Shown here: piece after piece, positions 1-64,000 of the stretch
How the letters are laid out: each line of letters opens with the position of its first letter
Numbering within the stretch: the stretch's first letter is position 1
Translations under genes and position numbers: made by a program
Notes under the pieces: generated by a model
Database searches by the model: none
The model's input: the letters and a program-made list of their open reading frames with translations, nothing else
Told to the model about the DNA's origin: nothing
Source: Psammoneis japonica
Lineage: Eukaryota
Length of the DNA stretch: 64,000 nt
Assembly: GCA_008632985.1 (NCBI GenBank)
Contig: QPGO01000054.1
Location: 343,050 to 407,049, forward strand
Reading direction: 5' to 3'

Positions 1-3000
1 TGTCGCCAAATTCAGCCTCCAAAATCTTGAAGCATACATCGGAAAGCTGTGCCATGTCTAGAATGTCATTGAAAACACATCGTTCGTCCCCAAGGAACAA
101 CGACCTATACGCGTACAAGCATTCAAGCAAACAGCGTGAAAGACGACGCATGGTAGGTGGGTGAGCCATATTTGAAGCGTTTCCAATAGTTTTGTCTGAA
201 CCTTGACTCCGAAACACTTCAACCGATAAGGCACTGAAGAGTGTGCGACTGATCTGAACTAATGCTTCGACCTTGTCTTGCCTCTCCATGTTGTCTGCAG
301 AGACAAGGTTGTCGATTGCTGAATATATCTGTTTTTTGAAAGTCTTGACAGCCTCCAGTCTTATATCGATTACGTCACTCTGAATAAGCAACGTAAGCTT
401 CGCGAGGTTCAGACGCTGCAATTCGCTAGCTACGCCTGGTTTCCAAATATCACGAAAAGCCAGACTACATGCGATCCGAGCAGCCACGGCACCCAGTCGT
501 GCCATGCCTATAATGCCGCCTTGTAAGTGCACCTTCGAGATATTCTCGATTCTTTGGAGCACCATGTCGGTGGATCCTGCGAGCTTCCCTGAAAAACTGC
601 TTGTATCTAGAGAATCAAATAGCAGTTCCAGAGCGACTGCTGCACACGACGGCGGGCACTCACAACTTCCGTGCCACCATGATGCATACCGTAGCAGACA
701 CGAAGACATGTTTACTTTGCGCAAGAGCCACATCGGGTTGGCTGAGAATTCGAGAATGGACTGTACTCCAAGCAAAGCACCATGTTTGGCATTCCAGGTG
801 ATGGAGTTAGTTCCCCCCTCCTCTACGTCTTCCAAGATTTCTCGGCAACGCACGAGCAATTTCAAACGCGAGGAGGGAACATCACCGCCATTTCCTGAAG
901 ACACATTTGCTAACGCCTTCGCTGCTACGATCCGGATCTTATGATGCTTGTGAGCAAGGCTTTGCACAATTAGCGGAATGTAAGGTTCAGTCAAACTCGT
1001 GGCGTCGTTTCCCGAGAATTCAACAGGTTGCAATCGAGAAAGCAGCAGGAGTACAGGATAAAGAGGTGGATGGATCTGTCGGGAAGCTTCCGAGGATAAA
1101 AGCGATGATTCTGTTTGCATTGGGTCCAAGAGCATGTCACATACGCCCTCTTTCATCACCGAACAGAGAAACGGCGATAGGGAAGGATAACTACGAAAGA
1201 GCTCTGTCACGGTAGTGACATTACCGCTCATCAAGTCCTTCCGTGTGGCATTCTTATCCGCGTCCACAACCCTCAACATCGCAGCCACGAAGACCATTGT
1301 TGAAGAATTGCGCACCGCCCACGAAGAGTCGTTGTATCCAAGAATTGCTGTCATTATGGCGTCGCCAATGAACTCCGAAACATCCGATGCCAAAGGAGCG
1401 TCAAGAATAGCAAGACGTAAAATGTTGAGCGCGTGAACTCGACATCTCCACTTTCGTTCCAGAGCAAGAACAGGAAAGCAATGGTAAGCGAACACAGAAG
1501 TTCTAATATGTAAAAAGGGTTCCAAAAACCAGCACAACAAATCTTACCTCGTAGATTGCATCCGAAATGTATGGTGTATCCGTGATCCTGTTCAAACGTG
1601 AAGGAAATGAAAATGGCATTACATCCTCTGTGTTTTCATTGAACCCGAATCGTATCATAAATGTCGCCATCGCACTTTCTGATGGAAGTGAGAGGCGCAA
1701 TATGCTCGCGAGAATATAAGGAGTCAGAGTTCTTGGCGCCACGCGTGATGGTGGCTCGGATCGCATTATGGACAAAAAACCTAGAGCAAAGCCTGTGCTC
1801 CTACGTAGAGTGGAATCGCGAACTTTCTCTGCCGTTGAAATCTCGCGCAGCAGACGATTCGCCCACTCCGATGGCAAAGAAGCTAACTCCTCTTGACTAA
1901 GAGACGGGCTGCTACAATATTCAGCAATATCCTGTAAGACTCTGTGCGCAGCAAAGGCAGCTCCTTGGTGTTTCAGAGTTGTCAGCGTGCTGATGAGAAG
2001 TGTACCGGCCCGCGAGACAAGACTCCGAGACGGTTGGAAGGGCCTGGCTGTCACAGTTGATGCAAGCAGAGCACATGCTTCTTTGGTAAGCAGCCACGAG
2101 CCCATCTACAAGTGAGAGACAAACGCACGGCGCTTGAGGTTCTGAAGGGAAACTTTGGACGGCAAACACTCTCAGTACTTACTACAATGCGCTGCACCGC
2201 AAAGCGCATAATATTTGCTTTTCTATCTGTCGTCACGGATGAAAACGACGCGTTCGCTCCAATTGCCCCGGTGTTGACATTGAGAGGGGCGTTGCTGCTT
2301 GAATTTTGCTTGTTGAATGGAACATCGCATATGTCGGAGTCGACTCCCTCAACTGTGTCGCCCTCCTTTACATCAGCCACAACAGCCAATGAAACTTGGA
2401 TTGATCGAAAGGATACTTCTACTGTTCGCTGAAAGAGGTCCTGGACATCAGGTGAAGCAATAGTGTCGGTTGCATAAAGATCTCTGGTGGATTCAATAGC
2501 TAGACGAAGAGCATGGATAAGGCCATGCGCAAGAGGGAGATCTCCACCAACTTCATCAGTCGTCGGGGAAAGGAGTACACCAAGTGCCTTTTCCATCATA
2601 GCCACTCGTTGTGAGGTAGTATCAAGGACACTGAGAAAAAAGTCTATTTGCGCTCGTTCCTGACACAATGATGCATGAAGTAGGGCTAGTAGGCGTGCGC
2701 CAGTATCCGCTTCCCGTTGCCTCGGAGATGACGCAAGAAAAAGACTTCGGCGTTGAATTGCAGACCGAGACGCGATAGACGTAAATTCTTCAGGTAATGG
2801 GAGGTTCCGGTATTGTGCTTGTCGAATCAAGTTGCGCATACACTTGTACGCCGAAGCTCGGGTACTGTCCCACACAGAGAAAAGGAGGACAGTTATCGCC
2901 GCAAAAACTTCTCCACTGATCATCTTAAGAAAGACATTGGTGCACGCCTCCTCTTGACAGCGAAGCAGACGCTTCTTTCGCGCGCCATTAAATTTTCCAG

Positions 3001-5828
3001 TTTGCTCGACGGAGGAGAGCTTATCGTCGTAGTTAGCAAAGGAAGATAAGCATTGAAGAAGTGACAGCACGAATTCTTCCTTTTCGGATACTGTGCCAGG
3101 ATAAGAACCCTGTTGTAACACGAGATGGTCAATGAGAAAGTCAGAAATGAACGCAGACAAAAGAGGCAGTGGCCTATCTTCAACCTGTGCGGCCTGATCT
3201 GTGTCGAGCTCATCTGTCTTTTGAGCGTTACACGTAGCTTCCTCAAATGATGCCCTAGTGAGAAGAGATTCCAAGCTCTTCAGCAACTTTGAGATGTATT
3301 CATTCTCTTCCGACTTGAAGGCATACGGCAAAGCAGACCTCCAAATAGTCATCTCTGTGAGTATGCATTCAAGTGGTGAGCTGGAGGGCGCGAGAATCGG
3401 GACCAGCGCTTCTAGTGCCGAAAATCCTGCCAGACGAACCGAGGTCCTTGAATGAGTCAAGGACGCCTTCACGGTATTGAGTGGCAAACTACGATTTAAT
3501 TCATCTCTGAGGCGACTCGTGGCGGACACCAGAACCTTGGCAGAGTGTGCTTGTCTCGCAACCTTTCGAGAATCAACAAGAACGTGAGAAAGACGTTTCT
3601 ACAATCAGCAGACAAGTAGTCATGAATGCGAAGCAGCGTCTTTTTACCTCCAGTCTTGCCCATAGCAAGCGATCTGCAAGGCTTTCTGTGATGCCCAGAG
3701 CGACATTGTCGGCACCATAATCATCTCGGCAGAGTCGATTGTGCTGAACACGTAGTGCGCCGAGGAGCGCAGCATAGGCGTGTGATGCCTCAGAACTGTC
3801 CGCCGACCCACCAACCATTGGAACCAAGAGACGAATACACAATGCAGCAACGTGCTTGCGACGTACTGCTGACGAGTGTAACAGAGCAGAGGCAACGTGT
3901 GGTGCCCAGTATGCAATCCATTCTGGAAGAAGCCGTGACTCCGGCAGGTCATGTTTCGAGACTAACTCACGAAGGAACACGGTGTCAGGTGTCAATGCCG
4001 AATGGAAAGGATGAAGAATAGAGCATACAGAGCTGAGCCGATCAATGAAAATAACGCACCGACTTCTCCTCTTTTCATCTTGTTCCGCAATTTCCTTCGT
4101 TGCTTCTTGTTCATAGCTACGGCGGTGTCAACCACAACGCCAGCTCTTGCATTCATTTCCTCTCGTAACTGACTGAGAATCTTCCCCAATAAATCTGCGA
4201 TAACTCCTGCATTGTGACCACGGTCGCCAATGCCTTGCACAAGTGATTCAATTAGCGAATCGTCGCCAATGTCCAAGAGCGTCTTGGCCCCCACTTCTGG
4301 CAAGAGAATTTCAAGCGACAAGTACCTTCCCTTTCGATTTCGCGGCTGTGACAAGACACGACGAATCAGCGGCTCTAAAGATGACAACTCTGCTGTATCA
4401 TCAACAGGATGTTGTGGCGGAATAAGTTTCAACAGACGGATCAAGCTTCGGAAAAGATTGGGTATCGCACTTTCGATTCGGCGACCGGGTGGATTCTCCC
4501 ATACCTCCATAGCAATCTCAAAGGCTTCTTGAACTAGAGAGTTCGCGTGTTTATGAATTGCAGCATTGCTGGTTTGTTTCAAAATGGCTTGGCATTTACT
4601 CAAAAGGGTATCCAGGGCTCGCAGGGATGACAGTCGGACAGCCGCATCTGTCGCTTGCCGACATTGTCGAAGAAAGCATGAAGCTAGTGGATCAAACAAA
4701 ATGGGTACTGGCGAACCACATACCATGACTCTGTTTGGAAGCGATGCCGCGACACCCTGAATGATAGCCGACTTGTTCAATTCGGGCAGGGTGTTGTCGG
4801 AGCGAAGAAAATTTTCAATAAACTCTGTGGCTTGCACAGCTATATCCTCCTCCGCAGAAACAGTTACTTTGCCTCCCCACTGAAACAAGAGCGTTTGCCC
4901 GTACGCGACACCGACTGAGCTGAGACCATCTCCATATGTCGCCCGACAGGAAAGTAGAAGGAACAGAAAAGATCCGAGGTCGACCAAGAGTGAGATTTCT
5001 TCAAGTGCAAAGTGGGCCCTTCGTTGCTTTCCTTGCTTGCCAGTAGGAGTGGAGTTAGTATCAGCTTTAGGGTACACGCAAGATTGATTCCTTCTTCAAC
5101 AGCTTGTATTACATCCTGCCCAAACATCAGCGGTGCTTCTTTCTGCGACGAATCCTCGTTGTTCTGAAGGAGTATTCCGTAAGAACGGGTTCAAGTCGGC
5201 CTTGCGATATTCTCAGCAGGAGTCTGAAAGCTTGAATGCGGTATTGTTCACGATGAACAATCATTTGATGTGTGGCTTATAAGAAAGAGCTTCAAACAAG
5301 GTCCCCACTGGACTACTCCACCATTCACTCTTACTGAACAAGCTGGAAACAACTTGTTCATCAACCATCGTGACGGAGGGCAAGGAGATGACAACGCTGA
5401 CAAACTCGATTGGATTGCACGACGAAGCGCCGTGGTACATTTGCCGAAAAAGACCATTCCATTAAGATTCGATAAAGCCCAATCATCAATTTTTCTTCTT
5501 CGTCTTGCTTTCTAGAGTCGTCACTGCATGTCTTCTGACTTTCGTGTTGCAAAAGCGTGCTCCGATAGACTCGGAGAGCCTGAAGTTGTGATCGAATTTG
5601 AGATGCATTCAGCAATTCACTAGCTAAGCGATGCGAAGCTGATACGTTGCAATCGCACTGTTCCGCAAGTACCTCCTCGAGAGCCTCCTTGACGCCAATC
5701 TGTGTCTCGAGTAGAACTTTTGTTTCGTTATTCAACTCGTCTTCATTTTTTCCTTGAAGCCAATGAATGGGCCCGTCACAAGGCAATGGAACAGCCTCGA
5801 CGTTACCACCAACTGAAGATCGTCCCAT
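1..5828 (-). CDS. THADA: THADA/TRM732-like armadillo-repeat protein (DUF2428); multi-exon, 3' end runs off the window; apparent frameshifts in the 5' part
   Basis: DUF2428-type motifs GSWLLTKEAC, LKHQGAAFAAH, STLRRSTGFALGF and RCRVHALNILRL...WAVRNSSTMVF on the minus strand. GT-AG introns near 1450-1550, 2110-2180, 3550-3650 and 3990-4060 are approximate. ATG at 5828. Confidence 0.85.
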
Positions 5829-5969
5829 TTCGTTTTCGCTGCAGTGTTCGGTTAGACAACGGCTCTAGCTATCAACAACCTACCATGGTTGTGTTTTTTG
5901 TGTATTATTTGGCCGGCGGCGGGCTGTTGGCTGCGGCGCTATCTGTGCGTCGTCGCGCGATGTACGTAG

Positions 5970-7447
5970 AGGAAAACACACCGACATCCAATGTGTGAAG
6001 ACAGAAAAATCTGAAACAATGTCCTCGCGACTCTGTGCCAAAAAAGAAGATTTTGGGGCACCGGGCACCGGAAGAGCTTTCCTGGGGCCACAGAGTTTCA
6101 CAAGCACAGCTCGTTTCGCACAAGGAAGGAGGATTTGACCAGAATCTTGACACTGGCAGGTTGATTCTTTTTTGCCCATTTGGACACTGCCACAGTCTCC
6201 AGAACACCACTTGCAGGTGGAGGCATGATGCTCTTTTGGGGTGTGCCAGGATCAGCCTGGCTGCCACAACAGCACCAGCTCATTTTTCAAAAAGGTGGCA
6301 CAGAAATGTGGTGCCAACTTCTTCATTTGTTGGTGAGGCAGCAGTCATTTTTGCCATGAAAAAAAAAAAGAGCACAAAACAACAATGGCCAGCTCCCTTG
6401 CAGCTTCTGTTCCAGCCCACTGTGTGTCTGGAGCTTCTCAGCCAGTGCAGGGTGTCATGCATCATTTGGGAGTCTTCAACGCAACTTGTCCTCAAAAATC
6501 TTTCTGTGACAAAGATGCGGCAGCCTTGGATGCTGTCATGTTGGATGACGGCGCCATTGGCTGGCCCCAACTCTGACTTCATTTGCCCCAACAACTTCAA
6601 GCTCTGCCAAAAAACTTCAGAGAAATGTTGGTGTGCAAAAAGGCAGTGATGCAGCACACCAGAGCTTTTTTAAGAGTGTTTTTGATTTGTGTTGTGGCAA
6701 GCAGGCAAAAGAGGGTGAGTTGCAAAAGAGTTCTTTCACACACCACAGCTGCAGATGAGTTTGAAGTCAAGGTGTCCAACAGCTTTGCTCCTTGGCCCCA
6801 ATGACCAGACAGGTGCTTCGCTTCTTTCAAGCTTGTGTGCCAGCTGCAAACAAGTTGAGCAATCACCTTGCTGCAGCCAGCCTCCATTGGCTGGTCAGGA
6901 GAGGCTCTACGAAGACTGGTTGAAAAGTCACTTTTCAACAGTTTGTGCAAAAAATGCAAACTTGGTTGAGTGTTGTTCTTCATCTCAGAGGATCAGAGAA
7001 TGAGGCACCCTGTCAACAGCTGTGTTGCATGTTTGAGATGTGTGTGGGCATGCAGTTCCTCAATTTTTGGGAACACAACTTGGTTCTCACAAGGCTGGAA
7101 AAAGTTGAACCAGGTGTTGCAGTGGGGGGAACCATCATCATTCTTGTCGCATTTTGTGAGACTCTTTTCTTGCTCCTGCTTTTGACAGGAGATCCAGTCA
7201 CAGGCCAGCTCTGTTTTTCTTCTGTCATCGTTTCTGATGTGAGCAGGGAGATGTGGGGGAATTCCACCTGCAGCACTGTGTTTGATGACACCTTTCATCA
7301 CAACTGCTGTGACAGCCCCCACTCAAGGCTGTGCTGGAGGGCAAGAGACTTCTTGAGCACCAACACGACTGCTGGTGTGCAAGAGCTGGCCAGAGGCTCT
7401 GCTGCTGTTCCCTTTGTCATTGTGGTGGGGGGGGGGGGGGGGGGGGG
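5970..7447. other. TpA/CpG-depleted hypermutated domain 1 (relic of unidentified inserted or duplicated sequence), ending in a G21 run
   Basis: About 2 TA dinucleotides in 1.5 kb (6671, 6908), few CG, Tyr-free Cys/His-rich ORFs; lies between divergent THADA and PRPP synthetase starts. Confidence 0.8.
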
Positions 7448-7750
7448 TTACAACTGCTTTCAATTAAATGCAGCACAGTGGTCCTGCTTGTCCATGTTGT
7501 TAACCAATGATTCCATTTTTTATGTGCAGGTTCTCTTCTACCGATCCTTGCAGTCCTGTGACACGGCCGCACCAGTGTCCGTCAGTCCTTACGGCCGGGC
7601 GGTAGTCGCAAAGATAATATCCAACATCCAACATCCCACGAAAAAAGATCTCGATCGCGAGTAGACTAAGTGCCGGCTGTGCTAAGCGATGCACAACTTC
7701 GAAACCGTCAACACTTTGCCACTATTTGCCGCCCCTGTGTCGATTATTCA

Positions 7751-8899
7751 ATGCCGATACTCAAGCGGAAGCCTCTTCGGAGGATTCGGAATTTCGGAAT
7801 GTTGATTTTCTTGCTTTCGCTCTCGTTGTTGTCGATCTGGTTCTTTGTTGCTGTTGCTGCTGTCACTGAGGACGCGTCATGCAGAAATAATGATGCAACA
7901 ACTGCCACAACAAAAGAAAATGTGCAAATCATTGGTGGCAAGAAAGTTTACCAAGTTCTTACTGCTGAACCATTCGAATCAATGGCGCTTCAGCTTGTAG
8001 AATCCTATCCAGATCGATTTGCCTATCATGCTACAAAATGGAACAAGTTTCCGGATGGAACAGACAAGATTCAGTTTGGCGGATTCGTTCCTGAAAACTC
8101 ATTGGCAGGCCAACACATACTGTTTTTGGCAAGCTTCCACGATAATGATACAACGCTGAGTCAGTTTCAGGTATTTATTTACTTGCTACACAGTAGCTTT
8201 TTGGAAAGCTTAACGATTGTTCTGCCGTACTATCCGGTGGGGACCATGGAACGCGTGGATATCGAAGACGGAACAATTCCGACAGCGGTAACCTATGCAC
8301 ACATGTTTTCAACCTTGCCAAGAAACTCTGCCAGGCCCACACGTCTCATAACGTATGATTTACACACGTTGCAAAATCGATTCTACTTTCACGACAACAC
8401 CGTCGCCTCGCTGTTTACGGCGCTTCCTCTGCTTGAGCAGAAGATCCTCTCAATATCATCAATAGACGCGGTTGCCTTTCCAGACGATGGCGCTGCCAAG
8501 CGATATGGATCTTACTTTTCACACCTACATTTTTTGACTTGTCGTAAGACACGAGGGAACCAAGACGAGGCGCACAAACGGTCCGTTGAAATATCCTCAG
8601 GCTCGGCACTTGGACGTCATGTTGTGATTGTAGACGACTTGGTTCAAACGGGAGGTACACTCTACGAGTGTTGCATGGCGCTCAAACAAGCTGGAGCACT
8701 TTCGGTTAGCGCTTTTGTTACGCACGCGGTGTTTCCGAAAGAAAGCTGGAAGCGATTTCTCAAAGACGGGGAGCTAACATGTCTGGAACGTTTCTGGGTG
8801 ACCAACTCGATCCCAACGACAACGAACAAGCTGCCTGTTAATGATGTTTTCGAGGTTTTGGACATTACGGAGCTGATCGTAAAGAATTTAGATGAGTAG
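7751..8899 (+). CDS. Ribose-phosphate pyrophosphokinase, class II (plant PRS3/4-like), with N-terminal hydrophobic segment
   Basis: Motifs KFPDG, LPYYPVGTMERV, DLHTLQNRFYF, FPDDGAAKR, VVIVDDLVQTGGTL, THAVF; intronless. Confidence 0.92.
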   Translation: MPILKRKPLRRIRNFGMLIFLLSLSLLSIWFFVAVAAVTEDASCRNNDATTATTKENVQIIGGKKVYQVLTAEPFESMALQLVESYPDRFAYHATKWNKFPDGTDKIQFGGFVPENSLAGQHILFLASFHDNDTTLSQFQVFIYLLHSSFLESLTIVLPYYPVGTMERVDIEDGTIPTAVTYAHMFSTLPRNSARPTRLITYDLHTLQNRFYFHDNTVASLFTALPLLEQKILSISSIDAVAFPDDGAAKRYGSYFSHLHFLTCRKTRGNQDEAHKRSVEISSGSALGRHVVIVDDLVQTGGTLYECCMALKQAGALSVSAFVTHAVFPKESWKRFLKDGELTCLERFWVTNSIPTTTNKLPVNDVFEVLDITELIVKNLDE

Positions 8900-9313
8900 T
8901 GACGGCTCCACGAAACATTTGAACCATACAGCTATGTCTTCCGCATCTTTCTTCAGAAAGTGAACACAATCCAACGAACAAAGCCACCCCGCCGCCAACC
9001 CGCAGCAGAGATATAAGCGGATTCGCCTGTTTCAACAGTGCTACTTTTGGGGGTTATCGCTACGTGTAGAGTAAATTCAATTCATGTGCATCTTTGTGTG
9101 CTACATTCTTCTTGCATCGGCACAACAGCCCCGTGGAAGCCTGAGAACCCCGCTATAGAAATTGAAAATTGAATCGCACAGTATACATATTTTTAATATG
9201 CCGAAGAATCTCTTTCTATGTAGCTTCTATGATAGAGAGACCAAACAGCCGCCTGTAAAGCGAAGAGTATTGAACCATTCAGCAATGTTCACGAAACTTC
9301 TTTACAGTACATT

Positions 9314-11589
9314 CTAATCTAGCATCTTCAACCATTTCTTGGACTCAACAAATGTGGATACAAAGCCTTCATCTCCGCTCATGGTGCTCTTCACGTGTCC
9401 GAGAGGAAAATATAGAGACACAAACTGACCTACCATTGGAAAAGTAGACATCGGACAGCCCCCTTTTACGATGTTGTAAAATGTGCTTGCGTTCTCGGCC
9501 TCTCGCTGACTGAACTCCTGCTCAGTCTCTATCATGACCGGAAGGCCGTGCTTCTTGCAGATGGCAAGTAAGTCAGCATTAGAGGGCTCAATCGACAACT
9601 CCACCTGATCACGAGCATTCGTCGCATAGAATAATACAAAGATCGGAGCAATATCGTCAAACTTCGTTGAGGAGGTGCAACGGATACAAGTTTTGAAGTC
9701 GTCGAGAATGGGGGGCCGCTGCAAGCCCCAAAGCGCTGTTCTGGAGCTACCGAATCCTCGCTTTGGATTGGTGGAGGTGGCATCTGACAAATATTCGAGC
9801 AATTCGACGCAAAAGCCTTGAACTGTAGAACTTGACACATCCTGAAGGACCGCCTTCGTCGGACCAGAGGTGTCAGCTAGCTTCAACGATTGAGCCTCCA
9901 AGTACTCTGCGGTATAAACTGAGTCATACGAAGGAGTTGAGCTAGGGACAACGACAGGAAATCGCGTGTAGTCACCAAGAGACTTGCGAGGAGGGAATTC
10001 GCCGAAGACCTCTGCCTCCTGTGGCCTTGCCTGACAGGTCATTGCAACCGGATTGCTCGCAGTATCGGTAGAACCAATTGTAAATACCACCATGCCCGTC
10101 TTCTCAAACAAGGACATACCGAGGTCAATTGCTTTTTCTCTCGGACCATTCACGGCTAACGATATTGGTTGGTTCGTGTTCAACCAAGAAGCGAGAGACA
10201 AAACGCTGCTTGCATCATCTGGCTTGGTCTTGGTGACATCCACTACCACTTTGCGCCAGTACTCCTCGACATTATCCTCTGGGAGGTCGGTTCCTATCTT
10301 GTAGTATGCATCAACTGTCTCATGACGAGTATATTCCGTCTGGGATGGGACTGCGCTTCCCTTGTGACCCGCAAAGATCCCATCAAACATCTTCTTCTCA
10401 AGAGCGTGGGCTGCGTTCTGAATCTCCTGCGCTCCGGAAAATGTTTCTTCCAGTTCTCGCATGGTGACTGTCTCGGGCACTACACAGTGCCTCAACGCGG
10501 TGCACTGGCCAGAGCATTCAATGCTGGCATTCATACGAATTGCTTCTCGAACGCCCTCCGTCCAATCCGTCGTTACCAAAGTGTTTGGTCCGCCAGTGGA
10601 TGCTACCGTTTTGGGATAGGACGACATGATGCTGGCTGCAAGCGAACGCGAGCATGTGGCATACAAGTTACCAGTGTGGTCTTTACACGAATGCGTGATG
10701 CCTTTGATGTCATCCAATGTACAAGACAAGTATGTCAACATGCCAGAATCCACTCCCTCTTCTTCCAACAGCTGCGACAGCAATTCTGTCCATCGAAACG
10801 AGTGCTGAACTGTGTTGCTTCTTCCAAGAACGACACAAGGAATACCAAGTTCCAGACATCGAATGGTTTTTCGGAACAGGTCAAGGAAGTTTGTGAAATT
10901 GCTCACGCAAGACACATAGATTGGCTTGCGGGATATCGATACCTTGCCGCCTTTCTCTTCCTCAAGAAGCATGTCGTTGAGACGTCGCTCAACAGTGTTT
11001 GCCATTACTGCTTCCTCCATTTCCGTAACGCCGTCTTGTTTTCCAAAATCAAGCGCTTGATTACCAATCAGAAATCCTGGAAGAATTATTAGAACAGGGA
11101 CGATGAGGTCATTTCTTGTCGGAGACGACGATTAGCAATGATCAGAAATGAAATTTACCTGCAGACGTGGTGAGAAACTGCTGCTCAACCCGACGAACCT
11201 GGGTTCTTACATCTGTGTACGGGGACCGGTATGTCGAAATGTGATCCTTTAGCATTTCAACTTGCGACGGCGTAGCAAAGTGCTGATGCCCATTTTCATT
11301 CCCAAATGCGTCCTCCGTGACAGAGGGACTAGACTGACCCGCCAATTTTTTGCCCTTGAGAATAGAGCGAATCTGCAAAGTATACGAGAAACGATGTCGG
11401 ATGAAACGCTGAACTCTTCACTCTAGACTAAGCTTGATCTCGAACTCCACTTACCGGTTCATCGTACCATAGTTTCGGATCAAACTTACTCAGATACTGA
11501 AGCGTGCTTTCACGAAATGCTTCGGTATCTGGGACCGGTAAGTCAAGAAAAGCGGAAGCATACTTGGTGGATGCAAAGTTTGTAGCCAT
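9314..11589 (-). CDS. Aldehyde dehydrogenase superfamily protein (divergent), 3 exons
   Basis: STGGPNT (GGKNP-like) and SGQCTALRH (catalytic Cys loop) motifs; introns 11373-11454 and about 11077-11158 join in frame from ATG 11589. Confidence 0.7.
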
Positions 11590-12232
11590 TGTAGTATGAT
11601 GGAAAGTGCGACGGAAGAAACGTCCAGCACCACGACACGCAAATACTTCCAATCCTCTGCAATGAGTACGCAACATTCAACTGACAGCGGGAAGAGACAG
11701 TACGATACGCACGATTAGCTTGTTAGAAAGGCAAAGGCTCGGTGACCAGTGTTGTAAGTCACGTCAAGACAACAAAGTGGTTGTGTGTAATGAGTTGACA
11801 AGATGTTGTGTCATGCACACGGTGTGTCAAGTACCAGCAAACAAGCAACAGTTTGTCTGCTTGTCTGTTTCGTCGAAACCTGTGCTCTGTGGCGCTGTAG
11901 TGCAAGCAAGAGGCGAGATTGGGATAGAGAGGAGCACGTGGAGCACCGCACTTCGCGCCAAAAAGTCGCCAGAATAACTTAGAGCCCGAAAGGCGGGGGG
12001 AAGCCCAGTCGTGATATTTTAGCATACCGGTAGTACCGAAACCATCCTAAGCTCAAGCTGTCCACAGACCTCTACTACTAATGAATATACTCTGTCGGTG
12101 TACGAAATCGAACGCAATGTGGGTAAAGCAATATTCAAATTTAGTTCGTACAAACCCATTATGTAGAATATGTTGAATGTAGTGCAGCAAGCAAGTGAGA
12201 ATGCCAATGGGCTATAAACCGTGGATACAGAT

Positions 12233-12334
12233 GAGCCAGTTTGAAAGCTTCAGGCAAAGTCTAGTGTTGACACGAAATCAACAGAGCCAGTTTGAAAGCT
12301 TCAGGCAAAGTCTAGTGTTGACACGAAATCAACA
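12233..12334. repeat. Perfect 51-bp tandem duplication spanning the HMG gene stop codon
   Basis: gagccagtttgaaagcttcaggcaaagtctagtgttgacacgaaatcaaca at 12233-12283 and 12284-12334. Confidence 0.95.
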
Positions 12335-13412
12335 AAGTCGCTGTCGTACGAGTCTTTCAGGTCACTGATTGTGGCAAGGACACGTTCCATCTCCGGAACA
12401 CTATCCTGAAGCACGTCTTCATCGTCTTGATCGTTCATAGCTTCCTCCAAAGAAATAGGCGTAAAAGGGTCCGTGTCCTCAGATGCTGTACTTTCTGTCA
12501 GGGTCACCGATAGGTTGTCTTTCAAGGATTCCGATAGTTCTTCCTTCAAGGAATCAGGTATCTCCTCTTTCAAGGTTTCAGACAAATCTTGTTTTAGACT
12601 GGCTGACAACTGATCCGACAAAGTCTTGGGTGTGCTATCGCTCAAAGTTTTAGCCGGTTCAGGTTGCGGCTCGGCATCTGGAGACGTGCTGCTTGCGGCA
12701 GAAAGAGGTGGGGTGTTGTCTTCGTCCGTATCTTCTTTGGTCTTACCTTCCTTTGTCCGCTTCCACTCTGCCAGCGCCTCAAAGTATTTCTTCTTCTCTT
12801 CCTCGGCGCCTTGTTCATACCAATACCTTCTATCGGTACCAAGATTATTCCACTTGGCCGCAATGACACGCGCCATTTCTCCGAATCCCAAGCCACGACG
12901 GGTATCAGGCGAAGCGTCTCCGCGGATCATGCGTTCCCTTTCTTCCTGAAAGAAAAGATTATAGGCTGACAATTTGCAAGAGCAAGACATGAGACTGGCG
13001 GGCAAAAAGGAAAATCCATGTTCCCGGATTGGGCCGCAATACCGGCAAGAAACCGACAACTGTTGAACACAGAAGATGAACAAACACACGCACCGGAAAG
13101 GGGGCGCTTCGGTTTATCCTTGGGCTTCCGCCACTTTTTCCGTCGTGGGCGTTTCTTTTTTGGTGGTCTAACATCCACTGGTTTCGCCATCATTTGTGCT
13201 GCCAATTGTTGCGGTGTAGCTGGAAATCCCCTCCCGTTTGCCAGACTCATGAGAATCGACGTACTTAGATTCATTTGCTGTTGCTGATGTTGGTTCGCTG
13301 TTTGCATGGCATTTGCCATTTCCCATGGGTTATTATTGAAGCATTGTATGAAGGATTCAGCCGGGAACTGACCACGGCTATCAAAATGCATGTTGTGAGG
13401 ATTATTGTTCAT
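12301..13412 (-). CDS. HMG-box protein (paralogue A), 2 exons
   Basis: KPKDKPKRPLS|AYNLFFQEERERM...GFGEMARVIAAKW after splicing intron 12966-13093; start codon uncertain. Confidence 0.88.
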
Positions 13413-14617
13413 ATTACTGGTCGACAGCAAGAGAGGAAGCACTTTGCGTTAGATTCGATACGAAGGGACAGCGACAAAGGAAAGGCAGACTCAACGGGAT
13501 GGGTATCATGTCGCCCACCGCAGCTGTGCTTACCTGGGCAGAGGCAGGGCGAAGCTTCCCGCTTTGTGCAAGTGAAAGAAATGAGATGCAGGCAAAAAAG
13601 TGAATGAAAGATTTTCCCATGTTCCTGCGGTCCAGCGGGTGGATCGCGCCAAGGTGGGTGGCGGAAATCGATAATTGTTGTATTTATTTATTATCCTGGC
13701 TACTATACCCACGTAATCATACGTAGAAATGATAGTTTTTATTGGAGAGACAGACAAAATTGCAAAGAAAGCGTGTTAAATGGTTTTATATGAATTTTAA
13801 TAAAGTATGGATACATATAAAGAGAAGAAGCGAACCTCCTATGTCTTCGAAGACATATCCGTTAAGTAGCGGGGAAAGGTGAGACAAACCGAAAATCCTC
13901 CTCTCACATAATCGCTCTTCAGCGCTGTGCGTGTGAACACTTCACATCTCTCACACATTAGCATCTTGTACGACTAAGAAGAAGAATCCATTTCACGAGC
14001 CTGCCGTACCGGTACTCCGCAGTATGGATGTTGTATTCCTTTCACTGCTAAAGAGAGACATACTGCACTCTACTCCCTCTTCTCGTAGCGATAGTCACTC
14101 CCTCTTAGAAGTAGAGAGCGTCGAACGGAATCGTGCATACTGTTAAATGCAGCCGAAAGCGAACCAGTGAACTATTTGCAGTGTTATCCGTAAACTGGCA
14201 ATGGTTCTAGAGTAGCTTCCAAAACCAATCCCTCCGTTGGCTGGCTGCTGCGGCATTCCTGACGACCGTCGTCGTGTCCGGCCGCGCGCACTAGGGAGGT
14301 CTGCACGTCCGGCCATCGCTCGCGTGACGGAACACAAGATGACCTACAGTACCGGTACAAATTAGAAAACTACTACTCTAGCTAGCTAGTAGTAGGCCGT
14401 GTCATCACAGGATACAGTGGGCTTGATAGAATTGAGAATCCCTAACTTCAGGCTACGTGGATGTCGTTCCCACCTAAGCAGTTCATGAAACCTTTCCTAC
14501 ATTTGGTTGATTCATTACTTTGTCTCTACCGGTAGAGCGGGTCGACAGAAATGTGTAGTAGGATGAGATGCTACTGAGCCTTATGATGTGTATTCTTCCT
14601 TGTCTCTCTTGTTCAGC

Positions 14618-16183
14618 TCAGGCGCCTGAGCCCACGACCTCGTTTTCAAACCAATCGCTCTGATCAATATTGAAAACATCTCCATTAGCACTCATTTGCA
14701 GCCGCATTGGAGGCCACGTTTGTCCTTGCACAACCACTAGTTGCAAGTTGTCTACATCGTCGACCGTTTCGATTTTTGCAGTTTCGACCCCTAGATTTCG
14801 ATGAATGAATTTTACAGGCAGGTCGTAAGTGTCATTCACATCTTCATAAAAGTCTTCAAAGAAAGCAGCATTGGCCACAATGTCTGGATCTGCATGGGCA
14901 AAAATAACCAATGTTAGTGCCTCAGGGGATTCTTCCACATTGGATTTAATCCAATCCAAATTGGCTTCCAACCGACGGTCCCATTCATCTGTATCCTTGT
15001 TCTCGCCACCGACCAGGTTGATCCCGACAAACAAAATCTTCTTGTACAAGAAGGCAAAGTTCTCCTCATATCCTTCATCCGTCTGTCGACGGACAGTATA
15101 CAACTCGGATTCTGGCCAGAACTTGACTTCATAGTTCAACACCGTGTCATACCACAACTCCAACGCTCCTTCTGGATCGGTGCAATCATTGTACTCATTG
15201 TCACCCACCACGAAAAAGGTAGGAACACTGGCATTGCTGTAGAGTCGTTCGACCGCATCATAGGATGCTTCACTGCAATTGGTAAGGGACGGGCTGTTCC
15301 AGTCTCCCAAGTGAACAAGAAACGCACGGCCGTCGTCATCGGGAAGAGCACCCAAGTCGCGTGGCAAATTCTGAGCAGTCGTTCCCTGAAATCGTCCGGC
15401 AATGGCATAAAAGGTAACAATGTCCTCTCCTTCACTTGTGGGAGAAAGGGAAGGATTCAACGTATCAGGCTCTTCTGTTGGAGCACTTGAGGGCCGCATC
15501 GTTGGAATCCCTGTCGGGGCCGGAGTGATGGTTGGTGCAGACGTAACTGTAGGTGCCGCAGTCGTTGGAGCTTTTGACGGCATGGACGTCGTTGGAGCAA
15601 ACGTTGGTGATGTCGTGGGTGGTTTCGGAGGCGTGGGTGGAAACGTAAGTTGCGTAATTGCAGAAGAATCATCCTTATTATCATCGTTCGATGCCAATAC
15701 CGCTGCAACAATCACCAGAACAATTGCACCCACCAACAGAGCAATGCTAATGATAATGATTGCTCGAAAGTATGGAGGCGCTGATTTCACCCAACTCGGT
15801 ATAAAACCATCTTGACTGTCCTCCAACTCATCCAGATCGACGGGAGTCGTGATTACTTTGGGAGGAGGGGGCGGTGGAGGGGGTGGGGGGCGCGTCACTG
15901 AATGCTCATCGACTCCCAACATGGAAGGCTCGTCCCCCTCGACGACATCAAACGATTTCATGGGTCGCGACGGTCCACCATAATTCGAAGTACCAATCGA
16001 AGACTCATCATCAACGCGAGACGTTCCATTCCTCGTAGTATCCCCCGGCAGCATCAAGCTTTCTCCATCCAACGATACACCCGTGTCGCCAATCAACGAC
16101 CCGACTCCATCCGTCGCGGGAGGTGCCTCCTTTTTCGAACGGGTAGGGCTTGGAATTTTTGTTCCTTTTATTCTAGACAACAT
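14618..16183 (-). CDS. Single-pass membrane protein with Pro/Thr-rich (PT) stalk and calcineurin-like metallophosphoesterase domain
   Basis: TM segment IIIISIALLVGAIVLVIVAAVLA, PTxAPT repeats, VHLGDW and VVGDNEYNDC motifs; intronless 521 aa. Confidence 0.8.
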   Translation of the reverse strand: MLSRIKGTKIPSPTRSKKEAPPATDGVGSLIGDTGVSLDGESLMLPGDTTRNGTSRVDDESSIGTSNYGGPSRPMKSFDVVEGDEPSMLGVDEHSVTRPPPPPPPPPPKVITTPVDLDELEDSQDGFIPSWVKSAPPYFRAIIIISIALLVGAIVLVIVAAVLASNDDNKDDSSAITQLTFPPTPPKPPTTSPTFAPTTSMPSKAPTTAAPTVTSAPTITPAPTGIPTMRPSSAPTEEPDTLNPSLSPTSEGEDIVTFYAIAGRFQGTTAQNLPRDLGALPDDDGRAFLVHLGDWNSPSLTNCSEASYDAVERLYSNASVPTFFVVGDNEYNDCTDPEGALELWYDTVLNYEVKFWPESELYTVRRQTDEGYEENFAFLYKKILFVGINLVGGENKDTDEWDRRLEANLDWIKSNVEESPEALTLVIFAHADPDIVANAAFFEDFYEDVNDTYDLPVKFIHRNLGVETAKIETVDDVDNLQLVVVQGQTWPPMRLQMSANGDVFNIDQSDWFENEVVGSGA

Positions 16184-17619
16184 CTTTTCATCCTCCCCCT
16201 GCTTCTGACAGCAATGTGATAGATACCTTAGCTACTCTTTGCTTTCAACGACGACAGCAACGAACTCAGAACAACAACAACACACTTCTTGTGGCTGGTG
16301 CGTGTTCCATTCTGATTCGTTGCGAAACTGCTATCGTGGCAATTTTGATTTTTGAGATACGAGACGCACGTGGAATTCTACATCAATAAAAAACTTCATT
16401 CTTGAAGGTTACATTGGCTTTTTCACGTATTATATTCATTCGATTATGAAGGTGGTTTTTGAACGTTGACCTTATGTATAGATACGGTCGCGTATGTTGC
16501 ATCAAAAAATCAATCTTGTCAATTTCAAATAATGATGGCCCAGCAGGGCCAAGAAAGAAAAAAACAAGCGACCAGCAAAGAACTTTTGATCGATCATGGC
16601 AAAGATCTTGCATGAGTTGTTCCTCCCTCAACCATGTTACTTACAGCACAGGTCCAAGCTTCCATCTCTAGAGTTTCTGGTTAATTTTGACTGTCACCCA
16701 TTGTCGCAGCAGCAGAGCACAGCTTGCTTGGCTGGCAAAGTGCCAGCGCTTCAGAGAGCCAAAAGAGACGAGCGGCATGTTGTTTTCAAACAATTGGCCA
16801 GGTGGCTCAAATGAAGTTCATTGCTCAGTTGGGTGTCAAACAGTGAGACAAAATCTCCATGAGATGTGGTGTGTCATTGGGCAGGGGGGGGGGGGACAAG
16901 AAGGGAGAGACAAAAATGGCACCGCCATGATTGTCAAGAGGTGCAACAAGAATGGCCGGGGTCATCTTTTCATCAGTGGTTTCCTCCAATGGCATGACAG
17001 AGTTTTTTCCATGCCAAACATTGTTGTGTTCTTTGGCTTTGTGTTGAGGCTTCACATTGGCTGGTGGCAAAGCAGCTGGGACACAACCAAAAGCAATGAG
17101 ATCAGTCAAAAGAGCGCGCGTTGCCATGTGGTGGCACCAGCAGCTGCCCAAAGGGCCACCTGCAGGATGCACTCTTGAACTGAGAGGAGGTGTTGGAGGT
17201 GCAGCATCAACTCCAGCAGTCTTCTCAGCAGACACAAAATCACCTGCGATGGCCAGTGTCTCTGCCTGATTTTTTATGGCTGTCATGTGTCATCGCATTT
17301 CTCAGCAGCCACAGGAGCAGGAGCCACAGAGCAGCAGGCACAGGAGATGGCCAGAGAAACAAGATCACAAAAATGCTCCACTGCATGCATGTGTGCTGCA
17401 TTTTTTGGCAAAAAAGCCAACTTTGGATCCCACAAAATGCTTCAAATGAAGTTGGTTTTGAGTGTGCATGTGTTGGCAGCAGCATCACAGACAGTCTGGG
17501 CAAGGGCAGGGACAGTCACATCATTGTTCCACTGCAGCAAAGCAGCCTGTCACTTTGGGTGTTGGGCAGTTGCCTCTTGTTCATGTGGGCATGCAAAAGT
17601 CAGAGATCCAAAGGCTGTG

Positions 17620-18550
17620 GCAGCTGCATGAGTGGAAGGGTGGTGTTGTCAATTTTTGTTTTGTTGCAAAATGCTGAGCTGCACCTGGGCAGGGTCGAGG
17701 CTGATGCCTTGGTGGTCTGTTGCAGCAAGAAGGCAATGTGCCAGCAACAACCACATTGGAGCAAATCTTGTTGATGTGAGTGGCAATGTGGGCATCACAG
17801 TTGGCTGCATTTTTCTGGAAGCAAACACAAGCATGCCTGGTTTCAATGCTGCTGAGCTGGTGCCAGAAAGGTCATTGTTGGCCTTGGTTGACAAGAAAGT
17901 TTCATGATCAGAAACACACAATGTCACCTGCAGTGGGCACACTGGCACAGATCCTGTGCACTCCAAAATGACATGGTGAGTTGCAGAGATGCTGATGGAA
18001 CTGTTGTGAGTGCCAAGATGACCGGCCAGGTTGCAAGGTGTGGAGGTGTTGCACCACAAAGCTTTGAGAGAATGAGTCTCTCTGAGATTCTTGTTGCTGT
18101 GTTGGTGCTGCACAGCAACCAAACAAGATTGCTCTGGCTGCAAGCAAAAATCTCCACAGAGATCTGGTTGCCATTGGTGTGCTGGACAAGTTTGTGTGTG
18201 TGTCTTGCCTCTGTCCAGCAAGGGTGCTTGCAGGATTCTTCTGATCTTGCTTCCTCATGACAAGTGAGTTGGCTCGCTGCTGCCATTGTTGTGCACCCCC
18301 TGCTGGCTTTTTTGGTCTTGCCACCCATCCACACACTGCAAGGTGAAAAGCACATGTGCTTTTGCTGATTGGGTGGGATGAGAAGGGCTTGCGCAGCTGT
18401 GTGTTAGTTTGACCAATGCTCAGGCACCTCCAAAGTGGAGGCACCAGCTGCACATGCTCAAGTTTCCAGCCAAGCAACAGAGCAAAAAGACCAACAAAAA
18501 CTTTGAAGTTTTTGTGATGAAAGAAGTGCTGGTTTGTTTGTGCATGAGTC
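17620..18550 (+). repeat. Diverged direct repeat, copy 1 (copy 2 at about 22730-24220)
   Basis: Shared blocks gctgcacctgggcag, ggagcaaatcttgtt, gagctggtgccagaaagg, gcaagcaaaaatctccac, cctccaaagtgga, ccaacaaaaactttgaag in the same order. Confidence 0.9.
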
Positions 18551-18799
18551 ATGACATTCAGTGTGGGTGGCCACACTGGCACATGCTGCGCATTGAAAAT
18601 GCACCAGTTCAATGACTCAGTCCCACATTTTGTTCCAATGCATGAAAATTTCTGATGCCATTGCATTTTTCATTTGTCCTCCATCAATGCATCATCCATG
18701 GTTTGTTCCTTTCCTTTTTAATCCCCCAGTCTGTCTGTGGTTGCTTCCATTGGCTTTCATTTTTGCAAATCATTGCCAAACATCAACCCAAGTGGCAGC

Positions 18800-19750
18800 C
18801 TGTTGCTGTGCCTCCAGGAACCACAAATCTGGGTTTTTGATGTTTTCATCATCCTCGTCCTCTGCCTGCAACTGATTGCCATCATCTTGGGTTTCTTCTC
18901 TGCTGTCCATGCACTCCCAGAACTCCTTTGACCAAACTTCTTTGTTGCACACCTCTGCATCCTCGTTCAATCTCTGCTTGTGGATCTGTTTTCTCAAGTC
19001 TTGGCACCTCTCCAGCCCTTGCTTGTTCCAACCGTGATTTTTTTCTCACTTGCCACTCCCATTGCTGCTTTTTGCATTTGGAATGAGCTCCTTGTCTCCA
19101 TTTTCCTTCAAGTCTTCCTTCATTGTGCTGTGCATGTGTGTCTGTCACTTGCTCCAATTGTTCTCCAAAATCAGCAGGCCGAGGAATGCCTCATTGCTCA
19201 CAGACACCAACGACCTGTTCAAGCCACATCTTGACTTGAACACATGCTTCCACAACATCTTTCCCACCACAACTGGCAGGAAGTGTGTGATGAAATGGCT
19301 TTGGGCCATCATGTTGTTCCCCCTGCCCCTCTCTGGCATTTCCTCTAGAGATGGCATCTTGGCATTGCTTTCTGCTTGAGTGTTCCTCTTTTTGTGATCC
19401 ATGCACCCTGTGAACTCACAAAACACCAAGCAATGTGTGTTGGCAGTGTCGCAGTTCCCCATCCATGGCACACTCCATTTTGATGCAGTGCTTGCACAGA
19501 AGAATTCTTTCTTCAGTTCCCCCCATTGGTGTTGTTCCTCTTTCTTGTTGTTTGCCTTCATGCCTTGTCCTTCAACATGTCCCAAGTTTGTGCTCTCCTT
19601 TCTTGGGGCACGGCAAGCTTGGATGGCACTGTCTTTGCAACCCTTCCACTCTTGCTGTTGTCAAGAGCCTTTTGATTTAGAAACTTGTGCTGTCTAAACA
19701 ATGCACTCTTGCAGCAGCTCTCCAGCACAATCTTGTCCCTGTCACTCATT
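18800..19750 (-). pseudogene. Relic of a transposon accessory-type ORF
   Basis: Fragments CKSALFRQHKFLN, VSVSNEAFLGLLILENNWSKW and HGWNKQGLERCQDLRKQ resemble the LFR-KF / SDEAF-L-LENN-W / GW-G-RY-L pattern I recall from diatom DNA-transposon ORFs; frameshifted and Tyr-free. Confidence 0.5.
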
Positions 19751-20059
19751 TTGTTGCTGTGTTGCTTTTTCTTGGCAAACAACCTGCAAGGAAAGATGCT
19801 TGTCACACCTGCAAGGTTTAACTTTTGGCCTCTGCTTGATGAATGAAAAGGCAGCAAAAAAGACAAAGGAAATGAAGCCAAGTTCCAACTTGTTTTCCTG
19901 GGGCCCATGCATGCAGTGATGGTTGAACATGTCACATTGGCATGACCAGGGAGGCTGAGACTTGGGTGCACGCCACTCAGAAATGGTTCTCAAAAACACA
20001 GGGACTGGAGCTTCCACTGGCAGTGACAAACAAGCACATGTGCTGCACTGTCAGAATGC

Positions 20060-20200
20060 ATTGCCCCACCATGAAGTGCACAATTGGAGCCACAGAGGCA
20101 CACATTGAAGGTGTTGGCCAAGTGAGAGCTAACCCAAGGTGTCATTCTGGCAAACCCATTTGTGATTGGGTAAAATTTGCTCAAACTGGACAATCTGCTT
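20060..20200 (+). mobile_element. Plavaka-like transposase C-terminal fragment
   Basis: GATEAHIEGVGQVRANPRCHSGKPICDWVKF matches the recalled RAxPxY...PxYDW motif with Y->C. Confidence 0.45.
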
Positions 20201-22729
20201 GCCTTGGTGTGCCCCAGTGGGCAACCATCTTCTGCAGAGAGACACCAACCAGTTTAAGTCTCAATCATTTTTGAATGACACACAAAGACACACACATTGG
20301 TTGGGGATCCCATGTTTGATCCAAGCAAGGTGTCCTCCTTGAAAAGAAAGCAGGTGCTTGTGTTCAAAGACAACCTCACTCTCAAGGAAGAAGAGCCAAG
20401 ATGGGAAGTCAAAACCTAAGAACAAATGGGTCATGCAAGTGCACCTGAATGAATTTTAAAATGGCAGGGCAGTCCAGTTGACAAGAACAGTGCAGATTGT
20501 TCTCCTCCTGAAGAAAGCAACACTGCAAGCACCTGTTTGGGCTGCTGAATGCAGGCATTGACTGTGGGCAAACCGGCTCACCCTTCTTCCTGGGATCATC
20601 AAGTTTTTTGCAGAACTCATTGTCAAATTTTTCAATGTGCCACCCTCCCTGTCTTCCAGACAAATGGGCCTTTTTTGGATTGACAGTGGAAATGCATTCT
20701 CCGCCAAAAGGAGCACTCTGATGAAGGCTGCCTTTCACCCTGACAGCTTGTCCAATGTTTCTCTCATCAGTGAAAATGACTTCAATGAAGGCTTCTTTTG
20801 TGACAAACAGGTTGAGGTTTTGACCAAGATGAGCCATGTCAAAGAAGCAATTGCCCGAGTCCCTTGTGCACTTCTTGATGACAAAACCCTTGCAGACTCT
20901 GTCTTTGCCACCATGGCAATTGCCAAATTCTCCCAGCTGGTTTGTGAAGGCAGCACAAATGTTTTTCATTGCATTCTCCTCAGCTGTTTAATTGACTGTC
21001 TTTTTGCTGATGCAATGAAAAACAAGAACAGCACTGCAAATGTCCAAATGTGACATCCAGCGCTTCCTGTCAGCACAAATGGATGCTTGACCCCTGTCAA
21101 GATTGAGTGGCACAAAAGTGAGTGCAAGCAATGTGTGTCCAATGCTTGTGGCCAGCCCAACCCAGCTTGCAAAGTGAGGAAATGTTCTTCCAACACAGTT
21201 CTTTGGGGTCTTTGCACACCCTCCTGATGTTCTTGAGTCCTGGCCTCTCCATTGGGTGGGCACTTTCCGTGGATGGTTGACAGCTGCAGAGGAACTGCAG
21301 GAGAGGAGATTCTTGTGCAACACCATCATTGGGAAGCTCCGGTCCACACACAACTGGGTTGTTGATGCTGGGATGTGTTGCAGGCAAGCCAATCAACGAA
21401 CTGGTGGAATGACAAAAGGAGGGAGCGGATGCTTGAGAAGGTGCTGCTTGGACAGTGACAGATTTGTGTGGGGTCCGGGGTGCACAGACTCACAATGGAG
21501 AGTGAGTCTGGGGTGGAGACAGAGCTCACTCAGCTGCTGCAGCAGTGGGGGAGACAAAGATGCAGTGAGTTCACCAGGGAAAGCTGGTGAACAAAGTGGG
21601 TCCATCTTCAAGAAGGGGGGGGGGGGGGCTGTGAAGTGGTCTGCAAAAAAAAAACACTGACATTGAACACATCTCCAAAGCTGTGACATGATGTGTCATG
21701 GCAATCATCCACGCAAATGATCCTTCAACAGCTGCACTCTCTGCAAAGGTGGGAGTCATCATGCAATGAACCCTGGCAGTTTGCTCTCTGGCTTGCAAGC
21801 CCAAAAAGTGGGGTTTGGTGGCTGCGCTGCCAATGTGAGGAGGAAGCATGAGCTGCACCCTGACAAAATCATTGAAGGGGGGCATGTCAACTGACATTGC
21901 TGCACCCCCGTAGAAATGGGGGCCATTGGATGAACCCCAGCAGCAACATCAGAAAATTGTCAAGAAGCACAGAACAACCACAAGCTGTGCCCCCCTGCAA
22001 GCATCATGGGGGTCATGGGATGAATGTTGGCAGCACAGCAGACATCTCCAATGTCATCCAATGCCAACCCTGTGATGCAGCTCTGCAGAACTGTGAAGAA
22101 ATGAAGAATGGCTCTGGAGATGGTGACTTCCTCCCACTTTTGACTGCATTCTGATGCTGCTTCTTTGATGGGCGAGAGTGGCGACATCCCCTGCATGCCT
22201 TTAAACTGCCGGAAGGTGATGAATGGTGACCCATGATGAACAAAAACCAACAAGTGCTGCACAGCAGCAGGTGTGTGGTGGAGAAGTGTCACTGCAGTGC
22301 ACAAAAATTGTGAGCAAAATTCCAACTGAACAAAACAAAGATTTTGGAACAAACAAACTTGTGCATTGAGTGGGACATCAAACCATGGGGAAAAAAGAGT
22401 TGTTGATTGGCACAAAAAGAAAACAGCATCACCCTAAAAAAGCTTGTGATTTGTGCAGTGCATCCATTTGGAGAACACATGGGGAGGATGCCAGCTGGGA
22501 GAATTTGGAAGAAAATGTCTGTTTCATGTGAAGTGGGACAAATTAAAAATCCAGGAAGCATCAATTAAATTTCACCACATTGCAGGAGTCATGCAGGTGC
22601 TGTGGGAGTCATGCATGGTTTTGTGGAAAAATGCAGGTTTGTCACAATGAATGTGGGTTGTCCTGCATTTGAGGAACAAACACCCAACAGATTGATGCAA
22701 AACCTGCATGGAACTTGCCTCTGACAGTG

Positions 22730-24220
22730 TGGCAGCCACATGTGTGGAAGGGGGTGAAGTCATCAACTGCTTTGTTGCAAAAAAAAAAAACTGGGCTGCA
22801 CCTGGGCAGAGTTGAGGCTTGTGTCTTGGTGGTCCTGCAGCCAGAGAGAAGGCAAGCATCAGCAACAACCGCACTGGAGCAAATCTTGTTAAGATGAGTG
22901 GCAGCATGGGCATCACAATTTTGACCGCATTTTCCAGAAGCAGACAAGTGTGCCTGACTGCTGGGCAGTGGGTGAGCTGGTGCCAGAAAGGTTGTTGTTG
23001 ACCTTGGTTGATGAGAAAGTCATGTGGTCAGAAGCACGCATTGTCATCTGCAGGCACAGTGGCTGGCACACAAGATTCTGCACATTTTGAAATGACATGG
23101 GGGGGGGTGAGTTGTGAGTTGCAGGGATGCTGACAAAAATGTGAGATGACCAACCAGGCCACAAGGCATGGTGTCAGCCATGCAAAGCTTTGAGGATGGA
23201 TTGGCGAGCAGAGGCAAGTTTTTCATGTGCTCGTCACAATCATTTGAAAAAAGGATGTGTCACACCAAATGAGCACACTCGCCACAAAAATTACAGGGAT
23301 GGGCAGAACTTTGTCTGTTCATCAGATGTCACAGAGTGCACAAACAACAGTTGTGGCCACACCATGCAGAATGTTCAGCTTGTTGACTGCAGACATGTCC
23401 ACAGAGCCAGAAATGCCAATTGTTGGCATTTGTTCCTGGAAAGTTGTTTCTTGTCTCCCACAACCAAGCAGTGCATTTTTGGCAAAAACTGGCAGTTTGT
23501 GAAACAAACAGCTTCACCAAATCCAACAATTGGCAGCCCCGATGAGGGCCAGACACCCCATGAGCATTTGGGGATGCTCAGAGGCATTGCAAAACAACAC
23601 AGGTCAAGTGCCTCTGCTCTGCTTGACAGCCCATTGTCACAAGAGAATGGGTCTCTCTCAGAAATTGTTGCTGCCTGTGGCACTGGTGCACAGCAACCAA
23701 ATGCATTGAGAAGATCTCAACAACCAGACAGGATCATCCTGCAAGCAAAAATCTCCACGGTGATCTGGCTGCCATTGGCAAATGTTGAGCTGTCGGCATG
23801 TCCTGCCCCCCTGTGTGGTGAGGATGCTGGCAGGATTTTGATCTTGCTTTCTCTTGACAAGCAAGTTGCTGCCATTGTTGTGCACTCCCCATTGGTTTTG
23901 TTTGGTCTTGAAATCCATCACTCATTGCAAGGCAGAAAAATGCACATGCTTTGAGAACTCAGAATTTTCTGTGGCCACCCATCATGTCTCCACACTCTTG
24001 CTTGCAACAGGCACACATTTCAACCCTGCTGACTGGGTGGGACAGATGAGCAGGTGGCTTGTGCAGCTGCACTCCAGTTGACCAATGCTTGGGCTCCTCC
24101 AAAGTGGAAGCACCAGCAGCAAATGCTCAAGTTTCTAGCTCAAAAGTGGAGCAAGCATGCCAACAAAAACTTTGAAGCTGAGGTGATGAAAGATGCACCA
24201 CTGGCTCTTTTGTGCATGAT
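22730..24220 (+). repeat. Diverged direct repeat, copy 2, with about 440 bp extra (about 23205-23640)
   Basis: Colinear with 17620-18550; several differences are TG versus CA swaps. Confidence 0.9.
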
Positions 24221-25296
24221 GCATGTTTGACACTCAAGCTCATTTATGAACACTGGTGGTCAAATCTAAAAGATTTGACTTGTCAATTGAAGTGGGTGCC
24301 AAACTGCAAAAAGCAGCAGGGAGACTGGTGAAACATTGAAAAGCAGCTGGCTGGCACTTGCAAAACACAACAAAGGCAGCTGCTGTGTTCTTCATTTTCA
24401 AATTTGGGTGTGCTCTCCTCACAACCTCCTCAGCATCACTGCAAGGCACAGTCACCAGCAACAAATTGTCTTGTCTCTGGAACAACACTGGTTGAACAAA
24501 GCTCACATTGCTGGATGGCACTGCTTGCTTTGTGAAGTGCAACCCTCACAGCGGTTGGGATGACGGTGCTGGCCCAAATGGAAAAAAGTCCCAGGCAAGT
24601 CAGTGGTGCAAGTCTTGAAGATCATGATGCTCTTTGTGTCATTTCAAGAAAAGAAAGAGGCAGTTTGTTGGAACCCAGCCACCGCTGCTTTTGGCTTTTG
24701 GCTTTTGGCCTGAGGGTTGCTGAGAAATGAGCACCATCCACACAGTGTGCAGCATGAGCCACACACACACACGCTGGCCCACATGGCCAAGGCATTGTGG
24801 ACACAAAAGAGCAAGGTTTTCAACAATCTTGTCTTCCAAACTCTTCTTGTGAGTTCAGACTCTCATTTTCTGCCAACATCCAGAATCTCAGGAAGTGTGA
24901 GATGGGTTGGAAAGGCTGTCACAGTGTGTTCCCAACCAATCACCTGGGACCACTGCACCTTGCTCTGGCAAGAGTTCATCCAGGAAGGATTGACAAATGG
25001 CTTGAGCTGATTTGCACACATGACTGCCTCCTGTTGCAATGGACATGTTTGAGCTCCATTTTTCAGCACCTCTGAACAGGTGGAACGGTCTCAACTTGGT
25101 CAGATTTTCCATGAGCGGACATCAAGAGTTCACACAGCGCCAATGGAATGACGCATTCTCGAGAGAATGGACACTTTTCAAGATGTGATTTGTGCCGTCT
25201 CCACCTGTCGCGTCGGTTGTCATTGACGACGAAATGGCGCATGTGAACGGCACAGCACAGAGTCCATGCTGGCATGAGTGCCGAGAACAGTTAGTC

Positions 25297-25352
25297 CTAT
25301 GTTGATTTGTCTTGTAATGTTGTTCTATGTTGATTTGTCTTGTAATGTTGTT
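25297..25352. repeat. 28-bp tandem duplication at the edge of domain 2
   Basis: ctatgttgatttgtcttgtaatgttgtt x2. Confidence 0.9.
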
Positions 25353-25577
25353 GCCTGCGGAGTCAGAACAATGTGATGTTGGCATGACTGCCCGACGTCG
25401 CAATGGCTCAGTCGCAAACCACAAACTTCCGATTATTGACATATGATCTAAAGCATAATACATACTATCAGGCAGGTAAGCTCTGCATCTTTGTCACCGT
25501 CCAAAGTGGTTTTTCTCCACGTAGCGGTTCTCGCCGTACTGTACAGAATTGCTGCTTGTTTCTCTACCAGTAGGTGT

Positions 25578-26983
25578 TCAATTCCGCCTCTTCACTTTCT
25601 GCATAGGATTCTTCTCATGCTCATCATCAAGGAGCTCAACACGAAGCCTCTTACTCCCACCTTCTTGCTCTGCCACTGCATCTCCGGCATCGTTGACAGC
25701 AATCGAGTCGTCCTCTTCCTCCGTGGAATCTGATGCGATCCGCGGGTGCTTTACGTACATGGTGCCAACACGTGACGCGAGGTCAGCCATCTTGAGACCC
25801 ACGCCAATCGAGATGGACTTGTACGTCCCATCTGGAAGAAGAACGTTGACCAAAATGGAAGACTCAGGACCACCAAAGATTTTGAACAGCCTTTCATTGT
25901 CGATTCTTGCAGAAGTTACGTGAAACATGCCTCCACGTAGTCTGAGCACCAAATGCACCGTGCTACCTTCCAGAATGTTATAGTCATCTAGTGTCCTGTC
26001 ATCTTCGAGCTGTGTTCCAGCAAAAAATAGTCGTTGCTCCTTTTGAGGAATCCCATCCATCTCAAAAATCGTTGATTTAATGTAGCTTATCTTGTGGTAA
26101 GGAGAGAGACCGGAGATGGTATAGGTCTTGCCCGTCAACGACTTTGCGATAATTTCAAAACCTTCGTTGTTGTCCCAAACTGTCGCCTCCAACAGGGGAC
26201 CAGCAAGGTTCAAATCATGGAGAGAAACGCTGCCATAGTCTTTACTCGTTTGAAGTTTGATACAACCCCCGTTGGCTGAGGTAACTTGAACGGTGCAAGT
26301 GGCATCGAGTCCGAATTCAGAAATGATCTTTCAAGTGGAGTCGGCAAGCCAGAGTGAGAAGTGAGACAGAGGAATGTACTAAACAATACGGGCCAAAAAT
26401 ACGAGGTTCTTCAACTTACGCCAAACAAGAAATCATTGACTTGGGCTGATTTCAACTGATGAATGACTTCGAAGCAACCACCTTTCTCTTGATCTTGACG
26501 GTGCCCTTTGTATGCTTGGTATGTTTGCAGCTTCTGCGGTATGATGAACGTGCAATGTTCCTTCTTGTCCCGCGTCTTTATTGCTAGAATTTCAGGTTTC
26601 TGAACAATTTCAAGGCCATGGTATTGGTGAAAGATTGTCAAGGGCGTGGACAAAAGCGTTCTTACGTCTTCGTACAACTGAGGAGGAGTCTTTGCAACAT
26701 ATAGGCTTCCACCGTCAAGAAGAATGGTGTCTTCATTTTCTAGAATGAAGTATCTGCGTGAACCTCCCGTACGAACCTTTTCGATCGTCTTGATTGGCAA
26801 ACTGGTGTCAGAAAGAAACAGATTCTTGGACATATCACTGATACGGGAGTCCGAACGAAGCTTCGAGAGCAGCTCAAGCACCGTCATGTTTCTTTCAAAT
26901 TCGACACTGACCGCCGTGCTGCTGCAGGATGCGGCTGAATGGCGCTCTTCAGGCTTCTCGCAAACGTTGACCTTGATGAACAT
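25578..26983 (-). CDS. Protein with an internal ubiquitin domain, 2 exons
   Basis: KSLTGKT...[42 protein letters not shown]; intron 26328-26419 joins LFG|IISEFG in frame. Confidence 0.8.
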
Positions 26984-27353
26984 GGTGTGTAGATATCGGT
27001 ATTATCTTCGAAGAGGAAAGGGATATTATGCTCAGCATCCACAGCAATCATCAATGCTGCTCCTGCTTGTTCAGAGTTTTTTTGGAGAGTGCTTCGCAGC
27101 ACCCCTGACCAGGTTTTGATAAATGACAGTGAAGTGATTCGCCTGCTCAGGGGCATGTCCTCCCTCAATCCTCATCTCAACCCTCTTCGCTCGTCGCGTC
27201 GCTCCTCGCTTTCTACCGAGAGAGAATACCATACTGTAGAGGAATGCCCATCATACGTACTCTATCTATGCGGAGAGAGGGCCTTTAGAGCTAGAGTCTA
27301 TTGTATTTTTCTCAAGACTTCACTCCAAACTCCTCACTTTTGAGTGCTGCACC

Positions 27354-28256
27354 ATGGAGGTACAAGATCTCTCTAAAGCAAAACGAGATCCGTTGATTCA
27401 GCAGTGACAACAAAAGAAGGATCGAGAGCAGGTGCTGATCTCGCTGCTGAAAAAGGAACGAGATCTTCGGGTTTCCCCTGAAATTCAGCGCGAAATGCAA
27501 GTCGCAGAGTCGTCCTACGAAAGCGAGTGGATGGATGTCGTTGAAGAATTGCAACAGAGAATCGTGGCGCAACACAACGCCCAGAACCCGCTTGAACAGA
27601 TCAGTCTAATGGACCTTCGCCTGGCAGCAGAGCGGCACCCAGACGTGGCGTTTTGGATCAAATACAACCGGGCTCGATCAGGAGACTTACGAGTGGGTGA
27701 TATGGCACCCAATGTACCGTTGGTTCGTGCAAAGGACAATCAGAACTCGTGTCTTCTGGGACCAGATTCAAAGCGGTGTGTTGTCATGGCTGGATCGTGG
27801 TCCTGACCCCCGTTTCGCTACTTGGGTCCAGCCTTGTACCAAGTGGCGAAGAGTAACCAAACCGATGGAAACGAGGCTAACGGTGATTCAGTTTGCTTCA
27901 AAATGGTTTATATCGCCGAAGCACACGCCATGTCCGAGTGGCCTGTTACATCGGGACGTTTCAACCCTGGTGGCGAGCCTGTGATTATTCCGCATCAACC
28001 AACGACTGCCGCAGACCGCTGTAAGCTTGCACGGGAGTTTGCTGAGAAGTTCCAAATACCAATCGATAGCGATGATTTGGAGATGTTGGTGGACGATCCG
28101 GAACAAGGCGATTTGTTTGAAAAAGCTTACGCACCTTGGCCACTCCGGTTTTATCTTATCGATGCTCAGGGTCGGTTAGAGTGGATTGCCCACCCTAAAG
28201 ATTGCTCATATGATGAGGCATTGCAGCAGCTCCTTGCGTTGATTGGATTGGGCTAG
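27354..28256 (+). CDS. Iodothyronine deiodinase-family selenoprotein; Sec codon TGA at 27804-27806 (5' end uncertain)
   Basis: Two ORF-track ORFs are in the same frame across one TGA: AGSWS-U-PPFR followed by MVYIAEAHAMSEWP and YAPWPLRFY, the deiodinase GSxxUPPF / YIxEAH signature; SECIS downstream. Confidence 0.9.
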
Positions 28257-28349
28257 AGGTGGTCTTGAGGACAGGGTGTCGACAAGATCAAGCAGTGTCG
28301 TGCATCTCTGACTTTACAAAGGTAGTCAACGTTTCTCTGTTTTGAATCA

Positions 28350-28418
28350 TGCAATGTAATGACGGCTTCGACGAGAACTGTCTGGTGGGCAGTTAGCACG
28401 AAGCCTGAAATCCTTGCA
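28350..28418 (+). promoter_or_regulatory. Eukaryotic SECIS element (form 2-like) in the 3' UTR
   Basis: Helix I TGCAA/TTGCA, core ATGAC (28359) / TGAA (28406), helix II GGCTTCG/CGAAGCC, apical mini-helix AACTGTC/GGCAGTT. Confidence 0.85.
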
Positions 28419-28685
28419 AGATTTGAACTTGTAACGTACCGCCTTTGGCAGCTTTCATAGAATAGCAAAAGAGACTGCAACCATGAAACTCGTAGATGAT
28501 AGCCTAGCTTCCCATGCTTGTGCCCACATCGGCAGAACGACGGATCAAGAAGTTGACCTCACTCCTATTGCAAAACGTGTCGTGCTACAAAGCATACATC
28601 TACTTCTGCACTGCACAAATAGTACAGAAGAACAGAAACACAAAAAGGATCTACAAGATTACAATGATGAAGTGCGTCCACATCT

Positions 28686-29495
28686 TTAATCTTGGAACGC
28701 TGCAGGATAAAGCATTGGTCCAACCATTTCCTTGAGAGTATCCATGATGAAAACCGCACACACCATTCTCCCGTAACGAAAGGTTGCACCACGATAGAAA
28801 CCGGGAATGTTGCTTTCCGAAAAGATTTTCTTTGCGGTATCAGTAAAGGTTCCATAGGTTGTGCGCTCAATGTCGCCCTGCATGCACGTCTTGATCGTAT
28901 CAAAGGGTTGCGTCAAATAACACGCAAACAGCCCACCCAACAGGGCAGCGGGGACACGTGCCTTCTCGTTGGACGTGAATGTTTCAGGATAATTCTCCAT
29001 GAGGTGACGGCGAACAATGGGAGGAATCGATAGATAACCACACGTCCAAAGGGCCTCACGAACGGCCGTACCACACCAACCACGCACAATCGTACTAGGA
29101 TTTCCCACGTTCTTGATGGTTTCAATTGTGTTTCCTCCCTTGCGTTGCTGTTGAATCATTACCAACTCGAGCGGACTGCCCACAAAGGCTGATACGGTTC
29201 CCGCACCCATACCACAAAGCATCTCTTGTCCAGGAGTGAGCTGTTTCTTCTTGTCACCACCGGTAACGACTTGCTGGAGTTTCCCCCCGACCGCAAATTG
29301 AATCATGGTGCAACTGCCCATGTTGACGCAGTTGGCACCGACACCGCGGTACATGACACGAGGATCCAACGAGATGGGCTGCTTTTGCTGGGTCATGTTT
29401 TTCGCGTAATTGAACGGCTGCAACATGAGCACCTCGATCACTCCTACCGTCATGCCGACGGTAGCGTTTTGAAATTCATTGAGCCTTGCCGACAT
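28686..29495 (-). CDS. Mitochondrial carrier family (SLC25) protein
   Basis: Three Px[D/E]xx[K/R]-like repeats: QPFNYAK, SPLELVM, QPFDTIKT; YRG motifs. Confidence 0.92.
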   Translation of the reverse strand: MSARLNEFQNATVGMTVGVIEVLMLQPFNYAKNMTQQKQPISLDPRVMYRGVGANCVNMGSCTMIQFAVGGKLQQVVTGGDKKKQLTPGQEMLCGMGAGTVSAFVGSPLELVMIQQQRKGGNTIETIKNVGNPSTIVRGWCGTAVREALWTCGYLSIPPIVRRHLMENYPETFTSNEKARVPAALLGGLFACYLTQPFDTIKTCMQGDIERTTYGTFTDTAKKIFSESNIPGFYRGATFRYGRMVCAVFIMDTLKEMVGPMLYPAAFQD

Positions 29496-29973
29496 TGTGT
29501 TGTAACAATTGAATGAGACTGAATCGAAAAAGCTTTCCTTTCTGTGTTGGCTACCTTCGTACCGGAATCAATCGAACAACCTCTTGATTCGAGACTACAC
29601 GAACTAGGATCGAGCAGTATCAAACAGATTCTTCTTAGTTACAGTCTCCTTTTGTTTCGTTTCGGTTCAAGGAAAGCCTCTGGTGATGGTCGGCACAACG
29701 CAAGAAGAACGGCGTTGCAGATCAGTCGTTGGATCTTTCGTTTTTCAGCCAATCAAAACGCAGAAAATGCGAAAAGTGCCGACTCCGAAAATGGCGGGAA
29801 AAAATTCGTGTCGGAATGAGGAATTCTTTTGCGTTGTTGGCGCAATCAAGCAGAATTCCCTCCGACCTCCGACCTCACTTCTTTCTCGCCTTCCTCAATG
29901 GCCGACTCGATTTCCTAATTTTGCTGCCGGCAAACGCAACGACGGCAACAACGCAATCAACAAAACGAAAATC

Positions 29974-31834
29974 ATGCCTTCCAAGAAACGAAGAAAGGAA
30001 CGCCTCTCCAAGGATGCAAAAATTGCAATTGTTGGCGGCGGTCTTGGTGGTTTGGGTGCCGCCTTGTCGTTGCGACAAGCGGGCTTTACAGATGTCACTG
30101 TTTACGAACGGGACGCGTCTCCACAAGAAGCAGAAGAAGGTTATGGGCTGACTTTAACTTATAATCCCAAGGGACCATTGGCAAAGATGAATATTCTGGA
30201 GCAAGTTGCACAGGAAGATTGTCCGAGTCGATCTCATTATGTCTTTTCGGTAAGTGCTTGCTTTTTGAAAACCGTCAACTGCTTCAGTAAACTTCGTTCT
30301 CACGTCGACGTCTATGAATTTCAAAAGCCAAAAGGCGAAGTATTGGGTTATTATGGGAATGCTTTTCAGAAGAATCGGGGGAATGGACAACGAGGAAATC
30401 TCCGAGTTCCAAGAAAGGTACTGCGAAGAATTCTGTTGGAAAACAACACGAGCAAGGTTGAGTGGTGCAAGCGTCTGGAGCGTTTCGAGTGTAGCGAAAA
30501 TGATGAGAAAATAACACTATTTTTTCAAGATGGAACAACGGTTGACAATATTGACTTGTTGGTGGGGGCAGATGGCATACGGAGTGCAGTCGTAAGAACA
30601 CTTTGGTCCGACAAACAAGACGAGAGCTTTGGCTTGCGTTACATGGGAGTCATGATCGTTCTGGGCATTGCCAACATTTTCCACCCACTTCTTGATGAGC
30701 GGGGTTTCTACACACTAGATGGAGTGCATCGACTGTTTACAATGCCATATTCAGGGAGTCAACTAGAACATGACGTTAGCGGGGAAAACGGCAGAGGACG
30801 CCGTATCATGTGGCAACTTTCCTATGCACTAGAGGACGAAAGTGAAGCCAAACGACTGCGAGAGTGTGGCCCTCAAAGACTGCTTGAAGAAGTATTGCAA
30901 CGCTGTGATACATGGCATGAGCCAGTCAAAGACATGTTTAGAGCAACGCCACCCGAAACCATTTGGGGAACGTGAGTGATTTGTATGTGTTTTGCTTCGA
31001 CTGTATTTGAATCACGTCCTTCTTACAATATTCAATCGCGATGCTCACAGCGGCTTGATGGACCGAAATCCCGAGGAGTTGTTAACATACATAGATAAGC
31101 GATTATCATCACGGGTGGTTGTTCTGGGGGATGCAGCGCACTCCATGTCGCCATTCAAAGGTCAAGGGGCAAATCAATCGTTGATGGATGGACCATTGCT
31201 CGCTGCTTGGCTAGAAAAGGCATCGGTGGAAGCTGCTGTTCGCGGCTTCATGAGAGACATGATTACTAGGACAAGAGTCAAAGTCAAAGCATCACGACAA
31301 GCGGCTGTTCTGCTCCATTCACAAGACTTTTGTAAGGAAAGTCCACACTTTGCGGGGGTGAGACGCGAATGCACTTCGTTTCTTATTGATACGCTTCGTA
31401 AGCGGCATATCGGAGCTCAGGAGGGAAGACGTTTGGATGAATCTATAGGTCTCATCATCAATGAACTGGGAATTGGCGTTGACGCCCAAAGCGCGATTGA
31501 TTCGCCGACTGAGGTGGCTTCCAACACGGACCACAATGTCCCCGAACTTGCACTCTCCCTCTCCAAGCAAGGTGACACCAATGGACTGCGGAATCTCTCA
31601 ATGAAGCATGCAGATGTCATTCAAACCGCCAGGGACAACAACGGGCGGTCTTGCTTGTACCTTGCCGCACTTGGTGGCCATTTTCAGTGCTGTCGTTGGC
31701 TTTTGCTGGAGGTTCTCGTTGCACAACAAGACTTGCGTTCTCAGAAGAACTCTGCTCTGGAGGCAGCGATGATCAGCAAAGATGCGAATCTCATTGCTTT
31801 GCTGAGTAGCGCGGATGCTGACCCAGAAAACTAG
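29974..31834 (+). CDS. FAD-dependent monooxygenase with C-terminal ankyrin-like repeats, 3 exons
   Basis: IAIVGGGLGGL, LVGADGIRSAV, LGDAAHSMSPFKGQGAN, DNNGRSCLYLAALGGH; introns 30250-30327 and 30972-31050. Confidence 0.88.
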
Positions 31835-34138
31835 ACAATTCAGCTAAAGATAGAATCGGAGCCTTAATCATTCGAACTCTAGTCTCTGGTGTGTTGATGT
31901 TTTGTAGCGACTCTGAACCTTGGAGAAAATAGAGCAAGAATTTGAATCACATACCGATAGCAACCGCAGTCTCTCTACTACCTACTCTAGTATTTTAACT
32001 TCGAATTTATGCACCTGTGGTTGAATGTTTTATATCCCTGGCTCGCTGCACTGCCTGTTGATTGACTGCCTGCCTGCCCTCGCCTGACGGTTACCACGTC
32101 GTCCGCCCGTCAGATAGAAGACACTCCCAACTGGGAGGTCTGTAAGTGGTACGGAAGAAGACAGAGAAGACCTCCCACGGATCGTAACATAACGCTGTAC
32201 CAGGCTAACTGGCACAGCTTAAAAAAATCGCAACGTGCGATTTTTTTGGTTCCTGGTACAAAAACGAAAAATTCTACGCAGAATTTGCGTAGCCACCATG
32301 GCGAATTTGTTTCGCGTCCACCGTCGTTGTCACCTGTTTTCACGAGGTGAGTCACTCAGGATATTGTCGACATTTGTCTATAGCACCATTACGTGTTGGC
32401 TGAATTTTGACAAGTGCCACTCCGCGCAAGAATATCGATTTCGATTCCTTCGGTGTATGAGTCTGCCGCTGTTGTCGTCGTTCCGGTATGTTTCGTCGAG
32501 TTTGTTATTATTTCCCTCCTCTCATCCCTTTACCTATGCCTCATTCGTTTCATAATAAATATAGATAAAAGGCGCTGATGTGTATGGCACCTTTGGAGTG
32601 TTTGAGACGAGCTCTGGACGTCGCGGCTCGTGGTTGGTGTGTTTCCAACAGACGACAGCGGTCCGGCACTTATTCTGTTTGTTTCTCGGTCCGCACGCAG
32701 ATTCTTCCCCACGAAAGGGCCTCATGATTTACTTTATGGAATATGTTGATGATACAAACAGTGGTGTTCATGGATCATGTATTAAAACACGGTGTGTGAG
32801 TTCTCTGGCAAGCTGGGTGGCCTTGCAAGAAATTCCTTGAAGACCTCTCTGCATCCGATGACATTATGGACACCCTGATCTATTTGACAACCCAGAAAAC
32901 TTGGTATCATTAGGAGGTCGAAAGATATCAATCTCTTGGAGGACATCTTTGCAGGTTACAACAACGTCATTCGTGGTGGATCAGTGGTTTCAAGGAGCAT
33001 TTGCAGGTGGGAAAAGGACGTGTACGTGGTTATGCTGGCAATGTTTGATTTGGAGAAGATTGGTGACAGAAACATCACTCCTATGGGAATTATTCAGATA
33101 CTGTTGGGTGGGCTTTATTCTTGCCCGAGGTGCAAAGTATCGTGCGATTGGCCGGGGTTTGTTACTCAGATCACTCCATGCAATGAGTAGCATCGATTTT
33201 TTGCATCGAGTCACCTTTATCTGGGAATCGAGCTGGCATCTTTTCACAGTCTTATTATAACTCTCTTAGCTCTTTATTTGTTTTGTTTTCCTGCGGACCT
33301 CCTTTTGACTTCAATCCGGCCGTGTCGACGACTCGACCCGAGTTTCCCGATTCGTCACACTTACATTATGCTGGTACAGTCAAGAGAGTAAAAGTTCTGA
33401 AAGAGATCTTTCTTCACTCTTCTGTCAATCAACTTTCCAGTTGAAAGAGATGCACTCGTGTTGTTTTGGACTGGTGGTGAGTAGACGGGGTGCTGAATGA
33501 AGTTCAAAAGCATGAGAGAATCGAACCTCTTGGTACCGGCCGGTACAATAAATAGGCGGGAGTGTGGAGTGTTACCGGCATAGGATTGGGGTGGAGGCCA
33601 GACGTTTTGTGCTATTACGGCTACGTGATTCGTACGAGGTACGTAGAAATCACGTAGAAATCTCTCTGTGCGCCAGTTGAAATATGTTACGATCCGAGGG
33701 AGTGGTCAGAAGACGAATCTAGAACAACCTTCCAAACCGATAACCTTCTGAAGTGACATTGCTGTGACGTGAACCAAAGAAACGCTCTCAGCCAATCAGA
33801 GTGCTTGTGCAGCCACTTTTTGTCGAAAATGCACGTCTCATTTAGGGTTTCGAGGAAGACAGCATTGAAGTAGGCTGAGGTGATGACATTAGACGACGCA
33901 ACTCGTGACCGGGAAAAGTGCACAGCGGGATGAGACCGACGAGATTGACAACGCACAACAGCTCAAAACACACGTGTCCTTTCTGGTTCTCTGCTATTCT
34001 TAGCAAGCTCCCATTACCTTAACGAGAGAATAAACCTGTCTTCCATCAACAGAGAGCAATAGCGCACCACCAGATGTTGAACGAGTTGTCGAAATTCAAC
34101 ATCTGCTGCAAATAGTTGCGAAGTGTAAGGTCGAAAAA

Positions 34139-34696
34139 ATGAACAGAAGCAACCAGACGCCAGGCGACGGAAGACTTTGGATGTCATCAAGCGAGGACCA
34201 ACGCCTTTTTGTTCAATCTGATGAGCAGTCTCGAGCACAGAAAAGGCCGGCGACAGGAATGCCGAAACGACCTCTCTCAGCATATAACCTCTTCTTTCGA
34301 GACGAACGAGAAAGAATGAAGCAGTGCGAAGACGGAGACGAACGACTACGACTCGCTGATATTTCGCGACAGATAGCAGCAAAATGGAAAACTGTGGACC
34401 AAAACAGAAAGTTTATATACGAAGCACAAGCAGAGGAAGAAAGAAGAAAGTACTACAGCACGTTAAGAGAATGGGAAGCGTCAAAAAGTAAGAAGCCAAA
34501 AACAATAGAAGTCCCAACAAGACACAACGAGCTTCCGAAACCGACCGCAGGCCTTTCTCTAAACAGCTCTGCAGACTTGGATCAAATGAATCACATGCTG
34601 ACAACCATTGATGAGTTGCAGTCATCCGGTGATGACGATTTCGTCGATTTTGTGTCGTCGCTTGGCTTTCCTCCACCCGACGGAACAAACCGTTGA
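34139..34696 (+). CDS. HMG-box protein (paralogue B), intronless in the HMG box
   Basis: MPKRPLSAYNLFFRDERERM...ISRQIAAKWK; C-terminal DFVDFVSSLGF shared with paralogue A. Confidence 0.85.
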   Translation: MNRSNQTPGDGRLWMSSSEDQRLFVQSDEQSRAQKRPATGMPKRPLSAYNLFFRDERERMKQCEDGDERLRLADISRQIAAKWKTVDQNRKFIYEAQAEEERRKYYSTLREWEASKSKKPKTIEVPTRHNELPKPTAGLSLNSSADLDQMNHMLTTIDELQSSGDDDFVDFVSSLGFPPPDGTNR

Positions 34697-35055
34697 GGAG
34701 TCGAAATAGATTGCCAGAGAATTATGCTAAAGGAATCCTGACAACAGTTGTCTCCTGTCAGCGCGGTACTTCAAAACATATCGTGCTGTGGTTCACGTTC
34801 TATATCTTACGGAAACGAAGCGATGATAAAATCTGTATCTATACAGTTTCACTGACTATGATCAGTTGAACCATAATTTAGCATGCACGAACCGCTTCTA
34901 CATATGGAATATCATGCCAACTAAGCTATGAAATGAAGCACACAACTCAAGACGTGAATCACAGAAACTTTGCGACAAGACCCCAATATCCCCATTCGAT
35001 GGTCATCTGTAATTCAAATGTACGCTACTCTTGAAATATAGAGAGATGAATCAAC

Positions 35056-35947
35056 CTAAGACAACTCGTAGTCTCCCTCCGTGCTGACCATTTCCATTGA
35101 AGCCTCTCCTCCACAAGCGCTTCCTGTTGCGCAGGCCTTATCGGCGAAATTGGAGAAAAGAGCCATGCGGCGACCGACGGCGCCCTTGAGAGGATGTCCC
35201 TCCTCTTCTTTTCGCCGCTGCCCATAGCCAATTGCAATGAGAGCAGTTGCAGTCGTAGCAGCAACCACAAGCCATAGGATCCAACTGGAGGCCATTGACG
35301 CGGTTCCGCGATTCCCGCTTGAGCTGACTGAAGTATCTGAATCTGCGCCGTTGTTCGACGAAACTGCGGCACTCGCCGAGCTGTCATCGACGTAGTCTTC
35401 CCCGTCGACGGTTACCACCCTTTCACCTTCACAAACAATGTAGCCCTTTATATGGCAACAAGGAGGACGAGGAGGAATAGGTCCTTTGCGGTCCTCACAG
35501 CAAGCTGATGGTTCGCAATGAGGATGAACTGCGTGTCATTATTGCGCAAAAAGTGAGACGAGTGCAATGTTAGATACAATCATTCAACGGAAAACGATAA
35601 CGGTCAATTAACGTCCGACTGAAAATTTCAGGCGCATTTGACGAGGACGAGGACGAGAAGCAATGGAAATGAGCCTCTAGCAGGCGCTGTCACAATGATC
35701 CAACAAATAACTCACCGAAAAAGAGGAGGCTCCAAAATCCGAACAGACGCCGTTCATCAGGAGTTGAAAAGTGCGATTCTTCTCCGAAGCCTTCTGCAAC
35801 AGAAGAAGCGGTGTCGGAGTTCAGCATGTCAAGTCTCTCCGATCCACGAAGTGTTGAGTCAACTTCTCCTCCATCACATGGCGATAGCAGCAATAGGAAA
35901 GATGTTCCTACGCATAGTATTAGCTTCTCGATCATTGAGAGCTTCAT
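35056..35947 (-). CDS. Single-pass membrane protein, SAP-like family member A
   Basis: Signal peptide, DERRLFGFW (RxL), Cys/Pro exon, Ser-rich linker, TM, then GHPLKGAVGRRMALFS; intron about 35529-35715. Confidence 0.7.
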
Positions 35948-36798
35948 GGTGTTTGTGTTCTTGAAGGAATTGAGCTTGTGTTGACCGCAAGACTGAAGAC
36001 TGATCAGCATTGAGCATTGGGATGAGGCGTTTTCCTTCTCGCTTCATTCACTTGGCGCGCCTTACAAGAACCAAACTCCTAAACGGCTTCACTATCGACA
36101 TTTGACTGTGAATATGTTATTCAGTTATTTATGTTTTATTTCTGAGCGATAGTATTTTACACGTGTATATATATCAAAGGAGAAGAAAAGGTACTGTAGA
36201 CTTAAAGGGATAAGGTTATCAAATTCCAAAATCCAAATCCGGACTCTAGGGCCCTAGAGAGGCTAGACTCTACCGGTAGCTCTCAAGCTACAGTACATAG
36301 AGAGGCCTTCTCAACTCTAGCTGGTGCAGTAGGGCTACTGTAGAGAGTCCTTCTACTCCCTTCCATTCAGAGGTTTGCCTGCGTAAATGTACAACCGTTT
36401 GATAGGCCAGGTGCAGAGTTATCCTGATTCAGGACGTTACTCTACAGTACGCAGACAATGTCAAGTTGTAGAGTGCTGATTTCTTGCACACGCACTTCTA
36501 CAATCAGCGACTACTGTAGCATAAGAGGGATGAAAACGACAATAGATTGTATGACAAAAGATTCCATTCGTTTTGAATGAAGTTGGCGTAGAGGCGAACA
36601 CACTTCATGGTCCAATTTGATAAATTCACACTGGAGAGCTAGATAATATTATTTGCTTCTTTAACGCCATAAAAAATGCAATCCAAGAACAATGCAAACA
36701 AGCAGAGCAACTTTTAGAGCATGACCCCACGTCCGTCTCGAGTACAACATAAAATGAACAAAGCGTCAGAAGAACGTAGCTAGCACACACGCGGTGCA

Positions 36799-37173
36799 CT
36801 AATTTCCGCTGGCTGCGGCAGCTGCAGCATCGGCAGCGCGCTTCTGTTGCATAGCCTGGTGTTCCGCAAAACGTAATCCGACCCTCTGCGTCATCTTTAT
36901 GAAGCGACTAGAGCAGTTTTCGACGCATGTAACTTCTGATTTGTCGAGTGTCTTTGACCGAAAGGAGGTTACGCATGGCGCAAAGCAGCGCTCAACCAAA
37001 TTGTTGTACATTCTGTGGACAAAAATAAGCCGATATTAGATGCTGCATCAGGAAGACACGAGGGGTCACACAAAGGTCGCGACTTACGTTAAACTGTCTT
37101 TCAGTTGCATTTGCTCAAGCGTCTTCATAAACTCCTGCTGCTGGTGAGGTGGTAATTGTTGAACGGCCTCCAT
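36799..37173 (-). CDS. TIM9: Mitochondrial small Tim chaperone Tim9
   Basis: QLKDSLT|MYNNLVERCFAPCV...CVENC twin CX3C and RVGLRFAE; intron 37013-37087. Confidence 0.92.
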
Positions 37174-37502
37174 GATTGAAGCAATGAGACTTGATCTATG
37201 GACTGCAGGTGAGAGGAAAAACTGGAATTAGCAGCGGAGTGACCAACGGCAGTGGTAATAACAACAAGCGACTACAAAGGACCGAGTCTGAGGTTTGAGG
37301 AGGCACCAGCCACCCGACGACGTCAAGCCAACAAGCAATTCTCCAAGCTCCAGAAGTTGCTCCAAGCAAGAGCTTTTTGTCTTCGCGTCCAGCGTCGCGC
37401 GCCGCGCGTCGCGCACGCATGCAGCTACGGCACCATGCAGCCAAATCGAACGACGGTGTCCCCGCGCCATTGCTGAATGCCGTTAGAACTCCGACAGCTG
37501 TA

Positions 37503-38695
37503 CACCCAACACCAACACCGCAGTCGTCCAACATCGCACAACACAACAGTTGTGCAGCATCGATCGTTGAAGCTCATTGAACAAGCCAGAAGATCCGCAT
37601 GCCCTGATGGTCACGAAAGAAGAAGCCACCTCAGAGGTGGCCCGCACGCCCAGTCCTCAAAAGGAATTGTCTCCAGCGAAACGCGCCAAAGTTGGTCCCA
37701 AGGTTGATGTTGCTTTTGCAGAGAGTTTGGTTCATGCCAGCACACAAAGGCAGAGTGACGAAGAAGATCCGCGGCTTGTCAGACGGGCCGCTTTGTGGAG
37801 GAGAATTCGTCGCCAATGCTGAGACAAGAGTTTCTGCACTTTGAGTTTCTGCTTTTCCAAGATGGAGTCTAGTGATTCAGGAGAAGAGGTCATTGCTTGG
37901 TGCGGTGTCACTGCAGGCCATCTTGCAGATGATGGCAACAGCACCCACGTGTGTGCAGGAGGTGTGGGCAGCCAGGGAAACCCCATTCTCTGCGAGGTCG
38001 GTGCAGCGGTGTCCAAGTCTGCGTCGACCAATTTTTTGATCTTCTCCACAAGGAAAGATGACAGGATCCGGGTGATGGAGATGCTTCTCGCTGAGAATTT
38101 GGGTCTTGGCAATGATTTTTTCACTCTTCCAAATGAAGGAGCAAGCTTTGAAAATGGGGCAATGTTGATCAGGTTCGCTGCCCAGCAACGTGGTGCCATC
38201 AGCACGGTGAGCACCCCTTGTTTGGCTCACAATGGGAAAGCTGCAACAGCTGGAGACATTGCAGTCACTGATTGAAAATCGAGATGGCACAAGTCAGCTT
38301 GCCAATGATGGAGATGGTGGGGCCATTTTCATCTGCAAAAGTGGTGATGGTTGGTGCATCCCATGTGCTGCGCAGTTGTGCAGATGGTTGCCACAAATCC
38401 TTTGGTGTGCCTTTGAAATCTATTTTCAAGGCTCACTCACTTTTGGGAGGGGCTCCTGCTGCTCCTGCCACAGAGTGTCATCAGTCAAGCCCTGCCAAGT
38501 GCAAATTCTTTGAGTCCCACAATGTCTTGCATGTTGAAGATGTTGCGTTTGAGAATGTGGGTGACTTTTCTGAATCTCACAATCTTGCACATGGTGAGGC
38601 TGTATTTGAGCAGGACAACTCGCTTGAACGGCCAATCGCGAAACTGGGATGAAGGGCCATGCCACACCTCATGCCTCACCCAGGCACCAAAAATG
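37503..38695 (+). pseudogene. Trypsin-like serine protease pseudogene inside TpA-depleted domain 3
   Basis: WCGVTAGHL (TAGH His motif) and NDGDGGAIF (GDSG-like) motifs; in-frame TGA at 37820 and frameshifts; 2 TA in 1.2 kb while many CG remain. Confidence 0.6.
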
Positions 38696-39120
38696 ACTAA
38701 ACACGCGGATGAATCGCGTGCTTCATGTTGTCTTCCATCCCGTGGACTACGCGCAGGTAAAAAAAAACAGGAAACATCTAATGTTGGTCGTATTTGATTG
38801 ATTTGATTGATCATTATTGCCGGACGTCAATGCGGAATGCGGTAGTACAGTAGTCCGCCTTCTTCCCCCATCGATTCATTTAGTGCATCGGATCTCAATA
38901 TGGATACGGTATTGTTTTATGATAAGCTGCAAGAATTGTTTCGCCTAATGTAAATCGACGTTCAGCTTGTTTTCAACAGCACAGCATCTCTATACCATGC
39001 GCCCATCTTAGCTTGTGACAGCAATCTAGGAGCCTATCTAACGTTTAATGTGCAGCATAAAGTCATTCAAGATCTTAGAGTCCCAAAAGTCGAAACAATT
39101 ATGTATTGTGCAGTTCATAT

Positions 39121-40006
39121 CTAAACCATTGCATTGTAATCAGATGCATTTACTTCAATAGATTCACCGGATTGAGGCATCTCAATAAACTCCGGAGGCT
39201 CGCCTGCAAACGACTCTGGAATGCCACCCTCCTCGACGAGTCCCATGCGCCTCGCTACTGATCCTGATAGAGAATGATCATCATCAGTGTCTCTATTCAT
39301 TGCCTGTTAGTAGCGATCAAATCAAAGAACACCGCAAAAGCGAATTGTTAGAATTCGGAATCGTTTTGCAAAAGGTTTTGAAATCAAACATTATACGTAC
39401 TCTTTTGCGCATGGCCACAGCACCGATCAAGGTGAATAGGCCTGCTATCACCGCGACATAGACCCATGGATCAAAAACTCCTGAGGACGTTGAGCCACCT
39501 CTTCCAGATGATTCTGAATCGCCACCAGAACCGCCAGAATTCGTGTCGTACCCGTTGGCGTCTCCATAACTATCCCCATAACTGTCTCCATAACTATCGC
39601 CATAGCTATCGCCGTTGTCAGAATAGCCATCTGTTGTACTGTCACTATCACATTTCCAAATCGGTGGATGTGGTCCCTTTCGTTCGCAACTACATAACCC
39701 TCCCATCCCTTTAGGCCCGGGGCAGAGACCAACTTTGTCTAGGTCGAAGATAGATTGGGTAGGTTCGATTAGAAATAATCTATTTCAAAGGAAATACAGC
39801 AACGCATTCAAAAATGAAAACTCACAAAGAAGTAAACTCCAACTCCAGCCAAAAATAAGCTGTCGGTCGTCTTGGGAGGAGACGTCCAATTCGTTCGAGC
39901 GCACAGCCAGTTCTTCGCCACTTGCCTGAGCCGAAAAGAACACAAGCACAAGAAGCAAAAGCATTTTGCCTTTAGATATCATGTTTCGTTCTTTGGAAAA
40001 CTTCAT
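39121..40006 (-). CDS. Single-pass membrane protein, SAP-like family member B, 3 exons
   Basis: Signal peptide, DDRQLIFGW (RxL), Cys/Pro exon, (GDSY)n linker, TM-AMRKR, then DHSLSGSVARRMGLV; stop at 39121. Confidence 0.7.
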
Positions 40007-40209
40007 GGTCGTGTGAAAACTAGAGTGGCGAAATGGATGTTTTCGATTTTGTGTGGAAAAGTGGAGATGACCATCACTGGATCGCCCAACGTCCCCGTGA
40101 CGGTTAAATGTCTATTTAATTTTCCGGAAAGCTGAATACATTGATGCTCAACACATCCGTTCAACGTCATATTGCATGTTCATTGCCTTATTTAGAATTT
40201 ATTGCATAA

Positions 40210-40795
40210 AGCAGTCATCTCTTCCTTCCCGCGGGAATGAATTTGAGTCGATCACGCCAACGCCGCCACACTGACTTTGCTCACTGGATTTAGAAATTCA
40301 AACAAAGAAAAACAGAATTTGCTTTCTTTGCCTGAACAAAAGAGATTTGGCTGTGGGTCTTGCTCTTCTTTTTGCATGTGCCGGGTCAACAAGAGAGCAG
40401 CTGTGCCTCTCTCCACTGGCGCAAAAGCTGGGGCGAAATTTGGCTGGGGCTCCGCCTCAAAAGAAAAAAACACAGGAGCCCAGAGCAGCGTCTCTTTGTT
40501 TGCCAAACGAAAAATGCGTCACACGCCTTTTCTGTGGGTGGCTGTCCCATCTGCCCAGGGGCTTTCTAGCTGGCCCAAAGCTCTCGACTTTTGGAGGTGT
40601 CCACGGCCACTCAAGAAATGGGAAGTCAACGCGGCGTGGCACTTCAGACTGAGCGACAGAGGGCAGGGGGGGGGAGCAGGGAACAAAGGAGAACCACCGA
40701 GCGCGCGAGGACACGAACAATTCGGCGATGGAGAAGGAAGAAAAGGAGAGGCCTTCTTTTCAAATGCTTGGCTGGAGTCGCAGTCGTGTGCGTTG
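40210..40795. other. Small TpA-depleted domain 4
   Basis: Only TTAG (40291) and CTAG (40567) remain in about 590 bp; AT-rich TA-containing flanks; CG retained; G9 run. Confidence 0.7.
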
Positions 40796-41243
40796 TAACG
40801 GACGCGATAGCGTGCATCATTTACCGTTTAAGAAATCACATGCACAAAATCCTACAAATATCCTGATACTTAATAAATGATACCCTATGGTAATAAATAA
40901 AATATAAATTTTACAATCGTGCGAAAATTTCATTCAATATTGGCAAAGAAACGATATTTCCGAATTGTCTTCCATTAAGTATCGAAAATTTGAATCGCCA
41001 TTTGTATATCATGCTTAGACACCATGAAAGAATGTTATATGTTTACAAGATTCAAAAGGCGCGAAGATTTGATTATGTGAAATAATCAACGTTCATGAAT
41101 GTTACTATAAGATGCTGCAGTGTTTCGAAAAAACTCTGGCGGGAAAAACAAGCGGTTCGCACCACTTCTTGCATGCATTGCAACACAAAGCTGAAATAAA
41201 GGCTCTTCAGAACGACACTGACACTGACAACGATAGCAATACC

Positions 41244-42156
41244 ATGACAAGAATTAGACGGACACTATTCATCTGCGCTACACTTCTTTCGGCAGCAGCA
41301 TCGGGTAGCACAGATGTGAAGGAGAGTAGCGTAAGCCAACACGAGTTAGCGACAGTCAGAGATTCACGCCTACTCGGTAAGTTCTCATTTCAAGAGTTGT
41401 GTGTAATCATTTCTGCCATGTGAAAATGAAATTGGGACGAATTTGCACCTCCCCGGACCTGGAATATGGTGAATCATAGCTAAAGTAGATGTTTGTGTGC
41501 AGTGGTTGCGGCTATCAAAGTCTCAGTTTATGATTCATGAGAAAGCTTTGCAGCCAGAAACCCTAAAGACAAAAGGAAAACTGGAAATATCGTTTACTGT
41601 TGGCACCACTCGGCTGACTATAACTTTCTCCATTTCACTCTCGCACATTTGTGTTTGAACAGGGGACGAGACACCGAAAGTTCATCATCATCATGCTGGC
41701 ACGGACGGTGGTGGTGGTGGAACAGGAGGAGGCGGCGGTGGCGGCGGCGGCGGCGGAGGAGGTGGCGGTGGTGGAGGAGGTGGAGGTGGTGGTGGAGGAG
41801 GAGGCGGTGGTGGTGGCGGTGGCGGAGGAGGCGGTGGTGGTGGCGGAGGAGGAGGTGGTGGAGGTGGCGGTGGAGGAAGTGGGGCATCGGGAGCGAGGCA
41901 CGCTCCAGCTGGGGTAGCACGCAGAAACACAATGCTTTTGGTAGGCATCGCAACAACTATTGGCTTGGTAATCGCAGGTACAGTGATGCGCAAGCGACGA
42001 GTGGTGACTGAGGCACATCCACTTCAAGGAAGCTTAGACCGCAGAATGAAATTGTTTGGAACTCTTGCAGGAAAGACAGATTCCCGTCACAACCGTCCGG
42101 CACGGCGACATGAGGATGAATATGAATCTATGGGTGATGACGGTGTCATGGCCTGA
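41244..42156 (+). CDS. Single-pass membrane protein, SAP-like family member C, with poly-Gly linker (internal exon structure uncertain)
   Basis: Signal peptide, DSRLL (RxL), HHHH, long Gly tract, TM-VMRKRR, then AHPLQGSLDRRMKLFG. Confidence 0.7.
41707..41878 (+). repeat. GGN trinucleotide tract encoding poly-glycine
   Basis: Mixed GGT/GGC/GGA codons in frame with the downstream TM exon. Confidence 0.9.
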
Positions 42157-42341
42157 ACATGACTCCATGCGTACGAAGCTACTCTGACACAGATCCACAC
42201 TCCCAACTGCGTCTTGACTCACACTCCCAACTATTTCTTGGCGCACAATGTTTTTCTCACGACGATACTATCCGCCCTTTGATATTCACCTCAAACCAAT
42301 AGAGATTATGTATAGGACTAGTTATCTTGTTGAAGGCGCTC

Positions 42342-43139
42342 CTATTTTTGCTTTGCGTTATCGAACGCAGCTTCCGCATTTTTGTGATCAATTTCGTCGT
42401 GATATGGACCGCTTTGGGAAAGCGCAACACACTTTGAAGCAGAGTTGGCCCACTGGCCAGTTACCTCGCAAGGAGCGACTGCCAGTTGAGGGTAATGCTT
42501 ATTGATTGTTTCAACCAGCGCCTTGCCCACAAATTCGTTTCCCTCACGTGAGAAATGAAGTCCGTCGAAAAAGAAAGGTCCAATATCATCCTTTTCGGAT
42601 TGCATTTCCTTCCATAAATTCAGACACGGTAATTTGTTTGCATTGGCAACTTCTTCTGCGGCGGACGAATACTTTTGAGACAGGTCCATGTTGCGTTCCA
42701 ATTCACCCGTAGCACCTTCTGCACCATAACGCTGCTTTTGATAAGCCAGTCTCTGCTCATGATGGACTGGGGGACAACCAATCACAACAATGGGGATATC
42801 ACTTCCAAACTTATTTCTGCACATGTCAACAAGTTGTTGTAGGTTCGTCTTGAAGCGATCCAACGGAACGTGATGATGCGGATTCAATTCCTCGTCAGAC
42901 GAGTCGTTGGCTCCAAAGAAAATAGTCACCAAGACCACATTGTCTTGATCTAGAATATTCTCCTGATTGACGTACCGATTATACCAGTCGGTGTTATAGC
43001 CAGACATGCCACGACAAACCACGTCGGCTCGGCGTTGATAGACATCCTGCAAATGCGCACCCCAGCCTCCCATGACTGCCGAGAGCGACAACTGAGTTAG
43101 AGAGTCACCCAATAAGAGAATCTTGGGACGATTAGGCAT
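42342..43139 (-). CDS. IAH1: Isoamyl acetate-hydrolysing esterase-like SGNH hydrolase
   Basis: LLLGDSLTQ, RRADVVCRGMSGYNT, FFGANDS, DGLHFSREGN. Confidence 0.88.
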   Translation of the reverse strand: MPNRPKILLLGDSLTQLSLSAVMGGWGAHLQDVYQRRADVVCRGMSGYNTDWYNRYVNQENILDQDNVVLVTIFFGANDSSDEELNPHHHVPLDRFKTNLQQLVDMCRNKFGSDIPIVVIGCPPVHHEQRLAYQKQRYGAEGATGELERNMDLSQKYSSAAEEVANANKLPCLNLWKEMQSEKDDIGPFFFDGLHFSREGNEFVGKALVETINKHYPQLAVAPCEVTGQWANSASKCVALSQSGPYHDEIDHKNAEAAFDNAKQK

Positions 43140-43549
43140 TTTGAATCCGGTCCTCTCAGTCCACAACAACAGATAGGAATGGAAGCACAACGTACACCAG
43201 AAAACAGGAAACAGGAAAAGGCTCTCGTCACAAAAAGTGAGGCGATCGCGACAATCGCGATATCGTCGCGCGGGGCGCGGGGCGGACAGGCGAATTTTGA
43301 TTTTCGGCTGGCTGGCTGGCGGCCAGACTACAGGGATGAAATCAAGATGATGCTGCACCGCCCGGTGCTACCGGTGCTGTATGTGATGTATGATAGAAGT
43401 ATGATAGACCTCTCTCTGCTACTCTACTAACTAGAGCTACCGTAGCTAGAACCAAGGATTTACCTGCAAGTAGAACACAGGGCCCACCGGTGGGAGTTTG
43501 CTGACATCGGTGCCCATTCACACACGTTCTCACTGGCACGATGACTTGC

Positions 43550-45069
43550 TGAAAGCTCTGTCCAGCAAGCACTTTAAAATGTCTAACTGGCAATGATTTC
43601 ATTTCAGCAAATCCAGCAGACCTTCTCTTTGGTGTCCAAAGTCTCATCTGTTGACTCGTGCGAACAGTGGAGATTGCGCACTCCCTGACACAGACACCAA
43701 AACTTGAGGCATCCAGCAGCGAAGCCACAGATGATCCCTCCGCATCCAGCATCCTCGTTCACATCCAGCGAAGCATCTCTGGAGGTGTCGCAGTCACAAA
43801 CATTGACCCGGGCACAGACCTTTTGGAAATCATGAAAGCTCATCCAGAAGCACCCGTCGTCTCTTCAGCTTCAAATTGCAACTGCTTGGCAATGCTCTTG
43901 TGCTTCTTCCACGCGCTCAAGTGATCGCTCCACTTCCCCTTCCACTCGTGGGTTCCCCAAGGGTTTCGTAACTTCATGAGCTTGCACGGTTTGGCTCCTG
44001 ATGTGGGAAGACCTGTCGCATTGCGATCAGTGACTTCTGCAGCAGATGTGACACTGCAAGCATGACCGGCAACGAGTCCATCCTTTTCGAGCATTTGCTC
44101 ACCACTCGGCCCGTCCATCTTGCGACAGTCCATTTCACCAATAGAAGCGGAAATGAGAGCCTTTTGCTTGTCACGCTTTTTAAGGAGTGTCCACAATTGG
44201 TCCTTGGAGCATTTTTCCTTGGTCGTGCCAAATCCACAAGCACGCTTGTTGCTTGGATTCTTGCCATCCTTGAGAGCCACCATGTCTTCCCAAACCCAAG
44301 CGTGACTCTTGGGGTCCAACGACATTTGAAACACGTCATCGCCTGTCATGGACAGCCAACCCCACAGGACGAAACCACCAGAAACGTCTGCACAACTGCC
44401 ACAGAACTTGGCGCAAGCCTTCTCGAGAAGGATCGCCCACACAGTTCATTCCCCCGTTGGGTTTCATGAACCAAGGCTTCTTGGAACCCTTCTTGCAGGG
44501 AATGCGGTCATTGACCGTGATGATGACCCATCGTTTGTGTTGTGGATCAAACATGCGAATCTTGTGCGTGCCACAAGGACTGCACTCCTTGGTGAGAAAC
44601 ATGTGACGAATCACATCGGGAAATTCCGAAGCACACGCAAAGGCAGCCACCAACTGGCAATCACCGACAGCACCTTGACACAAGTCACTCGGCTCAATTT
44701 TCCCCTCAAACAACTGAGGTCTCTTTCCCCTGAACGCACCCAAATCTTGTGCTCTTGCCCAATCGGTCTCCTTTTGCATTTGTGTTGCAGCAGGCTTGGA
44801 CCTGTCTTCTTTGGAATGATCTCCGAGAGCGGCTGCTCCGTGAAACTTGTTGTCTTCGCATGGATGTCCAAAGCAGCAACAGCAGACAAACCTCCACAAA
44901 CAGCCGTTTCCCACATTGAGACAGCGCTGACAGAGAACCGTGGCACAGGGAAAGCCGTGGATTCGAGTGGATTTGTAGAGAAGCCCAATGGCAGACATGA
45001 AGGGGCAGCGCACAAAAGATTCCAGAGGAACCCTGCCCTGCCACTCTCAATTTCCTTGAAGGTAGGCAT
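43550..45069 (-). pseudogene. Calpain-like (CysPc) cysteine protease pseudogene inside TpA-depleted domain 5
   Basis: DLCQGAVGDC, WAILLEKACAK, GLVAGHACSV and KLRNPWGTHEWKGKWSD motifs; frameshifts near 45010 and 44445; conserved Tyr positions read Cys or His. Confidence 0.92.
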
Positions 45070-45537
45070 GACACGTTACTCCTCATACGGTAATGCTTGC
45101 AACGAGTTGCGATTCATGCCGCGTGTGAGTTTATCTTGGTTCGTGATCTTATTTAGAAGTAGACATGACGAGATTATCGCTTGATGCGTGACGCAGAAGA
45201 TACCGTAGCGTTTTAGAGGCATCGGCCAGACGCTTTCCCGCCAAAAAGATTCGATCACGTAGAGCATGGTACATTTCCTACGGCCGATTCGCCATCAGCA
45301 GCAAAAATGCATTGCCTGTTGCGTGTTCATCACAATCACAATAAAAGTAACAGAAGAACAGTTATTGATTGCAACCGCGAGACAAAAATACGAACCAACC
45401 GCATCAAGACGCGGACCATTCGCTTGCTGGCTCTGTGACTTCACGTGCTCTGGTTGAATTGACAGCGACGATTTATCGATACCGTCTTTTTCTTGAATCT
45501 TTCAATCTTCAATACAGATACGATCTTAGTAAAACTC

Positions 45538-46632
45538 ATGGCTTCTCAGGAGGAACGGGATCGTATTCTGGCAGAGTACATGGCGAACGTTCAAAATGAT
45601 GATGACGATGATGAAGGAGAGTTTGATCCATCCGGTGTGGATGAGGACGACGAATCCGATTCTTCTTCTGTCAATCAGGTGGAGGACGATAATACCGGTG
45701 TTATGTTGACGGGGACACTGACGAAAAAGGACAATCGTCTCGTGTATTCGGGCACATGGAAAGAATCCGCAGGCACTGGAGAATACAAATTCAAGCTTAA
45801 ATCCAAACAGCAGAAACTGCCGCTTCATTGGGATGCTTCCAAGCCCACCGTGTCGGACCCGTCCGTGGAGAGCATTCCGCGCATGAGAAGCTTGACGTTT
45901 GATGGTTTCTTCTTTTCCATGGAAGGTAACAAAATGAAGGAACGCGACGTTAACGTTACCTTCACAGCTCAAGCAGAAAGCGGCTCGAACGATAAATTGA
46001 AGTCATACAAGAATGATTCACAAAACGATGATAGTTCAGACGAGAAGCCGGCATCGAAACCTACCGCTCATGAAGAAGACAGCAAAATGCCTTCCAAGCC
46101 TGCAGCTGTAGAAGAAGAGGACGGCAAGCTGCCATCCAAACCCGCAGCCGTAGAAGACGAGGATGAGAAGCTGCCCTCCAAGCCCGCCGCAGTAGAAAAC
46201 GAAGATGGAAAGCTGCCCTCCAAGCCGGCTGCAGTAGAAGACGAAGATGGAAAGCTGCCCTCTAAACCGGCTGCTGCAGTGAATGGTCCGAATACTCGCT
46301 GTAGTGTTTACGGACGGGGCGTTAACGACTATGGGAACTTTGAATTTGAGGGGACCTACGACGGAACCGGTCAACTCATGTGTCGGAAAAAGTACATTCA
46401 GTCGGTGGCTGCTGCTGCTGGAGCCGCGGCAGCTGTCTCGTCGGATGATAATGATGAAGCCGACGACGCAGTGGACTATGAAGAGTTGATTGCGTTACAC
46501 CAAGATGCAGGACTTCCTGTGGAAGAGTTGCAAAAGCGTTATCGCGAACAGCGCAACAATTCAGAGGGAAACACCTCGAGCAAGAGGCAGCGCATTCAAG
46601 AGAGCGATGAAGACGATTTCGATGGTTTCTAA
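45538..46632 (+). CDS. Acidic protein of unknown function with 14-aa tandem repeats
   Basis: Open 364-codon frame; (KLPSKPAAVEDEDG)x5; C-terminal YEELIALHQDAGLPVEELQKRY. Confidence 0.75.
   Translation: MASQEERDRILAEYMANVQNDDDDDEGEFDPSGVDEDDESDSSSVNQVEDDNTGVMLTGTLTKKDNRLVYSGTWKESAGTGEYKFKLKSKQQKLPLHWDASKPTVSDPSVESIPRMRSLTFDGFFFSMEGNKMKERDVNVTFTAQAESGSNDKLKSYKNDSQNDDSSDEKPASKPTAHEEDSKMPSKPAAVEEEDGKLPSKPAAVEDEDEKLPSKPAAVENEDGKLPSKPAAVEDEDGKLPSKPAAAVNGPNTRCSVYGRGVNDYGNFEFEGTYDGTGQLMCRKKYIQSVAAAAGAAAAVSSDDNDEADDAVDYEELIALHQDAGLPVEELQKRYREQRNNSEGNTSSKRQRIQESDEDDFDGF
46084..46280 (+). repeat. Coding 42-bp minisatellite, about 5 units
   Basis: aagctgccctccaagcc(c/g)gc(c/t)gcagtagaa(g/a)acgaagatgga units with mostly synonymous variation. 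Confidence 0.9.
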
Positions 46633-46719
46633 TGGGATGTTCGTAAGATGTCCTGAGGTATCAGTTACTTATGATATTTTGGGTACTAAGACTCTAGATG
46701 TGCTATCCCGATTATATCG

Positions 46720-48567
46720 TTATTGCATGTTCTGCTTTATTTCCCCCTTATCGACATCTTTCTCGCCCCCCTCTCTGTCTTTTGTTTCGTCCTGCCTTTT
46801 TTCTTTGTCGACCTCTGCTTCTTCTGCATTGTCGACCTTGGTGTGCTTTGTTCCGTACAATGACCTCTTTCGCATTTCCCGAAAGGAATGCACACTCGCT
46901 TTCATGTATGCATTCATTGACCTCGCATGGTTTTTGCGTTCTTCCTCCATTTTCTCCTTGAGCGCAGCAATTTCAGCTGCGTGATTCTTTTTCAATGCCT
47001 TAATGTCTTGGTCATATTGAAGCTTGACGTCCTTTCTTATTTCTGCGCGGAGCTTGGCTTCATCTTGCTTCTTTGTTTTCCCGTCCTTTTTGCTGGGTTG
47101 GCTAGTAGTAGTAGTCGACGTGCCGGCTGCTTCGGTGACGCTGGTGGAAGATGAAAAACGCTTGACAATGCGTTCGTGGCGAGACTGACATTCCTTCATT
47201 GTGGCTTGTACGGCCAGCTGTGTCGATTGTCGCTCGTGAACCAATACCTCCTTTGCCACCACATACAGTTGGCTTTTGCCGATTGCGTATTTGTGTTCGT
47301 CGTTGTTCGACGGCTGTTTTAGAATCACCTCCAGGATTCTGGATGCCAATTTCTCAATCTGCTGCGGTGTTATCTTTTGGCCTGCAGTAGAGAGAGTAAA
47401 CAAAAGATAACGTCAGTCAATAACTTAAACAAGAGAAGGAGTACAAAACTTAAAAAAAAAAAGTCCAGACTTACGTTTCAAGGTCTCCCGAACGTATGGC
47501 CCAGCAATCTTTGGAAGAGCTTTGTCTGTAAAAATTGCGGGATGCGAGCGTTTGGCTCCCGAGGCAGGACGAGGATGTGTTGTTCCATCCTCTGCACGCG
47601 ATCGCTGAGAATGGTGCGTACCGCGGGCCTCGGCTGCAGCCAAGGAGTCCTTAGAAGCAAGTGGTGGCTGATACGATGCCTCTTCCGACGTCTCACGGTG
47701 CGTGCGTGATTGCTGAGAACGGTGCCTCTCGGATGCTGTAAAGGATTCCTTAGAAGCAAGTGGTGGCTCAAACGATGTCTTTTCTGAAGTCTCGCGGTGG
47801 GCGTGGGAGTTATGGTCATGCTGTGGTACCTGTTCTGAAGAAGCACGTCGTTCCCCAGAATAACGAGCTTTCTTCCTTGAATGAATATGGGCGGCTGCTG
47901 CGGCATTAACAGGTGGAAATCCAGAAATCGCTGAACGATCATATGTTTGGGCTAGGGGCACAAATTGCCTATCTGCTTCTTTCTCTTCATCACTATCATC
48001 AATGGTAATGACTTGAGCAGGTGGGTATTCCTCGCCGGTTCCCAAATGCGAGGCCAATATTTGACGTTGCGCAGCCACCGCTAATGCTGTTGTTGCTGCA
48101 GAAGGGACGGGAACAACAACCGGAACGCCCCTTACCGCATACCCCATTTGTTGATACATTGCAATCTGTTGAGCGACCAGATTATTATTGGAAAGGGCAC
48201 CATCCTCCTCTTCAAAGTGCAATGCGTCTTCCCCTTCAGCCCCGAGCTGTGGTTGAGCAGCAGCAGCAGCGGCGGCAGCTCCGTACAATTCCGGATGACT
48301 CTGCTGTAATCCCCGCGCTGTCTCCAGAAGCTGTTGCTGTTGCTGCTGATAGGCTAACGCTTCGGTCCAAGATGCCGCCGGAGTTGGTAGATACAACTGC
48401 GGCAGTTGAGCAGCAGCAATCGCGGCGGCAGCGGCCTGATGATTTTGCGTGAAACGTTGCGCTGGATCTACAGAATAAAATGGAAGCGCCGGATTCGCCA
48501 CTGCGTCAGGGTCATGTCCACCATCATTCCCCACATCGTGTGGAGCGCCCAACAAGCGAGGGTCCAT
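46720..48567 (-). CDS. Gln/Ala-rich low-complexity protein with C-terminal coiled coil, 2 exons
   Basis: Phase-1 intron 47382-47474 joins TLKR|QKITPQQ; internal duplication HRETSExxSxxPPLASKxS. Confidence 0.7.
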
Positions 48568-49051
48568 AGTCAACGCTCGCTCGCTTTTCGCCTTGTTGTG
48601 TGCTCAAGAATGATGTATGATGTTGTACAGTAAATTTGCTGTGTTCGTTGGTACAGTACGTTCGTTGTCGTCGTTGCCCAATTGAGCCCTACATAGTCCG
48701 TTGAGTCATCTCATTTCCGTTAGGGAATAAATTCGGGCAATTGGGAAAGAATTGTTGATACCGAATCGGGTTCAACGTACCGTTCGTACGACTAAATATA
48801 GTACAAAAACGCGATAGTGATACAAAAGAGTACCGTATTCCGCGTTGTCAGCTTCCGGTCTCTACAGCTCGGGCGCCTGCTTCGTATTCGAGAAGCACAC
48901 GCAAGAACCAAGAACGGGTTTCTTCCATCTGCTGTTCTGCTGTCTGCTGTCGATCCAACAAGATTCAAGATACAGTCGACGATAAAACAGTGTGAAGACT
49001 CGCTCGAGATATGCTCACTCTGTTCTGAAGGTGCTGACAATTCTTAAGAAA

Positions 49052-50692
49052 ATGAAGTTGGTTTTGTTACATGTTTGTAGCGTAGCAACGGCGTTTCTTT
49101 CTCCAAAGACGACACGTCGTGCTTTCCCATCTGCTTTGTTTTCCAATGACAGACACAGAAACTTAGCATTACTGTACTTATCGTCAGACACCATACCAGA
49201 TGACGACGATGAGGATGGTGTCTTTTTTGATGACTTTGATTTTGTCATTGGCGGTGAATCATCTCAACAACAAGAAGTGAAAGAACCGTCGGTGCTTCAG
49301 GAGCGAATCCAAGAATTTCAAAAAGAAGAAATCCGCAAGGATGCTCAGTTAGCCAAGAATTGGAAGTGCGGAAACTGGAAGGTTCGAGGCTTTAGTTTGG
49401 ACCAGTTTGACCCAACAGCTGAGGCGAGTAGCACCAAGCCAATCCAGATTTCACATGTTGCTATGGATCCAACGTCCAATGATCGGATCGCGGTGGCACG
49501 AACGGATGGAAGTATATGTTTGATCACCTTGGGGACCGAGTATTTGGCAAAGTTTACTTCTAAATTGACCGCGTCTGCCAAGGATGATTTCTCTGTAGAG
49601 ATTGGTTCCAAACTTGTTCGAGACGACGAGATTAAGTCATTGGAGGCGGATGACGATGAAGCGCCGCAAGACATTGGAACAACGCCCTTTGACATTACAC
49701 ACCAATTTGTTGCGCACAAAGATTCACCCATATCAGCTCTATTGATTGACAACGATATAATGTACACTGCAGCAGAAGGAAGTTCAGAAATCAAAGTGTG
49801 GACTTTACCCGAGGACGAAGACGAGCGGGCGATTCAACAATGCAGTCTAGCTGATGGACATGCCGGAACAGTTAATTCCATCAAGTCGCTTAATGTTGAT
49901 GGTGATGCAGGAATATCAAACGAACATAACATGGTTCTTTCTACAGCGAGCGACGGTAGCTTTGCTGTATGGGATGCCAAGAAAGGAGAATTGTTACTCA
50001 GACACCAATTGACAGATGATGACGGAAACGACGTGTCTATTCTTTGTGCAGACGTGAACAAGGGCGTCCTCTATCTGGGGCTCTCGTCTGGTCACGTAGC
50101 AGGCTATGTGTTGAATGAACTTCTCGCAAGTGTAAAGGGAGACGAATCGCCGTCGTCAATTGAGCCAAGTTGTCGATTCCTTGCCTATGAACAAGATGGA
50201 GTATCCGCTATCCAGTGCACCGGTGACGGGACTCTTGGACGATCTCGACCAGGGGCCCAAAGCTTCATGCTATTGACGGGTGGTACAAACGGAATAGTGA
50301 AACAATGGGAAATGATCTCAAGAACACTATCCAATGACGAATCATCCGCTCCTCCTCGAACAAAGTTGGAGCATTGGCCTCGGTTGGCAAATCAACGAAT
50401 GCAGAAACGTGCGCACTTGTTTCAGGGTCATGGCCAAGGCGCCATTACAGCCTTGGCGTGCATTGATCCATCCAAATTTCTTTCCGCGGGAGTGGATGGC
50501 ACAGTACGAGCGTGGAGTCCAACAACCGGAAAGCAGTTGTTTTTTATGGATGGTTTTCTGGACGGAGGCGTAACGAGTTTGTGTTTGAATCATGACATGC
50601 TGATAACTAATGGAATGGATTCATACGTTTGTATCCATGACTTTGACGTGACAGAGACTGAAGTGGAAGATGGCTACGAAATGGAGTGGTGA
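49052..50692 (+). CDS. WD40-repeat protein, probably plastid-targeted
   Basis: GH...WD repeats (GHAGTV..VWD, GHGQGAI..AWS); signal peptide ending VATA-FL followed by a basic/Ser-rich transit-like stretch. Confidence 0.82.
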   Translation: MKLVLLHVCSVATAFLSPKTTRRAFPSALFSNDRHRNLALLYLSSDTIPDDDDEDGVFFDDFDFVIGGESSQQQEVKEPSVLQERIQEFQKEEIRKDAQLAKNWKCGNWKVRGFSLDQFDPTAEASSTKPIQISHVAMDPTSNDRIAVARTDGSICLITLGTEYLAKFTSKLTASAKDDFSVEIGSKLVRDDEIKSLEADDDEAPQDIGTTPFDITHQFVAHKDSPISALLIDNDIMYTAAEGSSEIKVWTLPEDEDERAIQQCSLADGHAGTVNSIKSLNVDGDAGISNEHNMVLSTASDGSFAVWDAKKGELLLRHQLTDDDGNDVSILCADVNKGVLYLGLSSGHVAGYVLNELLASVKGDESPSSIEPSCRFLAYEQDGVSAIQCTGDGTLGRSRPGAQSFMLLTGGTNGIVKQWEMISRTLSNDESSAPPRTKLEHWPRLANQRMQKRAHLFQGHGQGAITALACIDPSKFLSAGVDGTVRAWSPTTGKQLFFMDGFLDGGVTSLCLNHDMLITNGMDSYVCIHDFDVTETEVEDGYEMEW

Positions 50693-51239
50693 GGTTATTT
50701 GCTGCTCTTGTTAAAAGCGGAAGGCAGCGTCTCTGAAGGCGGACACACGTTTTGTAATATTATAGACTAGCAATCCAATGCGCATGCTCAAGATATCATG
50801 TAGGCTCCGAGATTCATAATACAACCAAATTGCCGAGACAGTCCCCGCGGCTCCAAAATGCAAGTCCACGATCGAAAGACATGTCCAGGCATCCCTCTCG
50901 ACATGCAAAGAGTCTTGTTTGGGCAGCTACGAGCACCGCTAGGCTAGGACGGAAAAGTGTTATCGGACAACGATCAGGGTTATAGAGTGTAAAGGACGAC
51001 TCTTTTGAACCAGACTACTCTAAACTATCTCTGTGAGTGAGAGATAAGACGCGTTGTGGGGCACCAAGTTTAGCACGCACATCTAGGGTGAAAAAACCCT
51101 CACACCAGCAAAAGTTGAAGGCTTGCCGGTCGGAGTGGAAAAAAATAAATCGCATCCTCGACAATGACCCGCGCACCGCCGTTCGTGTCATACGGCATTT
51201 TCGTTGACTTTCCTGTCAATCATGGTCTAACACCTTGTG

Positions 51240-53500
51240 ATGTGTTGGTTGATTGCTGACATGGCAGGTGCAGCATTGACGGTCGCCGTTTGCAACAGAG
51301 ATGATGTGAGTGGGGAGTTTGTTTTGACGTGGAATTTCTTGCACGGATGTCCACAGCATGGGGGCATCATTTTGTCATGACAAGTGCACCTTCAATTTCA
51401 GCACCAAGATTGTGGCAGATGATCTACATTGTTTGAATGTGACACAAAACTGATGAGATGATTTGATCCACATTTTGTGGTTTTTCAGCCTGTCCAACTG
51501 CACAGGCAACATGAGTGGCATGAGAGATGCAGACCAAATGAGGAAGGTCAGGGTCACCAGAATGAGGCACGTCATCTGTGACCACATTCTTGACACCAGC
51601 AAGATGCTTGCCAAGGGAGTCAATGCCAACATTCCCACAAATGCAAATGGCAGACCAAATGCAGCACAAGAGCCATTCATTGCCCCAAATGGCTGATCCA
51701 TCTGGGGGGAGGGGGCTGATGATGTGGCAGCTGTGCTCCCACAAACTCTTTGCACTTGGCATTCTTGAGAGAGTTGTTGATGGTCAGGCTGTGCTGGGAA
51801 GAACCTTCAGACCCCACCACAGGAGAAAAAGAGCCAGACAAAATTCTTCAATCTCATCAGAAGAAACATGCTGGACATGTCAGGCACCTCTTTTTGAGGA
51901 ACCTCCCGAGTGATGAAAGGAGTGACAAGCTCTTTCCCCACAAGAAAGGGGGGGGAGAGTTCAACAACAGAAACACCAATTGGGTCTGGAGACAAGAGAG
52001 AACACCTGTGCACCCAGGCTTGCAAGATGCCCGGCAATGTCATGGGCCCTGATGTTGACATCCTGGGAGTTGCAAGTCACCTGGTGGCAGTGGGGCATTG
52101 CACCAAGCTGAAAGGAAGGTTGGACAACACCTTGAATGTTGCTGAGCATGCTTGCAGCCAGCCACTTTAACTGAAGGTGACACTTCAATGATGGAGAGTG
52201 CTCCCCCAGATTGCGATGCAATCAAAGTCCTTGACACAGGCATTGAAGACAAGCCTGAAGTTGCCAGTTTTTGAGATGGCATCTGACGAATTGTGAGCAG
52301 CCACAATCATTGATGCACACAACCAACTTCTTGACAAACTCAGAGCCATTGCATTGCCAGAGCTGGGGTCAACAGAATGCTTGGAGATCCCACGACCCTC
52401 CACAATGGCAAAGCAGCAATGAGAGAGTGACCCATGTGCAGCATGGGCAGAAACAAAAACTGCGGATGACTTTGCCTCCCAGCCATTGACCCACCCAACA
52501 CCTCAACATGAACCACAATCCAAACCCTGCTGCCCATGTCCCTCCTGACATTTGCCATTTCCATTTCCTCTCTCTTTCCCTGTGGCCTCCCATGCTGTGG
52601 TCAGTTTTTGCTTGAAACCCTTGAGTGGCTGCACAACTTTTGCAACCAATTTGGTTCCAGAAGCAACTTTTGCAACAATTCACAAGCTTGGATGTGGCAA
52701 CTTCTTTGGCAACCCATGGCCACCGGCCCTTTGACTTTTGCTGCCCACAATCTTGGGTCCTGCAGCTTTTGCAACACACAGCCTTGGGTGTGCCCACAAC
52801 CCCCCTTGAAGGTGGCTGCAAGTTTCTTTCCAAGAAAAGCAGGAGACAGAGTCTGTCTTGAGGCCAGAGGCAGCTGAAGCTGGAGCTTGATTTTGCTGGG
52901 ATGGACACAGCACACCATGCTGCCAAAATTCCCACTCTGAGCATGGAAAACTCAGCGAGATGGTGAAAGAGAAAAAAAGGTGCTCCTGCTGGTGTGCCAA
53001 AGTGTGAGCGGCACTTGCACCGCTGACCCAGGCAACTCTTTGTTCATGTTGGCAACCACAAAAGTGATTTTTAGCATGATTGACATGAACCCAATTTGTC
53101 CAAGCTTGGCACGAAAGATGTGGTTTCTCAGCGACCATTTGCCGGGTGATGTGTCACTTCTGTCACTGGCAAACATGGCAAATGACTGACTTCATGACAA
53201 ACAACAACACCTGCATGCACGAATCAAACCCCAAAAGACTTGCAGGCATGCTTGCACACTGCTCCAGCCCCCAGCACCACTTCCGCCAGCCTCCAGAGCA
53301 GAGCCACACCACCTGCCCTTGGCCAGGTTGTTCCCAAGAACCGGTTGTCCATCCAGCCATCATGCCAGCCACAGCCACCCACCCACCATGCCGGTGAGGC
53401 CCCACCTGCCACACCACACCAGCCATCCAGCCAGGACCCGACTTTAGTGCACAATCCCTTGCCAGGCCAGGCCAGGCCAGGCCAGCCATCGCCAGGACCA
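51240..53500. other. TpA/CpG-depleted hypermutated domain 6 (unidentified relic) ending in (GCCAG)5
   Basis: About 3 TA in 2.2 kb (51425, 52168, 53445); gccag x5 at 53461-53485. Confidence 0.85.
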
Positions 53501-53685
53501 TGAAAAAGTAGAAGTACAGACGCCTTTAAGCTATAATGAATGACGTTGAAGTGACGTGTCGCTTCCGGAATTTTCGAGAAAAAAAATGATGGATCTTATC
53601 GGCGGCAAAGATACCGTTGCCGTTCGACGTTCGACGTTCGCATTTTTGGCGACCACACTTCTTGACACCATCCATCAACAGCAAC

Positions 53686-56148
53686 ATGGCGTCAAGTATG
53701 CTATCGGTGACATCGCGCTTGTCGTCTAGGGGACAGAAGTGGAGTCTTCTTGCGACTCGTTCGTTTGCTTCTGTTGGTCCCAACGGCGCACAGCATCGCA
53801 ACCATCAGAACAACAAAGGATCCGCCGCTACGTTTGCTGCAGCGGCGTTCTTCGGGTTGGCATCGGCGGGCGTGGTGACAGCCCTGGATGCTCATCATCA
53901 AAAAAGGCCTACTCAAAAGTATCCTTCGCCTCCACCGAATCCTATTCATGCCAAGGAGAGTCATCAGTCTGATTGTAAGTACATGAATTGAAGAATCAGT
54001 ATCCTGCTGTACGTTCTTGCCTTTCGATTCTCATCCCCTTCTCACTGCTGTGGTTCATCATGCCACGTGCTTAACAGACAATGACCCACCACCCCGCCCT
54101 GATTTGCCCATCATACCTTTGGAAGAAGTCGCCGAACATAGCGACGAAGACTCGCTCTGGTATGTTGCACACTCGTATTGACAAGAAAGACAGCAAAATA
54201 AGGCGAATTGACGCGACCCATACTTTGTTTGTTTTTCGTTCATTTCGTCTCTTCACTCACACTTCTTTGATCGAATCTTTACTTTATAGGTACACATTTC
54301 GAGGTGGCGTCTATGATCTCACCTTTTTTCTCAACGGCCATCCCGGCGGGACGCCTCGTCTTTTAATGGCGGCTGGACAAGACTTGGAACCCTACTGGGA
54401 AGTTTATCGCCAGCACTTGCGTGGACACGTGACTGCCTGGATGGAAAAGCATCGCATTGGCAGTCTTTCGCCAGAGGATGCTCAAAAGGTCAAGGACGAA
54501 GCAATGCAATTTGGTGACATGTGATCCAAACAATTTGCCCTGCACGCAAAAGCCGTGGTGCGGAGAACCTCGTATTGATCTTTTGACCAAGGACTACATT
54601 ACTCCAAACGAACTATTTTATGTCAGAAATCACTTGGCGGTCCCCGATATCGATCCAGAAGAATATGTTTTGGTAGTCAAGGGCAAGGGCATTAAGAAAC
54701 ACAAGTTCAGTTTGGAGGATTTAAAAACAAAGTTTCCAAAGCACGAAGTTGTCACCACGTTGCAGTGTGCCGGAAACAGACGCGAGGACATGCATAACGA
54801 TGATCACAAGATTTTCATTGCTCCTCACTGGGTTGGTGAGTACTCTTGCGTGTATTCTTTTTCTCGTGATGAATTAAAGTGACTTCTATACTCCTATTCT
54901 GACTCCAAAATTTCACGTTCTACAGTCGGCGCCATGAGTACCGCCAAGTGGGGAGGCGTCAAGATTCGAGATGTTCTAAAGCACTGTGGCATGGATGTGG
55001 ATGCCATGGCTCTAGGCGAGTCGAACCCGGAAGACATCAAGCACCTTCAGTTTGAAGGATACGACACGGACGAAACTGGCTTGTGCTACGGAGGTTCCAT
55101 TCCCATTGACAAGGCCGTCGATGGCTTGGGCGATGCCATTTTTGCGTTTGAAATGAATGGACAGCCGCTGCCCCGCGATCATGGTTATCCGTGTAGGGTG
55201 ATTGCGCCTGGGCACGCTGGAGCCAGTGAGTGAAATAATCGAGATGTTTTTCAGTGTGTGCTGTTCGTTTGTTCGTATTGCTGTGCGTAAGCTTTCATCG
55301 AGGGCATAGACTCACCGAAATTCGGTTTTGAGTAATGTTTGATTGTGACGGAAGTCAGAAATCGTTGCGCTTGATACTGAACATACCGTTTCGCTTTCTG
55401 CTTTCAAACAGGGCAGTGCAAGTGGCTGCACAAAGTGATTGTCAGCGACAAGGAATCACAAAAGTCGTGGCAACAAAAATCATACCGTGGATTTGCTCCC
55501 GACATTGATTTTGAAGAGGATCTTAGCCATTGGCCTCCGCCTCGGTTGGACCAGGCACCCATTGTTCAAGAAATGCCTGTGCAGTCCTTGGTGTGCAATC
55601 CTCCGCAAAACTCTCTCTTTGGAATGCGTGGAGCTACCGATATTACCGTAAAGGGCGTTGCTTGGTCGGGTGGAGGGAAAAAGGTGGAACGTGTCGATGT
55701 TTCCATTGATGGTGGCACGACGTGGACAGCTGCCGAACTCTACAAGCCAATCGAACAACGTCGCAACCGTCATTGGGCCTGGACGCAATTTTCAAAAACG
55801 CTTGCCTTGCCCGAAGACGTCCAGAAGCGTCTTGCCAAGGGTGAGCAGGTAAAGCTAGACATTACGTCCAAGGCTATGAATTCTGATTTCAATGTTCAGC
55901 CAGAAAAGATGGAACCATATTGGAACGCGCGTGGCGTCTGCATCAACCATTGGTACCATGTAAAGACGACGCTGGATCCCAATCGCGAAAAGGATTCAGT
56001 CGTCCATGACAATACCGAGGACGAATTTGCAAATACCCCATCTGGTGGCAAATTCGCTAGCGCTTGGGGGCAGCACGGTTGGACGACCGATCCCAAGCAT
56101 CAGAGTGACCCTCGTGCCCACATTGAGCCGGAAGCAGAGCATTTTTAG
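53686..56148 (+). CDS. SUOX: Sulfite oxidase (cytochrome b5 + Moco + dimerisation domains), multi-exon, apparent frameshift at about 54520
   Basis: GVYDLTFFLNGHPGG, FYVRNH, TLQCAGNRR, MNGQPLPRDHGYP, CKWL, VKGVAWSGGG, WNARG. Confidence 0.9.
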
Positions 56149-56703
56149 AGAACTGTATTGATAGTCTAACAGTAAAGAGTCTTAGTGTTTCTTTAGCTAC
56201 TACTTAGCATAAGGCACAATTCGGATCTTTATCAAAATGGGATCTACGCTAGGCAGGCACGGCGTGAATCTTTCGCGGTGGCTTTGTCCGTGACCGACTG
56301 CTATTGTCGACCTGGTGAAAACTCTTTTTGTGTGAAAAGATCGTTTATCGTCGATCGTATATGCCGGCAGCAACTGTTGTGTAACCCTTCAGATGCTACA
56401 CTCGTCCTATACAAGAGAGAGTCATGTCGCATGGCTTGATGTTACTGCATGCGGTTGTCGTGTCTTTGATGCTTCTCGAAATGAGCGGGACGAGAAACGC
56501 GCAGAAGCCTTTGGCAAAAGACTTACTGCTATAGCTAGTGGGGATAAAAGTGAAAATGGAATTATTTCACTGAGGCGCTCTAGAGGAGATGTTGAGGCAT
56601 TACAACAGATGCTGCATGGTCGCATGAACAGATATTTCCTACAGAAGATATTATGAATTGACATAAAACACCGATCCTTATTCGACAACAGAGAAGTCAA
56701 ATT

Positions 56704-58943
56704 TCAAACGCTGGAAATGTCGGATTGGACGCTGGCGGTGTCTCCCTTACTAGCAATGCTTCCGTTCAGAGACATGACTGACATTTCGGGATTCATGGTC
56801 AGCAAGGTGGCGTCTTTGGCGACGATTCGGGAGAGGTCCTCATTGTCGCTCTCCAAGTTTGCGTTCAAGCGCTCCAACAACGCAGTCATGGATCTCTCCA
56901 GGGGAGGAAACGCCATATTGAACTGATCTAAATGAGGCTTCAAGTCAGACTGGATCGAGTTGTCGCAAAAGATTTGACCAATGTCCGAAATATCCGACAT
57001 GAGCTTGCTCTCCTTGCACTCGCGTATATCCTCGGAAAGATCCGTGAGCCTTTTCGCCAGCGTTCCACACTTCTCACGGTGGGTCTTTTGCGCCGCCATT
57101 GCGGTTTTCTTGACAGCAGCAATGTCCTTGGTGGCAACCTTGAGAGCCTTTTCGATCTCCTTGAGTTCAGCCACGTTGGCCTCGTGGTCCAAGTCCAGCT
57201 GCCTGCCTTCCTCTTGGAGAGCCGTCTGCAGCGACCTGTCGTTGTTCATTTCTTCGGCGAACTTTTGCTTGAACTCATCGTAGTATTCCATCCCCTTAAA
57301 GGGACGCTCGACAAACATATAAACTTTGAATGGCTTGTCACGAGTCAGTTGCAGCGACAGCTCTTCTCCTTTGCTCACAGGAATAACTCCGCAATCATTG
57401 ACGTTCGTGTAGGAGTTGTAAAGGACCTTTTCGTGCTTTGTCATACGAATATCCTTGATGGATGACGGGATGAGCGAATTACCACGACCAATTATGCCCT
57501 TGAGCGCATTGTCATCGTCCTCATGCTCCATGATGAGGGTGAGTCGCTCAGTATTCTTCCCAGTCTTGTCGACACCATGAAGGTGAGCTTTGATGTTGAC
57601 CGAGTGCATGATTGGATCCCGCTTCCGCTTTGGAACGATTTCCCACGATGCATCACAGCGCATGGTGACGAAACCCTTGTCAACGAAATGTTTCCCAAAG
57701 AGCTCATTTTGCTTCTTATGCACGGCGAGAAGATCATCCAGGTGGCGAATGGTGTCATCAATGTTCTTCCTCGCGGCCGGGTAATGATCAATGGCCTTGT
57801 CGAGATCCCGTTGCTTCCGACACAGGTTTCTGAATGCTGCGATTGCTCCTCGCATTTCACGGTCAATCTTGGATGTCTCCATTGCCAGTTGAGACTGAAG
57901 GCGATCAAGGTCACCCTTTGAGATTTCGGAGTCGGCGACGAGTTTCGCTTGAACCTTGCGCACCATTGCAATATGCTCCACGCACATTTTGTTCAAAAGG
58001 TTTCCCGACGCTTCCAATTTATCAATCTTCCAGGAGCGAGCTCGAGGGATCGACTGTTGTTCCACTTCATCCGAACGAATCATTCCAAAGATCTTCTCCT
58101 GTAGCTCTTCCCTGCCATCTTCGTCAAGATCAACAAGAATATGACGATCACCGATGCGGTTCAAGAAAAGTCCCCCAAGATGTGAATCTTTGGAGATTGC
58201 TTTTGCCGTCTTCATCATGGTGTACTCGATTTTCTCGCTGTCCAAGTCGGGGTCTTCATTCTTCGTCAGAACAAAGTACAAGTGACCAATGGCGTTCCGG
58301 TATTGATCTCCGAACAGCAGAGAGAGGGGCTTGTGGTAGTGATGGATCAATGTCTCCACGCTTGTTTCAAAGATCTTTTGCGCTTCCAATACAACGACCA
58401 ACTTGGTTTTCGTCAAACGGGTCAAGAAGCACTTTTGGAGAATGTCAATTGTGACCTTCTTCTGGCGATTGTGCTCGGCAAATCCGGGCATGTCGCAGAA
58501 ATGCATGCCGTTGATAGTGTACACCTTGGGTACCACAGTAGTGGAGTTTGCCAAATGTCCAATGGCAATGCCCGAGATTTCACAGTACCGCTTGTTGTCC
58601 CCCGTCCGATTCGAAATGATCTCGACAAACTCCTCTTGCGATAAATCGCTGATGAGTCGAGCAATGGTTGTGGACTGCAGCAGAGGGACAGAAACAAATA
58701 CACAGTTTGAGCACAGATGCAAGGCTTCAGTAAAAGCTCATCATATCCTTCTCGAGGACGTACCTTGCCAGCCCCCGTGATTCCGAACGTCACATAGCAA
58801 ATAGCCTCGCTTCCGCGTCGCGTGTATTCGCTATCTTTCAGAGACTCGTCAAAGTCACGATAATGCTCTTTGAATTCTGCGACAAGCTCCTCAAAGTTAA
58901 TCGGCTCCTCCACTCTTTCGGTGGCTCCGTTGGTTTTGCACAT
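56704..58943 (-). CDS. P-loop GTPase-like protein with long coiled coils, 2 exons
   Basis: Splicing intron 58675-58763 restores G1 GITGAGK|ST; G3 DMPG; G4-like LTKNE. Confidence 0.78.
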
Positions 58944-59078
58944 GATTGACGAAAGCGCTCGGCTTGAAAAAGTGAGGCCAATGTGCGATGATTTGTGTTG
59001 CCGAGTCGATCATGATTAGAACAATGCACGAATCGATTCTTCGACCAAACAAGTAGACTTGTACTTGAAGTCGTCAGC

Positions 59079-59206
59079 CAGAAGCTGAGTCGATGCACGA
59101 ATCGGCTAACCAGAAGCTGATTCAATGAACGAATCGGCTGACCAAAAGCTGAGTCGATGCACGAATCGGCTAACCAGAAGCTGAGTCGATGCGCAAATCG
59201 GCTAAA
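59079..59206. repeat. 32-bp tandem array, 4 units, each an imperfect hairpin
   Basis: cagaagctgagtcgatgcacgaatcggctaac units at 59079, 59111, 59143 and 59175. Confidence 0.92.
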
Positions 59207-59229
59207 AGATCTGTACGAGCACCACTTCT

Positions 59230-62200
59230 ATGAGCTGCAATCTTTGCCAGAGAGACAGAGAGAAGTTGAGCCGGGGCACCCTCAACCTGCCAATTTTTCC
59301 AAAACGAACATCCATCCTCCTGAATCATTTGCTGCGATTCCCAGTCAATCCACGTGAAATTTTTTTGGAAACACCCGTGGGTCAACATGCCGAGGTGATG
59401 AGTGCTGAGTGCCTTGTTGTCGGCTGAGCATTGCAGCAGGTTGACCGTGCGGACGTGCTCTGATGTCACCCCCACGACACTCAACAGATGATGAAGCCAG
59501 CACTTTTGGTGAAGAGCATGCCATCGTTAATGAGAGATTCGTTTGCTGCCTTTGTCAATGGCCTGTCTTGGGTGGTCTGGAAATTGACTTGAATCAATTT
59601 GCCCATCCCGACACCCAACATGAAATGCACACACTGTGCAGTTTTCAATCCCATCATGAGGGACCAAGGGGCAGTTTCCCCCAACATGTGCCCATCCCCC
59701 AACCAATGGCAATGAGTCAGCACTGCCATGTTTCTGTGCTCCAGCTTGTGCCTCACTTGCTTGTCTTGCCATGTGACATCAAGACATTTGTCAATGGACC
59801 CCAGCTCTGTCTCCTCTGCTGCAGCTGCACTTTGCACATGGGGCCACTTTGAAAATGGAGGTGAAGCCTTTGGCACTGCTGAGCTCACCTTGAATGAAAC
59901 TGTGGTTTGCTGCCAAGTCTTCTTGTTCATTGGTGCAAGCACTCTTGAAGGTCTCACACCAAAGCAGGTTCGTCAGATTGGAGCAATTCAATGAGATGAC
60001 TTGGCTGCAATTGCAGCAGACAGTCAGAGTCAGCAAGACCAAAGAAGCTAGATGCTGTGCCCTCATTGATCTGGAACCCCCCCCCCACTGGGAGAGACAG
60101 CTCCCTGGGTGCACCACCAGGGAGTTGTGTGGTCTTTGCCAGCGGGTCAGCCAGATGCTTGTCCAACAAGGAGATCTTGAATTTTTTTGCAGATCAATCC
60201 TGTGCACTCCATGTGTGTGCTGCCTTTTTGATGATGGAAAAGGTCACAGCACCACTTAAAATCAGATGGCACAACAAAAGAAAGTGATCATCCAAAATGA
60301 AGTGGGAAAAACGGGGCTGGCAGATCATTGGTTGTTTGGTTCAGACAATCAACCCCCCTTTTTTTTGCACTCAAAGAGTCTCTTGTTGTCACCACATGAC
60401 AATGGTTTTTCTGAGGGTTTTTTTTTCACTCAAAGAGTCTTTTGTTGTCACCACATGACAACGGTTTTTCTGCCTGCATCTCTGCAAAGGGGGGGCAATG
60501 GAAAAATCAGCTCTGCAAATTTGCGCAGGTGCACTGCTGAGGCAAGCCAAGGGTGGTTCACATGCTTGTGCAACAGAGACCACAGAGGTGATTTTTGACA
60601 CATGTCCCACATGTGTGTGCCACCATGTGCTCTGTTGCGACCAAGGGAACACCCCGCTTGAAAGCATTTTTGTGTTTGCTGTTCAAAGTGAGCAACTCCA
60701 CAGCAAATGATGGTTGATTTTCTGGCACACACAGTCAACCCACTGAGCCTGAGCTTCCAAACACAAGTGAGCCCACTGTGGTGAGATTAAAAAATTGCAA
60801 GGGAAGACAACACACTGGTGGGCCAGCTTTTGTTCAACCACAATGACCAAGATGACATTGACACAAAGAAAGTTGCAGGATTTGTCCTGGATGTTGTGGT
60901 GCACCATTGCCTCATCTTGCAATCACGAGCATTTGCGCTCTGTTGGGCAGCCCTTTTGATGAGCACAACAATGTCAAAAAAGCCAAAAAGCAGCTGTTTT
61001 GCTTTCTTGCAGAACCTTCAGTGATGTTGAACCAAAGCAACAAAAGAGTGGACACTTCTGACACTTCCTTGGAATCCAGTGAACAAAAGTTTGGTTGGCA
61101 ACAGACTCCATCTTCACCAGCTTGAGCAGGGAAGTTGTTGCTTGTGATCATGTTGGAGAGAGCTGGATTTGCACTCCTCATTAAAAGAACACCAACAAGG
61201 ATTTGGGCTGTTGGCACTCAGACATTGCATGTGTTGGTCAGAATCTCTTTGTTGCAAAAGATTCACATGATTTTGAGCATTTGGAGCTGGGTTTTCTTGA
61301 GTGCAAGAACCTTTTGTGCTGTGCCAAAGCAGAGGTTCTTTGTTCCCTGCATGTGTGAGTTTTTTAAACACCTCTCCAACAACAACAACTCAAATTTGTT
61401 GGAGCCCTTTTTGGTCAATCTGTTGCAGCAACATGCCAATGTGAGCGGCTCTCCAAAATTGCTCTGGCATTTTCAGCGACAAAATGAGTTGCCCTTGTGA
61501 CAGTTTTGTGTGTTCTGCCCTGCCACTTGTTGTCAATGAACTTTGTCCAGTTGTCAACAGGTTGCCCCAAGCAGTGCTTTGAGTTGGCTTTTACATTGCT
61601 TGGCACAGGTGCTCAATCACAACTGGCATGAACTCCAGCCCACACATCTTTGAGTGCAATTGCCAACAACCATGAGCCCAACAGTCTGCCTTTCCTGTTG
61701 CAGCACCTTGTGGCAGTGTTCAATGTGAACCTAATGTGCTGGTGGTTGAAACAAACTTGGGACTTGGCTGCAATGTGCTTTTTCTTCTTTGCCTCTGTGC
61801 CTGTCCATCTGACAGCCTGGAAGACATCATGGCCATTTGTGACAGCAACTTGGCCTGGAGGTCATTTGCACACTGCATCATGAAGGATGCATGGGGTGCT
61901 TCTGGTTTTGTGTGTTCTGGGATCCTTGGCAAAGAATCTGTGGCTGCTTTCCATTCTGTCAGTTCTGCAATTTCCAGGGGGAACCAAGTGGGGTGTCAGC
62001 ACTTTGTGCCCTCCAATTTCTGAAGGCTCTGGTCATTGCCACAGATCTTCAACATCTCTTTCTTTCTGCTCATTTCAAGGCACATGGCATCCCCAAGAAG
62101 AGGCTCTTTCATTGCTGCTGTGGAGTCAGTCGTCCAATGCCAACTTCTTACACTTCTCTCTTTTGGTGATTTCATTCTTGGCTTTCCCAAAGCTGTGTTG

Positions 62201-64000
62201 TCATGCTTTGTCCATGCATGGAATGAAAGCATCATTTTAAACAACTGTGTCCAGCAGGACTGTCAAAAACATCATTGCACTTGACCCACAGGTCCTGGAA
62301 TTCTTCATCTGAAATCTCAGCAGCTTTGCACAACTTTTGTCAAGATGGTTGGACAACATGACAGCAAACTCCTTCTCTTTGCAACTCCTGTCCTTGCTGT
62401 CATTTCAGTTGTCTGCTGAAAATGCATGCATGCACAAGCAAAAAAATTTATGGCCAGCTGCACAAAGTCAGAGTCTTTGGGTCAAACATGAGGAAAATCT
62501 GCAGGTTTCTGCACATTTCTGGTGCAAACAAGCACACTTTTCCATTGATGGTGGAGAGCCCACCAAATGCATCACTTGGTGCCACACCTTGTTTGTTGAT
62601 GAGTCATTGCTGTTCCTGTGAGTGTTGCAGAGAGCAACTCATTTGTCACACCTCTGCTGCATGTGCACAGCTTTGTGAGGTCAATGCTGTCTTTTGGCAA
62701 CCCACAAGACTGGAGAAACAAAGGAGAAAAAAATCAAAATCTCCTGCATTTCCATGGAGGCTTGTCACAATGTCTTGAAGTTCACATTCCATTGGGCAAG
62801 ATGCTGCTTTGCAAGTTGTTGCTTTTGGGGCTTGTGTTTGGGCATCATGTGTGCAGTTTGACCACCTTTTTCAATTTAAGTGGGAACAGGTCAGCAGGAC
62901 AAATTGAAGAAGAGTTGCCAATCACAGCTGCAAGCAAAGCTCCAAACCAACTTGAGTTTGTCACAGACTTGGCTGGCATTGGTTGAATCTTTTGAGCAAT
63001 GTTTGTTGGCAGCAGCAAAAGTCAGATGTGCCATTTGGCTCACGATGCATGTTGCACATGCACACATTGCTTGGACTGTGCAGTGTCTTTTTCTAATTCT
63101 TGCCCTCCCATGCAGCACCACCTGCAAATGCAAATGGCTTTGAATCATTTGAAAAATTGTCTGAAAAACAATTCTTGCTGTTGGCATTGACATGACTTGT
63201 CCCAAATTGGGCGGCAAACATGAGAACAATTGTTCCCAGTCAAAGGCTCATTTGACAATCACAAGGGCATGTGCAGTCCAAGCACATTTTCCAGTGGCCC
63301 AAACACACTGTTTGGCAGAATGGGAAAGAGATTTTTGGCTCAACACACACCTCCTTGGACCACAATTCAATGGCTTTTGCATTGAAAAGTGCCATGGAAA
63401 GAGTGGAGTTTGATCATCTTGTGAAACTCCAGCTGATTCATTCATGGCAATGACATTGCTTGCATGTTGCGCATTCCTCACTCTGCACATTTGTCCATTT
63501 CTCTTGATGCTCTAACAAGAGAAATCAACTCTTGTCTCACAGCTAAATTCCAACAACCCCAACAGCTCTTGCAATTGATCCCAGGCCAACTTGTGTCACT
63601 CATGTTCAAGAACAGCAACATCAGCTTCATGGTTGTCATGAAACAAAATCATCAAATGCTGTCACTCTGCACTGAGGATTGAGCTGCCCATGATGACACA
63701 CAACAGCTGGAGCTGTTGCAGTGCTTCTTGCACAACAGGGCCTTCACAATTTCACAGCAGAGACCACCCATTTGGTTTCAAGACACTGGTGCTGGTTCAG
63801 GACTGAGTGTCTCATTTTGAAAGTCCAGTTCCAGCAAACACAAGATGAGCTGATGAGCATTGTTTCTTCCAAATGTCCAAGTGGACTTGCATGGTTGTGC
63901 CCTGCTGCATGGCAGACAACTTTCACAATCAGCTCGCAATTGCAGCAACCAGTGCAGGGACAATTTCTGTCATCACAGTGCTTCCTGCAAAACACCATGG
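59230..64000. other. TpA/CpG-depleted hypermutated domain 7 (continues past the window end)
   Basis: About 14 TA in 4.8 kb, about 12 of them in Y-TA-R context. Confidence 0.9.
61700..63000 (+). mobile_element. Probable Plavaka-like transposase relic
   Basis: Ordered fragments SLEDIM..DAWGASGFV, SLCNSCPC and SLGATPCLLM resemble recalled LEP..AWR.LG / LCR.C.C / GATP.D.MH motifs; heavily decayed. Confidence 0.35.

Follow-up and report, generated by a model that had tools for sequence, protein, structure and literature searches.

RESULTS

Seven Domains of the Window Have Lost Nearly All TA

The DNA analyzed here (the window) is a 64,000-nt stretch of the Psammoneis japonica genome, in which seven domains each keep at most 10% of the TA expected from the flanking DNA; expected TA was calculated from a background rate of 0.0383 per bp, and P values are Poisson. 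All seven lie within a few bases of the positions given in an earlier note on this DNA, which had described them as sharply bounded, and its estimate of about 23 TA in 8.6 kb proved to be exact for the main domain. The domains, to which no strand is assigned, are as follows (TA as observed/expected).

5968..7448: TA-free, CG-poor domain; TA 2/57; CG 16; CG survival 0.19
16683..25291: main TA-free domain, 8609 bp; TA 23 versus ∼330 expected, P ∼2e-108; CG 66, TG 1012, CA 957; CG survival 0.14
37502..38697: TA-free domain with moderate CG loss; TA 3/46; CG 38 versus ∼67 expected; CG survival 0.57
40208..40795: small TA-free domain with almost normal CG; TA 2/23, P = 5e-8; CG 30 versus 33 expected; CG survival 0.91
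43472..45062: TA-free domain with mild CG loss; TA 6/61; CG 66 versus 90 expected; CG survival 0.73
51229..53444: TA-free, CG-poor domain; TA 3/85; CG 24; CG survival 0.19
59230..64000: TA-free, CG-poor domain that extends past the window end; TA 15/183; CG 30; CG survival 0.11

In the four strongest domains (16.4 kb), the observed/expected ratios were 0.04 for TA, 0.11 for CG, 1.80 for TG, and 1.84 for CA, compared with 0.56, 0.99, 1.18, and 1.16, respectively, in the background, in line with the excess of TG and CA stated in the earlier note. Apart from CG, the remaining twelve dinucleotides stood at 0.78–1.28 of expectation, which indicates that the dinucleotide loss is specific to TpA, and the G+C content of the domains was unaltered (0.46–0.51). 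The domain edges were sharp, with the outermost TA within tens of bases of normal TA density and no spreading, and an intact gene beside the domains had 1.8% Tyr and the usual classes of TA context. Because the domains lack TAA and TAG stops, they contain long spurious ORFs with abundant Cys, His, and Trp.

CpG was also depleted in the domains, a feature missing from the earlier note. The depletion was uneven: CG survival ranged from 0.11 to 0.91, whereas TA survival was always 0.10 or less.

Identifiable Targets Are Two Pseudogenes and an LTR-like Repeat

The domains had been thought to hold only transposon relics, duplicates, and pseudogenes. This description was partly borne out, by pseudogenes in two domains and an LTR-like pair in one; the other four gave no accepted match. 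The identifiable targets are two pseudogenes, one of calpain and one of an unnamed family, and an LTR-like repeat, as listed here; four domains are unrecognizable.

17616..18553, + strand: LTR-like direct repeat, left copy, inside the main domain; 72–76% identical to 22728–24225
22728..24225, + strand: LTR-like direct repeat, right copy; carries extra inserted sequence
37607..38610, + strand: pseudogene of an unnamed 334-aa protein family (relative P0175), in domain 37502–38697
43607..45069, − strand: full-length calpain (Peptidase_C2) pseudogene with at least 3 frameshifts, in domain 43472–45062

A six-frame Pfam scan of the main domain (16683–25291) returned 0 families, and no accepted protein-family match was obtained in six frames of the domains at 5968–7448, 40208–40795, 51229–53444, and 59230–64000. 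The sole Pfam row in 5950–7500, Enterotoxin_HS1, was below the cut-off and was taken as spurious. No deaminase or other effector was found among the scanned ORFs and stretches, which make up part of the window, in agreement with the earlier impression that no effector gene is evident.

Both pseudogenes are closely framed by their domains. The TA-free zone of the calpain pseudogene begins ∼6 nt past the ATG and stops ∼135 nt past the stop codon, with no poly(A) trace seen at the 3′ edge. The P0175-related pseudogene consists of three aligned pieces with two frame changes between them and an in-frame stop in a diverged stretch, and its TA-free zone begins ∼105 nt upstream of the ATG and ends ∼85 nt downstream of the stop.

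TA Is Converted to TG or CA on Both Strands, Separately from CpG Loss

The Tyr positions of the intact relatives polarize the change. In the calpain pseudogene, all 11 conserved Tyr columns (Tyr in at least 70% of 47 calpain orthologues) are now Cys (8), His (2), or Arg (1), and all 5 Tyr of P0175 are now Cys or His in its related pseudogene, such that 16 of 16 Tyr positions have become Cys, His, or Arg. Read from these two pseudogenes, the four most heavily mutated domains having no recognizable protein, the polarity indicates that the change runs from TA to TG or CA, i.e. from A:T to G:C. Over 277 conserved columns, the calpain pseudogene has 49 mismatches, 28 of which are single transitions; by origin, 16 of these are from TA, 8 from CG, and 4 from other dinucleotides. 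In support of the earlier proposal of a second process directed at TA, calpain orthologues had normal TA in 11 environmental contigs, with 9–29 TA in the orthologous DNA versus 3 in the homologous part of the pseudogene (TA observed/expected 0.41–0.71 versus 0.09).

Tyr→Cys and Tyr→His are both present within the calpain pseudogene, so both strands were hit, and TG is approximately equal to CA in each of the seven domains, which indicates action at the DNA level on both strands. The two LTR-like copies differ by 21 TG↔CA doublets, accounting for 42 of their 119 transitions, although CG ancestors alone fit these doublets as well as CG plus TA ancestors do. These data show that the change is confined to the domains, affects both strands, and also occurred after duplication, as seen in the LTR-like doublets.

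With the ancestral composition taken as that of neighboring DNA, both here and in the context analysis below, TG and CA together gained 0.082 per bp, which matches the 0.050 lost from CG plus the 0.036 lost from TA, and pyrimidine-purine steps totaled 0.2366 per bp in the domains and 0.2403 in the background. Decay of 5mCpG is thus not the whole signature, because the CG loss covers only part of the TG and CA gain and because TA has disappeared even from DNA with near-normal CG. Loss of TA and loss of CpG are separate. The earlier note had postulated a second, domain-restricted process that turns TA into TG or CA, apart from 5mCpG decay and the mirror image of RIP, and this process is supported by the Tyr positions, the normal TA of the calpain orthologues, the mass balance, the loss of TA at nearly intact CG, and the agreement of the contigs described below.

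TA Loss Depends on the Base 3′ of the Edited Adenine

Surviving TA was distributed unequally among tetranucleotides: the surviving fraction was 0.86 for TTAA, 0.22 for CTAA/TTAG, 0.14 for CTAG, 0.02–0.05 for the mixed classes, 0.009 for ATAC, and 0 for both GTAC and ATAT. A four-parameter additive model fitted all ten tetranucleotide classes (likelihood-ratio chi-square 112, 3 df, versus uniform loss), with relative rates by the base 3′ of the edited A of 3.2 for T, 2.6 for C, 1.1 for G, and 0.16 for A; TTAA is almost immune because of this low rate when the next base is A. By mass balance, same-strand TG received 0.75 of the YTAY loss and only 0.11 of the RTAR loss. These results show that the edited A lies in 5′-T-A-Y-3′ with TTAA nearly immune, a context rule that is new here. 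Of the 16 TA-origin changes in the calpain pseudogene, 3 break the rule, a count biased by Tyr codons. T-A-Y reads as R-T-A on the complementary strand, so the changes can equally be written as thymine-centered T→C.

An Illumina-like Contig Set Agrees with the Window

Contigs of an Illumina-like set (X1) span 5500–25499, including both domains there, at a word depth of ∼50–110, and the longest pieces each have 0–3 differences from the window. The sequence thereby gains support from read-derived contigs, with the qualification that X1 may be the sample underlying the window assembly. Several 1-nt indel differences between the window and X1 fall within 5988–6359. Two TG↔CA doublets also differ, which suggests recent change in place. 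X1 depth was at the single-copy level across most of the main domain, a measure that diverged copies would escape.

DISCUSSION

On balance we favor, with some reserve, a single explanation of the whole: targeted TpA hypermutation of the kind found in Bigelowiella natans, by TadA/ADAT2-like deamination recruited through a mark or guide, with CpG decay as a separate process. The domains would be the saturated footprint of targeted hypermutation on the genomic DNA of selected units, namely gene-sized pseudogenes and repeat relics, with TpA converted to TpG or CpA on either strand and the process halting within tens of bases of the unit edge. This would be the same kind of process as the TpA hypermutation of the B. 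natans mutation-accumulation lines. A TadA/ADAT2-like deaminase may convert adenine in DNA to inosine, the enzyme may be recruited to foreign, duplicated, or silenced DNA through some mark or guide, and the CpG loss in older domains probably reflects a separate, slower decay of 5-methylcytosine.

The signature had been regarded as undescribed, which no longer holds, since the same TpA→TpG/CpA hypermutation has been observed directly in B. natans (Mettrop et al., bioRxiv 10.64898/2026.01.13.699255). According to the available text of that preprint, two viral insertions gained 231 de novo mutations, of which 230 were A→G or T→C, every one of these at TpA; the rate was ∼1000-fold above background, and only 11 of 15 lines were affected; the genome contains 124 TpA-poor, CpA+TpG-rich clusters, and DNA editing by amphioxus ADAT2 and Trypanosoma ADAT2 is cited. 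As far as this text goes, the two cases share change solely from TpA to TpG/CpA on both strands of discrete regions, clusters poor in TpA and rich in CpA and TpG in which many ORFs cannot be annotated, effects on some host-like genes, and an adenine deaminase thought to be involved. They differ in that the de novo mutations there are direct, whereas the process here is known from its sequence footprint, and in that viral insertions are hit there, whereas the targets that can be identified here are two gene-sized pseudogenes and an LTR-like repeat. CpG loss accompanies the older domains here, whereas CpG is never mentioned in the available preprint text, from which the T-A-Y rule and TTAA immunity are likewise absent. 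B. natans is a chlorarachniophyte, whereas the gene content here points to a stramenopile, probably a diatom; a PRPP synthase tree, in which the window sequence lay on a long branch, did not resolve this placement. The literature searched contained no report of such hypermutation in diatoms, and no comparable hotspot is reported in the available part of a study on mutation accumulation in the diatom P. tricornutum.

Several better known systems resemble the process in part. ADAR hyper-editing, APOBEC3 editing of retroelements, and AID somatic hypermutation are also deaminase-driven and give locally dense transitions against selfish elements or at defined transcription units, but their substrates are RNA, cDNA, or transcribed single-stranded DNA, and retrocopies edited in this way show a strand bias, whereas here both strands are changed, and change went on after insertion. 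ADAR is an animal family. Fungal RIP, which depends on RID/DIM-2, likewise produces only transitions on both strands of sharp units that include gene duplicates and transposons, with ruined coding. RIP converts C to T mostly at CpA, so that TpA accumulates and G+C falls; here, TpA is lost, and TG and CA are enriched at a G+C of 0.46–0.51. In eukaryotic ADAT substrates, A34 is followed by G, A, or C, which differs from the T/C preference found here. The tRNA adenosine-34 deaminases TadA and ADAT2-ADAT3 are described in the available source text as reading an A preceded by U, much as the edited A follows T here, wild-type TadA depending on UACG and TadA-8e favoring UA (PMC12296453). None was found, however, in the scanned ORFs of the window, and the family has no proven case of natural genome-wide DNA editing in algae. 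Decay of 5mCpG accounts for what changed from CG to TG/CA in the four strongest domains, but it cannot remove TpA, the loss of which is complete here where CG is at 0.57–0.91 of normal. Diatoms place 5mC on transposons through DNMT5a, according to the part of the source available (PMC9998398).

The strand symmetry of the context rule means that a thymine-centered process would leave the same footprint: a JBP/TET-type oxidase or other modifier would alter T in R-T-A, and 5hmU or 5fU would mispair with G to give T→C, the adenine never being deaminated. In dinoflagellates, 5hmU does take the place of T, with a preference for TpA and TpC. We nevertheless regard this chemistry as rather unlikely, as neither such an enzyme nor such a base is documented here, the one direct precedent (B. 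natans) proposes in its available text an adenine deaminase, itself unproven, and a U-A preference is known for the TadA family from the source text at hand. The targeting, with either chemistry, might instead be triggered by duplication, duplicated segments being recognized by pairing with a partner as in a true RIP analogue. The almost exact coincidence of two domains with single gene units (calpain and P0175-related), the sharp boundaries without spreading, and the presence in many diatoms of DNMT4, related to fungal RID according to the available source text, make this a possibility to be taken seriously. It is a tentative one, with the hypermutated NCLDV insertion of B. natans described as single-copy in the available preprint text and X1 depth at the single-copy level over most of the main domain, where diverged copies would escape counting.

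Other readings would dispense with a dedicated mutator or with editing in place. Heterochromatin-confined repair bias or a repair defect (over-active T:G→C:G short-patch repair, error-prone synthesis, or local loss of mismatch repair) would fit the four strongest domains, where TA loss accompanies CpG-depleted, likely methylated DNA, and very-short-patch repair in E. coli depletes CTAG. We consider it improbable: TA is gone where CG is nearly intact (40208–40795), change is confined almost wholly to TpA and follows a clean next-base rule whereas loss of repair would give a broad spectrum, and the B. natans process was, in the preprint text available, active in only 11 of 15 lines. The domains could also be retrocopies edited at the RNA or cDNA stage by an ADAR-like or APOBEC-like enzyme before retro-insertion. 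Both pseudogenes are approximately transcript-sized and align over the full length of their intact relatives without large gaps, and ADAR favors a 5′ U, as stated in the available Discussion of the preprint. Such an origin is nonetheless very unlikely given that both strands are hit in one unit (Tyr→Cys with Tyr→His, and TG approximately equal to CA), that the LTR-like copies acquired TG↔CA doublet differences once duplicated, that the calpain 3′ edge has no poly(A) trace, and that the two doublets differing between the window and X1 suggest recent in-place change. Equally slight is the chance that there is no mutational footprint, but only native foreign composition, selection against TA, or an assembly or base-calling artifact over modified DNA. 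The four strongest domains do lack recognizable ancestry, and several 1-nt indels separate the window from X1 in 5988–6359. Against this stand the replacement of every conserved or reference Tyr in the two pseudogenes, the normal TA of the calpain orthologues, homologous repeat positions at which one copy has TG and its partner CA, a pattern that would not come from a deterministic miscall, and X1 contigs that match the window at the depth given above. For two domains, this reading is largely refuted.

Returning to targeted adenine hypermutation, we put forward, as a speculation that we hold less probable than its converse, that a T-A-Y-specific DNA adenine deaminase could be an ancient genome defense of the SAR group (diatoms and chlorarachniophytes). 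It would be guided by homology or RNA to individual gene-sized units, including host gene duplicates, would inactivate these with near base-pair sharpness at the edges, and would act as the adenine counterpart of RIP alongside 5mC.

Targeted adenine mutation of resident DNA has its sole experimental report in a 2026 preprint on one chlorarachniophyte. If our reading is true, the T-A-Y rule with TTAA spared would narrow the search for the enzyme, and base-editing work would have an interest in a natural adenine deaminase that acts on DNA in a defined context. Transgenes in such algae might be at risk. The process would be set apart from CpG methylation decay, host-type genes would be silenced unit by unit, and a footprint in a second, ecologically dominant algal lineage would make the process widespread rather than a curiosity.

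TA-free Domains in the Window

Across the whole 64-kb window, TA stood at 0.40 of expectation (observed/expected, o/e) and TG and CA at 1.36 each, and this distribution was not uniform. Seven stretches were nearly free of TA.

TA counts by domain, with expectation at the rate of the background (the remaining window DNA), and CG survival (density relative to background)
5968-7448: TA 2 observed, 57 expected; CG survival 0.19
16683-25291 (main domain): TA 23 observed, 330 expected (Poisson P ~2e-108); CG survival 0.14
37502-38697: TA 3 observed, 46 expected; CG survival 0.57
40208-40795: TA 2 observed, 23 expected; CG survival 0.91
43472-45062: TA 6 observed, 61 expected; CG survival 0.73
51229-53444: TA 3 observed, 85 expected; CG survival 0.19
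59230-64000: TA 15 observed, 183 expected; CG survival 0.11

The domain coordinates of an earlier note on this DNA, and its count of 23 TA in the main domain, proved accurate on recount. In the four strongest domains (the first, second, sixth and seventh; 16.4 kb), o/e was 0.04 for TA, 0.11 for CG, 1.80 for TG and 1.84 for CA, compared with 0.56, 0.99, 1.18 and 1.16, respectively, in the rest of the window. The G+C content of the domains was constant at 0.46-0.51, and their edges were sharp, with the usual TA spacing back within tens of bases.

Illumina-like contigs of the public sequencing run X1 (word depth ~50-110) spanned all of 5500-25499, two domains included, and the longest pieces each had 0-3 differences from the window. 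This agreement rules out gross sequence error, although it is not fully independent, as X1 may be the assembly's own sample. Seven small indels (six single-base, one of three bases) separated the window from X1, in 5988-6359 and 16387-16557; five fall within the first domain. Haplotype differences or assembly homopolymer errors could account for them, which bears on frameshift calls in pseudogenes.

Six-frame Pfam scans of the main domain and of 5950-7502, 37400-38799, 40100-40899, 51200-53502 and 59199-64000 yielded zero accepted families; the sole match, to Enterotoxin_HS1, scored 19.4 bits, below the cut-off of 25, and was set aside as spurious. Stops in the domains are TGA only. Because TAA and TAG cannot occur there, all six frames stay open over long distances, giving spurious ORFs of up to 269 aa with abundant Cys, His, Trp and Gln, which gene callers would list as hypothetical proteins. 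Self-comparison of the window also revealed short tandem or near-tandem direct repeats (units of ~55-105 bp, 76-95% identity) at 41706-41882, 46088-46274, 47597-47799, 59078-59205 and 60359-60472.

The ORFs beside the domains belong to typical eukaryotic genes that contain few introns, among them Trm732/THADA, PRPP synthase, a mitochondrial carrier, a GDSL lipase, a WD40 protein, an FAD monooxygenase with ankyrin repeats, HMG-box proteins, a ubiquitin-like protein, and cytochrome b5 plus a molybdopterin oxidoreductase. Named matches among the best 120 for PRPP synthase were diatoms, one bolidophyte and one chrysophyte (55-66% identity); a 15-row tree was unresolved, with the window on a long branch. 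Contigs of a second public run, X2, behaved like RNA in skipping two stretches of 82 nt that have GT..AG ends when read on the minus strand:

11075-11158, minus strand: skipped stretch
11372-11455, minus strand: skipped stretch

Both are probably introns belonging to the gene in 9314-11131 and its upstream exon. The X2 contigs matched genes and not the two domains in 5500-25499; missing contig cover is no evidence of silence. A third run, X3, gave no matching contigs.

Conversion of TA to TG or CA in Two Pseudogenes

Two domains contain recognizable gene copies.

45069 to 43607, minus strand: full-length calpain copy, matching residues 7-491 of a 491-aa orthologue
37607-38610, plus strand: pseudogene from an unnamed family of 334-aa proteins, interrupted by frame changes and an in-frame stop

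The calpain copy was taken as a pseudogene because its alignment to the orthologue crosses at least three frame changes. Among its first 47 relatives (E <= 7e-43), all nine rows with an organism name, some of the names truncated, read as diatom genera. With the PRPP synthase matches, this points to a stramenopile alga, most probably a diatom, that seems unlike Bigelowiella. Compared with these orthologues, the pseudogene matched 228 of 277 conserved columns, and 28 of the 49 mismatches were single transitions, 16 restoring TA, 8 restoring CG and 4 neither. All 11 conserved-Tyr columns were changed (Cys 8, His 2, Arg CGT 1), so that EKAYAK, GSY and GHAYS read EKACAK, GSC and GHACS. The homologous part holds 9-29 TA in 11 environmental orthologues (o/e 0.41-0.71) versus 3 (0.09) in the window. 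TA-free DNA ran from ~6 nt after the ATG to ~135 nt past the stop, and the sole two TA just past the stop lie in the spared contexts TTAG and TTAA. Beside the catalytic Cys motif GDCW (~44660, minus strand), Trp TGG has become CAG (Gln), a double change that must pass through TAG or CGG; this suggests that TG and CA interconvert via short-lived TA or CG intermediates.

In the second pseudogene, Cys or His stands at every one of the five positions where the closest relative has Tyr (4 by the count of a local-alignment script), and TA-free DNA began ~105 nt ahead of the ATG and ended ~85 nt beyond the stop. A word-indexed search gathered 19 proteins of its family (relatives P0175 and P0177-P0196), all "hypothetical" or unnamed, and no Pfam or PHROG family was found for it. 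A PDB profile search gave streptogrisin B at E=0.48, and a structure model (mean pLDDT 48) had its best Foldseek E value, 5.8e-3, with chymotrypsin-fold proteases. Together with the motifs GHLA, DSLIF and GDCGAIF (the last of which reads GDGG in the window copy), these fold matches hint, as a lead, at a putative chymotrypsin-fold peptidase with a cysteine nucleophile.

Since the intact relatives of both pseudogenes carry TA, the change ran from TA to TG or CA; the possibility raised in the earlier note, that intact copies are already TA-free, does not hold for them. In both domains the flanks are spared, and the mutation unit is thus approximately one gene or transcript. Guidance by homology or RNA would fit such gene-sized, non-spreading units better than spreading chromatin.

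TA Loss Is Uncoupled from CpG Loss and Involves Both Strands

Pyrimidine-purine steps totaled 0.2366 per bp in the domains and 0.2403 in the background. If the ancestors resembled neighboring DNA, the TG+CA gain of 0.082 per bp corresponds to a CG loss of 0.050 plus a TA loss of 0.036, and CG loss alone cannot supply it. TA survival was at most 0.10 in all seven domains, and TA erasure was complete even where CpG was barely touched, indicating that it is faster than, and independent of, CpG decay. Transposons of diatoms are cytosine-methylated in a DNMT5a-dependent manner (PMC9998398), which accounts for the CpG share of the signature. Within the domains, CpG survival also varied with the flanks (best CCGG 0.46 and GCGC 0.40; worst TCGA 0.10 and ACGT 0.12), so CpG decay is faster at A/T-flanked sites.

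RNA-stage editing and a deterministic base-calling artefact were considered as other sources of the pattern. TG approximately equaled CA in each domain, and the calpain pseudogene had both Tyr-to-Cys and Tyr-to-His changes. Two direct repeats also lie within the main domain:

17616-18553 and 22728-24225: 76.6% identity over 769 aligned bases

Of the 119 transitions between these copies, 42 lie in 21 adjacent TG<->CA doublets, meaning that the same ancestral site was resolved independently in each copy. Two more doublets, of the kind seen in the calpain Trp codon, separate the window from X1 contigs at 6352/3 and 24220/1 and hint at recent activity. Together, these observations argue against both alternatives. 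The repeat pair was dropped as a polariser because doublets cannot separate TA from CG ancestors: CG ancestors alone (~22 expected) fit the 21 doublets in 769 bases as well as a lower-density mixture of CG and TA.

X1 word depth rose to 76-112 in 18173-21507, versus ~50-65 elsewhere, and several contigs had loose ends there, which indicates near-identical genomic copies of this part of the main domain. Such copies are also TA-free, at a likeness of at least 95%.

The Erased TA Obeys a T-A-Y Context Rule

Survival relative to background differed widely among tetranucleotides: 0.86 for TTAA (20 in the domains versus 48 in a background of twice the length), 0.22 for CTAA/TTAG, 0.14 for CTAG, 0.051 for GTAA/TTAC, 0.038 for CTAC/GTAG, 0.025 for ATAA/TTAT, 0.02 for ATAG/CTAT, 0.009 for ATAC/GTAT, and 0 for GTAC and ATAT. 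A model in which the loss rate of each strand's A depends on the next base, with the two strands additive, fitted 10 of 10 classes (rates T 3.2, C 2.6, G 1.1, A 0.16) and improved on uniform loss by a likelihood-ratio chi-square of 112 on 3 df. The strand of the change is readable from the products, not from TA survival alone. By mass balance, same-strand TG made up 0.75 of the YTAY loss versus 0.11 of the RTAR loss (Y, pyrimidine; R, purine), and Tyr codons (TAY) of the calpain pseudogene became Cys rather than His by 8 to 2. These products identify the edited A as the one before a pyrimidine, 5'-T-A-Y-3'; the events can equally be written as T-to-C in R-T-A on the other strand.

Whether the gene at 56704-58737 (TA o/e 0.30) is an eighth domain at an early stage was also considered; this reading was rejected, as its Tyr is 1.8% and TG/CA is not raised. 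Its remaining TA is mostly RTAY or mixed-class, the spared YTAR class accounting for 3 of 39. It serves as a control: intact and TA-poor, yet with Tyr and the ordinary TA-context classes kept.

Relation to Known Systems

The direction of change in the pseudogenes and the uncoupling from CpG support the earlier proposal of a domain-restricted, TpA-erasing mutator. Its author knew of no described system with this signature; one is now reported in a 2026 preprint on Bigelowiella natans (Mettrop et al., bioRxiv 10.64898/2026.01.13.699255). There, mutation-accumulation lines yielded 302 de novo nuclear substitutions, 231 of which lay in two integrated viral regions; 230 of the 231 were A-to-G or T-to-C, all of these on TpA, at ~6e-7 per site per generation in some lines only. 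The preprint also reports 124 TpA-poor, CpA+TpG-rich clusters in that genome and proposes an ADAT2-like candidate; its main text does not mention CpG, diatoms or flanking context. Of the TadA enzymes, the wild type depends on UACG, and the evolved form TadA-8e favors UA (PMC12296453), making TadA/ADAT a reasonable candidate for the T-A-Y rule.

In diatoms, our literature search found no report of TpA-erasing hypermutation, and a mutation-accumulation study of Phaeodactylum tricornutum, as far as its accessible text goes, reported no such hotspot (PMC6604790). Among 70 environmental diatom loci (254 kb, mostly contigs <2 kb, with too few genomic flanks to judge), none had a TA-free, TG/CA-rich stretch; low TA occurred in only two, both high in G+C, which points to another cause.

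For the mutator itself, we infer the enzyme, the targeting signal and present activity. The TA-free domains are a real feature, and their kind has a single, very recent description, from another lineage. New relative to that description are the uncoupling from CpG decay, the mutation of units the size of a gene, host-type pseudogenes among them, and a T-A-Y rule that spares TTAA.

What the first reader, a model, noticed from the sequence alone, without database searches (positions are those of the whole stretch)
25080..25296. TpA loss extends further than CpG loss: two separable clocks
Seen: the right edge of domain 2 has many CG (gtcgcgtcgg, gacgacgaa) but no TA until about 25292. The left edge of domain 7 (59230-59540) and the small domains 3, 4 and 5 show the same CG-present, TA-absent state, whereas cores of large domains lack both. 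Inference: TA erasure is faster or spreads wider than methyl-CpG decay, so it is not a by-product of deamination, and the CG level may date each relic.
Basis: partly seen in the sequence, partly recalled or inferred. Interest (0 to 1): 0.7.

Follow-up and report, generated by a model that had tools for sequence, protein, structure and literature searches.

The report
Fast TA erasure outruns CG decay
In this diatom genome, dead transposons and dead genes have their TA steps rewritten to TG or CA much faster than their CG steps decay, which leaves a thin TA-free, CG-rich rim around old junk DNA; a TA-specific mutator like this has been reported in one unrelated alga and its enzyme is unknown.

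Summary
Confirmed. 25086-25291 holds 0 TA but 14 CG, with a CA+TG surplus. At 24 of 28 domain edges the TA edge lies further out (median +138 bp; null about 0), and 535 kb contain 42 kb TA-only but no CG-only segment. Thirty copies of one copia family give the order: TA turns to TG or CA copy by copy (up to 79% lost at about 1% other divergence) while CG loss is 10% or less. So TA loss is a separate, faster process (11-52x in four young copies), on both strands, preferring TAY. Corrections: CG loss sits in the same patches as TA loss (odds ratio 5-6 within copies), so the clocks share a territory; CG level records time under silencing, not age; small domain 4 shows no conversion. It matches the TpA hypermutation of Bigelowiella natans (bioRxiv 10.64898/2026.01.13.699255); I found no diatom report. 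The enzyme (TadA/ADAT-like adenine deaminase) is inferred only.

The parts
25086..25291 (.). TA-free, CG-intact rim of domain 2 (the finding)
   Evidence: 0 TA, 14 CG, CA+TG o/e 1.60; no second copy in the genome found; no informative protein match
16683..25085 (.). Core of domain 2, depleted of both TA and CG
   Evidence: 17000-25000: TA o/e 0.04, CG 0.10, CA+TG 1.84
18555..22724 (.). Old dispersed repeat of unknown class inside domain 2
   Evidence: 53 other matching places at 67-89% identity; the 19 fetched are TA- and CG-depleted over the match; homology traced to 22724, with a further piece at 23279-23611; no Pfam family over its cut-off in 45 ORFs
16492..16682 (.). Left edge of domain 2: counter-example, CG low while TA persists
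   Evidence: 5 TA, 2 CG; fitted offset -105
25306..27043 (-). Intact ubiquitin-domain gene next to the rim; TA and CG at background level
   Evidence: ORF 25578-26330 with PF00240; a contig of run X2 covers 25306-26327 and 26420-27043, skipping a CT..AC segment
59230..59540 (.). TA-free, CG-retaining rim of domain 7
   Evidence: 1 TA, 12 CG, CA+TG o/e 1.55; fitted offset +299
59541..64000 (.). Core of domain 7 (continues to G000:C55:410849)
   Evidence: 14 TA, 17 CG in 4460 bases; segment end
43585..45062 (-). Domain 5: frameshifted calpain-like gene (43607-45069), TA erased, CG partly kept
   Evidence: 8 of 8 conserved Tyr changed (5 Cys, 2 His, 1 Arg), 9 of 13 conserved Arg kept; no close second copy
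37274..38697 (+). Domain 3: frameshifted gene (37607-38610) plus upstream DNA, TA erased, CG falling from left to right
   Evidence: 57-75% identity to P0058; 5 of 5 Tyr now Cys or His; CG per 200 bases 12, 20, 11, 6, 7, 3, 1
40208..40795 (.). Domain 4: TA-poor stretch without CA+TG gain; probably composition, not conversion
   Evidence: TA 2, CG 30, CA+TG o/e 1.16
5968..7448 (.). Domain 1, both depleted; edge offsets +136 (left) and -103 (right)
51229..53444 (.). Domain 6, both depleted; edge offsets +116 (left) and +85 (right)

Best explanation
Two mutational processes work on the same silenced chromatin at very different speeds. (1) A fast DNA-level process turns TpA into TpG or CpA, on either strand, one site at a time, best at TAC and TAT and worst at TAA (shown from copies); most likely an adenine deaminase of the TadA/ADAT fold recruited to silenced DNA (inferred, about even odds). 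(2) A slower C-to-T decay of CpG, most likely from DNMT-set 5-methylcytosine (spectrum shown, methylation inferred). Where silencing is weak or recent, as at domain rims, young insertions and newly dead genes, the fast process saturates and the slow one has hardly begun: TA-free, CG-rich. Where it is old and strong both are gone. The rim at 25086-25291 is such a low-dose edge, ending 15 bases from DNA covered by a spliced contig of the neighbouring gene.
For: Direction: 1810 of 1918 changed TA in 30 copies became TG or CA, 783 of 795 in the 21 youngest; losses of TA and CG (36 and 50 per kb) balance the gain of CA+TG (82 per kb) in cores; Tyr to Cys/His in two dead genes. Specificity: A-to-G after T 11.1%, after A 0.48%, C 0.26%, G 0.27%. 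Speed: hazard ratio TA:CG 11-52 in four young copies. Shared territory: within 8 copies that hold both kinds of zone, CG lost at 41 of 797 sites in TA-hit zones against 9 of 785 in TA-spared zones (Mantel-Haenszel odds ratio 5.0, p 0.001; private changes only 6.3, p 0.004); in the pair L092/L086 all 6 CG losses in the element fall in the TA-hit 2.4 kb and 0 of 84 in the spared part. Graded rim: anchored on the TA edge, CG per kb runs 59, 46, then 38, 21, 11, 13 in 100-base steps inward; in three older full-length copies both losses weaken towards the element end (TA 0.98 to 0.68, CG 0.50 to 0.23). TAY is the preferred motif of TadA-derived base editors (PMC10879117). An ADAT2-like gene and 27 C5-methylase-domain matches are in the genome.
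Against: No methylation or chromatin data. The rim at the finding keeps CG at full background level (o/e 1.03) beside a core at 0.10, a sharper step than a smooth gradient would give. Four of 28 edges go the other way. Non-YR changes are also raised in TA-hit zones (odds ratio 2.1-3.5, p 0.03-0.04), so part of the co-location may be a general rise in local mutation. The deaminase genes found are an ordinary set; the D108-equivalent Asn of the ADAT2-like protein is common to all eukaryotic ADAT2, and the one natural DNA-editing ADAT2 prefers GAA, not TA (PMC10354150); TadA7.10/8e fused to T7 polymerase mutate A in any context (PMC10085711). Divergence of the nine more distant copia copies includes change before insertion.
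Confidence: 0.6

Rival explanations
1. The TA mutator has its own, wider territory: it follows small RNAs or a histone mark that reaches 100-200 bases beyond CG methylation and also covers unmethylated dead genes.
For: 24 of 28 edges offset outward, all 11 set-aside edges too; full CG density in the rim at the finding; TA erasure of the calpain gene follows its coding span closely (43585-45062 against 43607-45069).
Against: A rate gap of 11-52x gives the same rim without a second territory; CG loss tracks TA loss inside copies; in young copia copies TA loss is weakest near the element end, not beyond it; the calpain gene has lost CG too (o/e 0.63; 4 of 13 conserved Arg).
Confidence: 0.25
2. 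Same pattern, other chemistry: the modified base is the thymine of TpA (oxidised or otherwise altered T read as C), or a methylated adenine that later deaminates. This competes with the deaminase step only, not with the two-rate reading.
For: TpA is a dyad, so A-to-G on one strand and T-to-C on the other cannot be told apart from sequence; no special deaminase expansion was seen.
Against: The TAY preference fits TadA-type recognition. No Tet_JBP match was found, but that search rang nowhere and does not show absence. Adenine methylases were not searched.
Confidence: 0.3
3. TA loss is a by-product of error-prone long-patch repair of 5mC-derived T:G mismatches (polymerase-eta type, recalled from antibody hypermutation), the patches running past the methylated zone.
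For: Would explain co-location and the outward offset.
Against: TA changes outnumber CG changes 7 to 1 in young copies and reach 76% where CG loss is 3%; A after A is hit 23 times less than A after T; neighbouring hits share a strand in 467 of 938 pairs, as by chance.
Confidence: 0.06
4. Editing of retroelement RNA or cDNA during replication (ADAR- or APOBEC-like), fixed at insertion.
For: Young copia copies are prime targets; ADAR favours a 5' U (stated in the Bigelowiella preprint).
Against: TG and CA outcomes are equal (331 and 316) and not strand-coordinated; flanking DNA of one insertion is hit as well (13 of 20 TA); dead host-type genes are hit.
Confidence: 0.02
5. The rim is chance, base composition of element ends, or an assembly artefact.
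For: One edge alone has P about 0.03 against real-sequence junctions; domain 4 does look compositional.
Against: No resample of 28 null junctions out of 20,000 reached the observed mean or 24 positives; CA+TG surplus in the rim; X1 contig identical across it.
Confidence: 0.05

Closest known systems
TpA-specific hypermutation of integrated NCLDV and virophage DNA in Bigelowiella natans (Mettrop et al., bioRxiv 10.64898/2026.01.13.699255; read parts 1-4 of 5, supplements closed)
   Same: TpA to TpG or CpA on both strands, regional, can hit single-copy DNA, leaves TpA-poor CpA+TpG-rich clusters, enzyme unknown with ADAT2 proposed.
   Different: Here a diatom; targets are retrotransposons, an unclassified repeat and dead host-type genes; erasure goes to saturation over 38% of the 535 kb sampled; it is paired with slower CpG decay in the same patches (the preprint has no occurrence of 'CpG' or 'diatom'); a TAY preference is measured. 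No de novo rate here.
Repeat-induced point mutation (RIP) of fungi (search listings; details recalled)
   Same: Works like it: genome-wide, dinucleotide-specific transition mutagenesis that ruins repeats and leaks into neighbouring DNA.
   Different: RIP makes C-to-T and creates TpA; this destroys TpA. RIP needs duplicated DNA; the calpain gene has no close copy in the assembly.
CpG decay of DNMT5-methylated transposons in diatoms (PMC9998398, abstract and section 9 read)
   Same: CG methylation in Phaeodactylum sits on transposons with H3K9me2/3 and H3K27me3; CG to TG/CA here fits its long-term trace.
   Different: That paper reports no TpA loss (0 occurrences); methylation in this genome is not measured.
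TadA-derived adenine base editors and amphioxus ADAT2/3 (PMC10879117, PMC10085711, PMC10354150; passages read)
   Same: A-to-G in DNA; editors work best at TAY.
   Different: Editors are engineered and far less strict about the 5' T; BjADAT2 prefers GAA and TCG. No enzyme is tied to the diatom process.

Membership tests
Bigelowiella-type TpA hypermutation | A-to-G / T-to-C confined to TpA | tested here: met
   11.1% after T against 0.26-0.48% after other bases in 17 young copies
Bigelowiella-type TpA hypermutation | Both outcomes, TpG and CpA | tested here: met
   331 TG, 316 CA
Bigelowiella-type TpA hypermutation | Regional, leaving TpA-poor, CpA+TpG-rich clusters | tested here: met
Bigelowiella-type TpA hypermutation | Can act on single-copy DNA | tested here: met
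   calpain gene: only itself by DNA search, paralogues at about 37% or less; searches give lower bounds
Bigelowiella-type TpA hypermutation | Targets integrated viral DNA | not tested
   no giant-virus or virophage insertion was looked for; targets seen are copia copies, a repeat and dead genes
Bigelowiella-type TpA hypermutation | Almost no G:C-to-A:T change in the target | tested here: inconclusive
   young copies: 647 TA against 90 CG changes; old domains lose CG as well; time scales differ from a 378-day experiment
Bigelowiella-type TpA hypermutation | De novo rate about 1000-fold above background, on in some lines only | not testable with these tools
   needs mutation-accumulation lines; copy-to-copy spread of 0-79% at about equal divergence fits on/off behaviour
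Fungal RIP | C-to-T transitions that raise TpA | tested here: not met
   TpA is destroyed; C-to-T at CpA 0.24%
Fungal RIP | Triggered by duplication | tested here: not met
   single-copy calpain gene is hit; a 94%-identical local duplicate pair on C55 keeps its TA (74 and 77)
Fungal RIP | Premeiotic timing, RID-type methylase | not testable with these tools
   27 PF00145 matches were not classified
5-methylcytosine CpG decay | C-to-T concentrated at CpG | tested here: met
   1.19% at CpG against 0.24-0.45% elsewhere in young copies; 44 of 47 CG converted in a duplicated segment
5-methylcytosine CpG decay | CG methylation present on the affected DNA | not testable with these tools
   no bisulfite or long-read data; methylase domains exist
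Polymerase-eta / mismatch-repair A:T mutagenesis (features recalled) | Both TA and AA hit, in strand-coordinated patches | tested here: not met
   AA 0.48% against TA 11.1%; 467 of 938 neighbouring hits on one strand
ADAR/APOBEC editing of retroelement intermediates (features recalled) | One-strand polarity, confined to the element | tested here: not met

The most novel reading that the evidence does not exclude
Diatoms carry a natural, chromatin-guided DNA adenine deaminase that acts as the first and fastest arm of genome defence, ahead of and alongside CG methylation, and the same system is shared with Rhizaria as an old SAR-wide 'reverse RIP'. TA, CG and the slow TTAA class then give three nested timers of silencing, and the enzyme would be a natural A-to-G DNA editor with strict TpA specificity.
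Probability: 0.3. Interest if true: 0.9.

Novelty: new variant of a known kind. Interest (0 to 1): 0.65.

Why it matters
TpA-specific hypermutation is in print for one alga, on viral insertions, from one preprint. Here it is shown from natural copy series in a second eukaryotic lineage, on transposons and dead genes, covering over a third of the DNA sampled, with its context preference, its lack of strand processivity and its coupling to CpG decay measured. That narrows the enzyme search (TAY, both strands, silenced DNA) and makes the question of a natural DNA adenine deaminase testable in diatoms, where knockouts exist. Practically, YR sites must be masked when dating repeats in this genome, and TA-free open frames in such DNA are not evidence of genes.

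Tried and rejected
No second copy of the rim or of 23.6-25.3 kb was found (only the older internal duplication; among fetched loci), so its ancestral sequence and whether it is element end or host flank stay open. A read-through frame over 24402-25250 found one weak match to a repetitive protein among 1.84 billion: not used. Pfam named nothing in domain 2 or its relative (0 of 45 ORFs over a cut-off); domains 1, 6 and 7 were not scanned against Pfam. Tet_JBP search blank and uninformative. No RNA holder listed; run X2 behaves like spliced cDNA (8 joints with GT..AG or CT..AC ends) and gives no cover over parts of domains 3, 4 and 5, which is not evidence of silence; a contig cannot show where an RNA ends. 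Domain 4 rejected as a converted domain, and 57553-58020 (3 TA, inside an intact 677-codon ORF, CA+TG o/e 1.28) left as coding bias. Eleven of 39 edges were set aside because the outer side was TA-only or the inner side CG-rich; all 11 were positive. Edge statistics rest on two contigs (535 kb of 91 Mb); a larger sample could not be fetched. Literature searches that found no report of TpA loss in diatoms: (open-licence PubMed Central and bioRxiv only).

Full report
1. The observation. The window is gene-dense DNA of 48% G+C with sharply bounded domains that lack TA, and mostly CG. Separate segmentations put the right TA edge of domain 2 at 25291 and its CG edge at 25085. Between them lie 0 TA (8.0 expected) and 14 CG (core density predicts about 1.2), with CA+TG at o/e 1.60 against 1.15-1.18 outside, so TA was converted rather than never present. 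A contig of run X1 equals the window over 25001-27311. The left rim of domain 7 and domains 3 and 5 behave alike; domain 4 has no CA+TG surplus and is set aside; the left edge of domain 2 runs the other way.

2. Is the offset general? I fetched 494 kb around the window and from contig C1. A five-state model over 535 kb of called bases gave 330 kb background, 116 kb lacking both, 47 kb TA-low with middling CG, 42 kb TA-only and no CG-only segment (margins of a few hundred bases are below its reach). At 39 joint edges I fitted TA and CG change-points separately; 28 had a plain background outside and a CG-poor inside. In 24 of 28 the TA edge lay further out (mean +119, median +138 bp; sign test p 2e-4); the 11 set aside were all positive. 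Junctions made from real background and core pieces gave mean +7, SD 90, and none of 20,000 resamples of 28 reached the observed mean. Anchored on the CG edge, TA per kb is already 25 and 10 in the two outer 100-base bins against about 40; anchored on the TA edge, CG falls over about 300 bases.

3. Organism and targets. All 10 taxon-labelled of 57 homologues of the domain-5 protein are diatoms (some names are cut short). Domain 2 holds an old dispersed repeat (53 other places) whose homology ends about 1.5 kb or more short of the rim; the rim's origin is unknown. Domain 5 is a full-length, frameshifted calpain-like gene with no close copy: at 220 columns conserved in 36 of the 57 homologues, 8 of 8 Tyr are gone (5 Cys, 2 His, 1 Arg) and 9 of 13 Arg remain. 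Domain 3 is another frameshifted gene with 5 of 5 Tyr turned to Cys or His. Beyond the rim lies an intact ubiquitin-domain gene; a spliced-looking X2 contig covers it down to 25306.

4. Order and speed. Of 150 scored copia reverse-transcriptase matches I took the best 30 loci: some keep both dinucleotides, many have lost most TA with CG at about 40-65 per kb, a pattern repeated in several families at 0.2-0.9% non-YR divergence between nearest copies. For one family, 30 loci of 49 matches were compared over 4.1 kb (173 TA, 226 CG) against the majority state of 12 near-identical copies. 1810 of 1918 changed TA became TG or CA, mostly in copy-specific patterns. In 21 copies under 1.2% non-YR divergence TA loss spans 0-79% and CG loss 0-10%; in 4 at 1.2-5%, 65-96% and 12-28%; in 5 beyond, 91-96% and 47-56%. 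TA loss exceeds CG loss in 27 of 30, the other 3 being almost untouched. Hazard ratios are 11, 13, 20 and 52 in four young copies. TA loss therefore cannot be a by-product of CG deamination.

5. Fingerprint. In 17 young copies (4 of the 21 dropped as sharing a flank or a pattern with another copy) A-to-G is 11.1% after T and 0.26-0.48% after other bases; C-to-T is 1.19% at CpG and 0.24-0.45% elsewhere; TG and CA outcomes are 331 and 316; neighbouring hits share a strand in 467 of 938 pairs (20 copies); relative rates are TAC 4.1, TAT 2.3, TAG 1.5, TAA 1; in old cores TTAA survives at 0.49 of background and GTAC at 0.004. This is many single events on chromosomal DNA, not a processive burst, RNA editing or patch repair.

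6. One territory or two? Inside single copies TA loss is patchy at the kilobase scale. L092 and L086 share an insertion site; L086 has lost 47 of 48, 12 of 18, 4 of 29, 0 of 30, 0 of 25 and 1 of 23 TA along the element and 13 of 20 in the flank, and its 6 CG losses all lie in the TA-hit part. Stratified by copy, CG is lost 5-6 times more often in TA-hit zones, though non-YR changes are raised 2-3.5 times too. Near the element end both losses weaken. So the simplest reading is a shared silenced territory whose weak or recent margin saturates the fast clock only. A wider territory for the TA process is not excluded without methylation data.

7. CG as a date. It rises with divergence across the family (Spearman 0.91; distant copies include pre-insertion change). 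But a tandem duplicate straddling a domain edge on C55 has 44 of 47 CG and 34 of 38 TA converted in one copy and kept in the other, and CG falls twentyfold along domain 3. It dates exposure to silencing, not insertion. The process is recent: the X1 contig differs from the window at 7 listed sites within the calpain gene, all TA/CG versus TG/CA transitions, against 4 differences in 10.8 kb of three neighbouring contigs; alleles are the likely cause, assembly error is not excluded. At one site, a conserved Trp, X1 has a stop codon where the window has its TA-erased form, so the gene was dead before that TA was lost.

8. Enzymes. Nine PF00383 matches read as dCMP deaminase, a TadA-like protein, an ADAT2-like protein, RibD and others (labels are my reading of motifs). 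There are 27 C5-methylase-domain matches. In Phaeodactylum DNMT5a sets CG methylation on transposons marked by H3K9me2/3 and H3K27me3 (PMC9998398, section 9). TadA-derived editors work best at TAY (PMC10879117, passage), but are not strict (PMC10085711, passage), and amphioxus ADAT2 edits DNA with another preference (PMC10354150, passages). The deaminase is thus a hypothesis.

9. What is known. The Bigelowiella preprint (parts 1-4 of 5 read, supplements closed, its Table S2 bears on the TAY question) reports TpA to TpG/CpA hypermutation of integrated viral DNA; it mentions neither diatoms nor CpG. The diatom case meets its sequence-level features and adds transposon and host-gene targets, saturation and coupling with CpG decay. 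It works like RIP (recalled) but fails RIP's defining tests. Five searches found no diatom report. Earlier notes of this scan describe the same process elsewhere in this genome; two call it undescribed, which the preprint contradicts. I count them as leads only.

10. Verdict. A real feature and a fair reading: two separable rates, most likely on one territory. New variant of a known kind; interest 0.65.

Noticed in passing
window 25297-25352: Exact 28-base tandem duplication starting six bases after the first TA beyond the rim; it supplies four of the first TA steps outside the domain.
   Followed up: no
L079-L108, last 900 bases of the element: In young copia copies TA loss falls from 0.81 in the upstream coding part to 0.07-0.21 over the end of the coding region and the terminal repeat: the 3' end seems shielded.
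   Followed up: partly
L091 and L098; L104 and L106: These pairs share long runs of identical TA fates, so already-mutated copies were duplicated, converted or transposed again.
   Followed up: no
L085, L087, L088; L086, L092: Copies on different contigs share the same right flank: alleles, segmental duplicates or a composite mobile unit.
   Followed up: partly
window 17616-18553 and 22728-24225: Internal direct duplication in domain 2 at 72-76% identity, 5.1-5.7 kb apart; possibly decayed terminal repeats.
   Followed up: no
window cores of domains 1, 2, 6, 7: Remaining CG is about half as frequent, relative to background, after A or T as after C or G: CG decay has its own context bias.
   Followed up: no
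window 37607-38610: The dead gene has only 2 database relatives and motifs that recall a trypsin-like protease (recalled, not tested); relative P0059 has Cys and His at two sites where P0058 has Tyr, so its host may show the same process.
   Followed up: no
G000:C55:291019-298132 (L013, L014): 7-kb element with a 277-base repeat pair differing at 23 sites, 22 of them in YR steps; interior TA 7.8 and CG 65 per kb.
   Followed up: partly
L074 (G000:C79): A deaminase-fold domain in one open frame with what reads as a 2-oxoglutarate/Fe oxygenase domain (second label recalled).
   Followed up: no
G000:C297, C301, C10, C28: Clusters of C5-methylase-domain matches, several with internal stops: an expanded or mobile methylase family.
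   Followed up: no
window 59078-59205, 41706-41882, 46088-46274, 47597-47799, 60359-60472: Short local tandem repeats; the 59078-59205 array lies just outside the rim of domain 7.
   Followed up: no

Follow-up and report, generated by a model that had tools for sequence, protein, structure and literature searches.

Within a 64,000-nt window of the genome of the diatom Psammoneis japonica – the whole stretch of DNA analysed here – a calpain gene has lost almost all of its TpA dinucleotides, together with part of its CpG. Comparison with homologues and with a second allele or strain demonstrates, at the level of sequence, a local, two-strand and stepwise process that converted TpA to TpG or CpA in DNA, nearly to saturation, across a domain of about 1.5 kb; the same comparisons demonstrate a slower decay of CpG to TpG or CpA in that domain. 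The changes built up site by site and continued after two alleles or strains parted. The explanation we consider likely is that of a dead diatom calpain undergoing local, DNA-level TpA>TpG/CpA hypermutation, in which adenine would be deaminated and targeting would be linked to silencing, with CpG decaying more slowly alongside.

The borders of the depleted block (Table 1) are abrupt, with 15 TA in the 100 nt immediately preceding 43472 and ordinary TA density above 44976, and the first ~95 nt of the calpain coding sequence are untouched by TpA loss. Inside the block the dinucleotide odds are 0.05 for TA (compared to 0.40 for the whole window), 0.64 for CG, 1.49 for CA and 1.47 for TG, and GC content remains at ~49%. 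Five TAs are left, at 43575, 43584, 43969, 44142 and 44181. The TAs kept at 43584 and 44976 enclose 1391 nt (43585-44975) with three TpA, whereas 42.4 would be expected if TA were as dense as in 12 intact ORFs of the same window (Poisson P = 5e-15). CG is present at 43.9 per kb versus 58.6 per kb in the intact ORFs, and CA+TG at 186.9 versus 149.2 per kb; in the overall balance ~39 TA and ~20 CG are missing and ~52 CA+TG have been gained.

The calpain is recognised by the Peptidase_C2 profile PF00648 in three frame pieces (E = 2.5e-15, 4.4e-27 and 0.0047), two of them scoring 56.8 and 95.4 bits relative to a cut-off of 23.8 and the third 16.5 bits, which is under the gathering score. The calpain Cys, His and Asn codons are still there, and GDC, GHA and RNPWG – which we take to be the positions of the catalytic triad – line up with those of homologues in the alignment. 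When the middle piece was used to search a protein collection, 54 matches were obtained, of which 47 form a tight family with lengths of 357-509 aa; the best homologue, P0001, shares 72% identity with this query. The named sources of this family are Epithemia, Nitzschia, Cylindrotheca and Entomoneis, as well as the centric Thalassiosira and Chaetoceros, and the family (47 homologues) is common to pennate and centric diatoms. The window copy does not form a single open reading frame, being split by four 2-nt insertions, and each of the four frame breaks resembles a +2 tandem duplication. Because of these insertions, and because a TAG stands at a Trp codon in the second allele described below, we regard the locus as a pseudogene of the family. 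It is flanked by a GDSL lipase gene (42342-43139) and by an ORF without a Pfam match (45538-46632), and no further calpain was found when the 64,000-nt window was searched. In X2, a public run with spliced joints that is probably RNA, contigs lie on neighbouring genes and none lies over 43474-45058 or 37451-39035, an observation that is uninformative on silence.

The original prediction, made from the letters of the window alone, had described this locus as a broken calpain gene, as the profile matches in three frames and the four frame breaks confirm, and as a host-type gene rather than a transposon, which agrees with the distribution of the family across diatoms, the gene's own start codon and its ordinary flanking genes. 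It had also held that numerous CG sites survive, as the CG densities given above bear out, and that TA loss was fast and nearly saturating; we find that ~93% of the expected TA has been lost and that ~5 of 257 conserved protein columns have changed outside a TA or CG context.

Table 1. Coordinates of the depleted blocks, the calpain pseudogene, its frame breaks and diagnostic codons (positions in the window; X1 is a public DNA run)
Feature	Position	Strand	Evidence or remark
TpA-depleted block: 3′ flank and CDS minus its first ~95 nt	43472..44975		TA odds 0.05
Calpain (Peptidase_C2) pseudogene	43604..45069	-	ATG at 45069, TGA at 43604-43606; five frame segments
2-nt insertion GC (tandem duplication), first frame break	45008..45009	-	Homologue alignment; not an indel relative to X1, so shared
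2-nt insertion GG, second frame break	44451..44452	-	Homologue alignment
2-nt insertion TG, third frame break	44440..44441	-	Homologue alignment
2-nt insertion GA (before GAC), fourth frame break	43862..43863	-	Homologue alignment
TGC (Cys) at Tyr column	44858..44860	-	Tyr in 35/42 homologues; X1 has TAC (Tyr), difference at 44859
GCA in DWARA, GTA>GCA	44756..44758	-	Val in 37/45 homologues
CAG (Gln) at invariant Trp after catalytic Cys, GDCW>GDCQ	44654..44656	-	Trp in 47/47 homologues; X1 has TAG
CAC in GTHKIR (ACG CAC)	44564..44566	-	Tyr in 47/47 homologues
TGC in EKACAK (GCT TGC)	44413..44415	-	Tyr in 47/47 homologues
TGT in GSCADV (AGT TGT)	44392..44394	-	Tyr in 47/47 homologues
CGT (Arg) at invariant Tyr	44173..44175	-	Tyr in 47/47 homologues; X1 has TGC; both TA bases hit in window
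TGC in GHACSV (GCT TGC), beside catalytic His	44056..44058	-	Tyr in 47/47 homologues
Second gene-sized TpA-free block, decayed gene copy	37501..38603	+	Homologue P0055, frame breaks, internal stop

The direction of change was read from an alignment of the 47 homologues, in which columns with at least 80% agreement were taken as conserved (257 columns). The pseudogene retains the consensus in 229 of these and is changed in 28. All eight conserved Tyr columns are changed (five to Cys, two to His and one to Arg), compared to 20 of the 249 other conserved columns (Fisher P = 7e-9), and at every one of the eight the residue of the pseudogene occurs in 0 of 47 homologues. Among the 15 columns in which Tyr is the commonest residue the pseudogene has Cys in eight, His in three, Arg in one, other residues in three and Tyr in none, and its Tyr content is 0.2% (1 of 489 positions) versus 2.4-3.8% in the homologues. 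Single TpA transitions make up 14-16 of the 28 changes and CpG transitions seven (R>C twice, R>W twice, S>L once and D>N twice); when codons are tabulated by dinucleotide context, ~23 of the 28 are one-step TpA>TpG/CpA or CpG>TpG/CpA transitions and ~5 fit neither context. The TpA transitions outside Tyr codons are V>A (GTA>GCA), I>T (ATA>ACA) and I>M (ATA>ATG), together with two T>A and one K>E in which the TpA spans a codon boundary and takes its T from the preceding codon. Synonymous sites tell the same story: a third-position T ahead of a codon starting with A is found in 3 of 126 cases in the pseudogene versus 196 of 1276 in the intact ORFs (P = 6e-6), and a third-position C in this setting has risen from 32% in the intact ORFs to 52% (65 of 126). 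The coding strand shows 13 A>G and 7 T>C changes; as this asymmetry is not significant (P = 0.26), both strands were hit.

These data bear on the remaining parts of the original prediction. The five motifs that it quoted, with their codons, were all located on the minus strand (44415, 44394, 44058, 44566 and 44758), and the direction it had proposed from them, TA to TG/CA, is backed by the homologue columns and, separately, by the allele states in X1. The alternative that it had raised, that functional homologues themselves carry Cys or His at these positions, is answered by the absence of such residues at the eight Tyr columns. Its expectation that substitutions would cluster by dinucleotide context is upheld by the tabulation against homologues, and its view of a protein otherwise little diverged accords with the retention of the consensus noted above.

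A second allele or strain is represented in X1, a public DNA run that holds the stretch (0.92 of sampled words) and whose contigs have a word depth of about 60. X1 contigs span 9298 of the 9501 nt compared, at an identity of at least 99%, with the TA-free block included; inside the calpain block they show no indels relative to the window, and they reproduce all four 2-nt insertions of the gene. There are 12 substitutions between X1 and the window, with seven in the 1504-nt block and five in the 7794 nt elsewhere (OR 7.3, P = 0.001), and each of the seven places TA or CG in one sequence opposite CA or TG in the other. Expressed per site, three of five TA, four of 63 CG and none of 1368 other positions in the block are polymorphic. 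The four CG differences, CG versus CA or TG, are divided two per direction, and at 44142 the window has TA and X1 has CA. Three codons of the pseudogene are in different states in the two sequences (Table 1): since X1 reads TAG at 44654-44656, the invariant Trp codon followed the path TGG>TAG>CAG, and the codon at 44173 reflects an occasional outcome in which both bases of one TpA are changed, giving CpG. These per-site differences show that changes were added singly, in DNA and along each of the two lineages, and that TA was hit faster than CG; the TpA process thus takes place in DNA, its direction is from TA to TG/CA, and it was ongoing after the split of the alleles or strains. X1 is possibly the window's own source sample, so that its support for the sequence is not entirely independent.

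The decay of CpG in the calpain block comprises seven events deduced from the homologue columns in addition to the four allele differences. Relative to the intact ORFs, surviving CpG stands at 0.74 for TCG, 0.71 for ACG, 0.75 for CCG and 0.76 for GCG, a loss of ~25% that is equal across all four 5′ contexts, and because of this equality methyl-CpG deamination fits better than a TCG-specific enzyme. Cytosine deamination specific for TCG, of an amphioxus ADAT2-like kind, was considered and rejected: six of the seven CpG transitions deduced lie in TCG, but surviving CpG is reduced equally in the four contexts. The decay of CpG in methylated transposons offers a likeness in that CpG>TpG/CpA is seen in the calpain block as well, and is nearly complete in older blocks of the window; however, it gives no account of the loss of TpA, which runs faster (polymorphic at 3/5 TA versus 4/63 CG sites).

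The low window-wide TA odds arise from several blocks that are almost without TA. Those at 5967-7449, 16682-25292, 51425-53445 and 59229-64000 are stripped of CG as well (odds 0.0-0.3), and in those at 37501-38603 and 40291-40567 some of the CG survives, as it does in the calpain block. A Pfam scan of ORFs in the remaining blocks gave no significant match (96 ORFs of at least 90 aa, E<=0.001), and neither did a second scan at E<=0.05 with 72 ORFs, 40 of them shorter, in which two matches at E ~0.04 are noise. Because these ORFs lack significant Pfam matches, the calpain is the block with the most legible ancestral state.

The block at 37501-38603 is about as long as the gene it contains. An exhaustive search with the ORF at 37823-38275 retrieved P0055 (334 aa; E = 1e-58), which belongs to a small, unannotated family with 19 matches and without a Pfam match. 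The window copy of P0055 (37607-38610, plus strand) lies in three frame pieces with 58-79% identity and has an internal stop; four of the five Tyr residues of P0055 align, and they face Cys (two) and His (two) in the window copy. One frame break in this second block is a further +2 tandem duplication, GA at 37821-22. Inside the 16.7-25.3 kb block is a direct repeat (17616-18553 versus 22728-24225) whose copies are 72-75% identical and heavily mutated; in 500 well-aligned columns of this strongly decayed pair, at 79% identity, CA<->TG is the commonest of the adjacent double differences (13 of 41). As one element of the explanation that we favour, and sharing its standing as a likely reading overall, the process that erased TA would, with more time or methylation, also have taken CG from the larger blocks that can no longer be recognised.

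The signature at the diatom calpain matches that of a TpA hypermutation recently described in Bigelowiella natans. In mutation-accumulation lines of this alga, 231 of 302 mutations fell in two integrated viral regions, and of these all but one were A>G or T>C transitions, invariably located at TpA (Mettrop et al., bioRxiv 10.64898/2026.01.13.699255). As given in the available portion of that preprint, the rate in these regions was about 1000 times background, an effect seen in some but not all lines; of the two regions, one is silent and present in a single copy; the genome contains TpA-poor, CpA+TpG-rich clusters and CDS that are enriched in transposon domains, the TpA-poor CDS including host-type Pfam domains; and an ADAT2-like DNA adenine deaminase is proposed (bioRxiv 10.64898/2026.01.13.699255). 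The same portion mentions neither CpG nor diatoms. Shared with the calpain block are A>G and T>C changes at TpA giving TpG or CpA (here including the allele sites 44142, 44656 and 44859), sharply bounded regions of TpA depletion with a gain of CpA+TpG, the apparent dispensability of a second copy, and raised polymorphism in the region, which is 27-fold in B. natans and about 7-fold here, where two sequences are compared.

There are also several differences. B. natans is a rhizarian chlorarachniophyte, whereas the present case is from a diatom, a stramenopile. The B. natans targets described in the available text are a 186-kb giant-virus and a 25-kb virophage insert in which thousands of TpA are left (Rho 0.45), whereas those of the diatom have the size of single genes (about 1-1.5 kb) and are close to saturation, and instead of being foreign the calpain is a conserved diatom gene among host genes. 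In the diatom blocks both CpG decay and +2 duplications accompany the loss of TpA. The B. natans mutations were watched arising in the laboratory, whereas those of the diatom are deduced from homologues and one allele comparison.

Two other systems produce related footprints. Fungal RIP (in Neurospora and others) also gives local, dinucleotide-specific transitions in DNA with sharp borders and kills genes or repeats in place. However, it deaminates C (CpA>TpA), creating TpA and lowering GC, and the change in the calpain block runs in the opposite direction, with TpA destroyed and GC maintained; RIP moreover requires duplication and a sexual cycle. APOBEC/ADAR footprints in vertebrate retroelements are reportedly clustered deaminase-type transitions that are fixed in genomic copies of unwanted sequences. 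They originate in RNA or during its reverse transcription and label newly inserted copies on a single strand, whereas the calpain is a resident gene altered in place on both strands.

In the mechanism that we propose, an A preceded by T would be deaminated to inosine, which would be read as G, by a deaminase that acts on DNA and is brought to silenced chromatin, and deamination of 5-methyl-CpG would be the source of the CpG loss. Because the block roughly tracks the transcribed body, silencing of a gene unit is suggested, and targeting may depend on such gene-sized silencing, perhaps guided by transcripts, and not on sequence duplication. Adenine deamination is preferred on account of the context of the tRNA A34 deaminases, which act on an A following U33, the proposal made for B. 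natans, and the activity of an amphioxus enzyme. The latter, ADAT2/3, is described in the accessible text of its report as deaminating both A and C in DNA (PMC10354150). Since TpA reads the same on both strands, A>G and opposite-strand T>C chemistries look alike in sequence. Several observations count against this explanation or lie outside it: TGG>TAG at 44655 is a C>T change at a non-CpG site; ~5 of the 28 conserved-column changes have neither a TpA nor a CpG context; the target is a host-type gene, whereas those of B. natans are viral DNA; and the +2 tandem duplications seen at all four calpain frame breaks are not explained by deamination.

Among the alternatives, thymine chemistry would fit the sequence equally well, TpA being palindromic. 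Here a TET/JBP-type oxidase would make 5-hydroxymethyl- or 5-formyl-uracil at TpA, pairing with G and yielding T>C; G is a mispairing partner of oxidised thymine, and in some protists a T followed by A is the favoured site of hydroxymethyluracil and base J. We nonetheless regard it as unlikely, as nothing in the window points to it and the sole experimental precedent is interpreted by its authors, in the available text, as adenine deamination, itself unproven. A RIP-like defence triggered by duplication, for which a second calpain copy would be the mark and which might act via the diatom DNMT4 related to fungal RID, is to our minds decidedly unlikely. The sharp borders and the coverage of part of the gene would suit it, as RIP tracts follow the duplicated segment, and the direct repeat at 17616-18553 and 22728-24225, in an older block, is heavily mutated; DNMT4 of diatoms groups with RID, the enzyme of RIP, and has no known function according to the accessible part of the source (PMC9998398). 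However, RIP proceeds by C>T and makes TpA, which the calpain block loses. The window holds no other calpain, X1 contigs yielded no second copy at 80% likeness and one 12.5-kb contig traverses the block (weak evidence), the protein collection has no homologue above the identity of P0001, and the hypermutated NCLDV region of B. natans is single-copy according to the available text. A duplication trigger for the calpain block is neither supported nor excluded.

The remaining readings are more improbable still. In one, double-stranded calpain RNA would have been hyperedited from A to I and returned to the genome by reverse transcription and gene conversion. The tract takes in the 3′ end and the body and leaves out the initial ~95 nt of the CDS, as would a 5′-truncated cDNA, and ADAR-type editing prefers U before the edited A, as stated in the available part of the B. 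natans preprint (bioRxiv 10.64898/2026.01.13.699255). Against this, the coding strand shows T>C (7) as well as A>G (13), CpG transitions share the tract, and single-site private changes in both alleles indicate stepwise build-up and not one conversion. To our knowledge ADARs are also confined to animals, and we consider RNA hyperediting very improbable. It would be more surprising again if the real gene were intact and its apparent changes came from sequencing or assembly, for example from bases that are modified in silent chromatin and systematically miscalled. X1 is a run of unrecorded library type and possibly the source of the window itself, but its clean, deep contigs (depth about 60) repeat both the TA-free sequence and the four insertions, and its seven differing sites, all TA/CG <-> CA/TG, are real allelic states that argue against a read-level artefact; miscalls, moreover, would not yield a TAG stop, residue-altering CpG>TpG changes or +2 insertions. 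A calpain paralogue that still works and evolves rapidly, with Cys and His selected in place of Tyr, would account for the persistence of the catalytic Cys, His and Asn codons, and we give it almost no chance: it conflicts with the frame breaks and with the stop that X1 carries in place of Trp, with the loss of TA at synonymous and non-coding positions too, and with the absence of these Cys, His and Arg residues at the conserved Tyr columns of all 47 homologues. The frame breaks already refute it, unless these are assembly errors.

The calpain block is, as far as our searches reach, the first diatom case of the recently described TpA hypermutation; no diatom report of TpA loss was found in the literature searched, most subscription journals lying outside it. 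What is new relative to B. natans is the lineage, the near-saturation, a target that is gene-sized and host-type, the CpG decay alongside, and a proof of direction from codons and a less-mutated allele. Dinucleotide bias by itself gives no direction of mutation, whereas conserved Tyr codons and a less-mutated allele do. A type of hypermutation described in a single 2026 preprint, for a chlorarachniophyte, is extended to diatoms, which are major genetically tractable algae, and the process is shown to be able to saturate, to strike a host-type gene and to work on gene-sized domains.

There are also consequences for the reading of such genomes. Where TAA, TAG, TTA and CTA are missing from a block, long spurious ORFs open up in each of the six frames, transposon and virus remnants within TA-poor blocks escape profile searches, and the dating of pseudogenes by divergence would be badly wrong inside these blocks. 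We suggest tentatively, and with more doubt than confidence, that diatoms have a dedicated and perhaps transcript-guided defence, based on a TpA-specific DNA adenine deaminase, that quickly erases silenced genes and mobile elements; it might be shared with Rhizaria as an old feature of SAR, and would at times strike or finish the host's own genes. If an enzyme is behind the process, it would be a natural, TpA-specific A-to-G editor of DNA.

The second gene-sized block of the window to lack TpA, after that over the calpain pseudogene, represents a decayed member of an unannotated protein family, that of P0055 (a 334-aa homologue found with ORF 37823-38275 of this block), which has 19 relatives and no Pfam match. 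Tyr has been replaced by Cys or His at four of four aligned Tyr positions relative to P0055, and the motif DDGDCG, which resembles the catalytic site of cysteine proteases with a chymotrypsin fold, reads NDGDGG in this copy. The two readable blocks hold five frame breaks that are tandem duplications of a dinucleotide (+2), and none of the four in the calpain is a 1-nt indel.

Features of the window (window positions)
Feature	Positions	Strand	Remarks
Second TpA-free gene-sized block	37501-38603	+	CG kept in part
+2 duplications, calpain	45008-9; 44451-2; 44440-1; 43862-3		GC; GG; TG; GA
+2 duplication, second readable block	37821-22		GA
Large TA/CG-poor blocks	5967-7449; 16682-25292; 51425-53445; 59229-64000		TA almost absent, CG almost absent (odds 0.0-0.3)
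Direct repeat	17616-18553; 22728-24225		Inside largest block (16682-25292); copies 72-75% identical
Intact 600-aa ORF	56704-58506	-	
Window/X1 transitions beyond calpain block	38589; 40604; 41644; 42308
Short tandem repeats	41706-41882; 46088-46274; 59078-59205; 60359-60472		From window self-comparison

As within the calpain block, so also beyond it, every transition that separates the window from the contigs of X1, a public DNA run representing a second allele or strain, sets TA or CG against CA or TG. There are four of these (at 42308, for example, the window has TA where X1 has TG), and the sole transversion lies at 40742. A short stretch of 276 nt (40291-40567) is also free of TA and has kept CG in part.

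The four large TA/CG-poor blocks have long ORFs in all six frames, and none of the ORFs tested from them has a significant Pfam match; they are presumably old mobile or viral DNA, fully mutated. Where the copies of the direct repeat within the largest block differ at two adjacent positions, CA versus TG is the commonest pair (13/41), and the two copies are possibly the LTRs of a dead retroelement.

With 17 TA per kb, the intact 600-aa ORF is the lowest of 12 intact ORFs (23-39 in the others), and around 57501-58250 the TA odds, taken over 500 nt at a time, are 0.13-0.23, CG being normal there. Composition may account for this, or the same TpA hypermutation at an early stage.

P0063, a relative of P0055 from another source, is 87% identical to it and carries Cys and His at two of its Tyr positions (WYGV to WCGV and LAYGE to LAHGE). 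To judge from these replacements, copies of the P0055 family in another organism may be targets of the same process.

Follow-up and report, generated by a model that had tools for sequence, protein, structure and literature searches.

Fungal RIP converts C to T, mainly at CpA, and thereby creates TpA and AT-rich DNA. APOBEC3 enzymes convert C to T on one cDNA strand, and ADARs act on double-stranded RNA, with U about as favourable as A on the 5′ side and G favoured on the 3′ side. The natural substrate of TadA is U-A-C-G, and we know of no natural TadA or ADAT2/3 enzyme that erases a dinucleotide from chromosomal domains. In DNA, amphioxus ADAT2 has been described as deaminating preferred triplets, T-C-G among them for cytosine (PMC10354150), and a review describes a TadA variant that prefers YAC (PMC13109818). 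Hypermutation directed at TpA has been reported once so far, in a preprint on the chlorarachniophyte B. natans: de novo A/T-to-G/C mutations arose only at TpA in mutation-accumulation lines, the targets were integrated giant-virus and virophage DNA, many of them unannotated, and an ADAT2-like DNA deaminase was proposed, with no enzyme identified (Mettrop et al., bioRxiv 2026, 10.64898/2026.01.13.699255). The main text of the preprint gives the motif as the dinucleotide only and contains none of the terms ‘CpG’, ‘trinucleotide’, ‘tetranucleotide’, ‘flanking’ and ‘TTAA’ (10.64898/2026.01.13.699255). It was the only published parallel of TpA hypermutation that we found.

In this study, we analysed a 64-kb stretch of diatom DNA (the window) and identified six TA-poor domains, 19,569 bp in sum, which hold 48 TA compared with 1,689 TA outside. 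The borders of all six are sharp, within 100 bp. The domains are as follows (percentages are of the density outside).

5968..7448, no strand: D1, TA/CG-poor; 2 TA, 16 CG (19%); no Pfam family
16683..25291, no strand: D2, the largest TA/CG-poor domain; 23 TA (18 YTAR), 66 CG, 8,609 bp
37502..38602, no strand: D3, TA gone, CG in part kept; 2 TA (4.8%), 34 CG (55%)
43585..44975, minus strand: D4, TA gone, CG mostly kept, with a calpain (Peptidase_C2) copy; 3 TA (5.7%), 61 CG (78%)
51229..53444, no strand: D5, TA/CG-poor; 3 TA, 24 CG (19%)
59230..64000, no strand: D6, TA/CG-poor and TG/CA-rich; 15 TA (8.3%), 30 CG (11%), 4,771 bp

Only TA (0.06x inside relative to outside) and CG (0.21x) were depleted and only CA/TG (1.52x) was enriched, with the remaining seven strand-paired dinucleotide classes at 0.83–1.17x. 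TA alone was depleted among the A-containing dinucleotides, AA/TT standing at 1.06x. About 80 TA plus CG sites per kb were lost and about 76 TG per kb gained (both strands counted), and TG and CA were in balance in five domains, D4 being the exception. TpA fell 16-fold while G+C was unchanged (48.6% in the domains, 47.7% outside), so the domains are invisible to composition-based annotation, and as only TGA stops are left they yield long spurious ORFs. No domain is related to another. Pfam searches revealed no family in D1 or D5, in D2 or D6 (six frames), or in the D3 ORFs of at least 90 aa, and the longest D5 ORF was unrecognisable in Atlas (recognition 822). Five of the six domains thus have no recognisable coding content, and their ancestry is not directly readable. 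D1 lies between a THADA/Trm732-like gene on one side and a PRPP-synthetase gene on the other.

D6 reaches the end of the window on the right, where its border falls outside the view. Its features and residual TA sites are the following.

59078..59205, plus strand: tandem repeat with a 32-base unit, adjoining the D6 border on the left; TA and CG content normal
59230..59540, no strand: left margin of D6, TA-free but for one TTAA (59528), CG near normal (13 CG in ~310 bp)
60500..60750, no strand: short multi-copy segment; summed contig depth up to 232, against ~60–72
59528, 60257, 60788, 61182, 61365, 62238, 62877: TTAA sites
60049: CTAG site
61732, 63094, 63513, 63544: CTAA sites
61592, 62149 (TTAC), 62449 (TTAT): YTAY sites

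Independently assembled contigs of a DNA run that may be from the source sample, and which represent one sample, matched D6 letter for letter, save one substitution and a few single-base indels. Their depth was 60–72 in D6 and 62.5 in the flank, so D6 is mostly single copy. Five of six loose-end consensus 30-mers from other copies of the multi-copy segment were free of TA and CG (read by eye). TG (548) and CA (545) were balanced between the strands of D6, with a runs-test z of 0.09.

A preliminary description of this DNA had held that residual TA in D6 is mostly YTAR, and this was borne out: the 15 sites comprise 12 YTAR, 3 YTAY and no RTAN (one position, given as 61733, is corrected to 61732). 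It had counted about two TAY sites; those at 61592 and 62449 stand, but the number is three, the TTAC at 62149 having been missed. Its figure of about 18 YTAR among the 23 TA of D2 was exact. Over the six domains, the 48 residual TA consist of 35 YTAR (19 TTAA, 12 CTAA/TTAG and 4 CTAG), 13 mixed and no RTAY, compared with 274 YTAR, 919 mixed and 496 RTAY among the 1,689 outside (chi2 104.9, p 1.6e-23; Fisher's test of YTAR against the rest, p 2.3e-17). The preliminary description had allowed that NTAN proportions might simply follow the composition of the flanks. They did not: 35/48 were YTAR (binomial p 1.6e-8), whereas the in-domain flanks predict a share of 0.329 (first-order) or 0.25 (mononucleotides). 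The deviation was present in D6 alone (12/15, p 2.5e-4), and the absence of RTAY (0/48) also departed from the composition expectation (p 6e-5).

A per-strand model, multiplicative and dependent on the base that follows the A on its 3′ side, fitted each of the 10 strand-symmetric tetramer classes (Pearson 3.3) and was better than uniform loss (chi2 105.7, df 3, p 9e-23), supporting the earlier claim that TAY/RTA is the preferred target and YTAR is spared. Modelled survival was 0.83 [0.67–1.01] for TAA, 0.30 [0.21–0.42] for TAG, 0.066 [0.03–0.12] for TAC and 0.037 [0.014–0.08] for TAT, values for which the outside sequence, mostly coding, serves as ancestral proxy; because coding sequence admits no in-frame TAA or TAG, the absolute survival of YTAR may be set too high. 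TAC and TAT were both heavily lost and TAG in part, which is a preference for a 3′ pyrimidine and not for C alone. At the +2 position, A occupied 51/96 half-sites against a background of 27% (p 3e-7) and, given TAA, 32/58 against 223/728 (p 0.002). The loss is specific to the dinucleotide and ranks its contexts, and the ranking was stable under three other null models. On the product side, the excess of YTGY (532±42) over that of RTGR (275±35) in all domains agrees partly with the TAY rule; in the TA-only domains D3 and D4 together, the asymmetry that the rule predicts was absent (39±12 versus 36±11).

CG loss is a second process, weakly dependent on context and separable from TA loss, because D4, D3 and the TA-free margins keep CG. 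The cores of D1, D2, D5 and D6 have 11–19% of the outside CG density, whereas D4 retains 78% and D3 55% although both lost ~95% of TA; in D3 the CG content falls from left to right. In addition to the left margin of D6, TA-free margins of 100–300 bp that keep CG were found at the left of D1, at both ends of D2 and in D5. In D1, D2, D5 and D6, each NCGN class stood at 0.025–0.40x, corresponding to a per-strand survival of 0.29–0.52, with a context effect of less than 2-fold per strand and somewhat faster loss beside A/T. This second process would have removed CpG from four domain cores and may be slower or more narrowly targeted. Its cause is most likely decay of methyl-cytosine: as in methyl-CpG decay, CG goes to TG/CA in all flanking contexts. 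Such decay gives no account of the TA loss, which has run to completion in D4, D3 and the margins even though CG persists there.

The domains were made in place, and in D2 this occurred after the duplication of a repeat, whose copies are given below.

17616..18553, plus strand: direct repeat copy 1 in D2; self-BLAST, 72–76% identity to 22728–24225
22728..24225, plus strand: direct repeat copy 2 in D2; self-BLAST

The best block (17616–18070 against 22728–23196) has 344 matches, 73 transitions, 12 transversions and 66 gap columns. Within it, 15 dinucleotides are discordant between TG and CA and 80 are concordant, and discordant TA/CG/TG/CA dinucleotides account for all but 37 of the 73 transitions. 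By this pattern, the two copies mutated independently after duplicating.

D4 carries a calpain copy whose closest relatives are diatom proteins. PF00648 (Peptidase_C2) matches it in two frames (E 2.5e-15 and 4.4e-27), the frame break lies near a G-run at 44451–44455 and an in-frame TGA stands at 44446–44448; the copy is apparently a pseudogene. None of the 14 Tyr of the closest homologue is kept, 8 being replaced by Cys, 4 by His, 1 by Arg and 1 by Phe. Among columns conserved in 23 diatom homologues, D4 keeps 0/11 Tyr but 218/269 of the others; substitutions of Ile by Met/Thr and of Arg by Trp/Cys/His also set it apart from diatom homologues. Whether Cys or His resulted did not depend on the base before the site (4:2 after Y and likewise after R), which counts against the process favoured below, although the T-preceded Tyr sites gave Cys in 3/3. 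The preliminary description had explained the loss of Tyr codons by the TAY preference. The loss is real, but the preference is not required for it, because any TA-specific process removes Tyr codons; it only makes them the most exposed class.

On balance, we favour a domain-targeted process that acts as A-to-G at 5′-T-A-Y on either strand, its agent probably being a DNA adenine deaminase. Localised hypermutation would convert TpA to TpG or CpA in place within sharply bounded domains, and residual TpA would mark the sites struck most slowly. The per-strand A-to-G rate at 5′-T-A-N-3′ would follow the order TAT ~ TAC > TAG >> TAA, with A at +2 protecting further, so that RTAY would be erased, mixed sites left at 2–5% of their outside density and TTAA nearly untouched. 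Both strands would be struck equally, with no long strand-coordinated tracts. The T-A-Y motif may recall the U33-A34-C35 anticodon-loop substrate of TadA-type enzymes. In eukaryotic ADAT2/3 substrates, position 35 is mostly G or A, so a 3′-pyrimidine preference is not predicted from them. The adenine motif reported for amphioxus ADAT2 is GAA, not TAY, which counts against the deaminase reading (PMC10354150). No match to a deaminase family was found in the 36 ORFs scanned of the 59 outside ORFs of at least 130 aa. Targeting may operate via chromatin, small RNA or homology, and the process may serve to defend against DNA that is duplicated or foreign. We put forward more tentatively, as a conjecture that could well fail, a diatom RIP-like defence running in the reverse direction of fungal RIP, in which a domain-targeted enzyme deaminates chromosomal adenine at 5′-T-A-Y, a motif inherited from the anticodon-loop substrate of a tRNA deaminase, and clears TpA and all Tyr codons out of segments that are duplicated or foreign. 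CpG methylation would play no part in this, and the system would either be common to diatoms and chlorarachniophytes or have evolved convergently in the two. If true, this would make it the first sequence-specific system of DNA adenine deamination from nature whose motif is defined.

The strongest alternative, which we consider improbable, is thymine-side chemistry: the T of R-T-A would be modified, for instance by a JBP/TET-like dioxygenase that turns it into 5-hydroxymethyl- or 5-formyl-uracil, and would then be read or repaired wrongly as C, changing TA to CA there and to TG on the other strand. The TA-context, survival and dinucleotide counts are all strand-symmetric, so A-to-G on one strand is indistinguishable from T-to-C on the other. 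Moreover, in dinoflagellates 5-hydroxymethyluracil is concentrated at TpA and TpC, and 5-formyluracil causes mutations. Nevertheless, we know of no pathway with near-complete and exclusive T-to-C conversion. In the sole experimental parallel, B. natans, the authors read the mutations as A-deamination, itself a proposal.

Error-prone repair synthesis, by a Pol-eta-type translesion polymerase repeatedly recruited to the domains and making A-to-G errors at TA, is less probable still. In antibody hypermutation, Pol eta produces A-to-G at WA, with TA a hot context, and transversions accompany these changes. However, WA includes AA, and AA/TT is undepleted; other substitution types are not in excess, the repeat pair showing a transition-to-transversion ratio of 73:12. 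To our knowledge, near-total loss of one dinucleotide with a 20-fold effect of the 3′ base is unlike any known polymerase spectrum. The ‘enzyme-like or polymerase-like’ preference of the preliminary description holds as a context preference; an enzyme-like agent would fit our proposal, while the undepleted AA/TT and the 73:12 ratio argue against a polymerase-like one.

It is very unlikely that the domains arrived pre-edited, through ADAR-like hyper-editing of double-stranded RNA followed by reverse transcription and insertion. The TA-free zone of D4 matches the calpain coding region to within ~25 bp at each end, as a processed copy would, and the D4 sense strand has a slight TG excess (148 versus 112, p 0.03). 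Against this, the D2 repeat copies changed independently after duplication, TG and CA balance in the other five domains, and TA-free margins extend beyond the CG-poor cores. The known ADAR neighbours misfit the absolute 5′-T requirement and the 3′-pyrimidine preference, and in B. natans mutations occur in place, in a single-copy region. ADAR-type editing in itself was rejected on the undepleted AA/TT and the smaller loss of TAG than of TAC or TAT.

We give hardly any credence to the absence of a mutator, that is, to foreign or special sequence avoiding TA and CG by origin or selection, with residual TA reflecting function or chance. The scarcity of recognisable coding content would suit it; the TG/CA-discordant sites between the D2 copies, the Tyr to Cys/His changes at conserved positions, the offsetting of TA and CG losses by TG/CA gains, and residual contexts off every composition-based expectation do not. 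Equally little can be said for residual TA being new mutations that followed context-blind erasure: the domains look old and, given the other transitions and the transversions in the D2 pair, some residual TA must be secondary, but residual TA derived from TG/CA by transition should be 23% YTAR and 23% RTAY, and those derived by transversion 25% and 21%, whereas 73% and 0% were observed (p 5e-13 for transition), and even secondary TA would need context-dependent re-conversion to survive as seen. Mismatch-repair deficiency has a broad transition and indel spectrum with no dinucleotide exclusivity; it was rejected on a loss limited here to two dinucleotides and bounded domains. Among the agents to which the preliminary description had pointed, the spectrum thus fits neither ADAR-type, Pol-eta-type nor mismatch-repair-deficient mutation and agrees with the TadA type in its 5′ T.

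With the tetranucleotide rule (TAT ~ TAC > TAG >> TAA, TTAA nearly immune), candidate enzymes can be screened against a concrete biochemical fingerprint. The rule speaks against agents of the ADAR or polymerase type and allows TA loss and CG loss to be separated. Base-editing work would also have an interest in a natural DNA adenine deaminase of defined context.

Compared with known systems, the domains share with the products of fungal RIP transition hypermutation of discrete segments, a dinucleotide preference, destroyed coding capacity, sharp limits and a slight leak into the flanks. However, RIP creates TpA and lowers G+C, whereas here TpA is destroyed and G+C unchanged; RIP acts on duplicates, and here D2 has an internal repeat and D6 a short multi-copy piece, yet D6 is about single copy and the domains are mutually unrelated. 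ADAR and APOBEC3 likewise deaminate to give clusters of transitions by which repeats or viruses are disabled, A-to-G in the case of ADAR, but the domains described here are strand-balanced and changed in situ, with a 5′ T required and a 3′ pyrimidine preferred. With TadA/ADAT2-type enzymes the common feature is a target A preceded by T/U, which is consistency with the substrate, not proof of membership. The B. natans system comes closest: A/T-to-G/C change at TpA, giving TpG/CpA, in discrete regions on a normal background, seen here as an end-state signature and not as observed events. Ongoing mutation was demonstrated in B. natans and would have to be supposed here. The targets there are viral, while a calpain copy of host type is among the targets here; four domains here are depleted of CpG as well as TpA, and the main text of the preprint holds no CpG analysis. 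That host is a chlorarachniophyte and this one, by its named homologues, a diatom, and the end-state signature in a diatom would mean that the process is widespread in marine protists or has arisen more than once.

The window is a gene-dense eukaryotic sequence of about 48% G+C in which, counted in 500-base bins, TA is almost nil in six stretches and CG almost nil in four of them, while TG+CA rises from about 72 per bin elsewhere to 100-130. With borders defined by gaps between successive TA, these stretches are the following TA-poor domains.

Coordinates of the TA-poor domains
D1: 5968-7448
D2: 16683-25291, the largest, with an internal direct repeat
D3: 37502-38602
D4: 43585-44975, a calpain (Peptidase_C2) copy on the minus strand
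D5: 51229-53444
D6: 59230 to the window end

Relative to the window sequence beyond them (hereafter outside), TA is reduced inside the domains to 0.06x and CG to 0.21x, and no other dinucleotide class is depleted. CA/TG is the sole enriched class (1.52x), the other seven strand-paired classes lying between 0.83x and 1.17x, and G+C is unchanged (48.6% inside vs 47.7% outside). Taking outside as the ancestral composition and counting both strands, about 80 TA+CG sites were lost per kb and about 76 TG gained.

The preliminary description had stated that residual TA, i.e. TA left inside the domains, is mostly YTAR in D6, and this observation is real. D6 holds 15 TA, comprising 12 YTAR (seven TTAA, four CTAA and one CTAG), three YTAY (TTAC at 61592 and 62149, TTAT at 62449) and no RTAN. 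The site list given at that time is correct except that the site placed at 61733 lies at 61732 and the one at 62149 was missing; the count of 18 out of 23 in the same class for D2 is exact. The 48 residual TA of the six domains together comprise 35 YTAR, 13 mixed sites (YTAY or RTAR) and no RTAY, against 274, 919 and 496, respectively, among the 1,689 TA outside (chi2 104.9; Fisher p 2.3e-17). The loss is graded by tetramer.

Density of TA tetramers inside the domains relative to outside
TTAA: 0.78
CTAA/TTAG: 0.19
CTAG: 0.12
GTAA/TTAC: 0.053
CTAC/GTAG: 0.029
ATAA/TTAT: 0.027
ATAG/CTAT: 0.021
ATAC/GTAT, GTAC, ATAT: 0

As the preliminary description had proposed, NTAN proportions were compared with those expected from flanking composition, and they differ: YTAR makes up 73% of residual TA, while the in-domain flanks predict 33% (first-order) or 25% (mononucleotides) (p 1.6e-8). 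The same comparison gives p 2.5e-4 for the 12 YTAR out of 15 in D6 alone and p 6e-5 for the complete lack of RTAY among the 48 sites. An origin of residual TA in new transitions at the plentiful TG/CA sites would predict 23% YTAR and 23% RTAY (p 5e-13 and 3e-6), and origin by transversion would give 25% YTAR and 21% RTAY. These outcomes indicate that the pattern is neither compositional nor the product of simple back-mutation.

A survival model in which the two strands act independently, each depending on the base that follows its A on the 3′ side, reproduces the full set of ten strand-symmetric classes (Pearson 3.3) and is better than uniform loss (chi2 105.7, 3 df). Survival (95% interval) is 0.83 (0.67-1.01) for TAA, 0.30 (0.21-0.42) for TAG, 0.066 (0.03-0.12) for TAC and 0.037 (0.014-0.08) for TAT; outside is mostly coding and in-frame TAA/TAG are excluded there, so YTAR survival may be too high in absolute terms, without effect on the ranking. 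Expressed as -ln of survival, the values correspond to relative per-site rates of roughly 18 : 15 : 6.5 : 1 for TAT : TAC : TAG : TAA. Together with the pooled YTAR and RTAY counts, this model supports the earlier proposal that TAY/RTA is the preferred target. The context extends further, +2 being occupied by A at 51/96 half-sites inside vs 27% outside (p 3e-7) and, among TAA half-sites, at 32/58 inside vs 223/728 outside (p 0.002). Surviving TA therefore tend toward T-tract/A-tract junctions, such as TTTAAA.

The T-A-Y rule also makes a prediction for the products, namely that mixed sites are converted mostly to YTGY and less to RTGR. The excess of YTGY over all domains is 532±42 vs 275±35 for RTGR; this asymmetry is absent from D3 and D4, where only TA is strongly lost (39±12 vs 36±11), and the product-side test is supportive in part only. 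The Tyr codons of D4 gave Cys and His at 4:2 after Y and after R alike, and all three T-preceded ones became Cys, as the rule predicts, numbers too small to weigh. Apart from the D4 count, no strand bias or clustering of TG vs CA was found in any domain (z -1.39 to 0.40): D6 has 548 TG vs 545 CA (runs z 0.09) and D2 has 1012 vs 957 (z -1.39). On the plus strand D4 has 112 TG and 148 CA (p 0.03), a slight TG surplus on the sense strand.

D4 encodes calpain in two frames (Pfam PF00648, E 2.5e-15 and 4.4e-27), the frame being broken near a G-run at 44451-44455, with an in-frame TGA at 44446-44448; given this disruption and stop, the copy is probably a pseudogene. Compared with 23 homologues, D4 keeps none of 11 conserved Tyr columns (one of them beyond the frame break) vs 218 of 269 other conserved columns. 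The 14 aligned Tyr of the closest homologue (69-72% identity) correspond in D4 to eight Cys, four His, one Arg and one Phe, and solved calpain-1 chains also have Tyr at three of these positions. In D4, Ile has also changed to Met/Thr, and Arg to Trp/Cys/His; its amino-acid changes are those expected from TA-to-TG/CA and CG-to-TG/CA. The residue after the catalytic Cys, Trp in 16 of 16 aligned homologues (GDCWL), is Gln (CAG) in D4 (44653-44655, minus strand), and TGG to CAG requires a pair of transitions. TAG may have arisen first, through an ordinary G-to-A change, with mutator TA-to-CA following, in which case the process would re-convert newly arisen TA. Each end of the TA-free zone (43585-44975) lies within about 25 bp of an end of the calpain coding sequence, which runs on the minus strand from about 45000 to 43604, and TA density is normal immediately beyond the zone. 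This suggests that the target was set not by position but by how far a copied gene extends, whether through homology or because it is a processed copy.

The repeat in D2, like the amino-acid changes of D4, is evidence that the mutations arose in place.

Direct repeat of D2
17616-18553 vs 22728-24225, 72-76% identity

In its best block 344 columns match, 66 are gaps, and the substitutions are 73 transitions and 12 transversions. At 15 dinucleotides TG in one copy stands opposite CA in the other, and 80 are concordant; about 62 native TG/CA are expected over the block length, so about half of the converted sites are discordant. Such discordance is what would be expected from independent post-duplication conversion of ancestral TA or CG in each copy.

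TA loss and CG loss are separable. TA density is down 94% in D4 and 95% in D3, where 78% and 55% of CG, respectively, are kept. The TA-free zone also overshoots the CG-poor core by 100-300 bp at the left of D1, both ends of D2, D5 and the left of D6, where the margin has 13 CG.

TA-free margins with near-normal CG
5968-6117
16705-16773
25086-25282
51280-51344
59230-59540

The margins look as if TA editing extends some one to two nucleosomes past a methylated or decayed core. CG loss is weakly context-dependent, with per-strand survival of 0.29-0.52 by 5′ neighbour, lowest in TCGA and ACGT and highest in CCGG and GCGC, and a simple per-strand model fits it poorly (Pearson 19). These patterns argue for two processes, not one, with CG loss resembling general methyl-CpG decay in silenced cores.

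No recognizable coding content was found in the five domains other than D4. A six-frame search of D2 and D6 returned no Pfam family, the 65 ORFs of at least 90 aa in and around D1 and D3-D6 matched Pfam only in the two D4 calpain pieces, and the longest D5 ORF was unrecognizable in Atlas. TAA and TAG are near-absent in all domains, which leaves TGA as effectively the sole stop and gives rise, on both strands, to numerous ORFs (100-270 aa) that overlap and have no family match, a trap for gene callers. Transition-tolerant alignment of the 15 domain pairs left one score above those of shuffled sequence, a weak reverse match between D2 and D6 (82.5), and otherwise revealed no homology. No convincing terminal direct or inverted repeats were found at the ends of D1-D5; one score exceeded the shuffles, that of a D1 direct repeat (40.5, where shuffles reached at most 35.0), and it comes from a weak alignment of 50 columns.

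Word depth of D6 in DNA-run contigs is 60-72 vs 62.5 in the flanking gene, and apart from one substitution and a small number of single-base indels these contigs match D6, although the run may share its source sample and is then not independent. D6 contains a multi-copy piece of about 250 bases at 60.5-60.75 kb; five of six printed flank consensus sequences of its other copies, read by eye, are without TA or CG. A 59-base tandem duplication in D6 (60359-60472) is 95% identical; with so little divergence between its copies, it postdates most of the hypermutation. A 32-base unit repeated four times in tandem (59078-59205; 90-94% alike, TA and CG normal) abuts the left border of D6. Outside the domains, tandem duplications of about 72-105 bases with 76-83% identity lie at 41706-41882, 46088-46274 and 47597-47799, two of them inside long ORFs.

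A contig of run X2 skips 89 bases (58675-58763; GT..AG on the minus strand), which confirms an intron in the 677-aa gene, whose ORF has matches at 29-33% identity. X2 carries the label 'DNA?', and this skip suggests an RNA library instead. Its cover in D6 is a single 36-base piece with three mismatches and has no bearing on expression. Within the coding part of this gene, 57501-58000 has 4 TA per 500 bases, a normal 32 CG and a modestly raised TG+CA of 85; normal codon usage, or slight leakage out of the adjoining domain, may account for the low TA. The host genes around the domains are THADA/Trm732-like, PRPP synthetase, HMG-box, ubiquitin-like, mitochondrial carrier, GDSL lipase, WD40 and sulfite-oxidase-type. 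The best named matches of the D4 calpain and of PRPP synthetase, the latter outside the domains, are diatoms (including Epithemia, Nitzschia, Cylindrotheca, Amphora, Odontella, Pseudo-nitzschia, Fistulifera and Seminavis), with identities of at most 72% and 65%, respectively. These homologues point to a diatom or close relative as the source, with no near neighbour among named sequences.

The substrate context of bacterial TadA is U33-A34-C35, and the T-A-pyrimidine motif of the domains resembles it. According to a review, a TadA variant favours YAC in DNA (PMC13109818), and an amphioxus ADAT2 is described as deaminating DNA with preferred triplets, TCG in the case of C and GAA in that of A (PMC10354150). 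We regard these likenesses as leads, not tests. ADAR prefers U or A on the 5′ side and G on the 3′ side, and Pol eta prefers WA, AA included; neither fits, since AA/TT is undepleted and TAG is hit less than TAY. Fungal RIP creates TpA and is ruled out, as TpA is destroyed in the domains.

The TpA-loss signature was not found in 80 metagenome loci near calpain relatives (336,946 bases; mostly short, of mixed taxa), where all 54 low-TA windows (500-base windows, 50-base steps) are G+C-rich (0.55-0.74) and without TG/CA excess; given the short, mixed loci, this absence carries little weight. Full-text literature searches returned nothing on TpA-depleted domains in diatoms and, across all organisms, a single relevant preprint. 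As described in its main text, 231 of 302 new nuclear substitutions in mutation-accumulation lines of the chlorarachniophyte Bigelowiella natans fell in two integrated viral regions, all A/T-to-G/C substitutions there were on TpA, and an ADAT2-like DNA adenine deaminase was proposed (10.64898/2026.01.13.699255). The words 'trinucleotide', 'tetranucleotide', 'flanking', 'TTAA' and 'CpG' are all absent from that main text, although the supplements may carry context data. The phenomenon described here belongs with this newly described TpA hypermutation: the window has reached the same end state in another eukaryotic supergroup, here in a diatom and with a defined sequence preference. What it contributes beyond the main text of that preprint is the context rule, CpG decay as a separable process and, among the targets, a copy of a host-type gene.
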